From assembly GCA_002269645.1 (NCBI GenBank), contig NIVC01002856.1:1-64000 (forward strand): 64,000 bases of DNA, given 5' to 3'. The first letter of the stretch is position 1. Every line of letters starts with the position of its first letter. This DNA comes from Macrostomum lignano (lineage: Eukaryota). The translations under genes were made by a program, and so were the position numbers. The notes under the pieces were generated by a model. That model was not told where the DNA came from. It did no database searches and was given only the letters and a program-made list of their open reading frames with translations. This document shows, piece after piece, positions 1 to 64,000 of this stretch.

Positions 1-2486
1 GTATTAGGCCCGCGGCTTGGGCGCATTGGGCTCGGTCGCCAAGGACAACCGGTGTTTTCTAACATAATAACTCTCTTTCCTGTTAGATCGTACCACAATG
101 GCATTTGACGGATTGTGTTCTTGGACAATGCTTTCTGTCTACGTTAACCAGATAGATTTACTACTTTCAGTAAAAACTTTTGCACACGCACAGGTATTTT
201 AAGTCTGAGTCAGAAAGTTTAAACCGACTCGGATCAGCCAATCCGTCATGACCGTTCCTAATCTTGTGGCGGCGGCGTTTTTGATTTACATTAATCACGC
301 GATCCGAATTCGAACACTGTAAGCCCTGCTCGATAAATTGAACTGTCTCCTGTTAACTGACTCCATCCCCGTTAACTTGTACAAGATATGCGCGTAACTT
401 TAGGCCAGGACCGGTTTCTGAGAGTTCCTACTCTTCATACGAGGTGTTGGGAGCATCAGATTTCCCTGCAGAAGGGTTCCTGCATGAAGTTTCCCTCCAG
501 CTAAGTTCTCCCGTAGCAAAGTTTTCCCACAGAAGCTTTTGCGAAGTTTTTCGGTAGCGTACACCCACAGGAAGTTTTCCGCAGCGATCAGCTCTGCCCC
601 CGCGGTTTTGGCGTCCATCTAGCGCCCTGAATCCACTGGCGCCTTTTCCTGCCTACTGTCAGAGAATCATAGAATGATATGTTTGCAGCTTGAAGTCCCG
701 TGTCCCTCGACCACTTACTGCAGGTGTCGTTTCTAAGTTTCAGTGCTCTGAGGACCAGAACGAGTCCTCATCTCTTAAATAGGGAAAACGAAGCGACACC
801 TGTACACAAAGGGTCAAGGAGCATTAAACTAAAAGATAGCCATCCAAGAACACCTGCTCACGTTTGATTCATGTTGCAGCAGCAACCCTCATGACTCGTT
901 TAAGATGATTGATTCCTGCCGTCTTGAGTGCAATTTCAACATTTTAGAGGCCGTGTACATTAAAGCTCAAGCCTAATTTGAACTGTCAGTTAGCTATGGG
1001 GTTGTTCGGCGGTGTTCTACGTTTGGGAAAACTCCGTGCGGAAAAACTTTAGCGGGAAAATCTCTTATAGACCCGACTGAGCTCTTTACAGTTTACAATT
1101 GTAGCCACACCTGTAGAGACGCTATTTGTTCAAAGTTTGATTTGCAGACACTATACGGCTCATTCAAACCAGCATCAATTAAAGCTATAGTTTTTGCGTG
1201 TACGCACAGCTTGTGCAAAATGTTTCATCGCTTCATGACATGCGTGCGCGTAATGTGATGACTCGATTGCATGACAGCGGAGTGAACTAGAACTCTCAGA
1301 TTTAGATGTACGAGTACTTCATTTTTTGCTACTCGACCGATACTGACTTTTGGGATGCCCGTAAGTTTCTCTGGCTTACGTAGCAACCTGTATTCTCCGA
1401 CTGACTTAAATCTGAAGAGTACCGAGTCTAGCCGTACCCCAGGTCGCGCTTCAGGTTGGGACGCTTCAAAGGTACATGTAGTTCACCAACGCGCAGCACT
1501 CTATCGCCAAGTTCATTCAAGTGACTATCCTTTAGAAAACTGACAAGTTAGTACGTTACGTACAAGTTCGATTGAATTAAAACTAGAAGACAGAGTAAGA
1601 CGTTCACAGTCCCAGTTATGTGAAGTGTTTGCACTATCAGCTCCAGTTCTAACGCAATGTAACAAGCGCCAAAGATGCGCCGCAGCTGACTTTTAGAACT
1701 TTCGACCATCGAGTCTTATCGCGCTGGTGTTGTGAAGACGCCGCACGAAGTGCAAGCTATTTTTAGCCGCTCACATAAGCCAGGGTATGAAAAATGGCAG
1801 TACAACGAAAAGTCTCCGACTGGCCTCAGTAACTAGCTACTTGAAGTAGGCACCTGCGAGTAAATATTTTTCCCGCAGTCCAGATAAAGAGGCAACTAAC
1901 TACCCGGGCGCTACAATAGATGCTTGCAGCAAAAGTTATTCCAATATCTTTTAAACTATTGCAGACTAAAATTTAAAAGAAAAAGTCGATTGAGAAGAAC
2001 GAAACAGATTAAAAAGCCGAAAAGGTCCTAAGAAAGTGTGTGGGTTATTCGAAAAAAGAAAATAATTGCTTGTATATTTTTCAACGCTTGATTCATTAAT
2101 ATTTGTTGTTGAGTTCAAATGTATAAAACGTAGCGGAATGCCAAAAAACTGTCGATAAATTTATGTAAATAGCCTTCAAAAATAGAAAAAATGACACTGA
2201 AAAATGTGCAAGTGGCTAATTGAAAGTATTTGAATTAGGCCGAAAAAAGCCAGACAAAAAAGCAAAAAACTAAGTCGCTGTTACATTTTGCCAATTTTGC
2301 TAAGACAGCACAACTTACACTGTTGCTCTTCAGTTCGTATACTTGAATTACATGATAACACAAACTAAATATTTGGTCAATTAGTGAATTAGGAAATCAG
2401 AATCACCATGCGGACGGAGCACCTTTTTTATATTGCATTCAATAGTAAATAAAGTTGCAAAAAAGCGATTACATGCTTCTCATGTA

Positions 2487-2500
2487 TTTATTGCAATAAA
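2487..2500. terminator. Candidate poly(A) signal of the ZnT gene (AATAAA on minus strand) within the palindrome TTTATTGCAATAAA
   Basis: About 45 nt downstream of the ZnT stop; the perfect 14-bp palindrome gives AATAAA on both strands. Confidence 0.5.
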
Positions 2501-2536
2501 CGTTATAAAGTCTTTGAGACTGAAGAGCAGGAGTGA

Positions 2537-3703
2537 TCAGTCTTGCGGGTCCTGGCAGTGCTCGCAGTCTGCCATGGCCTCAACGTATTCCTCGATCTGC
2601 ACAGTGACCTCGTGAAGTTGAAACCGCTGCTTAACCAGCCTTGTGGCCGCCAGCAGCAACTCCTGCTGATTAGCGTCCTTAACAACGGCCAGGTGCGCGC
2701 TGACGGCCGTTTTGTTCATTGTGAGACTCCACAGGCGCAGGTTGTGCACTTCGATAACGCCTGGCACAGAGGCGAGCGTCTCCTTGACAATGTTGAAGTC
2801 CAAGCCCTTGGGTGTAGCCTCCATCAGCACGCGCATAGTGTCGCGCAAAATGCTGAAAGTGGTGAACAGGACCAGGATGGAGAACAGGAAGGTGCAGATG
2901 GGGTCAGCCAGTTTCAAGTCAGGTCGGTAGTAAATAACAAAGGCCGCACAGAGGACGCCCAGACTCTGCAAGAAGTCGCCAACTACATGAATAAAAGCTG
3001 CCCGAACGTTGATGTTTTGGTCTGAATGACCGTGATCATCGTTGCCGTGATTGTTGGCGTGACTGTGACCGTGGTCAGTGCCGTGACTGTGACCGTGCTG
3101 ATGCAGCGTCACCGCCATGATGATGTTAACCGCCACACCAACACCGGACGTGATGAGCATAGCCTGGCCTTGAACTTCGAAGTTCTGATTGACAACGCGT
3201 TCAATTGCCAGGTAAACCAGTATACCGGTGACCACCCAGATCATGAGCACAGAAACCAGGGCCCCGACAACTTCGGCCCGGTGCCAACCGAAGCTCATTC
3301 TCTTCGTGGCCGGCCTGGAGGCCAGGTAGAGCGCCAGCAGGCTAATCATGAAGCTGGCAAAGTCCGTCAGCAGGTGAGCAGCGTCCGTCATGATGGCCAA
3401 ACTGTTGGCGATGGCGCCGCCAACGATCTCGCCGGCCATGAAGAGCAGGCAGAGCAGCGAGGCGACCCAGAGCTTGCGCCGGGCCGTGCGCTGGCCGAGC
3501 GCCAGCAGCTGTTCCCTGACCTGCTCGCTGGCGTGGCAGTGCAGCCCGGCCTCGCTGTCCGAGCTGGTGCCCCGCTGCATGGCGTGGTAGGACGGACCGG
3601 CGTGAGACACCAGACTGCTCTTCTCGCTGACATTGGCACCGTGGCTTGGCATTGTGGACACAATAATCAATGTGTGCGCGTGACAACTGCAAAGTTTAAT
3701 CAT
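2537..3703 (-). CDS. SLC30A2: ZnT/SLC30 (CDF family) zinc transporter, ZnT2/3/4/8-type, single exon; real start may be the ATG at 3652 (MPSHGAN...)
   Basis: 388-aa ORF with six hydrophobic segments. It has the CDF signature SLAIMTDAAHLLTD, a His-rich loop HQHGHSHGTDHGHSH, TM5 HVVGD (HD-HD Zn site), C-terminal domain HNLRLWSLT..HLAV and terminal CEHCQDPQD. Subfamily call is from recalled similarity. Confidence 0.93.
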   Translation of the reverse strand: MIKLCSCHAHTLIIVSTMPSHGANVSEKSSLVSHAGPSYHAMQRGTSSDSEAGLHCHASEQVREQLLALGQRTARRKLWVASLLCLLFMAGEIVGGAIANSLAIMTDAAHLLTDFASFMISLLALYLASRPATKRMSFGWHRAEVVGALVSVLMIWVVTGILVYLAIERVVNQNFEVQGQAMLITSGVGVAVNIIMAVTLHQHGHSHGTDHGHSHANNHGNDDHGHSDQNINVRAAFIHVVGDFLQSLGVLCAAFVIYYRPDLKLADPICTFLFSILVLFTTFSILRDTMRVLMEATPKGLDFNIVKETLASVPGVIEVHNLRLWSLTMNKTAVSAHLAVVKDANQQELLLAATRLVKQRFQLHEVTVQIEEYVEAMADCEHCQDPQD

Positions 3704-5989
3704 TAGTAGGGACTTAAAATGTGAAGTTTTGAAGAGGCTATATGCCTATGTTTAATCGGCTCGACCTTCTCACGAACCTTTTTAAACAGCCAATCCGAAC
3801 AAACGCTATGGGGTCTCACTTCATACTCGAGTGTACTTGCATTCAAATTGCTAACAAAGCAATTAACAGATCTGAGAAGCACCTGTGAGGGTCAGGAAAA
3901 TTACTACTGTTATCAAAGCTCTTGCTGATAATCTTTGGCAGAATTATAAATTGCAACACACCCATGCCACGTGACATGAGTTTCTTGTTGGGAAACACTT
4001 TTGAACTATAGTAGAAAGCAAAATAAACATAGAAGTACAATTAAACTGTATGCAAGACTAATGGTAAAGGAGCTTAAGAAAAAAGAGATTTTATGAATTT
4101 TTGAGTAGGCCTAAAACAATTAGATTTTTTTTTCTGAAAATGCTCTCATTTTCAACAAATTTGATATTTTTAGACTTGTATTTTATTTTTTATTTTGAAT
4201 AAGTAATTAAGTAGTTCAACTATTAGAAGTTATGAATATAAATATATATGTAACTTATTTGGCCATAAAAAACTAAGTCATTATTGCTACTTAAATTGTC
4301 AATTAAAATAAAAAATCTAAGCAGGAAAAGAGACAGAAAGAAGATTAAAACTCCTAAACTCTAGAAAAAAAACTCTAGAATAAACTCATTTAAATCCTAG
4401 ACATATTGTGAAAAGTTTCAAATTATTTTTCACTTGAATAAAAAAGAAAGTAGCATATAATAGTTATATTTCTACTCAAAAATAGAAATCAATAATAGGC
4501 TTATCTGGCTATTAAAAAGTATTTTTGAACTATATAAAATAATAATAATGATAAATAAGATTAGACAATATCTTAAACAATGATCTATATCCATTAAAAA
4601 TATTAGGGCCTAGGGCTAGGGAGTATAATAACTGGGTCTAATTAAAAATGTTCAAAATATCCAAAAATGCACCCATAATAACAAAGCAATGAGCCAAAAA
4701 AGGATGATTTTTCAAAATTTAATATGGAAATATGGCTACACTAAGCCTTTACTCTGAGCCCAATAAATTTAGACAGCATAGACAGTTAGACCTAATAATG
4801 CAAAAATCATTTTTTGAGAACTGAAGCAACATGGGTTTACTAGTAAGACAATATTAGTAATAAATTAAGATGCTAATATAGCTGAGTTAAGTAAAGGTTA
4901 CTACCTAAATACCATTGAATAATACAATCTACTTGCTACTTGCACCTATACATTATAATGTTTGAATATGAATATACTTTCGTATGTTTGATTGTTTTAT
5001 GCATACAGAGGTAAACTATCAAATAAAGGAAAGAGTTGCAAATAATTACTTAATAAATAAATAATTCTAAATCAATCAGGCTGTTGGTCTGTAGCAAATG
5101 CAACAATAACAACTGCAAGTGCTGTTTTTGTTTGCTGCACGCAATTCGTTCGCTTTAGTCTCCGAAACATTTCGAAGAAAATCATTGTTTTAAATTTAGA
5201 GTGAACATAACATTTTAACAAGTTTCGACGGCATTTACAAGCAATATTACCAGCGGTTCCTATACGTCCCTCCTTGCCTCGTCTCTCCGATTTAAATAAT
5301 CGCGTTATATTCCATCTATCTTGATTTCCCCAGGCGATACTACATCACTTGTTTATGTACAGTAGCTTTGTTGAGCAGCTGGTCGTATTTTGACCATTAG
5401 TGAAGGGGAGGCAAAGACAAACCGAGTGTGAAGACGGCAAGGCAATGAAAAGCTAGGGGGTGCACTCCAAGTCGGTCAATGGTATTGTTGAAACAAATTG
5501 ATTAGAGAGGATTCAAAATTGACGAGAAAAAATTCCAAACGCGAGCAAACCCTTATAGTAGCCGCATAGGTGGCGGCCTCAATAGGCACACGGCATGCAC
5601 AACGCACCCAAAAACCCAAGCTGACAGCCAACACCCAAACAGCCCCCAAGAACCACGTATGTAGCTATATACAATGGACCTTGACAGCCCCCTTGCTTGC
5701 ATTAAAGGCGGTTAGCCCTCGCCGGCTCGCGCAAACCGATATATTAGTTAATTAAGGGAGGCAAAGACAAACCGATTGTGGCGACGGTGAGGCAATTAAA
5801 AGCTAGGGCATGCACCCCCAGGCCAAACTGACAAATAAATGAACGAATGAGAAAATTAACGAAAAAAGGGGAAATTAAGGCAGGGGATAAGAGTAGAAAT
5901 ATAAAAACCTTGAAATCACGAGTAAAAGTCACTCAAAGGCAATTCTCTCTAAAAAGCGCCAGCAATATGCGAACCAGCTTCAGCAGAGA

Positions 5990-6711
5990 ATCTGCATAGG
6001 CAGTGGAAGGTAGGCAGTCACAGCATCACTTCGCCAGTCACCGATGCATTTCACCTCTTAAACAGAGTACCACCTCTGCGCAAGCTGTGCGCTGAGAAAG
6101 AACGGTCGAACGTCCTACCCAACAGTTGCTAGGCAACGCTTGAGGAACCTGTCGAATCTTGAGGCAGACAGGACAATAGAGGATCCGCTCGCCAACACAG
6201 GTTGCCTGCCACCAAGCTTGCTGATGCGGAGGTGACTCTCTAGCGCGGCCACCAGGCAAAGCGGATGCCCTTATTTTAGCATTGGAAGCAACACTTGGTG
6301 CAGCCTCGCTTCGAACTGGTTCGTTTTGCCATAACTGACGGAGAGCACAACCCTCTTCGGGTGGTATTTAAAGGCTGAGACGGAGATCGCTGAACCGGAT
6401 TGCTGGCAGGGCAGGAGACTGGAACGCCAAAAAATCCCCCACCAAGCAATCGGCGTCACAAGCCAGCAGACTGTATCAAGCGAACTGCTCGAATTAAGTC
6501 GGTTCCTCACAGACCGGCAGCTTCTGTCTTGGTCGCTGGCCCAACCTCCGTTTGGCGACGCGAACGAGCAGTCAGACCAGGTGGTTTTTGTTCGGTCCTC
6601 AGCATCATCACAAGTTTTGAACCAGCTGGACAGTGCACTGACGTGGACACGCAGACTGTTGAACGATCTCAGGGGGCATTCGACTAGGTGAGCCAGGTGG
6701 TTAAGTAGCAC
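5990..6711 (-). pseudogene. Tyrosine recombinase of the DIRS/Ngaro element (disrupted)
   Basis: HSLRRGG at about 6075-6095 and GDWRSDAVTAY (catalytic Tyr) at about 6010-6045, read by hand; interrupted by stops and frameshifts. Confidence 0.85.
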
Positions 6712-7804
6712 CGACCAGTCGTATCAAGTCGGGTTGGTCCAGCTCTCGTTGCAATAACTGCGCCAGGACCGGACGGCCGATGAGATTGCCCTGTGTGACT
6801 GCGGTGCGTATGTTGCGGCGAGGAGGCCGGAGGTGGCGGCGCCGAGGGTCTGCGTTGCAGGGAGGCGGCCTGTGAAGATAAAAAAACAGGAAGTAAAAAC
6901 AGAAAACGCGTGATCGGAAAACTACACAGGGAAATTTGCACCGAGCCAAAAGCACAGAAAATAAAACTAAACAACTCATGACATGATTGCAAGCGGGACC
7001 CGCATCAGAAAACAGCTGATAGGCACCAGGAAAGTGAAAGACCTCAAATTCAACGTCGAAACGCAGACACAGCAGCGTAACAGCCTGCAACAACCACATC
7101 AGCCGCGAGTCCCTGGAGACACCTCGCCTCAGCATCCAACACGCCGTCTCATTGTCGCAGTCGACAGCCAGCCGACACCCGACCAAGGACTGGGGTCATC
7201 TCAAAACAGCCAGCGAGATAACCACAGCCTCCTTGTAATTGATGCAGTAATCCTGAAAAACACCATTCGCGTCAGTCTGCAAATCAATGAAGCACCAATC
7301 ACGAATTCCATCACCGTCACGGAGCACCGCTGCGTCACCTAAAGACGATGAATCGGTCTCCATGGCAACACAAGCCCTCAGCGAAGTCTACAGGCCAACA
7401 CCGATGCGATGCTGCAAAGCCAGACGCCACCAGGAGAGGAGACGCACCACGGAGGGGCTAACAAGAACCCTGACATGAGGCTGATGCAGCTTGTAAGTCG
7501 ACATAAGTCGACAGCCAGCCGACACCCGACCAAGGACTGGGGTCATCTCAAAAAAGCCAGCGAGATAACCACAGCCTCCTTGTAATTGATGCAGTAATCC
7601 TGAAAAACAGTGTGAAAAACAATCGTGAAGTGTGGAACACACTTCACGGTGAATCCAAGCTGCTCCAGCAGATCGATTCAGATGATTGTAGAACTTTTAA
7701 CAGGACTCCTGACCTCCACAGAAGGCGAAGTCATCCATGTAGGCCTTGATAGCGTAGAACCCAGGCTTCAATGGCTGGCTGGCCCTCGCCATGGAGCTGA
7801 ATCT

Positions 7805-8326
7805 TCATGCCTGTGACCCGGTGGTCATCTGGGTACACTCCACATGAACGGTACGATACAAGTCCACTTTGCACATATACGCGCCGCTATACAGCTTCAA
7901 GGCAAAGTTGCTGGCAGATGTAAAACGCAACTTCCGTTTCGACTCTAAGAAATCATTGACTGAGGTGCGAGTTGGCAGGCTGCAGTCGTGAATAAGGCGG
8001 ATGGAAGACGAGTCCGCCTTAGGGATCGCACCAAGTGCACTTACAATTAGCGGCCGATTGCCTGCCTGACAGCGCCTGTAGAGGTCCTGCTCAAGCTCCT
8101 GATGCACTTGGGCCTCAACAGCTTGTTGGTGAATAGTAGCTGATCTTTGATTCGTCATTTCAGTGTGGTTCTTATAATCCATCACCTTATTAGTAATACG
8201 GAAGCCATTCTTCACACCATCGAGCTCGAACCTGACCCGGTCCTCCAGCATCTCGGTCCCAGCCAGCTCTTCCCGCCAAACCGCAAAGACAAGGTCGCTC
8301 GACAACTCTGTTGAACTGGGGGTCAC
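7805..8326 (-). pseudogene. Reverse transcriptase N-terminal fragment of the DIRS/Ngaro element
   Basis: TPSS..W..EL...D..F.LDGVKNGFRI followed by VSALGAIPK.DSS.IRLIHDCS.P...SVND; no intact YxDD found. Confidence 0.85.
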
Positions 8327-11289
8327 TTAAGGGGAGATCCCCCGTGGGGCACAGGAGGGTGACCCGGAGCTAGACCTTGAGTCCTGTGCCCCCACCTCAC
8401 ACGCTAGTTTTTTTAAAGTTGGCCCGAGTCTTCATCAGCGTATGCTCGGGCCTCGGAGTGCGGCTGTGAGCACCTGCGGCACTGATGAGTTCTGTTGCAG
8501 CTGCTAAGACTGTTGAAGTCGAAACAGACCGGTGGCTGCGTTCGCTTTTTAGGCGCTCTTGCATTTATCAATTTGTTGGTGCCATCAAGTGTGTTGCCAC
8601 CAGACGCTGACAGCACTCCACCGCATTCCTTCATGCTGGAAAATCTCGAGAAGCCCTCAAGGACTACTACTACTCTTTGAACGTATGTACGCTCGTATGT
8701 CCATTCTCTCTAAGCGATTGCGCCAATCCCTAGCAAGACTCCAGGTGATCCTACATCACTTGTTTATGTACAGTAGCTCTGTTGAGCAACTGGTCGTATT
8801 TTGGCCAGTATTCAACAAAGATACAGAATAAAAATCTACCTTTTTTGTCATTGTTCATGAATCACGAGTATGAGTACTAGCAGCAAAGTAGTTTTCAAAA
8901 GGAACGCGACTTTCTGCTCTCTCTTTAAACTTCTATCATTTCCTAGAAAGAGCAGCGTTGCTGACTGCACACCTACAATTATGATCTGGAGAGGTGCACC
9001 ACAAGGTGCATTTGTTTCCCAAGGATTTGTACGAGAGATGGAGATGGGATCTACCGAGTGTATTGGTAGTATAAGACTGACAGAAACAGGACGAAATCGT
9101 TTCTGTCAGTTGCACCACATGCATTGCTTATTTATGCACTTCAATCCGTGATGGATCGCATGGGAGTCTGCGCCAAGAACGTACTGCCTGCCAGATACCC
9201 CAATATGGTAAAAAGACGCCGTTTTTTGTACCAAAAGACTCGCCTTTGGTTTTGTCATGGTTTCACCGTTTTGCCCAGTGCAAAGTCAAGGTAAAATCTT
9301 ATGCTACTGAAATATAATTATATGCGTGCTGCTTATGCAACGCTTGTATTCTGGATTAATTACTTTTTTAATATTTTACACACACTGGATAGGCGTCTTG
9401 GTCTTCCTACTCAGTTTTCAGCCAGCACGATAGGTCTGGTTACAGCTGGATGCTATAATTAAACGCTGCAAAAAACTCAGAGGTATCAGTTAAAACCGAG
9501 TTTTCCTCTTTTATGAGAAGCATTGTAGGAGCAATTGGCAATGCAGGGTCTGGAGATTTCGGATCCCATAATGTTTTTTGTTGCTAGACGAGTTGAAGCT
9601 AGCTCTGGATTCCCCGACAGCCCATAGATATTGCATTTCTACTATTCTAAAGTCGGCATTAACCTACCTGATCAGGTCATACATTTGAGCATTTAAACAT
9701 TTCTGAGCATCTATATTCTACATTTGAACACTCCTTCCATGACCTCACCAGCGCACTCTACGACTCCAACTCGTAGGAAGGGAGGAAGGATGTTGGCACG
9801 AAGCCCGACGCTCAGGAGGTCACTCGTTCTGGTTTTTTTAAATTGGGTACTGATTATTCAGGAGGATGTATGTGCAGCCTTCTATCCGATACAGATGCAA
9901 ACATCCAATGATGCGTGCTGTCGATGATATCAGCCAGACGGTGCGAACAATATTGGCCATTATGGCTAGTAACGAAGCCACTTTCTGGGTGGAAAACCTT
10001 TTGTTAAAGTGTCTACAAGAAACAATTGGAAACTCTGGCACTCAATCTTTCAGGCTGTGAATAAAAAAAAGGAAAAGTGGACTTAATTTTGTAAAATAGT
10101 GAGCTGCAAAAATCCAGATCTGCACGTCTGGTTTACTAGTCCTAGCAGACATCCGATTTCTGCCGCCCTTGATGACAACATTATAGGTTTCTTAGTGATT
10201 TAGCCGACTCAATCGACCAATCTCAGTGTGGTAAAGGACGCGCGCGCAATCGAACTATCACATTGGAGACGAAATCAGCAATTGTTCATCTCTTTGCGTG
10301 GCATGGTAGATTTCTGCTCGGAAATTCTACTCAATTGGTGTTTCCTACATCCTTACGTCTAGAGTGGTGGGAATTAGTTCATATCTAAGGAGCAGGTATT
10401 ACTGAGTACACGGCTTATGTTCTGTTCGCCACAATCGCTGAGCACTTTTTTCCATCTATATTAATTACAACATTCAAAATGCTTCTCGATACGTTCTCTT
10501 TAGGACTCGTAAAGAAACGATCAAAAGTAGCCCAATCATCTGTTCCGATGCAAGATAGCAAAGCAAAGAAACTCATGAACACCTGAGTGTTTTGTTTCTC
10601 TCAAGATATGTTCATGTGATTATCTGCATAAGCACGAAACTCCAGACGCAGTTATTTAATTAAAATTTCAAAAATACGTTAGCATAGATCCTTATACATT
10701 CTGGAACTGTAGTACTCTAGATCTCTAGTTCTGGTCTGGTCAAATCTGTTAATTCTCAAACCGGATTTTCAACAGGTACCCATCACTATGGCATCCACAG
10801 AGACTTGCTGAGCATACTGTTCACTTCATCCTATGCAACATGCAAAAGCTTGCGACGGGCTAGCTGCCTAACTCGCTGATACGAGCTAGTATGCGTCCGA
10901 AACGAATACTAGCAGACTGGTAATGCTAGGCTTTGAATTGTAACTACTAACTAACTAACTAATTAACTAACTAACTAAGTAAGTAAGTAACTCACTAACT
11001 AACTGACTAACGACTTTGTAACTAACTAATTTATTAAGTAAAATCAAGCAGTGACTCCCCCGATAAAATGGCAGTCAAATGGCTGGACACTATTGCTCAG
11101 CATAAATTAATTTACCAATGGAATTTCCACTTCCGGCGAGTGTATTGGCTGCTGAGCACGCTGTCCAATGACAGTCAAGCCAGGCGCTTTTAAAAATCCT
11201 TGAATACCTTGTCCTGCTCTGTCTCCGCTGTCAACTTCATTATCCTTTGCATCGCACTTAGACAGGGGCGGAAATCTCCTCTCGAAGTC

Positions 11290-21463
<10,174 letters not shown>

Positions 21464-22849
21464 AGAGTTAACTGGACCTATAATTGAACTTTGATCGGAT
21501 GTCATGCATATACTCTCGTGAATGTAATCTGTTGAATTCGTTTGGTAAACCAACCTTTGTCACCACTTTGCTCCACGTATTTCTATGTTTGTCTGGTTTC
21601 CAATATGATCAAACTGTGTTCTACCGGCGTTAACTTAAGCAAATTTAGCTATTAGCTATTATTAGGCCGGCAAGAAATTTATTAAATTATTTTCTAAAAT
21701 CCCTGGCACCATCGTTTGATCCACTTGTCTGTGTGATTGTTACTTTGATATTTTTTATGTTGTGTACCGCTTTCAGAAGCACAGGCAATATTTATCATCA
21801 AAGGAACGCTCACTTTCCCGAGCACCTGTAGTTTTCTGTCGTTGTGAAATCTCAGTCTTGTGTCAGCCGCCCCTCTAAAGGATTTTTTATTCAAGCTAGC
21901 GCTCGTCTGCAGCTGTTTAGACTGCCCCCAACAGGTATTTAAATATAATTTTATTGTACCATAAATTGCACCATTATTACTTAAATTGCAGCATAACCAA
22001 TCCACTTTCCTGTGGCACTTTCCACACAGAGAACTAGTAACTACTCGTAACTTAACGAGCTAAAATATCATTAATGCTACTCAACAGTTTGTACTCAGCT
22101 TATTTTGACCAGTAAATTGACATTTGATGAGAGTTCACCAAAAAATACAGAGTTCCAACATGTCAACAGTGTAAATTCAGAAGTACTCTGCAGAAAATTG
22201 AAGCAGCACGGCGCAGGGGCAAACATTTTCGTGGAAATTAACCCGAGCCTGGAAAGGTGCCGTGAATTCATCGACAAATTCAGTCTCTACACAAATTTCC
22301 GAATTCATCTTAAAAGCAACATCTAAAAGTACTAGGACTTACTATTGATAAATCAACTGATAACCAAGGGCAATAGGCTTTTAGCATAGCGAGCTAAAAT
22401 AAAAATAGCTGCTTGTAAACAAGGTCGTGACAATCAAGCAACATAAGCTTTAGTTGATTACTACAATTTACAATAGAATACTCATCAATTTAATTAGTCA
22501 CAAATTCAAATTTGACGACCAAGTAAAGATTTGAATGCTCTCTATCACGGAATCCTCATGGTCGATTTTTTGCCCTGAAAGCGACTCTGACTACTAATTG
22601 GAATACGAGTTAGTAGAACCCCAGTCAGTGGAATACCAGTTACTTTCTACGTCTTGCTCAGGGACAACTGTTTTAGTTGTCCCTGGTCTTGCTTGTATTT
22701 ACCTAAACTAATTTACGAGTAGAAGGTAGTCTAACGCAACCTTTGAAAAGAGTCAACATTGGAAAGCATTTTCCTGGAGAAAGGATGCTTAAAATTAACG
22801 CATGCTTCTCCTGCTACTCTAGATGTCAAGCGCTTTCGAAGTGTACATA

Positions 22850-23025
22850 GTGTGCATGCCTAACGATAAATGTGAGTGTGTGTCTGTGCGTATGACTGCG
22901 TACGTATCCGCGCGCTTGTGTGCCTGCTCAGGGGAGTCGGCGGAATAGGCAGTAATGCCTCTCGCCGGTTGTGTGCCTATGTCGCTTAAAGTGCACCAGG
23001 GTGCACACAGCCCCTGCCTGTAAAA
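22850..23025 (+). mobile_element. tRNA-derived SINE copy (3' part)
   Basis: Close reverse-complement match to 62830-63020. Confidence 0.75.
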
Positions 23026-24023
23026 TGTTGTTTTGAAATTTAAAAATCTATAGTCGAAATTTTTCCAAATCTCAATGAAACATTCTTAATAAAGGGTAAT
23101 AAATCAACTTGACTGCATCAACACCTGGGGAGATAAGAAACTTTCAGAGAAAGCTTCACCTGCATGGTGAGTCAACTCATTTTTGTATAAATTTACATCA
23201 TTTCGAATCAGCACACGGGCGGAATTTTAAATTGAATGATCGCTAGACTAACGCCTGTGTACGCAAGAGCTCAAGGATGCACTAAAACTACTAAACCATA
23301 CGATTAAGTTAATCCTCCGCTGGCTTAGACACTACGGCAGAATGCAGTCGAAATCGATTTTGTTTGCTCATATAGTCACGCATCCTGAAGAGGATGAGGC
23401 GATAACGAAGGGGATTCCTTTAAGTGGCCACCGCAGGCTTTGTTTGGAGCCGGTGCGACCGCGCGAGTGCGACACCCCTGCGAGTTGTTTACACAGACCA
23501 AATAAAATGAGAAATGGGGGACTCACTTTAGCACCAGAGCTGGCTGCGATGGATAGCAAACACTTTCCGTGTTGAAATTCCAAATGAAAGGTGACGAAAT
23601 GCATTTTTCACTTCATGACCAAGGCCAATTTTGATGTTTAGTCCACTCAGAAAATGCCACTCAGATGAAACTGTATAATTTATAACCATTATTTTGAACT
23701 TCTGATCTTTCCGAGCAAGCTACCGTAATTCCGTGACTTTAAATGATCGAGCTGAACTCTTGTTACAAAATTATAGCAGAAAAATTCCTGATAAATGTAT
23801 TCAAAACTTTGACTGAGCCGGAATGAATGCGTCTCAAATCATAAACTTAACGGCGCTTGAAAAGAGAAAGCCGCGATCCAGATTTTATTGGTCGTCTAAC
23901 AAGCCTTTCATATTGAATGCAAATTGCAGTAGATGCAATTTTATCATGGCCACAAGTAATGAAAGAGAGAGCAGATGGTCGAGAATAAATAGGTAAAAAC
24001 ACAAGAGTGAACTCAAAGACTTG

Positions 24024-26317
24024 TCAGATTGTTGACCAGTCGCCTTCATAGTCTCGTGTCGCTGACAGATTGGCATGGAAGGGCACTGGCGGCTGGCCAA
24101 GACGTCGCATTCCAGACGCCTTGGGTCGGAGCAGGCCGCTCTCCCGGTCAAATACATAACTGATTTCGTCCGGTCGCTCAACGCGGCTACTTCTGTCCAT
24201 GACCAGAAGCGAGCGCAAAGCGTCAATCCTACCGTAGCTGCTGTGTTGATTTTTGAAGCTCTGCACGTCCTCGGCGTTGTTTGCATCGATTTTTGCCGCC
24301 CCATCTTGATGCCAAAGTCGGTGGTGGTCATCGTCCCACTCCCAGTGATAGTTTTTCGGATCCCATTCAAACTGGGGCAGATTCTTTTCTTCTCGGGTCT
24401 CCAACAGAGAGCGGAACTCGGCATCGCATAGATAGGCATTGTCGCCGATGTTCGGTAGCTTAAAAATCTGCAATAATACTTTTCGTATGCTCATGTAGCC
24501 TTTGAAGAGGGCAGACTGGTTGTTTGCTAGCTCGAAGTTGAGAGTTTGAGCATCGTCCTGACTGCGCATGACTGCTCGCAGATCGCGAGTCCGCTTGTGC
24601 AGCTGCTCCATGATCTGCTTGATGTCAGGTATCTCTTTGCTGTGCAGGCCCGCTATCATTTTGAACGTCTCTGATAGGCTGGTTGCCTCCGATGGGTCAC
24701 CCCACCAGGTTTTCTTCATCTGGCTCACTAGGTTCCAGCGGGCATTTTCGTCAGCCTGATCGCCGAGCAGATCAGTGAGATGATCGTCTGTCCAGGGCAG
24801 GTCGTCGTACAGAAATGAGATCACCAGATAGAACCAGCTCTCAATGTCCTGTGCGTAGTTTGTCTTTGCACCGCTGTAGGTGTCTATCGAGATAAACTTG
24901 CGCGAACCCATCCACTCAGGGGGACGGTTGTTTGACACCTGGGTGAATGGAATTTTTTTAGTACAAATTTTAAAGGGTTAAAAGCCCTTAAGAGTTGGCT
25001 TTGCCTTTGGCTTTGTTGGCTTAAGAGTTTACACCTTAAAATAACAATTAAGTCCTCGAATTGCACTGTTGTCACTACGCACGTATGAGATGCTTTTTTT
25101 AAATAAAAAATTTCTAATCGGAAGTAGAATACTTCCGACATTTTAATTTTCATTAAACTTCACTATTTAAGTTTCAGAAACATCAGACTTCTCGAGCTGA
25201 CAAAACCTCGTGCGAGTATCATGTTGATTAGACCTCATAAAAGTACAGTAAACTTCAATAAGAGCCTTACCTGCTTGGCAAATCCAAAATCTAGCAGGTA
25301 GACAACATTCATGGCGCGACCATTGCCTAGTGCAATGTTGTCCGGCTTGATGTCGTGATGCACGAAGCCGCTCCTGTGCAGCACCAGCAGCCTGCAGAGA
25401 ATTTGATCAGCCAACATGAACGCGGTGCGAACATTAAAGAATGTTCTCATGCCGACTTCTGAGAACCACGGCTCGTAGAAGTAGCGAATATCGTCGATAG
25501 ACGGGCCAACCAGTTCCATGGACATGTAAGAGATTTTTGTGACGTTCTCCAGGTTCCGATTGTGCACGTCGGTGAAGAACTTTACTTCTTCTCCTTCAAT
25601 ATTCAAGTAAGTGAAGATGTTGCGGTACTTTGAGTTAACTCCGAACTGTCCTTTGTCACCGACATAGTCAAAGTCGAACACCGCCGGAAATCCGTGCATG
25701 ATGCGGAAGCTCTTGCGCCAGAGTGCATCGAGCACAATGAATTCGCGACGTAGAAATAAGAAGAAGCGCGTGGCGCCATCCTCCAGGTGAGTTTGCTGCA
25801 GAATCTCATACTTGATGGCCACGATGTCCAGCAGGCTGGTGTCCCGGTTGGGATCCTTAAGCTTTTCCTGCATCTCCGGGCGCACTCTGCGCTGAGAAGC
25901 CATGGTGCTAATAAAGTTCGGATGATACATCTGGCGATTCTTTGTCAGCTTTTGCTTGCTGTTGTAGAGGCGCGTTGTGACCTAAAGCAGGTTTTTGTGT
26001 AGGTTAGCCCGGACACATTGTTTTACTCTTGACACCATAGCAAAGTAAGAGTAATAATTATTTTTTAATAAACTAAGCTACAAAAAAGTGACTCAAAATT
26101 GCTTGTGGCCTGTTCTCACCTGGAAGACGCTTCCATACGCTCCCGAGCCAAGGACAAACAGGCTGTCCGCAATGTACTTGCTCTTCCAGTTCTCACACTT
26201 TGCACTCTCTTCTCGGAATAGGGTTAACATTTTGCGCATTTGGTTCTCCTGTGCCTGGGCCGCTACAGTCATTGTGCTGGCCGTCTTGCTGGCCTGCTGG
26301 CCGGCTGCTGCTGGCAT
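24024..26317 (-). CDS. Divergent casein kinase 1 (CK1/TTBK)-family Ser/Thr kinase, about 607 aa, 3 exons
   Basis: Exons 26317-26120, 25981-25271, 24938-24024, all phase 0 with GT-AG introns. Motifs: LGSGAYGSV, VAIKYE, MELVGPSIDDI, MLADQIL, HHDIKPDN, VYLLDFGFAK, GSRKFISID, DIESWFY, DLPW. Confidence 0.88.
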
Positions 26318-29039
26318 TATGCGAGCTCTGAATCTACTCTGAAGGCTTGCAAAATTCTACTCGTTTGACTACAGCTTGTCAAAGTTTTGTTGACTGTTTT
26401 GTTGCATGTTAGTTAGACCTCGAATCCCTGCATGTCTTGCATTATGTCTATGGCAAACCTTATACTCTGAGTCACAGAAGGGAATCAGTGCCCGTTCTGA
26501 AAGGCCCTCACTCGAGCATACGCTCGGGATTTTGAAGTCTGAACTTTTTAATCCAGAAAGCAAGAAGTGTACAGTTTGACGTACTTTCTATTATTAGGCA
26601 TTTCAGTAGAAAGTTAAAATAAATATAAAGCGAAATTAGCTTTCAGCTACTTCCAGTAGTATGTTCAGTCTTCTTTCAAACCTGTTGGTCACTACGAGCT
26701 ATTTCTAATGTACCGAATGGTAGAAATTTCTGTTCACTTCAACCACAGTCTTTTCAAGTGAATTTTGTTCTCATTTTTGGAACAAAAAACAATCACCTGC
26801 TTTGGTTCCCACCTGGCTGTTCAAGCTTTCTAAAACGCGTGAACCGATGGGTTGTATTACGACTATTCTTCAAGGAAAACCACATTACTCCTTATAATGC
26901 TGCTCAGTGAATATTTCCGTTTGTCAGGAATTCCGGAAGAAAATATGGAAATAAATGCAATGAATAATCACTATATTTTTACACCAGCTGAATCTGGTGA
27001 AAAGTGGACACCCCGACTGACGAACTGACTATTCGAGACATTGTTCCTGCAGAAAGACTATAGCCGAAGTATGATACCAGGACGAAACTGCATGGTTGTA
27101 AATGAAACGTCAAATATTTCTGCCCTTCAGAGCAGATGCAAACAAAAAATTTGCTCTAATTAGCAAATTCCACAGTAAAATTGGTTTGCTGGAGCTTCCT
27201 TTCGTATTGCGCTAAGACTGTTGCTGGGTCAAGGCGCAACTGCCGCAGAAGTTGTGAAGGAACGGGGCAACACACTGTTCACTTCGCACACTAAGCTGCT
27301 AATTTACTGTAAAACTTTCCATTATTTTAAAGAAACTATTCTCTATTCTAGGATCAAAGGATATACTCGAATCTCTCCCTCTCTGTTTCCCCTTTTTCCT
27401 CTTCGTCTTCGCTTCGACTAATCCCGCTTGGGAAATCAAGGCCGGAACAGCATTGGGGATAAAAGGACAGAAAGCCTGTGCAGTTTGCAGATGCAGCCTG
27501 ATATACGAGCGACTTTATAAGGAAGAAAGATGGCTCTGAGAGAATGGCAAAGCGCTTGGAATAGGGAGAAATTCCCTGGCTAATGTGGCATTGAGTTTGA
27601 CAGGGTCGGAACTTATTAGGACCCAGCGTCCAGGGCTTGGAGGCTTGCAGTGCTTCATTGCTTGCCGATCGTCTCAAAAAGGTGATTGATGGACTTTCGC
27701 GGACTTGGATCAAATCGCTATAACTCAATTTTACGAGCAAAGCTGAAAAATTACAAATAATTGTGGTAAAAAACATTATTTGAGAATTTATGCTCAAATA
27801 GAGGCTCTTTCAAGTCAGAAAAAATTCACGAAAAAACTGCAAGAATAAGTAATGGATTCGCAGTGTCAGGCGGATGTCAAGATCCTGCGGAGCAATCTTG
27901 TGATTTAAGATCATTCTTTATCAGCAAGCCGTTCTTTAAACGTCTGGTGCGGTGACCCGGCCTTAAAAGCTTATCCTTGTCGAGCTTTTGATAAGGCACT
28001 GCAGCAACCAGTGTTCGCAAACCTGCTAAATCACTCCTCTGGAACATGTACAAAGAAAGGACAGCACATTTCCGGCTTGATGCTGCTCCTCAGTGCTGGA
28101 AAAGGCATCTAAGAAACATGATTATGAAGTTGGAAAATTAAAAGGAACTTTCTTTTTGAAAAGATTTTCCTCACGCATTTATTTAATTGAAACATATGGG
28201 AAATTTATTTGGAAACGGCAAGATTTAACAATTTTCAATTAGATTTCAAATCGATGACTTTAAAAATAAATATATACTCAGCAACATCGAAAAGTCGCCA
28301 TCACAGAATATTCTGTCTGTGAATCTTTGCCAGTGACGCAACTTACTCGTAGCTACGCCGCGGCAGACTTGAGTTGAGGAATGAAGTGGGGGGGGGAGCG
28401 GTGTGCGAGGGTGGGACGGATTAAAGCTACCAATCAGTTTTCTCGTATCTTTTATTTCAGAACAGTCCAAGAGAAATCGCTCACATGGCGTTTAGAGTGG
28501 CGACTTTTCTATGTTGCTGAGTATACGAGTATGCTCGGTTCTTCGATAAAAGCGAGCTCTCTCTCTCTACCTCTCTCTCGCCTGCAGACCAAGAATTACG
28601 AGCTATGATGAAGTTCACTTGTTTTTGTAACACTGAATTCACTTCAGAATTGCAAAATAGGCCAGCACACCTTTTGTCTTCAGGTCGATTCAGAATTTTA
28701 TCAGAAGTCGATTCAAGACATTTTTTTTAAAAAATGCAAAACTGGAAAGCAAGAAAAGTTGCTCGTATCTGTTTGATGTCAGTTTTTTTCTGTCTTTAAA
28801 CGTTAATTTTCGAAATTCACAGTTCAGAAGTTCAGCAGCTGATAAAGTTATTTACTATTTAGTGCTAGTATACAAAATATTGCATAAGAGGATGCGAACA
28901 TAAGGGAGCATTCGAAGTTCAATCAGTTTAAAAAACTGAACCAATGCTAAAACCTTGTTTTTAGGAGTTAGAATGAGAGTTCTATTTTACACATTTATCC
29001 CCATTCGGGGAAGCCCCTTAATGGATTCATCAGCATCAC

Positions 29040-30953
29040 TCAGCACCAATCACAGCATCAATCACAGCATCAATCACAGCATCAATCACAGCATCAATCA
29101 CAGCATCAATCACAGCATCAATTACAGCATCAATCACAACATCAATCACAGCATCAATCACAGCATCAATCACAGCATCAATCACAGCATCAATCACAGC
29201 ACCAATAACAGCATCAATCACAGCATCAATCACAGCACCAATAACAGCATCAATCACAGCATCAATAACAGCATCAATCACAGCATCAATCACAGCATCA
29301 ATCACAGCATCAATCACAGCATCAATCAAAGCATCAATCAAAATATCAATCAAAGCATCAATCACAGCATTAATCACAGCATCAATCACAGCACCAATAA
29401 CAGCATCAATCACAGCACCAATAACAGCATCAATCACAGCATCAATCACAGCATCAATTACAGCATCAATAACAGCACCAATAACAGCATCAATCACAGC
29501 ATCAATCACAGCACCAATAACAGCATCAATCACAGCATCAATCACAGCATCAATTACAGCATCAATAACAGCATCAATCACAGCATCAATCACAGCATCA
29601 ATCACAGCATCAATCACAGCATCAATCAAAGCATCAATCAAAATATCAATCAAAGCATCAATCACAGCATTAATCACAGCATCAATCACAGCACCAATAA
29701 CAGCATCAATCACAGCACCAATAACAGCATCAATCACAGCATCAATCACAGCATCAATTACAGCATCAATAACAGCACCAATAACAGCATCAATCACAGC
29801 GTCAATCACAGCGTCAATCACAGCATCAATCACAGCATCAATCACAGCATCAATCACAGCACCAATAACAGCATCAATCACAGCATCAATCACAGCACCA
29901 ATAACAGCATCAATCACAGCATCAATCACAGCATCAATCACAGCATCAATCACAGCATCAATCAAAGCATCAATCAAAATATCAATCAAAGCATCAATCA
30001 CAGCATTAATCACAGCATCAATCACAGCACCAATAACAGCATCAATCACAGCACCAATAACAGCATCAATCACAGCATCAATCACAGCATCAATTACAGC
30101 ATCAATAACAGCACCAATAACAGCATCAATCACAGCATCAATCACAGCATCAATTACAGCATCAATAACAGCATCAATCACAGCATCAATCAAAGCATCA
30201 ATCAAAGTATCAATCAAAGCATCAATCACAGCATTAATCACAGCATCAATCACAGCATCAATCACAGCATCAATCACAGCATCAATCGCAGCACCAATAA
30301 CAGCATCAATCACAGCATCAATCACAGCATCAATCATAGCATCAATCACAGCATCAATTACAGCATCAATCACAGCATCAATCACAGCATCAATCACAGC
30401 ATCAATCAGAGTATCAATCACAACATCAATCAGAGCATCAATCACAACATCAATCACAGCATCAACCACAACATCAATCAGGGTATCAATCACAACATCA
30501 ATCACAGAATCAGTCATCAATCAAAGCATCAATCATCTATCAAAGCATCAATCATCAATCAAAGCATCAATCACAGCATCAATCACAGCATCAATCATCA
30601 ATCAAAGCATCAATCATCAATCAAAGCATTAATCACAGCATCAATCATCAATCAAAGCATCAATCACAGCACCAATCATCAATCAAAGCATCAATCATCA
30701 ATCAAAGCGTCAGTCAAAGCATCAATCATCAATCAAAGCGTCAATCACAGCATCAATCATCAATCAAAGCATCAATCATCAATCAAAGCGTCAATCACAG
30801 CATCAATCATCAATCAAAGCATCAATCATCAATCAAAGCGTCAATCACAGCATCAATCATCAATCAAAGCATCAATCATCAATCAAAGCGTCAATCACAG
30901 CATCAATCATCAATCAAAGCGTCAATCACAGCATCAATCATCAATCAAAGCAT
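29040..30953. repeat. 12-bp minisatellite (ATCAATCACAGC) with higher-order blocks, changing to a roughly 50-bp compound unit at the right end
   Basis: Directly visible; the marker variant CAAAATATC recurs at 29339, 29639 and 29975. Confidence 0.96.
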
Positions 30954-33136
30954 CCGCCGGGTGGAGACTGGAGAGGCCAGAGCGACTCGAACTGAAGCTG
31001 ACCTGGACGAGCAAGTGCAAATAGCGGCCTCCTCTGCGCCAGCGTTCGCCAGCACCAGAGCCGACGCGGGCCTGTTGTCCAAAGGTATCCACTCCGCCCC
31101 GTTCCTGCTGCCTGTGGCATCCTCTCCCGCTTCATCCAGACTGCCCCGGAATCCGCCGCCAAAGTTGCTTAAAAGCCGCTCGCTGACTTCTGCGTCGTCT
31201 ACGGCGCTGTCTGCAGACGAGGGACCGCCTACCAGCCGTCGACTGTTTCGAGATCGCTTGAAGTTGCCAGCTTTCTCCTCGTCGTTGTCTTCATCGTCAT
31301 GGTCTTCAGCCTCGCCGTCGTCAGTTCGGCGTACGAGGGACAGGGCAAAGAGGGCGCAGCCTGCGGGAACCTGAACCGAAGCAGCGAGGAGATATCGGCG
31401 ATAATCTTAGGGACAACTGGAACAACCATCGAGACGAGAAACAAGAAAGTTGTGACAAAAACTTTGGGGTTTGTTCAAAGTCAACTAAATATCTCAGGGC
31501 CTAAGGAAAAACTTAAGGGCAGGGCTTCTACGGTCTCATAATGCCTCATATTATGCCTCAGAAGTTATGTACTCCTACACTGTGACTTCCGAGTCTACTG
31601 TGGCTTACTTAATTTTTTGCCCTTTATATGAAATTATACTCTGTATGTTCTAGCTTCAATAGCAGTTACAGATGGTTTCGCTAAATTTCTGGTCCTGAGC
31701 AGCGAATACCCAGTGTACGGTAAAGCTACGGCTCTTATATATAGAATTTCAACCACGGGCTGTCTGTCTGGTTCACTCTGGAAGTTTTGGCTCTACGAAA
31801 CGTCTTTGGTTGAACAACGTGGACATCGCTGTCGTGACACAAATAAGCTACTCGTGTTGGCCGAACAACATTTCGACGTACGCCGTCGCTGGCAAATAGG
31901 TTCTCTTCACTATACACTGACGGTTGACCATGTTACAAGTCGATTGAATTAAGGCAAATTAGCTACTTAGTTCAGCATTACGAGCTAGTTCGGGGATCAA
32001 CAAACACGGCGCATGGTTTTATATATGCTTCGGCAAGCAACGCAATAGCCAATATACGGTGTGAACTACTGAAGTAAGCGCTGACAGCGTTAATGCCGGC
32101 TAGGCAAGGCTGGCAGTCTAGCGCCATAAAGTGGTGAAACAGTTTCCTTCAATGCGCAATCTTTACAGAGCATCCTTGAAGGTGTGATAAAGCCGGCACT
32201 GTTTTATTGACTAGCGAGCCCCGGATGTAGCAAATGCAAACCACTACATCCAGAAATCCACCCGGTAGCTACCGATATCTCAGAAAAGTACATACGAGTG
32301 TATTGAACTATATGCTATCCGCTTCGAGCGGAGGCTTTTGAGGCAGGTATTTTCTTTTGTTATGGTTTAGAGATCCACTAAGAGTACGATTACTAGCTTA
32401 AGAGTACAAGTGAACAAACCTGAGAAAGCTTCGGAGGTAAAAAATGATTTAAAACGGTAGATGAGTTTATAGGTTCGATTTTTTGTAGACTGACAGCCAG
32501 AATTTCGGAAGGTCCTATCACGAAAGTCTAGACGCTTCCTTAGAATGTCAGGGGCATTGCATGGTTACTAAAGTACCCAAAATATTCTTAAAAAAACTGG
32601 AACGGACTGGCAGAGCTCACCTGTACAGCCTGGGTGCAGAGTCCGAGCGCCAGCAGAGCTGTTCGCCTATCGACGCCGCTGCATCGTTCCACAACATCGC
32701 CGCCGCTCTCGCTAGTCGAGGCAAGCCGTCTCAGGTCGGCTTCCAGTGCGAGACCAACGGCGGAGACTCCGGCCGCCATGACCGCCAGGAGCGCTGCCAG
32801 CAGGCCGAGCACGCCAGTCAGCGCCGAGGTGGTGCATCCGCTCCCATCTTCGTCGTCGCCATCGCCGTCCTGGCCGATGTCAGAATCAGTGCGGCCGCGG
32901 CAACCGCGGCAACGTCGCAAGGTCAGCGCCAGTAGACCGCAGGCCGCCTGGAAGCCGCCAGTCCAGGCGCCGACGGCAAGAAAATCGGCAAAACAGCCGT
33001 CGAAACGGCAGGCCAGGGCGGCGGCCACCGAGCAGCAGCTGGCGCTCAGCTGGACCATCGCCGCGGCCCGCGCCACCTTCTCTCGCCTGCGCTGCTGACG
33101 GCGCCGCTCTGCTGACTGCCAACTTCGCAGACACAT
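30945..33136 (-). CDS. Four-transmembrane protein, MS4A/CD20-like topology, about 313 aa, 2 exons
   Basis: Exon 33136-32621 (CAG|GTGAG donor) and exon 31370-30945 (TTCAG| acceptor) join in phase 0 and complete TM4 (ALLALGLCTQAVQ|VPAGCALFALSLV). TM2 AVGAWTGGFQAACGLL resembles the MS4A W-x-G motif. Acidic cytoplasmic tail. The 3' end is uncertain. Confidence 0.65.
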
Positions 33137-35711
33137 GAAGCGGCGGGCCTGTCTGGCTTTTAAGTCTTTTGAGCTTATCGACTAATTAAAATCTACGAAT
33201 CACTTAATGCTGGAGTGACTGAATGTGGCTTTGAACATATTTGGCATCATATACCTAAAACTCACACAATTTGGTTTTTGCAAAGGTCGGGTCTCCCCCC
33301 GGCTGTCTGTTATGCCCAAAATTTTTATGCATTCCTCACTTTATTTGCCCTGCATTTCAATGATTGGTTGACGGTCTGGTTGCTGTAAATGGTGAGAAGA
33401 GGCAAAATATATCACAATCAATTCTCGATACTTTTAGTAGAGTTTGCTGTGCATGAATCAACTAGCTCGCACGTCCCTCGGATTCTTTCTGTGGTAGCTG
33501 ATACATTAATTCGGCCATGATTTCGTTCGCTCTTCTCAAAAAATGGCAGAGTGCGTGTCTCGAGCGGTAGAAAAATCTTTGAATTTCTAATGCATTCTTA
33601 GCATTTCAATCTCTGAATCTGGGTCAATTTTTTGCCCCATGCTAAAATTATTGCCTTTCTTCGCTCAGGGAATGAGCTGCATGCTCCGGCTGATTCTCTC
33701 TGATTCTAATTCTGACATGTGAAGCAGTAGGTTCAAACAGACGGGGTGCGCTGGGCCCGCCCAGCTGTACAAGCTGCTAATACGCGGCTCTGTCTTTTCT
33801 CCCTCCCCCCGCCCTGAATCCTCTTCGCCTGAGTCTCCTGTATTTCTAAATCTTAGTCCGAATGACTTCGGGAGGGGCGGGCGCATTTTGAAGCAATTAC
33901 GCGAGCTATGGCTGTTCGCTCATGAGCGAGTGCTGCCAGTGCGGTACTCCGCAGCGTGCATGCCTCCTGCACTGCGGAGACGCCCTGCCGCGTAGAGCTT
34001 GCTGCAGTTCGCGAGGTCTCTCACCGACCTCCCTGCCCTGTTCAACCCCCCCCCTGCACCCCGCAGACACGCGCAAAGCAGTTCCACTGTGCTGAAAGCT
34101 GCTTGTGTGCCCTTGCACCCTATCGGCCACTTACAACTTCTCTCTCATCCGCCTTTCCCTGCCCAGCTCAGCCAAGCTCCCGCAACCCGTCAAGGAATCG
34201 AATTCCTCGCTTCTCCGAGCACTTTCCACTGATCCTGAAAAAATCACCCCTTCCCTCGTCTTGCTATCCCCTAGGGGAAAGACTCTAAGAGAGCTTCTCA
34301 AAGCATAGACTCGGTATAGGTTTGGAACTTGCGGTCTCACCAAGAAAAACAGATTTTTGCTACTTTCCTAAGTTCACGTGACCCCTTCGGCAGGTGCGGA
34401 TAATGAAGAATCATACGTCATTTTAACGTCATTTTTGCACAGCCAACACTTCTCTATTGGTAAGGCCTGAGTTTATATTCACCTGCTTGTTTAGTAGCTA
34501 GACAGAACCCTCCAATGGCAGATCAATTGGCCACCCCAGAATTTCAGGCTGAATTCACAATGAAGCTCAGATGCTGAATGCGGACTCGCTCTACGCACAG
34601 TTTCGAGTGTAAGTGTCTTGGATTCCATTGAGGCCTTACTGCCGATACCCTGCAATGTCTCTGTTAATGGCGCACACCTAAAACTGAGAATTGTTATTTA
34701 GTTCATGAATATTTCATTTCTACCAAGTATCAAAAGAAGCGCGAAGAAAGTGCGCACCGCCCAGATTGGAGTTTTGCTTTCTGCGTGCGTGGCTTGCAAC
34801 CTGGCGACCGGGGGCGCTGCATTAAGCATTTATACGAATTCAATCTTTCCATTTAACTCTTCCTTTTGCCATACTAATTGCTGATTATTGCAGAGAAAGC
34901 CAGCGATTTCAAAGCACATTTCTTCCGAGTGTGAGCTTAAATGTTTTGATTTTTTATGAAAAACTGCGTCACTGAACACTTCGATTTCTCGGTGAGACCA
35001 CCTGAATACTTTCGCAGACCAAGGGTTAGTCTATTAGACATGCGTTTCCGTTTGTAGCTTGACTACATTTTGCTTCGATAAAACCCAGAAATTGCTTCCT
35101 GAAACATCTCTTGGGACAGTCGATTACCGTCAAATTGTGGTTCAATGTGTCTTTCTTCCTGAATCAGCATCCAGCTGCATCAAGCTGCGATCACAATGGA
35201 CTGAGTTCAAAATCACTCCCGTTTTCATTTCCCATCTGATTTCCCGAGTCAGAGGGTCGGTCTACGCCAGGATCATGGGCTGGCCCACCTCCTATCCACT
35301 TATTTCCCTCCCCCCTCACGCGCTGATCTGGGATTCACAGCTCGTATTCGCCTGCGTGTGCGTCAGATCCTGCGGCTAGCTAAGGGAAGGCGCCGTCATT
35401 GGTGGCCATCCCATGCAGCAGCTTCTTCCCCAGTCCTTGCTGCAGCTGCCATGGTTTATTAACACTTTCTTCCAGTATTCTTATCTTCACCCAGGCCAGT
35501 GCATGGTCAATTGCAGGGTCAAATCATACATTCAGCATCCTTTCCTTCATCGAGACCATATCACTGCTCCAACACACGATAGGAAGGACTGCCTAAGCAA
35601 CTGGGGCTTCGCACATTAAGGCAGAATAAAACCGTGAGTGCACGCAAGCAAAAGGTGCTGGCTGTTGAATTTTGATTGAAAGAAGCTGAAAGTGCTGCCT
35701 TGAGTGGGCAC

Positions 35712-38700
35712 TGCTGCATAGAGTGTTTACAGACTGAGGCTGGGTAGCTGCAGCTGCAATGGATACTGCTGTCTTGAGTGTTTACAGACTGAGGCTGGGT
35801 AGCTGCAGCTGCAATGGATACTGCTGCATAGAGTGTTTACAGACTGAGGCTGGGTAGCTGCAGCTGCAATATATACTGCTGCATAGAGTGTTTACAGACT
35901 GAGGCTGGGCAGCTGCAGCTGCAATGGATACTGCAGCATAGATCAGTGTTTACAGACTGAGGCTGGGTAGCTGCAGCTGCAATGGATACTGCTGCATAGA
36001 GTGTTTACAGACTGAGGCTGGGTAGCTGCAGCTGCAATGGATACTGCTGCATAGAGTGTTTACAGACTGAGGCTGGGTAGCTGCAGCTGCAATGGATACT
36101 GCTGTCTTGAGTGTTTACAGACTGAGGCTGGGTAGCTGCAGCTGCAATGGATACTGCTGCATAGAGTGTTTACAGACTGAGGCTGGGTAGCTGCAGCTGC
36201 AATGGATACTGCTGCATAGAGTGTTTACAGACTGAGGCTGGGTAGCTGCAGCTGCAATGGATACTGCTGCATAGAGTGTTTACAGACTGAGGCTGGGTAG
36301 CTGCAGCTGCAATGGATACTGCTGCATAGAGTGTTTACAGACTGAGGCTGGGTAGCTGCAGCTGCAATGGATACTGCTGCATAGAGTGTTTACAGACTGA
36401 GGCTGGGTAGCTGCAGCTGCAATGGATACTGCTGCATAGAGTGTTTACAGACTGAGGCTGGGTAGCTGCAGCTGCAATGGATACTGCTGCATAGAGTGTT
36501 TACAGACTGAGGCTGGGTAGCTGCAGCTGCAATGGATACTGCTGCATAGAGTGTTTACAGACTGAGGCTGGGTAGCTGCAGCTGCAATGGATACTGCTGT
36601 CTTGAATGTTTACAGACTGAGGCTGGGTAGCTGCAGCTGCAATGGATACTGCTGCATAGAGTGTTTACAGACTGAGGCTGGGCAGCTGCAGCTGCAATGG
36701 ATACTGCTGCATAGAGTGTTTACAGACTGAGGCTGGGTAGCTGCAGCTGCAATGGATACTGCTGCATAGAGTGTTTACAGACTGAGGCTGGGTAGCTGCA
36801 GCTGCAATGGATACTGCTGCATAGAGTGTTTACAGACTGAGGCTGGGTAGCTGCAGCTGCAATGGATACTGCTGCATAGAGTGTTTACAGACTGAGGCTG
36901 GGTAGCTGCAGCTGCAATGGATACTGCTGTCTTGAATGTTTACAGACTGAGGCTGGGTAGCTGCAGCTGCAATGGATACTGCTGCATAGAGTGTTTACAG
37001 ACTGAGGCTGGGTAGCTGCAGCTGCAATGGATACTGCTGCATAGAGTGTTTACAGACTGAGGCTGGGTAGCTGCAGCTGCAATGGATACTGCTGCATAGA
37101 GTGTTTACAGACTGAGGCTGGGTAGCTGCAGCTGCAATGGATACTGCTGTCTTGAATGTTTACAGACTGAGGCTGGGTAGCTGCAGCTGCAATGGATACT
37201 GCTGCATAGAGTGTTTACAGACTGAGGCTGGGTAGCTGCAGCTGCAATGGATACTGCTGCATAGAGTGTTTACAGACTGAGGCTGGGTAGCTGCAGCTGC
37301 AATGGATACTGCTGCTTGAATGTTTACAGACTGAGGCTGGGTAGCTGCAGCTGCAATGGATACTGCTGCATAGAGTGTTTACAGACTGAGGCTGGGTAGC
37401 TGCAGCTGCAATGGATACTGCTGCATAGAGTGTTTACAGACTGAGGCTGGGTAGCTGCAGCTGCAATGGATACTGCTGCATAGAGTGTTTACAGACTGAG
37501 GCTGGGTAGCTGCAGCTGCAATGGATACTGCTGCATAGAGTGTTTACAGACTGAGGCTGGGTAGCTGCAGCTGCAATGGATACTGCTGCATAGAGTGTTT
37601 ACAGACTGAGGCTGGGTAGCTGCAGCTGCAATGGATACTGCTGCATAGAGTGTTTACAGACTGAGGCTGGGTAGCTGCAGCTGCAATGGATACTGCTGCA
37701 TAGAGTGTTTACAGACTGAGGCTGGGTAGCTGCAGCTGCAATGGATACTGCTGCATAGAGTGTTTACAGACTGAGGCTGGGTAGCTGCAGCTGCAATGGA
37801 TACTGCTGCATAGAGTGTTTACAGACTGAGGCTGGGTAGCTGCAGCTGCAATGGATACTGCTGCATAGAGTGTTTACAGACTGAGGCTGGGTAGCTGCAG
37901 CTGCAATGGATACTGCTGCATAGAGTGTTTACAGACTGAGGCTGGGTAGCTGCAGCTGCAATGGATACTGCTGCATAGAGTGTTTACAGACTGAGGCTGG
38001 GTAGCTGCAGCTGCAATGGATACTGCTGCTTGAGTGTTTACAGACTGAGGCTGGGTAGCTGCAGCTGCAATGGATACTGCTGCATAGAGTGTTTACAGAC
38101 TGAGGCTGGGTAGCTGCAGCTGCAATGGATACTGCTGCATAGAGTGTTTACAGACTGAGGCTGGGTAGCTGCAGCTGCAATGGATACTGCTGCTAGAGTG
38201 TTTACAGACTGAGGCTGGGTAGCTGCAGCTGCAATGGATACTGCTGCATAGAGTGTTTACAGACTGAGGCTGGGTAGCTGCAGCTGCAATGGATACTGCT
38301 GCATAGAGTGTTTACAGACTGAGGCTGGGTAGCTGCAGCTGCAATGGATACTGCTGCATAGAGTGTTTACAGACTGAGGCTGGGTAGCTGCAGCTGCAAT
38401 GGATACTGCTGCATAGAGTGTTTACAGACTGAGGCTGGGTAGCTGCAGCTGCAATGGATACTGCTGCATAGAGTGTTTACAGACTGAGGCTGGGTAGCTG
38501 CAGCTGCAATGGATACTGCTGCATAGAGTGTTTACAGACTGAGGCTGGGTAGCTGCAGCTGCAATGGATACTGCTGCATAGAGTGTTTACAGACTGAGGC
38601 TGGGTAGCTGCAGCTGCAATGGATACTGCTGCATAGAGTGTTTACAGACTGAGGCTGGGTAGCTGCAGCTGCAATGGATACTGCTGCATAGAGTGTTTAC

Positions 38701-41700
38701 AGACTGAGGCTGGGTAGCTGCAGCTGCAATGGATACTGCTGCATAGAGTGTTTACAGACTGAGGCTGGGTAGCTGCAGCTGCAATGGATACTGCTGCATA
38801 GAGTGTTTACAGACTGAGGCTGGGTAGCTGCAGCTGCAATGGATACTGCTGCATAGAGTGTTTACAGACTGAGGCTGGGTAGCTGCAGCTGCAATGGATA
38901 CTGCTGCATAGAGTGTTTACAGACTGAGGCTGGGTAGCTGCAGCTGCAATGGATACTGCTGCATAGAGTGTTTACAGACTGAGGCTGGGTAGCTGCAGCT
39001 GCAATGGATACTGCTGCATAGAGTGTTTACAGACTGAGGCTGGGTAGCTGCAGCTGCAATGGATACTGCTGCATAGAGTGTTTACAGACTGAGGCTGGGT
39101 AGCTGCAGCTGCAATGGATACTGCTGCATAGAGTGTTTACAGACTGAGGCTGGGTAGCTGCAGCTGCAATGGATACTGCTGCATAGAGTGTTTACAGACT
39201 GAGGCTGGGTAGCTGCAGCTGCAATGGATACTGCTGCATAGAGTGTTTACAGACTGAGGCTGGGTAGCTGCAGCTGCAATGGATACTGCTGCATAGAGTG
39301 TTTACAGACTGAGGCTGGGTAGCTGCAGCTGCAATGGATACTGCTGCATAGAGTGTTTACAGACTGAGGCTGGGTAGCTGCAGCTGCAATATATACTGCT
39401 GCATAGAGTGTTTACAGACTGAGGCTGGGTAGCTGCAGCTGCAATGGATACTGCTGCATAGAGTGTTTACAGACTGAGGCTGGGTAGCTGCAGCTGCAAT
39501 GGATACTGCTGCATAGAGTGTTTACAGACTGAGGCTGGGTAGCTGCAGCTGCAATGGATACTGCTGCATAGAGTGTTTACAGACTGAGGCTGGGTAGCTG
39601 CAGCTGCAATGGATACTGCTGCATAGAGTGTTTACAGACTGAGGCTGGGTAGCTGCAGCTGCAATGGATACTGCTGCATAGAGTGTTTACAGACTGAGGC
39701 TGGGTAGCTGCAGCTGCAATGGATACTGCTGCATAGAGTGTTTACAGACTGAGGCTGGGTAGCTGCAGCTGCAATGGATACTGCTGCATAGAGTGTTTAC
39801 AGACTGAGGCTGGGTAGCTGCAGCTGCAATGGATACTGCTGCATAGAGTGTTTACAGACTGAGGCTGGGTAGCTGCAGCTGCAATGGATACTGCTGCATA
39901 GAGTGTTTACAGACTGAGGCTGGGTAGCTGCAGCTGCAATGGATACTGCTGCATAGAGTGTTTACAGACTGAGGCTGGGTAGCTGCAGCTGCAATGGATA
40001 CTGCTGCATAGAGTGTTTACAGACTGAGGCTGGGTAGCTGCAGCTGCAATGGATACTGCTGCATAGAGTGTTTACAGACTGAGGCTGGGTAGCTGCAGCT
40101 GCAATGGATACTGCTGCATAGAGTGTTTACAGACTGAGGCTGGGTAGCTGCAGCTGCAATGGATACTGCTGCATAGAGTGTTTACAGACTGAGGCTGGGT
40201 AGCTGCAGCTGCAATGGATACTGCTGCATAGAGTGTTTACAGACTGAGGCTGGGTAGCTGCAGCTGCAATGGATACTGCTGCATAGAGTGTTTACAGACT
40301 GAGGCTGGGTAGCTGCAGCTGCAATGGATACTGCTGCATAGAGTGTTTACAGACTGAGGCTGGGTAGCTGCAGCTGCAATGGATACTGCTGCATAGAGTG
40401 TTTACAGACTGAGGCTGGGTAGCTGCAGCTGCAATGGATACTGCTGCATAGAGTGTTTACAGACTGAGGCTGGGTAGCTGCAGCTGCAATGGATACTGCT
40501 GCATAGAGTGTTTACAGACTGAGGCTGGGTAGCTGCAGCTGCAATGGATACTGCTGCATAGAGTGTTTACAGACTGAGGCTGGGTAGCTGCAGCTGCAAT
40601 GGATACTGCTGCATAGAGTGTTTACAGACTGAGGCTGGGTAGCTGCAGCTGCAATGGATACTGCTGCATAGAGTGTTTACAGACTGAGGCTGGGTAGCTG
40701 CAGCTGCAATGGATACTGCTGCATAGAGTGTTTACAGACTGAGGCTGGGTAGCTGCAGCTGCAATGGATACTGCTGCATAGAGTGTTTACAGACTGAGGC
40801 TGGGTAGCTGCAGCTGCAATGGATACTGCTGCAGTAGAGTGTTTACAGACTGAGGCTGGGTAGCTGCAGCTGCAATGGATACTGCTGCATAGAGTGTTTA
40901 CAGACTGAGGCTGGGTAGCTGCAGCTGCAATGGATACTGCTGCATAGAGTGTTTACAGACTGAGGCTGGGTAGCTGCAGCTGCAATGGATACTGCTGCAT
41001 AGAGTGTTTACAGACTGAGGCTGGGTAGCTGCAGCTGCAATGGATACTGCTGCATAGAGTGTTTACAGACTGAGGCTGGGTAGCTGCAGCTGCAATGGAT
41101 ACTGCTGCATAGAGTGTTTACAGACTGAGGCTGGGTAGCTGCAGCTGCAATGGATACTGCTGCATAGAGTGTTTACAGACTGAGGCTGGGTAGCTGCAGC
41201 TGCAATGGATACTGCTGCATAGAGTGTTTACAGACTGAGGCTGGGTAGCTGCAGCTGCAATGGATACTGCTGCATAGAGTGTTTACAGACTGAGGCTGGG
41301 TAGCTGCAGCTGCAATGGATACTGCTGCATAGAGTGTTTACAGACTGAGGCTGGGTAGCTGCAGCTGCAATGGATACTGCTGCATAGAGTGTTTACAGAC
41401 TGAGGCTGGGTAGCTGCAGCTGCAATGGATACTGCTGCATAGAGTGTTTACAGACTGAGGCTGGGTAGCTGCAGCTGCAATGGATACTGCTGCATAGAGT
41501 GTTTACAGACTGAGGCTGGGTAGCTGCAGCTGCAATGGATACTGCTGCATAGAGTGTTTACAGACTGAGGCTGGGTAGCTGCAGCTGCAATGGATACTGC
41601 TGCATAGAGTGTTTACAGACTGAGGCTGGGTAGCTGCAGCTGCAATGGATACTGCTGCATAGAGTGTTTACAGACTGAGGCTGGGTAGCTGCAGCTGCAA

Positions 41701-43900
41701 TGGATACTGCTGCATAGAGTGTTTACAGACTGAGGCTGGGTAGCTGCAGCTGCAATGGATACTGCTGCATAGAGTGTTTACAGACTGAGGCTGGGTAGCT
41801 GCAGCTGCAATGGATACTGCTGCATAGAGTGTTTACAGACTGAGGCTGGGTAGCTGCAGCTGCAATGGATACTGCTGCATAGAGTGTTTACAGACTGAGG
41901 CTGGGTAGCTGCAGCTGCAATGGATACTGCTGCATAGAGTGTTTACAGACTGAGGCTGGGTAGCTGCAGCTGCAATGGATACTGCTGCATAGAGTGTTTA
42001 CAGACTGAGGCTGGGTAGCTGCAGCTGCAATGGATACTGCTGCATAGAGTGTTTACAGACTGAGGCTGGGTAGCTGCAGCTGCAATGGATACTGCTGCAT
42101 AGAGTGTTTACAGACTGAGGCTGGGTAGCTGCAGCTGCAATGGATACTGCTGCATAGAGTGTTTACAGACTGAGGCTGGGTAGCTGCAGCTGCAATGGAT
42201 ACTGCTGCATAGAGTGTTTACAGACTGAGGCTGGGTAGCTGCAGCTGCAATGGATACTGCTGCATAGAGTGTTTACAGACTGAGGCTGGGTAGCTGCAGC
42301 TGCAATGGATACTGCTGCATAGAGTGTTTACAGACTGAGGCTGGGTAGCTGCAGCTGCAATGGATACTGCTGCATAGAGTGTTTACAGACTGAGGCTGGG
42401 TAGCTGCAGCTGCAATGGATACTGCTGCATAGAGTGTTTACAGACTGAGGCTGGGTAGCTGCAGCTGCAATGGATACTGCTGCATAGAGTGTTTACAGAC
42501 TGAGGCTGGGTAGCTGCAGCTGCAATGGATACTGCTGCATAGAGTGTTTACAGACTGAGGCTGGGTAGCTGCAGCTGCAATGGATACTGCTGCATAGAGT
42601 GTTTACAGACTGAGGCTGGGTAGCTGCAGCTGCAATGGATACTGCTGCATAGAGTGTTTACAGACTGAGGCTGGGTAGCTGCAGCTGCAATGGATACTGC
42701 TGCATAGAGTGTTTACAGACTGAGGCTGGGTAGCTGCAGCTGCAATGGATACTGCTGCATAGAGTGTTTACAGACTGAGGCTGGGTAGCTGCAGCTGCAA
42801 TGGATACTGCTGCATAGAGTGTTTACAGACTGAGGCTGGGTAGCTGCAGCTGCAATGGATACTGCTGCATAGAGTGTTTACAGACTGAGGCTGGGTAGCT
42901 GCAGCTGCAATGGATACTGCTGCATAGAGTGTTTACAGACTGAGGCTGGGTAGCTGCAGCTGCAATGGATACTGCTGCATAGAGTGTTTACAGACTGAGG
43001 CTGGGTAGCTGCAGCTGCAATGGATACTGCTGCATAGAGTGTTTACAGACTGAGGCTGGGTAGCTGCAGCTGCAATGGATACTGCTGCATAGAGTGTTTA
43101 CAGACTGAGGCTGGGTAGCTGCAGCTGCAATGGATACTGCTGCATAGAGTGTTTACAGACTGAGGCTGGGTAGCTGCAGCTGCAATGGATACTGCTGCAT
43201 AGAGTGTTTACAGACTGAGGCTGGGTAGCTGCAGCTGCAATGGATACTGCTGCATAGAGTGTTTACAGACTGAGGCTGGGCAGCTGCAGCTGCAATGGAT
43301 ACTGCTGCATAGAGTGTTTACAGACTGAGGCTGGGCAGCTGCAGCTGCAATGGATACTGCTGCATAGAGTGTTTACAGACTGAGGCTGGGTAGCTGCAGC
43401 TGCAATGGATACTGCTGCATAGAGTGTTTACAGACTGAGGCTGGGTAGCTGCAGCTGCAATGGATACTGCTGCATAGAGTGTTTACAGACTGAGGCTGGG
43501 TAGCTGCAGCTGCAATGGATACTGCTGCATAGAGTGTTTACAGACTGAGGCTGGGTAGCTGCAGCTGCAATGGATACTGCTGCATAGAGTGTTTACAGAC
43601 TGAGGCTGGGTAGCTGCAGCTGCAATGGATACTGCTGCATAGAGTGTTTACAGACTGAGGCTGGGTAGCTGCAGCTGCAATGGATACTGCTGCATAGAGT
43701 GTTTACAGACTGAGGCTGGGTAGCTGCAGCTGCAATGGATACTGCTGCATAGAGTGTTTACAGACTGAGGCTGGGTAGCTGCAGCTGCAATGGATACTGC
43801 TGCATAGAGTGTTTACAGACTGAGGCTGGGTAGCTGCAGCTGCAATGGATACTGCTGCATAGAGTGTTTACAGACTGAGGCTGGGTAGCTGCAGCTGCAA
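35712..43900. repeat. 55-bp tandem array, about 149 copies, 8.2 kb, very homogeneous
   Basis: Unit GCTGCATAGAGTGTTTACAGACTGAGGCTGGGTAGCTGCAGCTGCAATGGATACT; period checked at 36001/36056. Confidence 0.98.
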
Positions 43901-44916
43901 TCAGTTAAATCAGTTGAGATCTGATTTTAAAGTGCACTCGCTGACCAGGCAGTTTGCAGCGCTACTCAACCAGCAGGGTGATCTCAAGACTCACAGTCAC
44001 GAATGGCAGTACTTACTGGGATTTTGTGGACGAGAGAGAAAGAAGAGAATGAGAAAATCTGTGAGCAGCCGGCCAGGAAATTGTCATTGTGCCACCCGAT
44101 ATCTCCAAGGACTCGCTTGCTAACTCAATTTCGTGGCCGCGTACATGCTTGCAAATCTGAGCTCATTTGTGCGCTGACATGAACAAAAACTCGTACTATT
44201 CAACCTGAAACGTGTCATTGTCGTCTACTTGTCTACTTAAGAGGTGGGCTCGTGTCTGTAATAATACTGGGCTGCAGCTCCCCTCTCCTGCCGAAATCCG
44301 TGCCCACAAAGTGCCTTAGGTGTTCAGGCTTGGCCGTATATTATTGATTCCCAGGGAGCAGCCCTAACCCCGGCTCACCCGCCCGCGCTGTCCACTGCCC
44401 GACAGACCTTCATATCGTTTTCCACCGCTGAGCACTATACTCTCTCTTCTCTGTCCCTCTGTGTTTGCGAATCCTGACAGTTCTGAGTCTCTCGAAGAGA
44501 AACTCTCTGGCAAAGGACTTATTAATTATTCATTCGGGGCCCGGCTCCCTGCTGACTGATGAAGGAGTGAGAGTTCGAGTCAACTGACCCGTAAGTGAGC
44601 AGCAGCTAGCTGAGAATCCGGTGTGGCAAATGCTTGAGTTGTTGGAGAAGATCCAGTTTTCATAATGTATTGCTTGTAATTCCAGTACTGTACCTGCAGC
44701 AGCCCCGGTACCTTATTAGCTTGTGTCTTTTGAAAAATACCGGAACAGGAACCTTTTATATTTGAGCACAATACTTGCTGTTATTATCCTGTCTTATCCT
44801 GGATGCTGATCCAACGGTCATCATTCTGGATAACTTCTATAAAATAGAGCACAATCTTTGAAATGATTTCTTATTCAATGTTCCCCGTTCTTCGACTACT
44901 AGTTCCGATCGAGGTA

Positions 44917-45655
44917 CAAGACCTCAGGGGTAGCGGCACTCACGGGTGGACCGAGACCTCAAGGGTAGCGGCACTCACGGGTGGACCGAGACCTCAGGGG
45001 TAGCGGCACTCACAGGTGGACCGAGACCTCAGGGATAGCGGCACTCACAGAGGACCGAGACCTCAGGGGTAGCGGCACTCACAGGTGGACCGAGACCTCA
45101 GGGATAGCGGCACTCACAGGTGGACCAAGACCTCAGGGATAGCGGCACTCGCGGGTGGACCGAGACCTCAGGTATAGCGGCACTCACAGAGGACCGAGAC
45201 CTCAGGTATAGCGGCACTCACGTGTAGACCGAGACCTCAGGGTTAGCGGCACTCACGGGTGGACCGAGACCTCAGGGGTAGCGGCACTCACGGGTGGACC
45301 GAGACCTCAGGGGTAGCGGCACTCACAGAGGACCGAGACCTCAGGGGTAGCGGCACTCACAGAGGACCGAGACCTCAGGTATAGCGGCACTCACGTGTAG
45401 ACCGAGACCTCAGGGTTAGCGGCACTCACGGGTGGACCGAGACCTCAGGGATAGCGGCACTCACAGGTGGACCGAGACCTCAGGGGTAGCGGCACTCACA
45501 GGTGGACCGAGACCTCAGGGGTAGCGGCACTCACAGGTGGACCGAGACCTCAGTGATAGCGGCACTCACGTGTGGACCGAGACCTCAGGGGTAGCGGCAC
45601 CACAGGTGGACCGAGACCTCAGGGTTAGCGGCACTCATAGAAGGACCGAGACCCT
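44917..45655. repeat. 35-bp minisatellite (GAGACCTCAGGGGTAGCGGCACTCACAGGTGGACC), about 21 copies
   Basis: Period checked at 44941/44976. Confidence 0.96.
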
Positions 45656-46469
45656 AGGGGCGGTCGGGATGGATCCTGCGGTGTGATATTAAGTCTGGTA
45701 CGGTAGTTTATTAAAGAATACAGAAAATATTACATCGCATGCATAGTCTCTGGGCCCGTTGAACCACCAATAGTTATCCAGTTAGGTATTTTTTGTACAC
45801 TGGCAGCAACTGTCGGAAGGAAGTTAACTGCACTTTCCAGAGCGGGACGATCCGGGTTGCCCTCAAAAAGCGGTACTTGTTGGTGGTTTGGTGTGCCAGA
45901 TCCTTGTGGAATGTTTTCTGCATCATTTTTCATGCCAGCGCCTGACAGAATCTCCGGATTGCGGGGTAAAAGAGGAAACTCGCTACCCAGGACACCCCCG
46001 CTAACAACCTCCAGCATCCGCTGCACTTCATTGTCCCCTCTTACCCACTGGCATTCCGCTTTACTGCCAGGTGCCAGAGGTGTCTTTACAAATAATCTAT
46101 TTTCGAATTCATCCGTACCCGGATGGTCTGGAAAACTATTTGCACACCCGCAACCCTCGCTGTTACTCTCACTTTTGAATCGGAAAAAGCATTTTGTAAT
46201 TTTTCCCCAAAATCTGACTAAATCCTGGTCTTAAGTTTGCGGCTGTAGTTTCCCACGCTTTCAGTCCAGATGCTAACTATTGATATCCATGAACTAGGCA
46301 GACATGAGCTTTCTGTAGTAACTATAAGTTCGTTTGTTAATAGCTAAACTTTGGCAGTTAACAAAGTGTTCTGCACCATCTAAGCATAATAATACGCTCG
46401 TAATAATATAGCTCGTAGTAATAATATTAGTAATAATAATACTAACAATATTCGCAGAAGGTTGCCTTC

Positions 46470-46775
46470 GGCGACATGGTCCAACAACCAGCGCTGAGGC
46501 AATTCTGCCCATTCTGCTGAGCACATACAAGCGCGCCAGTACTGTGCGCAGGCTCGCTTTCAAACACACGCTCACACAGGGTGTTCAGCGACCCTCTCTG
46601 TGCCTCCTACACTCCCTGTGCCTTGGGAGTTGGCCCTCATAGGTCTGAATCGCACGAAGACACCCAGTCAATTTTCAAGCGCAAATTAATGTGGCTGGGT
46701 TGTGTATCCGGATGTGGAATCGAACCAGGGGTCGCTGGCGCAAAAGTCAGACGCGTTTACCGCTGAGCTGGCCCG
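46470..46775 (-). mobile_element. tRNA-derived SINE copy
   Basis: Minus-strand head with A-box-like AGCTCAGCGGTA and B box GGTTCGATTCC, then the shared body. Confidence 0.75.
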
Positions 46776-47669
46776 ACCCGCACCAGCTAAGCATTGGAAG
46801 TCAATAGAAACTGAGACGGCGGGAAAGAGGCAACGTATGAGAAGGAAATTGAGCAGTAGAGCTTGGGAAAATCTAGAGAGATTAAGAGATTGCGGCTGTC
46901 GGGGCTTGGCGAGGCAAACAAACTCTTAGTAGTATTTTTAGTTCCACTCGGGGTGCCTTAAAGCATAAACGAGAAACTCCCAGGAGGGGCCATCAGATAT
47001 GCAAATGGGCCCGGCCTCCTTGTTTGCCTTGTCTTTCAATGATCTCGGAGAGGCAAGACGGAGAAGTAAAATGGCCTTCCTTCGGCTGAAGAATTCTCGC
47101 GGTCACGGTTGTGCCTCGGTGGATAAACACTTTTTCGATTCTTTTATTCCAATTTCCCTTCTTTTGCCCGAGAAAAACAGAAATTTGCATGGTAAAGTGG
47201 CTTCAAGGCTGCACGGCAGTCGCAATTGCTTGAAATGGCGGTTGATTTCGCAACAACTGACTTCTGTAAAACTTGAAGCGGCACGGTATCTGAAGTATGG
47301 AGGAGTGTTTTACGAAGGTGGATTAAGTCAGGGATGAATTGAGTAGACATCCAATTCTATAGCAAATACGAGTGTAGATTAGCAATCCATTCTATTCCTC
47401 CTTGCATGGGTTGGGCTATAGATTAAAAATAATAACAAGGGGCCGTATGCAGAAAGCTCTGTCTAGGGTAATCCGGTCTTGAAAAGCTAGTCTGGACTTG
47501 GATTTGGTATGCAGAAACACAAAGTTAGACCGGTCTACTATAGACAGAACTAAGGTAGCTAGACCATAGACTATAGACTGAACTACCCAAGTCCGGACTA
47601 GCTAGTCTGGACTAAGCTTTCTGCATACGGCCGAATATCTTATACTTGCAGGGGAGTTTTGGGCACCCT

Positions 47670-47960
47670 GGAACAACGCCTTCGACGACATTGTCCTACG
47701 ACCAGCGCTGAGACAGTTCTGCCCAATCCGCTGACTCCTGAGCACCTCATACAAGCGCGCCAATACTGTACGCAGGCACAGCACTCACACACACGCTCAC
47801 ACAGGGTGCACAGGGGCCCTGAATTCCTAATCGTCAGGCATGTACACTCTCTGTGTCTTGGGGGTTGGCCCTCATGGCTGTGAATCGCAGGACGACTCCC
47901 CGGCAAATTTTCGTGCACAAGCGTAGAATCGAACCAACCATAGCCTATCTCATCCACCAT
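47670..47960 (-). mobile_element. tRNA-derived SINE copy
   Basis: B-box-like GGTTCGATTCT on the minus strand plus the shared body. Confidence 0.72.
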
Positions 47961-49384
47961 ATTTATAGAATGATTGTCGCAGGCAGGCTCGAATCGCACA
48001 GGTCAAAGCGCTAATCAAGACCAACTCTTAGATGGAGTTTTATCGCCTTCAATTCCAGCTAGCGTCCGATACGCAATTGAGGTTTGCAGGCCTGGGCCAG
48101 TAAAAACACTGCAAACAAGAGGCACCCGAGCAGATTCTCGAGGGGAAGGGAAACGAGCTACTTTTTAGAGCGAGAGAGAGAAGAGCAAAGGCTTTGCGCA
48201 AGCTGGCTCAGCAAGGATGGGATTATTTGATGGCCGAAGCCCCGGCCTCCAGGATGGACCCGGCGCCCGCATCGCTCGCAGGCTATGCCGGTTCCCAAGT
48301 CTCTTATCGCCTATCGGCGACCCGCATCTCTGCCGCGCAGAAAGAGAGAGAGAGAGGCCTGCTCGGGAGGAGTCTCTCCCTTTTAGTCTAGACTAGTCAG
48401 ATGCAGCTGGCGCCCCACTGTACCCAATAGGGCAGTTAATGGCAATGGAGTCAGCCCTGAATAACTCCTCACTCGCCATTCCTGCCCTGGGCCTTTTAAC
48501 AGTGTTTGCTCACTTATTGTGCCGTCGCTTCGGCGGGGTGGAGTGGAGAAGGATGGGGGGAAAAGCCAAATAAACATTTTGCCGGAGCAGCGACTCTACT
48601 TCATCGCCCACTTCATCATCCGTCTCTTTCGCCCTCGCCCTCTACCTCCTCTCCTTGAATTTGTGCGCTCCGCGTCCTTGAGATCGCGTGGTTGGCCGTC
48701 CGGTCTTTGAGACCCCCACCTCACTCGCAATGGCTGGTTTTTGGTGGGCCGGCCTCCCATTTGCTAACCCCAGACCCCCCTTAGTGACAGCATTTTGCTT
48801 CGCCTATAATATCGGATCAGTCAATCTGATCTCAGAGAATGAGAGATTCCTCTTTTGCCCTGTCAGTGAAAGCGTCTCTAGTGGGCCGTCGATAAATTTG
48901 AAGTCCAAGCAACGCTGATTAAGAGCAAGTCCTCTCACTGAGCACCTTCGAGAAGCCTAACCTAATCAACGTTAAGGACTGCTAGTTAGCAAAGAATGGC
49001 AGCTCAAGAGTGACTCCCAGCCAGCTCTCTTACTGACTGCAATTTGCGATCTGCTGCTTCTCAGGAGGACGGCGGCAGAATGTCGAATGACAAAAAGAAG
49101 GAGCGCTGGTCCTTCCTGTCCGCGATGTCGGGCAGAACAAAGTGAGGCGACACACTGTGTAGAGCTTGCAAATGTAGTTCAGGAAGTGGGTTTTCTGGAT
49201 TGCACTTTCTGCCAGCGAGTCCTCCCAAGTAGCGCTTGTTCTGTCACTCGCACTCTTTCCCGCTTCGTCAATATGTGACCTCCTATTCAGTTAGTTTAGT
49301 TAATAAGTTAGCTTGCAGATAGCTTTTGGCACTTATCGCCAATCAAGGCGACCCGTAGCCTGCAAAAGGATACAAGTACGTAGT

Positions 49385-49595
49385 GACGGCGATTCTGCTG
49401 ACCCCTGAGCATGCACACACTCCGGGTGTACAGCGGCACTGGCTTTCTCATCGTCAGGCACGTAAACTCTCTGTGCCTTGGGGGTCGGCCCTCACAAGCG
49501 AGAGTCGCACAAGATGCGCCAAATTATTGTGGCCGCGCGCGGATTCGAACCCGGGGTCGTGTGCGCGAGAGACAGACGCGTTTACCTGTCTTAGC
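49385..49595 (-). mobile_element. tRNA-derived SINE copy
   Basis: Minus-strand B box GGTTCGAATCC; head shares GGTAAACGCGTCTG with the 46.7 kb copy; shared body. Confidence 0.75.
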
Positions 49596-49780
49596 TTATC
49601 TTTCGAAAATGTTGAAGCTTTTTTGTATTGCTTTAGCGACTTTTAGCGAAAGCTTTAGCTGAAGATAACACAAAATTAGTCAAGAGCTTGCTCCCAATAG
49701 CTTGAAAATAGCTGCGTCCGTTGTTGCTGTGATTGTTCTAATGATAAAGCCCTGTCTCTCTCCTCCCCTCCAATTTCAGA

Positions 49781-52700
49781 ATGTCGGACAGACAACAGCT
49801 GATCGAGGACCTTCGCCGTCAGGTTGATGAACTGCGCGCGGAGGTCCGCGCCAAGGACAGGCGCATAGCGGAGCTGGCCTCCCAGCTGGACAAGTACCAG
49901 TCCGTGTTCCGCAGCGGCGGCTCCCCAGTGCACGGGCCGCAGTGCCGGCGCAACCGGGGCTTAGGCATCTCGGCAGAGCCGCAGAATGAGGACACGCTGG
50001 CACTCATGCCGGAGGGCCGGACTCACGCCAAGGACGATCGGTAAGACAATGTGCCAATCAGCTAATTGAGGATCAATCTGTCTCATTGGCGTCACAATTG
50101 GTGAATCGCAGATATATCTCCGTATTACTCGTATAGATTGTGATAGACTTTCAGAAAGACTATTCTCTTGTCATTTGTCAAATTGGAACTTGTATCCTGT
50201 AAATTTCTCACGAAATAGGTCCCAACAAAGACTGACAAAAGCCAGGATCTATTTCATGAGATATTCTTGGCTTTTTTTTAGGTTTTATGAATATTTTATA
50301 AAAGCTAGCGCGCGCTTTTGAGGCTGATTTGCCTATGGTCCAACCTTGCATGGACTCTTACCAAGGACTTTTTTTCCCAGACAGATCCATCAGTTTTGGC
50401 CATAGACAAAAGCTAGGAGACCAACGAAAGTGAAAGCTTCGCAGTAAAGTTCTTGAATGAAGCTCGTTGTATCTTTTATTGAAATTTTATGATGTTCATA
50501 TCTATTAAGCCAATAAAATCGATCGACATCTACGACGGCTAGTAATGTTAGAGAGACATAAAACTTTGTGCAGTAGCTTCGCTATGGAAGTGAGCGCGAC
50601 TGCTTGCAGATAAGGAGATGGGTCCTTTGAAGCCAGTCTTAGTCCATGTGTTCTGGTGTCAAAGGCTTCAAAGATAGGAAAGTTCAAACCTCACTTTTTG
50701 CAAGCAAATGCAAAAAAGTGGCCTTTTCACCGTCTTGTCGGACACAAGAGTCTCGCTTTTCTACCTTCGATGTAGGCAAGCGCGCAATATAATGATTGCG
50801 CAGAGAGTTGAGTAGCAGAAAACCTGCACTTCATTAAGAAAAATTGGTGCGACAAGATAGTGGAGAGAAATGACCATGGGTACTGCAGAGCCTATTTCAA
50901 GGAGAGATTCGCTAAAATCGAGTGAATCTATGACCTCCTACTGCCACTAGTAGTGAGTACAGGGCGTTTATTGAAAAAGCGTGTGTTTTTTCCAGGGACT
51001 ACTCAATTCTCGGGACGGGAAACGGCCAAATCATGCAGAAAAAAGATGGAGGCCGATTTTCTCTGTTCTCTGCTGATCTTATGTTTTATCGCAAGAGCTT
51101 CAGCTTTTCACTATGTACACAAAATTTATCCCTCTTCAACTTCCTGTAGCCTGTTTCTACTCAAATAATTTCGGATAAATGCTAGGAGACATTTTATACA
51201 GTACCCCTTTAATACACAAACTCGATGCTTGATAAGCCAAGTGCATCTGTTGTAGAAGTCTATGGGAAACATTGAAGCAAGAAGTGAAAGCTTGTATTAT
51301 ACGAGAAGTTATGCAACATAAGATATAAGATTAACAAAACTGTTGTATATACGTAGTCAATACATGTATACCAAGATTTGGAAAACGATCGCGCTAGAAT
51401 ACACACTATTGTGCACTAGAATTATTCAACAACACCAAATGCATAAGTACAAGAAACACAACATTCACAACAAGCATATAAAGAACAATAAACACGATAA
51501 GAGCAAAAGGCAAGAGAACCACAAGCAAGTGCAAAACGCACATGAACCAGAACAAACAAAGTCAGCATAACAAAGTATCCCAATAGTAGTGAGCAAATAT
51601 AAGCAATGCGACAAATCGAATTCGTAATCCAGTAGTCTCAGTCGGTATCAATCGCGCTTATAAACGAGACGAACTGCGTAGCTTTGTGATTTTACGATCA
51701 CTTGCGTCTGGTGTTTGTTCTGCAGTTTTGCAGTTTCGCACAAGTCCTTTGAAAAAGCAGTTTGATAGGCGACGAGTCACCGAAGTGGTATGAATGTCCT
51801 TGTCTGGAAAGAAATATTCGGCGATAGCATTGAATATCTGTTGCACACGGGTTGCACAGCTTGGTGAATATGATGTGAAGCTAGCATAACAAAGGCGTGA
51901 GAATTGGAAAAGCCATTCTGGTGGATGCGCTAGCTTTCCACGGGAAACAAGCTCCGTAAATTCGCATGGTTCATTTCGTGCTGCTTCTGCGTCAGCGGGA
52001 ATTCCTTCCTTTGCTGCAACGTAGCCTAGGTAGTTAAAACCAAAAAGATAAATGAAAGTAGATATATATATACGAATATTATTATACTCGTGCAAGAATA
52101 CAAAATTGCTTGAAGAAGCAATTTGAAACTTACCTGAAATGTAATATAGGGCAGCATTCTTCCAACTCGTCCGGTTTAAAATTTCTTTCGGCAGACAAAA
52201 CGCGACGGACTTTTGGTTTTCTCGCTAATGCTAAAATTATGGATGTAAGCAATGCGATGGAGAATCGTTTGTATGTTGGTAGCGCAATACGTGTACAGTT
52301 TATGTATTAACAAATTTTCACATTCCGATTGAAAAAAACATGATGGGGGAATTGCAACGTCAAAGACGGACGGCGGGTCGACAGATCGCTCATATCTGCT
52401 GCGTTTTATCATTGGCACTGATATTGGCCAGTGCTTCTCGCATACTGCCATATGCGGTGTTGGATCCTGTAGAATTATGAGCGGTGTGCTACAGAAACAA
52501 AACCTCGCAAAACTTGTCCTTCCGAACAAGAGAGACAATGCACTGTCTCTCCAACTTGCCCAGCAGAGAGTAAAATCACGAATTTCATTATTACCAGTTT
52601 ACTACTCGACTCACCTTGATGACATTTGGTAGAGCCAGTCGCCATTTTTCCTTCTCTATAGGATTTTTCGTTTTTTCGTTCAAATAGTTCGACTTGCATG

Positions 52701-55700
52701 ATTGCACACAGCATTTCCTTGGCATGAATGCGAAAAAACGCAAAGCAAAATTAGGAAGAGCAAATGAAAATTTCTGTCGTGTCGTGGCTACCCAGCCAAG
52801 TTAACTCACAGAGGAGTCCAAAGTTGACTATTTATTTGCATTCTATGGTATCAGTCCTTACCTTATAGGCCATCGTATAATACAAGCTTTCACTTCTTGC
52901 TTCAATGTTTCCCATAGACTTCTACAACAGATGCACTTGGCTTATCAAGCATCGAGTTTGTGTATTAAAGGGGTACTGTATAAAATGTCTCCTAGCATTT
53001 ATCCGAAATTATTTGAGTAGAAACAGGCTACAGAAAGTTGAAGAGGGATAAATTTTGTGTACATAGTGAAAAGCTGAAGCTCTTGCGATAAAACATAAGA
53101 CCAGCAGAGAAAAGAGAAAATCGGCCTCCATCTTTTTTCTGCATGATTTGGCCGTTTCCCGTCCCGAGAATTGAGTAGTCCCTGGTTTTTTCCAACAATT
53201 ATTTTCCACGGCTTCGTTTCATGGACTTCTGAAGTAGGAGGAACCTGTACTTCCCGCCCGTTTGAATTTTATTGACCGCTATTTTAAGAATGCTTTAGTT
53301 TTCGAAGTCTGGTACGTTGCAGATTTGTTTTTATCCTCAAAGTTTCAAAGATTTTATTCTTTTTCAAGATAAAGTGACTAGCATTTATAGCTTTTGCTCC
53401 GTCAAAAACTTTGCACAAAATTACTTTTTTAAGCGTTATTCTACTGCAACTTGCAACAAGTCAGTTGAGTCATACTATTATGTTTTCGATTAACAAGCAG
53501 CTGCAGGGGGGCTCCAGGCATTCCGCTATACCTATACCCTGGCGACCACACACAGCTAGTGCTGCGGTGCCGCGCAGGGAAATCCGGTGGTGCCGGTGTC
53601 CTCAGCGTGGTCCCCCTCCGGAGAGTCCAGGAGGTGAAAGTGGATGGTCGCTCGTCCGGTGGCCCTTAGGTAGGAACTGGCAGAGATTCTCGGGCCTAAA
53701 ATGTCGGAAAGGTCCGGGTTTGGGCTGAGGTAGGTGAGCCTGTCCTGAGCAGAGGCGGGGCATTCACAGATGAAGTGCTCCGCATTTTAGCACCGGAGAG
53801 GCAGAAGGATTTTTTTCACCGCGAATTTTCCCTGGTAGCAATGGCTGCCTGGAAAAACAGCCATTCTCTAAGAGGGCCGTGGTCACCGCCCTGATGTTTC
53901 TGCGGTTGAGTCCAAGCAGGACCCTGGGGAGGTCGTGGGAAGGGCAGGGGACTGCCATGCGGGATTGCCGGCCGTCAGAGCTCACAGCCAGTAAAGCCAG
54001 AATATATGCACCTGAAGCAGATACTCGTACATAATCAACTGCTTGAACATTTCCCGTCAAAGAGCATGCCGTCGACTTCAATTTCAGAGAGAATTTCTTC
54101 AAAAAATCATCTGCACCTCTCCCAGTGCAATTCAATTCCATTGAGTGAGAGAGAACAGTGAGGGAATTAGACAAGAAGCGAGGAAGGCGCTTGGGGCGTC
54201 GAATTCGCCTCGTGCTGCGCGGTGCCCACCTTCTCGACTTTCCACCGAATGCTTTATAAAAGAGTCCTAAAACGTGAATCGGGCGCTCCCGGCTAAAGCA
54301 GATTGAAAGTGCTGCTCAGCTCAGCAGTTGTTCTGTTCCTCGCTTCCCCTCTATCCTCAGCTTCTCTGCCATAGGAGCGGAAAGAAGAGTCAGGAGGGAA
54401 TAGGAGTCAGAGGAGGACGGCTCAGCCGGGGAAAAACTGCTATGGCTTTTGCGTCTTGTAGCCGAGCTGCTCTCGAGCTGTAGGTGAGCGCAGTCCATGG
54501 GTACTCTCAGAGAGTTGCAGTTCGCCTTGCAACTGAAGCTGCAGGAGCTTCAGCAACGGGATCGGCTTATTGACGAGCTCGAGTCTGAGCTGGACGCTCG
54601 GGAATGCCTGATCGAGCGGATGCAGGAGCAGATCGAGCGGCTGCAGTCGCTGCTGGAGCGCTGCAGGCCGGACATCAGCCCGCCAAGGCTGTCAGCGGCC
54701 GCCGCTCCGGCCAGCTGGTGGCGCAGGCCGCAGCAGCTTCGGGTGAAGCGGACAGCGGTCAGCAGCGAGTCCACGACCGCCATCGCCAGCCATTCAGCTG
54801 TTCGGAGGGCGCAAGTTGCGGGCGCCAGGTACTCGGGGATCGTGGAGACTGTGCCGAGATGAGGCAACTTTTCAACAAAAGCGATGTCAGATATGCACAA
54901 TATTGTAGCTTTTGAGATCCGTCTGCTGACTTCTTACTGGACGTTATTGTAGAGGGGCTCCGGCAAGATTGTAGCTTTTGAGATCCGTCTCCTGACTTCT
55001 TACTGGACATTACTGTAGAGGGGCTCCGGCAAGATTGTAGCTTTTGAGATCCGTCTGCTGACTTCTTACTGGACATTGCTGTAGAGGGGCTCCGGCAAGA
55101 TTGTAGCTTTTGAGATTCGTCTGCTGACTTCTTACTGGACGTTATTGTAGAGGGGCTCCGGCAAGATTGTAGCTTTTGAGATCCGTCTCCTGACTTCTTA
55201 CTGGACATTACTGTAGAGGGGCTCCGGCAAGATTGTAGCTTTTGAGATCCGTCTCCTGACTTCTTACTGGACATTGCTGTAGAGGGGCTCCGGCAAGATT
55301 GTAGCTTTTGAGATCCGTCTCCTGACTTCTTACTGGACATTGCTGTAGAGGGGCTCCGGCAAGATTGTAGCTTTTGAGATCCGTCTGCTGACTTCTTACT
55401 GGACATTGCTGTAGAGGGGCTCCGGCAAGATTGTAGCTTTTGAGATCCGTCTGCTGACTTCTTACTGGACGTTGCTGTAGAGGGGCTCCGGCAAGATTGT
55501 AGCTTTTGAGATCCGTCTGCTGACTTCTTACTGGACGTTGCTGTAGAGGGGCCCCGCTCTGGCCGTCGCAGGCGACCACGGACAGCTAGTGCTGCGGTAC
55601 GGCGCAGAGAGGTCTCTGGTGATGCCATTAAATAACGGAATAGCTGGCAGAAATTCTCGGGCCTGAAAACTTCTGGGAGGTCCGGGTTTGGGCCGAGTTA

Positions 55701-58700
55701 GGTGAGCCTGTCCTGAGTAAAGGCGGGGCATTTAAAGATAGAGTGCTCCGAATTCTCAACACTGGAGAGGCAGATGAAGATTCCCCTGGAGTTAGCGATG
55801 ACTGGAAAAACAGCCATGAGCTGATAGGGCCACAAGGACAGCCTGATGTTCCTGCGGTCGAGTCTGAGCAGGGCCCTGCGGAGCGCGGAAGAGGGACAGG
55901 AGGCAGCAGCGCCGTTAGCCTCTATTGCTTTCAGTGTATTCTCATTTACTGTAAGATTATGAAGACTCTACCGATTTAATTGTTACACACGGCTTCATAA
56001 CTATAAATTTCACAGAACCCGCGAAGTTATCAAACGAGCCATCATGGAGAACGCGTTTATGAAGAATCTGGAGAATGGACAGATCTGCGAAATTATTGAC
56101 TACATGTACCCGCTGTCTCACGCCACTGGCGCCCTCATCATTAAGCTGGGCGAAGTGGGATCGCTGGTCTACGTCATGGAAGGTGAGCTGTCACTGTTTT
56201 GTCGAATAGGAAAAAGCTGATGCGTACTCACTGAACTTAATCATGTCTAAATATGCAACGGTGGTATTTTTCTGTCTGACGGGGTATTCTGTTGTCTGGT
56301 AGGGGTATTCTGTCTGGTAGGGATATTCTGTCTAACAGGGGTATTCTGTCTAACAGTGGTATTCTGTCTAACAGTGGTATTCTGTCTAACAGGGATACTC
56401 GATCTAGCAGAGGAATCTGTCCATCATGTGTATCCCTGTTGAACAGATGAGGCAAACTTTAAAATTCATAAATTTGAAACAACTGCAGAGGGCAAAGCTG
56501 AGGTGACGAATACAAAGGACGAGAAAATCAATGAGATCGGCCCCTGCACAGTGTTCGGGGAGCTGGCCATTCTGTACAACTGCAAGCGGACGGCTACAGT
56601 TAAGGGTGAGCAAATCTCGCCTGTTTATATTCAGTTTAAATGAGTTCGATATAATGCTGAGCTGGGCCTTTCCTGCAGCAATCACCAACTGCAAGCTCTG
56701 GGCTATCGATCGGCAGACTTTCCAATCGATCATGATGAAGACGGGCATGCTGAAGCAGAAAGAGTACATCGACTTTCTCAGCAGGTGAGCTCCACCGAAA
56801 CCTTTTACGAGATTAGTTCGACTTTTTTGGAAAGCTTGTTGTTATTTCTCTTATGGCATATTGTCTTGAGGCAATAAGACAGAGTCGTATGACTCAGGGG
56901 TGTAGGGCCAAGATCATTCATTGGGGCGCCAAGGGCGCCAGCACCAAGGGCGCCAGCACCAAGGGCCCCTTGTTCTGTGGCTACGCTCCTGCTTTGATTT
57001 ATGATGTTTGGCAAGTAATTAGTCCCAATTTTGCCTCCACTCCAGCGTTCCAGCCTTCAAGGAGCTGCCCGATGAGACGTTGAGCAATCTGGCCGACGTA
57101 CTCGAGACCGACCACTATCCGGACGGTGAGTACATCATCCGGCAAGGTGCCAAAGGCAACACGTTCTACATCATCGCCAAGGGCACCGTCAGGGTGACGA
57201 AGCGCGATTCGGCAACCGGGGAGAGCGTGTTCCTGCGCAACATGGGCCGCGGAGACTGGTTCGGCGAGAAGGCGCTGAGCGAGTGAGTCTGGGGTCTCAT
57301 AATTTTGCTTGTACTCAGCAACAGTTAACCTCCTCCCCCTTAACTCACGCTATCACGCGGCACAGAAGTTAGGCAATGTCATTGGTGATACAGTATCGTG
57401 TTAAGGTACTACCGGCTTGCAAAGTGTAAAAGTGTCTCTATCCTTGAATTTTAGGATTGAACAATACGAGCTCGTAAACTAAGAAATGCAAGTCCCCGTT
57501 ATTGTCCCTACTTTCATGAGCATGATTCTGCGCACCCCATTTCCGTGTACCTTTTTGAACCATCCTTGAGCGAAGTATTTTTTTAGTTTCAGACAAGCCT
57601 TTGCACTCATTTAATCGTCTAACTAATCGTCTAATTAATTATGTAAAACATAAAAGAAGCGTCCTGTCAGACATAAAAGAAGCGTCATGTCAGACATAAA
57701 AGAAGCGTCATGTCAGACATAAAAGAAGCGTCATGTCAGACATAAAAGAAGCGTCATGTCAGACATAAAAGAAGCGTCATGTCAGACGTAAAAGAAGCGT
57801 CATGTCAGACATAAAAGAAGCGTCATGTCAGACATAAAAGAAGCGTCATGTCAGACGTAAAAGAAGCGTCATGTCAGACGTAAAAGAAGCGTCCTGTCAG
57901 ACGTAAAAGAAGCGTCATGTCAGACGTAAAAGAAGCGTCCTGTCAGACATAAAAGAAGCGTCATGTCAGACATAAAAGAAGCGTCATGTCAGACATAAAA
58001 GAAGCGTCATGTCAGACGTAAAAGAAGCGTCATGTCAGACGTAAAAGAAGCTTCATGTCAGACATAAAAGAAGCGTCATTTCAGACATAAAAGAAGCGTC
58101 ATGTCAGACATAAAAGAAGCGTCATGTCAGACATAAAAGAAGCGTCATGTCAGACGTAAAAGAAGCTTCATGTCAGACAAAAGAAGCATCATTTCAAACA
58201 TAGAGGATTTCATTGAGAATTGCTAGGCTTACGGGGGAATTGCTGAGATGTCAAAGCTGAGGTCAGAAGCTACATGCAGTTTATTCAAAAAAATTATTTC
58301 ATTTTTTGTTGGCTCCCCAACGGGAGGGCGCTGATTAGTTTAGTTTAGTATATTAGTAAATAGTTTGGTATTAATCTAAAATTCTTACCCATATATCCAA
58401 GCCACTAATGCACGCACAATCTTGTGCTTGTTCGATCCTCAATTTTGTTTCAGCGAAGACGTGCGAACTGCCAATATCATAGTTGAAGATTCAGAAGGCG
58501 TCGACTGTCTCGTGCTGACTCGCGAGTAAGTAATAAGTTAGTTAATGAGTGACGTCGAGTCAGATAGGGAGGGACCTCGAGTTAGATATGGAGTGACGTC
58601 GAGTCAGATTGGGAGTGACGTCGAGTCAGATTGGGAGTGACGTCGAGTCAGATTGGGAGTGACGTCGAGTCAGATTGGGAGTGACGTCGAGTCAGATTGG

Positions 58701-61700
58701 GAGTGACGTCGAGTCAGATTGGGAGTGACGTCGAGTCAGATTGGGAGTGACGTCGAGTCAGATTGGGAGTGACGTCGAGTAAGATTGGGAGTGATATCGA
58801 GTCAGATTGGGAGTGACATAGAGTCAGATTGGGAGTGACGTCGAGTCAGATTGGGTCCTGACGTCAAGTCAGATTGGGAGTGACATCGAGTCAGATTCGG
58901 AGTGATATCGAGTCAGATTGGGAGTGACGTCGAGTCAGATTGGGAGTGATATCGAGTCAGATTGGGAGTGACGTCAAGTCAGATTGGGAGTGACATCGAG
59001 TCAGATTCGGAGTGACGTCGAGTCAGATTGAGAGTGACGTCGAGTAAGATTGGGAGTGATATCGAGTCAGATTGGGAGTGACGTCAAGTCAGATTGGGAG
59101 TGACATCGAGTCAGATTCGGAGTGACGTCGAGTCAGATTGAGAGTGACGTCGAGTAAGATTGGGAGTGATATCGAGTCAGATTGGGAGTGACATAGAGTC
59201 AGATTGGGAGTGACGTCGAGTCAGATTGGGAGTAACGTCAAGTCAGATTGGGAGTGACGTCAAGTCAGATTGGGAGTGACATCGAGTCAGATTGGGAGTG
59301 ACGTCGAGTCAGATTGGGAGTGACGTCAAGTCAGATTGGGAGTGACATCGAGTCAGATTGGGAGTGACGTCAAGTCAGATTGGGAGTGACGTCAAGTCAG
59401 ATTGGGAGTGACATCGAGTCAGATAGGGAGTGACATCGAGTCAGATTGGGAGTGACGTCGAGTCAGATTGGGAGTGACATCGAGTCAGATTGGGAGTGAC
59501 ATCGAGTCAGATTGGGAGTGACGTCGAGTCAGATTGGGAGTGACGTCGAGTTACTCAGTGGGTGACGGGAAGTAACTTTCTGGGTGGAAAAGAGTTGAAT
59601 ATAAGAAATTTACAGCCTTTTAAAAAAACCTCTTTTAGGTCTTACAAGCAGTTGATTGGAGACCTAATCATCTTGGAGAGAAAGTACTCTGACGATACGA
59701 CTCCCAAGTGAGTTGCCTGAGTAAATTTTTTGCGAAATAATCACGACTGCTAAGAAATAGCTTTTTAAGTTTAAAACTGAATAGTTGTTTCATTATCAAC
59801 CATATTTATAGGATATTATTATATCCTAGTAGCCTAGTAGCAACAATAAATTCACGGAAACAAGCAAAAATGTACACTCCAACGCTCTTTAGACGCTCCG
59901 AAGAATTTCGCGGGCTGGCTCTCAGAGACCTGTACATTGTGGCAACCCTGGGAGTCGGTGGCTTTGGCCGAGTTGAACTGGTAAGAACAATTATGTTAAG
60001 ATTAGCTGTTAGACTGGTATCTCTGGTTACGTCTATAAACTTATATACAAAACGGCCCTTTAAAGTCCAGATTCAAGAGCATGTTTTTGTAGGTATAATT
60101 CGGTACATTCATGCGTCCATTTGAGTAGCAAACTAGAGCACAATCGTACATATGTAAAGTAAATCGTTGGCTCAAGTGTCTCTTCTTAACATCCCGAAGC
60201 CTCAATTGCTAGACAGACTCGAGATCTGAAATCTATAAGTCAAAGCAGGCCGTTTTTTATTTGAAAGGCTGGAAAGGAAGGATAGGGCGAACGGCAAAAG
60301 CGAGCAACTGTTATTTAGCAGATGAAGCAGGAGATTCTATTTATCCCATCTAAGCTATTATGCCCTCGCCCAGGGACCAAGGCTCCCTCTAATCCCTTTG
60401 ATGATCCGTCTGGAGCGAGCTGCCCCTCCCCACGCCCGCACGAACAGGTGCGCATCAACAACGACAACAATCGCAGCTTCGCCCTGAAGCAGTTAAAAAA
60501 GCAGCACATTGTTGAGACCCGCCAGCAGGAGCACGTGATGAACGAGCGGAGCATCCTGGCTGATACCAACTGCGAATTTATTGTCAAGTAGGTTTGCTGC
60601 CTTTTAAGTTAGCCGTTTTCTGGTTGTAAACAGGGATTTTACTTCCTGAATTTTGGCATTGTTTTCAGATTGTACAAAACTTTCAAGGACAGGAAATATC
60701 TCTACATGCTGTTGGAGTGCTGCCTCGGAGGCGAGCTCTGGACTGTGCTCAGAGACAAGTGAGATTTATCGGTCATCCTTAATTTAATTAATTGGTTGCA
60801 GATTCTTTTGTAACTGCAACTACAGTTGTATTGATTTTTTGTACTTTTAACAAGAGAAAGGACTGCATTGTGGCAGTATTGCTTATTTCTCAATCTATTA
60901 AATTGACTGGGTTATTAGCTACGGAGGCGACCCAGAGAATGACTAAATGCGATTACAGTGCAGGCCTAAAATCGCCAATACAATGGCTCTATCAGAATCC
61001 TTACGAGCGAGTGAGCGTGCTTAGAAAAGTATTTGTAATAAAACTAAACTTTGAGACTCTTTTTGAAGCAAAACAGTGGACTCGCAACATCTCAATGCAC
61101 TTCTCGATGGAGTATCTCTCCGGTGAGATGAACACCTGATTCTCAATTTAGCCGTAGACTGAAATACCAACTTAGTATTCCCATGCACAAATACCCCAAG
61201 TGTTTCCACTCCCCGCCTGTAAAAGTTTGCCACCAAGGAAGTCACCGCAGCCTCTCAGACTCGTTCGCTTCCGTTCTGAGCAGCCTGTCTTGGCCCACCT
61301 CGCAAGAGCTTTTTTCAAACTTAAAGCACTGCATAATCAACCGAGACAAGCATTCGCAGAGCCTCTGTTCGTGCTCAACACCGCAGCAGAAGCTCATAGC
61401 TCTGCAATATGAAGCGGCCGCTGCTAGAAGGGCTTGTTTTTGATGGCGAAAAAAGTTCAAAACATTTTGTTCGTAGGAAAAACTTCAAAGCAGTCAATAA
61501 GCAAAAGGTTATGCGAATCCGAATCCAACGTAAATTTACAGAGATTAATCTGCCAAGCATATCTTATTTTTGTTATCCTCATGTTTGATTGAACAGCCTG
61601 TCAATCTCTGTAATATTTTGTTAGCTCAGCTAGGTGCCTTTCCTGCTCCGTTCCCGTAGATCTTACAAGTTAGAGCTGTTTAGCTTGAGCTAAACTTGTT

Positions 61701-63867
61701 TGATGGATGAATTCTGAATAATGATTAATTCAATATCCGATCAATGCTTCTTCTTCTAGGCATCCAATCTTCTTTTAGCTAGCTAAGACCCTTCGAGCGC
61801 TTTCATCGAAGACAATTATTGCTGTATTCATTGATTTGGTTCAGTACCTGAATGCTCAGATGTTCAAGTATTTATTCAATAATTAGCATCCCCTTTCATG
61901 ATTTTTGCCAGGGGTCATTTCGACGATTCAATGACTCGCTTCTATATCGGCTGCGTGGTGGAGGCCCTGACCTACCTGCACAGGCGGGGCGTGGTCTACC
62001 GGGACCTGAAGCCCGAGAATCTGCTGCTGGACTCCACCGGCTACTGCAAGCTGACGGACTTCGGCTTCGCTAAGCGCATCGGTTTCGGCAAAAAGACTTG
62101 GACTTTCTGTGGCACGCCCGAGTACGTGCCACCGGAGGTCATACTCAACAAGGGCCACGATCTGTCTGCGGACTTCTGGTCTCTGGGCGTGCTTATCTTC
62201 GAGCTTCTAACTGGTACTCCGCCATTCGTCGCTTCGGACCCCATGAAGACGTACAACATCATCCTCAAGGGCATCGACGCCGTGGATTTTCCCCGCCGAG
62301 TAGGCCGCAACGCGCAGAACCTCATCAAGAAGCTGTGTCGGTGAGTTTTGCCGGTTTGTCATTATTTTATGCGGTAGAATTTCAGATGGGGCCAAATTTA
62401 CTACACTACACTGGATTCAAAAGTTGAGATTGACAGAAAAAGTACAAAGTACGGTATGTTTGTTTGCAGGGGCGCCTAGGGGCTGCCGAAAATCAAGATG
62501 ATCCCCAGGCAGCGAAGAGACAAGCAGTCAGGCCATTTGGCTGAACCCTGATACGGAAGCAGGCACACAATCCCACAGATTGTACAGCGGCCCTGACTTT
62601 GTTTTCGTCAGTCAGCACACACTCAGTGCCTTGTGTACTGGCCCTCATGGGCGAGAATTGAACTAAATCCAAACAGTTTAACGTGGCCAGCTACTTTGGC
62701 GCTAGAATCAGACGGTACTGCTACATCTGCCCCTTGAAGAGTACATTTCTTTGATGAGGAAAAAATCAAGAGGCGTTGTACACTCTGTGTGAGCACAGTG
62801 CGCATGTGTACGAATTCTTTGGTATCACTTTTTAGAGGCAGTGGCTGTGTGCAACCTGGCGCACTTTAAGCGACATTGTCACACAACCGGCGAGAGGCAT
62901 TACTGCCTATTCCACCGACACCCCTGAGCAGGCACACAAGCGCGCGGATACGTACGCAGGCACACACTCACACAGAAATGTACAGCGGCCCTAAACTTTA
63001 TTTATCGTTAGGCATGTACACTTCACTGTGCCTTGGGGGCTGGCCCTCAAGAGCATTAATTGCACGAGCAGAGCCAAGCCGAAATTCCAGTTTAGCCCTG
63101 AATCAATGTGACTGCACTTGGAATCGAGCCTGAGCCGCTGGCACATCAGAGCGCTGCGCCAGACCACTGGACTACGCCCCCATACTTTTGCGTCATATAT
63201 ACTCTTAGAATGCAGTGATGCCTAAACTACAACGATTAAATATACTCAACAACATTAAAAAGTCGCCACCTTTGACAGTGCGCAGTAAATTCTAGCTCAG
63301 TATTGACTTTTGAGTGACGCAACTTGCGCCACGCGACGCAGAGTTGGGCTGGGTGGGGAGGGATTGGGAAGAGCGGAGGGCGAAGATTGGATAGATTGAA
63401 GCTTCCGCTCGGTTTTCATTGTTTTTTCAAGCATTTTTTAATATAAAAATGGTTAACCAGGTGATAGACTGGTCCAAAGACACTGCTCACTGGGGCAAAG
63501 GGTGGCGAATTTTCAATGTTGCTGAGTATAATTTAGTTCTTCCTTTGATGCCAATTCCTAAAAATCCTCCCAAATTCGATTTTTTTCCTCAAATTTAAAC
63601 ATTATTCACGATTCTAACTCTCACGTTGCCACCCCCTTTGCCCCCCCCCCTAATCCTGAAGTCAACATTTGCCCCCGCCCCTAAATCCTGAAGCGAACTA
63701 AATTTCCATAACTTGATTGTCCGCTTGATTTTTTCAGCGACAGTCCATCTGAGAGGCTGGGGTTTGGCCGCGGCGGAGTGATGGAGGTGGCCCATCACGT
63801 CTGGTTTGAGGGCTTCAACTGGGCCGGGGTGAAGTCGCGATCCCTCACTCCACCGTTCCTGCCGAAG
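49781..63867 (+). CDS. PRKG1: cGMP-dependent protein kinase (PKG I / foraging / EGL-4 type), isoform using the upstream first exon; 3' end lies beyond the window
   Basis: Exons 49781-50040, 56016-56182, 56489-56605, 56679-56784, 57046-57282, 58454-58525, 59639-59707, 59893-59980, 60448-60587, 60669-60758, 61912-62340, 63738-63867 total 1905 nt in one frame with GT-AG introns. Motifs: [75 protein letters not shown]. Confidence 0.96.
50993..53184 (-). mobile_element. P-superfamily (THAP) DNA transposon, internally deleted, long TIRs
   Basis: TIRs 50993-51304 and 52873-53184 (312 bp, about 3 mismatches, ends CAGGG/CCCTG). Perfect 8-bp TSD GTTTTTTC (50985-50992, 53185-53192). THAP-like VCEKHWP..DPPSVF (about 52330-52470) and a transposase C-terminal-like segment [24 protein letters not shown] (51658-52027). 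Confidence 0.88.
53500..54000 (-). mobile_element. LINE 3' fragment (I/R1-like C-terminal region with decayed CCHC knuckle)
   Basis: Reads [13 protein letters not shown]...[13 protein letters not shown]; homologous to 55545-55920. Confidence 0.65.
54497..54828 (+). CDS. PRKG1: Alternative first coding exon of PKG (I-beta-like leucine zipper plus autoinhibitory segment)
   Basis: [33 protein letters not shown]...[10 protein letters not shown]. The donor AG|GTAC at 54828/9 is phase 2, the same as the upstream exon, and compatible with exon 56016. Confidence 0.85.
54903..55550. repeat. 66-bp tandem array, about 10 copies
   Basis: Period checked at 54903/54969. Confidence 0.95.
55545..55920 (-). 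mobile_element. LINE 3' fragment, second diverged copy
   Basis: Reads [10 protein letters not shown]...[22 protein letters not shown]; shares blocks such as GGTGAGCCTGTCCTGAG and CAGCTAGTGCTGCGGT with the 53.5 kb copy. Confidence 0.65.
56285..56400. repeat. Short degenerate 18-bp array (GGTATTCTGTCTAACAGT), about 6 copies
   Basis: Directly visible. Confidence 0.8.
57646..58200. repeat. 23-bp minisatellite (TAAAAGAAGCGTCATGTCAGACA), about 23 copies, PKG intron
   Basis: Period checked at 57651/57674. Confidence 0.95.
58545..59552. repeat. 22-bp minisatellite (GGGAGTGACGTCGAGTCAGATT), about 45 copies, PKG intron
   Basis: Directly visible. Confidence 0.95.
62830..63180 (-). mobile_element. tRNA-derived SINE copy in the last visible large PKG intron (a second partial copy lies at about 62580-62660)
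   Basis: Head GGGGCGTAGTCCAGTGG...GGCTCGATTCC; shared body. Confidence 0.75.
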
Positions 63868-64000
63868 GTGAGCCGGTTATCTAATTGTAACTGTTTAATT
63901 TAAATTTTAAACCGTTTCAATTTTAATAATTCGACTGTGTATTTTGATTGACTTATTCTTCATCAGTTTTCCCAGTTCACCTGGGGTCCTTCTAGGTGTT

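Follow-up and report, generated by a model that had tools for sequence, protein, structure and literature searches.

The stretch of Macrostomum lignano DNA analysed here (the window; 64,000 nucleotides, contig NIVC01002856.1) holds the 5′ part of a PKG type I gene, the 3′ end of which lies beyond the window. The first exon of its common part, encoding the start of cNMP-binding domain A (CNB-A), is located at 56016..56182 on the forward strand, behind an acceptor (tttcacAG/A; the slash marks the splice junction here and below) that is common to two alternative upstream exons, exon A and exon B. The remaining common exons, obtained by homology-guided exon chaining on the same strand, span 56489..63876 overall and encode CNB-A, CNB-B and the kinase domain. 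They lie at 56489-56605, 56679-56784, 57046-57282, 58454-58525 and 59639-59707, followed by 59893-59980, 60448-60587, 60669-60758, 61912-62340 and 63738-~63876. The common-exon donors conform to GT[AG][AG]G in 10/10 and to GT[AG]AG in 9/10 cases, the tenth being GTAGG. The spliced model encodes a single polypeptide in which Pfam recognizes two cNMP_binding domains (2.8e-37) and one Pkinase domain (4.6e-72). Its phosphate-binding cassettes contain Arg-Thr-Ala in CNB-A as well as in CNB-B (...DVRTANII), the Thr of this cassette being a mark of cGMP selectivity. Residues 2-549 of the common part give an end-to-end alignment to human PKG I-beta (7LV3; e-value: 2e-243), against ~1e-75 for PKA catalytic subunits, while the CNB-A exon matches PKG I at ~1e-15 and PKG II at 1.4e-5. 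On these sequence comparisons, the gene is an ortholog of PKG type I (PRKG1/foraging/egl-4 orthologs). An M. lignano protein, P0166, furthermore shares ~99-100% identity with the exons in the window, exon B among them.

Exon A, the alpha-like alternative 5′ coding exon, occupies 49781..50040 of the forward strand, with its ATG at 49781 and a donor (cg/GTAAGA) after 50040 that ranks at the 96.5th percentile. It is 260 nt long, comprising 86 codons and the first two bases of another (87 amino acids when the split codon is counted). Residues 1-43 (49781..49909, forward strand) form a predicted leucine/isoleucine zipper of six heptads with LDKYQSVF as its last residues; the a/d positions are hydrophobic in 11 of 13 instances, a pattern matched by none of 5,000 shuffles, and the Pfam model PKcGMP_CC gives a weak match (Bitscore: 21.6; cutoff: 35). 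The autoinhibitory (Ai) pseudosubstrate of 12 residues that follows (49946..49981, forward strand), located by alignment with the Ai motifs of homologs, is of the alpha type, having a single Arg at P-3 and Gly at P0 (cf. RAQGISAEP). A polypyrimidine tract and 3′ splice acceptor (ctctctcctcccctccaatTTCAG/A; 49755..49780, forward strand) terminate one base 5′ of the ATG, and this acceptor (ctcctcccctccaatTTCAG/A) is strong, falling in the 96.7th percentile among AGs when scored with the acceptor PWM of the gene itself. Since a strong acceptor directly precedes its ATG, exon A appears to be the first coding exon and not necessarily the first exon; the earlier note had presented it as a first exon, which it probably is not. 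The acceptor may be either that of a 5′-UTR intron or a spliced-leader trans-splice acceptor. Because it adjoins the ATG, trans-splicing is possible, and exon A may be joined to a spliced leader, TTTCAG/A being in agreement with the M. lignano trans-splice acceptor motif [T/C]TNCAG (PMC8629364). The terminal ATG of the spliced leader, as we read its sequence, would be out of frame with the exon A ATG (PMC8629364).

Exon B, the beta-like alternative 5′ coding exon, lies at 54497..54828 on the forward strand (ATG at 54497) and likewise ends two bases into a codon, its 332 nt comprising 110 codons plus two bases (111 amino acids counting the split codon). The donor after 54828 (cag/GTACTC) is weak (2.2 bits; 84th percentile) and departs from the GT[AG]AG of 9/10 common-exon donors. 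An in-frame TGA four codons 5′ of the ATG (54485..54487, forward strand) rules out read-in from upstream, so that exon B would serve as a translation-start exon, and none of the acceptors 5′ of this ATG keeps exon A in frame. Residues 4-55 (54506..54661, forward strand) form a predicted leucine zipper, with a heptad a/d pattern matched by two of 5,000 shuffles. The a/d core (LLLKLRILLRIMILL) follows the pattern of the human I-beta zipper crystal-structure chain 3NMD (LLLKLRILLKILLYI), polar K/R core positions included, and this chain is matched by exon B with an e-value of 1.5e-10, while PKcGMP_CC reaches 16.5 bits (cutoff: 35). The autoinhibitory pseudosubstrate KRTAVSSES (54746..54772, forward strand), aligned with the Ai motifs of homologs, is of the beta type, with Lys-Arg at P-3/P-2 and Ala at P0 (cf. 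KRQAISAEP and KRTAISAEP). Exon B is without the LDKY/F-R/Q-S/V-V motif and carries AVSSES instead of AISAEP. The I-beta block LIDELE-ELD, which we take to form the acidic binding surface for IRAG/TFII-I, is kept in exon B bar one residue. A minisatellite of ten 66-bp copies (54898..55556) lies in the intron that separates exon B from the common exon.

The coordinates, sequences, phases and splice sites of both exons, as well as the shared acceptor at 56016, are as the earlier note had read them from the sequence, and the zipper and pseudosubstrate motifs it named are all present. Each exon supplies its own ATG, an unbroken heptad zipper and then a pseudosubstrate, and both are in frame with the acceptor at 56016. 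The homology of the two exons is borne out by a local alignment score of 55, which one of 1,000 shuffles attained, and the locus is compact, the common exon lying 6.2 kb from exon A. When the whole window was searched with tblastn and scanned for Ai motifs, no PKG N-terminal exons beyond these two were recovered, and look-ups with the ORFs of exons A and B returned nothing. The boundary between isoform-specific and common sequence falls before T-R-E-V-I-K and equals the S-K-D/E-L-I-K boundary of human I-alpha and I-beta, which have 89 and 104 isoform-specific residues, respectively (PMC10299703). The end of an invertebrate beta exon (L002) likewise appears to fall two bases into a codon. From this anatomy we infer that both exons are expressed and that their use is mutually exclusive.

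The exons were assigned to classes with HMM profiles built from vertebrate and arthropod N-termini. Exon A scores 59.6 bits on the alpha and 28.1 bits on the beta profile, while exon B scores 58.4 bits on the beta and 21.7 bits on the alpha profile, and 75.4 bits on a vertebrate-beta profile. Neighbor-joining (NJ) trees of the full alignment give a clean split of alpha from beta sequences, with exons A and B on opposite sides, in 200/200 bootstraps; the split recurs in 91/100 for the zipper alone, 88/100 for the linker and Ai motif alone and 99/100 with the Ai motif removed, in trees drawn from ~100 columns of coiled coil, where convergence comes easily. Exon A groups with an M. lignano paralog, other flatworm sequences and the alpha sequences of arthropods and vertebrates, and exon B with the vertebrate beta exons and one invertebrate beta exon. 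With vertebrate sequences as the only reference, exon A cannot be called clearly alpha (alpha vs. beta: 28.6 vs. 24.8 bits with profiles; pairwise z of 7.9 vs. 9.6); the alpha label is carried by the alpha-like sequences of arthropods and flatworms. The arthropod alpha profile matches exon A at 60 bits, and A-type N-termini are found on the common exon in the M. lignano paralog P0164, a cestode and a trematode; in arthropods, both the alpha and the beta class occur. The alpha label that the earlier note had attached to exon A on the grounds of position and the GISAEP motif is thus strengthened by the HMM and by the 200/200 NJ result, but left marginal by vertebrate sequences alone. The MGTL-type start, which it had linked to insect foraging proteins, is indeed found on arthropod exons but is not diagnostic of the beta class, as 'MGTL...ELQ' also opens arthropod exons of the alpha-like kind and a coral exon whose pseudosubstrate is alpha-like. 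The N-terminus of the coral Acropora, with LDKYRSV and the alpha-type pseudosubstrate RGQGISAEPQ, scores about equally on both profiles (57.8 vs. 56.7 bits). Overall, the comparisons support a correspondence of exon A to the I-alpha class and of exon B to the I-beta class, and the suggested parallel with PKG I-alpha/I-beta finds support in the HMMs, the NJ trees and the identical specific/common boundary.

We consider it highly probable that this is an M. lignano PKG type I gene with alternative 5′ exons of the alpha and beta types, chosen by transcription start, and that the duplication giving rise to the exon pair is older than the protostome-deuterostome split. Exons A and B would be tandem duplicates, each giving a start codon, a predicted dimerising zipper and a pseudosubstrate, and the two resulting kinases would have identical cGMP-binding and catalytic parts, with all differences confined to the first ~87 or ~111 residues. 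Because exon B has no usable upstream acceptor and is preceded by an in-frame stop, transcripts started upstream with exon A would join it to 56016 and skip exon B. The latter would be usable only by transcripts initiating between the two exons, so that the choice of isoform would be set by the transcription start site and, for exon A, also by cis-splicing or spliced-leader trans-splicing at its acceptor. By analogy to the mammalian I-alpha and I-beta isoforms, the exons are expected to set dimer partner or anchoring specificity and cGMP sensitivity, and we infer both the promoter use and a functional difference between the isoforms. A more elaborate scenario, in which the pair arose in the bilaterian stem from one exon of mixed character, like that of Acropora, the flatworm has kept an unusually complete copy of both, and the choice in M. 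lignano lies between spliced-leader trans-splicing at exon A and an internal promoter for exon B, we regard as doubtful. To our knowledge, PKG isoform choice between spliced-leader trans-splicing and an internal promoter has not been described in vertebrates or insects. The ancient origin of the dual-exon design put forward in the earlier note is supported by the split of alpha from beta sequences, and it had already been published: Martinez-Gomez et al. (NAR 2021) trace the tandem-exon pair of PRKG1 to Bilateria (PMC8373072). The alpha/beta exon pair is real, but its bilaterian origin is not new.

The beta-type isoform could instead have the structure of database model P0166 (UniRef A0A1I8GQY6), the only database model with exon B, in which exon B extends to 54850 and is followed by exons at 55547-55618 and 55828-55913 before 56016, so that donor 54828 goes unused and ~60 residues are placed between the pseudosubstrate and cNMP-binding domain A. 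P0166 maps to exactly these exons with the frame kept, and its third donor (cc/GTTAGC), two bases into a codon, suits the acceptor at 56016. Its splice sites are, however, worse (donors: -6.2, 2.7 and -1.0 bits; second acceptor: -1.1) in comparison with the 2.2 bits of donor 54828, its first extra exon begins at the tgtAG of the last 66-bp minisatellite copy, and no homolog has anything corresponding to its ~60 extra residues, whereas the direct join of 54828 to 56016 gives a spacing from pseudosubstrate to CNB-A like that of the homologs. The P0166 model contains other evident errors, namely an intron left in place and 20 residues missing from the kinase exon; the two extra exons look artefactual, and we judge this structure distinctly unlikely. 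The weak donor of exon B, its degenerate C-terminal zipper and ISAEP motifs and the limited searches, in which no B-type sequences were found in other flatworms, could alternatively be taken to mean that exon B is a relic, out of use or in decay, and that protein is made from the alpha-like exon A only. Yet the ORF of 110 codons is intact, its ATG lining up with the first residue of I-beta, the a/d core of the zipper is kept in full together with its polar K/R positions, the K-R-x-A-V pseudosubstrate is undamaged, and a score of 75 bits on the vertebrate beta profile over >500 My would be unexpected for neutral sequence, making a relic very unlikely.

It is more improbable still that exons A and B result from an independent, lineage-specific duplication in flatworms and resemble vertebrate alpha and beta by convergence. 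Coiled coils and pseudosubstrates are short and convergence-prone, the coral N-terminus blends both classes, with near-equal scores on the two profiles, and pairwise comparison places exon A at least as near to vertebrate beta as to vertebrate alpha. Against this, exons A and B never group together, the 200/200 split being recovered independently in the zipper and linker partitions, exon A falls with the alpha-like exons of arthropods, exon B with the beta exons of vertebrates and one such exon of an invertebrate, and the published survey arrives at the same bilaterian dating for PRKG1 (PMC8373072). Both exons could also be combined in one mRNA encoding a double-zipper kinase if exon A were spliced to a cryptic acceptor at 54511 inside exon B; the join is in frame and the site (tactctcAG/A) ranks at the 92nd percentile of AGs. 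However, tandem zippers and pseudosubstrates are present in none of the homologs retrieved and inspected, the MGTL start of exon B aligns with the I-beta N-terminus and two pseudosubstrates in one kinase would be functionally odd, leaving this arrangement a next to negligible chance.

The arrangement with alternative alpha- and beta-type 5′ exons closely resembles that of vertebrate PRKG1, where two homologous 5′ coding exons, each with an ATG, zipper and pseudosubstrate, are joined onto one first common exon with the boundary at the same residue, before [ST][KR][DE][LV]IK. Exon B is identical to I-beta at 28 of the first 43 residues, the count given in the earlier note and exact against an amniote I-beta sequence, and has the same zipper core, and exon A shares the alpha-type R-x-x-G-I-S-A-E-P-Q pseudosubstrate of I-alpha. 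Exon A differs in having Tyr at the redox-sensing Cys42 of I-alpha (LDKYQSV vs. LHKCQSV), and exon B in having IERLQSLL for LDKYRSVI and AVSSES for AISAEP. In contrast to vertebrate PRKG1, the flatworm locus is compact and an acceptor directly precedes the exon A ATG. The locus also belongs with the class described by Martinez-Gomez et al., in which duplicated 5′ coding exons are used via alternative promoters; in the relevant portion of that survey PRKG1 is listed with equivalent exons across Bilateria, the invertebrate example being a beetle, with no mention there of a flatworm, or lophotrochozoan-side, example (PMC8373072). Many arthropods likewise carry alpha-like (LDKFQSV...RKQRAQGISAEPQ) and beta-like (IDKFRQVV...KRTAISAEP) exons on one common body in foraging (for/dg2), although insect N-termini often have long disordered extensions. 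Drosophila foraging has alternative N-terminal exons, with a zipper/Ai exon (exon 4) upstream of an exon of the second class (exon 7) (PMC10299703). The P2/P4 exon of Drosophila melanogaster reportedly lacks a conserved zipper and Ai motif, whereas the flatworm beta exon has both.

The PKG gene carries two alternative 5′ coding exons on the + strand, which lead into the same common exon (56016-56182). Exon A starts with the ATG at 49781 and is 260 nt long, its last base at 50040 adjoining GTAAGA; exon B starts with the ATG at 54497 and is 332 nt long, its last base at 54828 adjoining GTACTC. Each leaves two codon bases over, and the acceptor tttcacAG|A at 56016 provides an in-frame join for exon A and exon B alike. 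On rereading of the window, the exon coordinates and sequences, the phase 2 ends and the shared acceptor reported in an earlier note all proved correct; the two-exon feature is real and well-formed, and is correctly interpreted there. The arrangement from exon A to the common exon is compact, at 6 kb, and no third N-terminal exon was detected in the window by tblastn or by a pseudosubstrate regular expression in six frames. The exon A donor also gives an in-frame stop at once (50039-50043; cgG TAA ga), so that an unspliced transcript would encode just an 87-residue peptide comprising the zipper and pseudosubstrate.

The common exon aligns with the start of cNMP-binding domain A (CNB-A) of human PKG I (~1e-15). 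Homologue-guided chaining placed the first six common coding exons at 56016-56182, 56489-56605, 56679-56784, 57046-57282, 58454-58525 and 59639-59707, and the last five at 59893-59980, 60448-60587, 60669-60758, 61912-62340 and 63738-~63876, all on the + strand, with the 3′ end of the gene lying past the window edge. All ten common-exon donors read GT[AG][AG]G, with 9/10 reading GT[AG]AG. The spliced product contains a protein kinase domain as well as two cNMP_binding domains. Its match to human PKG I-beta (7LV3; E=2e-243) runs from end to end, while PKA aligns far more poorly; the gene is, on its predicted product, a PKG type I orthologue.

Both exons encode recognizable protein modules. Residues 1-43 of exon A form six heptads without a break, in which 11/13 a/d positions are hydrophobic, a proportion reached by 0/5000 shuffles, and the C-terminal end of this zipper reads LDKYQSVF. 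The exon B zipper occupies residues 4-55 with the a/d core LLLKLRILLRIMILL, matching the core LLLKLRILLKILLYI in the crystal structure of the human I-beta zipper (3NMD; E=1.5e-10), polar K and R core positions included. The identity of 28/43 between exon B and I-beta given in the earlier note is exact against an amniote I-beta when counted from residue 1. No I-alpha zipper entry in the PDB matched exon A at E<=10, and both exons scored under the cutoff of the Pfam PKcGMP_CC domain, which was therefore left out of the membership evidence. The autoinhibitory pseudosubstrate (Ai) motifs differ in type, with R-x-x-G-I in exon A resembling RAQGI of I-alpha and K-R-x-A-V in exon B resembling KRQAI of I-beta. 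The two exons share detectable homology (local score 55; 1/1000 shuffles as high). The isoform-specific part ends right before T-R-E-V-I-K, which aligns with the S-K-D/E-L-I-K that comes after the 89 isoform-specific residues of I-alpha and the 104 of I-beta, lengths confirmed in the literature (PMC10299703). On a Logan contig (L002), a beta-type exon from an invertebrate seemingly also ends two bases into a codon. A 1029 bp TARA Oceans metagenome scaffold (L001) harbors an alpha-type N-terminus and the CNB-A start in one ORF, and as such the intron at the isoform boundary seems absent in that planktonic animal.

For class assignment, N-termini were collected by representative search from vertebrate I-alpha and I-beta, arthropods, Mesocestoides, Dicrocoelium, plankton contigs and a coral. 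The alpha and beta profiles contained no flatworm sequences. Arthropod N-termini comprise alpha-like (LDKFQSV...RKQRAQGISAEPQ) and beta-like (IDKFRQVV...KRTAISAEP) types. Exon A scores 59.6 bits with the alpha and 28.1 bits with the beta profile, and exon B 21.7 and 58.4 bits, respectively, rising to 75.4 bits with a vertebrate-beta profile. A neighbor-joining analysis of 103 columns separated the alpha-like sequences with exon A from the beta-like sequences with exon B in a clean bipartition in 200/200 bootstraps, which was recovered from the zipper alone (91/100), from the linker and Ai alone (88/100) and from all columns but the Ai motif (99/100). An independent duplication within flatworms, by which the two exons would have arisen apart from the vertebrate pair, is a less likely explanation beside this bipartition. 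When only vertebrate sequences are used, the alpha label of exon A is marginal, with 28.6 bits for alpha and 24.8 bits for beta and pairwise z values of 7.9 and 9.6, respectively. Vertebrate I-alpha looks derived, with Cys42, for example, at a position taken by Tyr or Phe in exon A, I-beta and the arthropod sequences. A ‘MGTL..ELQ’ start is not restricted to the beta class, being present in alpha-like exons of krill and other arthropods and in the coral exon. The latter, from Acropora cervicornis (P0215; KAK2563745.1), has a beta-like start (MGTSLRELQHALQEK), the motif LDKYRSV and a pseudosubstrate of alpha-like type (RNRGQGISAEPQ); it scores equally on both profiles (alpha 57.8 bits; beta 56.7 bits), and may resemble the pre-duplication state.

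Exon B has a weak donor, cag|GTACTC, which scores 2.2 bits where the other donors of the gene reach 8-12 bits, although 54828 is the best donor of exon B among those ending two bases into a codon. With this weak donor exon B could be taken for a relic, but this is less likely alongside its intact zipper core. A different structure is given by the UniRef entry A0A1I8GQY6 (P0166), a M. lignano ‘cGMP-dependent protein kinase’ recovered by exhaustive HMMER search, which is ~99-100% identical to the window exons with four substitutions, suggesting a second near-identical copy or an allele. This match assigns the window to M. lignano or to a very close copy or relative. Here exon B continues to 54850 and is followed by extra exons at 55547-55618 and 55828-55913. 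We regard this structure as a probable annotation artefact: its splice sites are poorer (-6.2, 2.7 and -1.0 bits, with -1.1 bits for the second acceptor), its first extra exon starts at the tgtAG in the final copy of a 66-bp x 10 minisatellite, its 60 added residues have no homologue, and it carries other obvious errors. The minisatellite (54898-55556; 96% identity) is situated in the intron between exon B and the common exon, and each of its 66-bp units contains tgtAG, the last serving as the P0166 acceptor. The P0166 model, which looks mis-annotated, lacks the first 8 residues, includes two unsupported exons and drops 20 kinase-exon residues, and the 56606-56678 intron is apparently retained, the match there showing a 2-residue gap.

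A tandem product containing both exons is likewise less likely than alternative use of exon A and exon B. Productive exon A transcripts would skip exon B, and exon B use would be limited to transcripts initiating between the two exons, since a TGA lies four codons 5′ of the exon B ATG and none of the AGs 5′ of this ATG would keep exon A in frame; the earliest site that would do so is a cryptic AG within exon B, at 54511. Such alternative-promoter logic is known for PRKG1, and the flatworm isoforms are probably chosen in the same way. A strong acceptor, ctcctcccctccaatTTCAG|A (96.7th percentile), lies one base 5′ of the exon A ATG, making exon A the first coding exon but not necessarily the first exon. 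The site fits the [T/C]TNCAG motif described for M. lignano trans-splice acceptors (PMC8629364), and the joined partner may be either a spliced leader (SL) or a cis 5′-UTR exon. The SL RNA sequence is absent from the window, and exon A is preceded by ~4 kb of unique sequence and then by large satellite arrays.

Exhaustive representative search, the source of the M. lignano entries, also yielded a PKG paralogue (P0164; A0A1I8FAZ3), in which an A-type N-terminus is joined to the common exon. The N-terminal part of P0164 is 49% identical to exon A, and its best-matching common exons show 73-90% identity. A word-indexed protein search with exons A and B, each joined to the common exon, returned one A-type match and vertebrate beta fragments but no M. 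lignano protein, and exact-sequence look-ups of the exon A (87 aa) and exon B (121 aa) ORFs in public assemblies gave no match. In a run-on gene model from a fish (P0183), the sequence 5′ of the beta exon was searched for an alpha-like remnant, as a guide to vertebrate exon order, but scores were too weak, and a literature search on the exon order in human PRKG1 returned nothing usable.

PKG I-alpha is distinguished from I-beta by its cGMP sensitivity and by the proteins on which its zipper docks, a difference underlying much of mammalian smooth-muscle and neuronal cGMP signalling. M. lignano, in which transgenesis and RNAi are in use, offers at this locus a tractable system for the roles of both N-termini outside vertebrates. 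The mammalian isoforms owe their distinct first ~89/104 residues, the only part in which they differ, to alternative 5′ exons of PRKG1, and Drosophila foraging likewise has alternative N-terminal exons (PMC10299703); Martinez-Gomez et al. traced the PRKG1 exon pair to Bilateria (PMC8373072). The earlier note is therefore correct in proposing an ancient origin for the dual-exon design, which had been published before. No paper was found in a literature search on flatworm PKG isoforms. A flatworm gene with both exon classes adds a third, lophotrochozoan-side data point beyond vertebrates and arthropods, supporting the published origin and overturning nothing, and brings an apparently erroneous public gene model (P0166) to light.

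Several further features can be observed in the window. An 8.2-kb satellite array (35710-43901; 55-bp unit, ~149 copies, 99% identity), ~6 kb upstream of exon A, is followed by a 35/139-bp array (44919-45660), and together they occupy much of the gap between an upstream kinase-like gene and the PKG gene. The former comprises two neighbouring long ORFs on the - strand (24027-25930), the upstream one with a weak Pkinase match (1.1e-8; HRSGFVHHDIKPDN...DFGFAKQ), which points to a separate kinase-like gene on the opposite strand. An intronless 388-aa ORF (2540-3703, - strand) that encodes a His-rich loop in addition to Cation_efflux and ZT_dimer domains is a predicted ZnT/CDF-type zinc transporter. 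Rhodopsin-family GPCR exons with a Pfam 7tm_1 match are located at ~19624-21460 (+ strand), downstream of repeats at 11631-11918 (15-bp unit x19), 14497-15206 (TAGA x177) and 17258-19153 (20/40-bp unit x47-95), and an ORF at 11200-11556 might represent a further GPCR exon.
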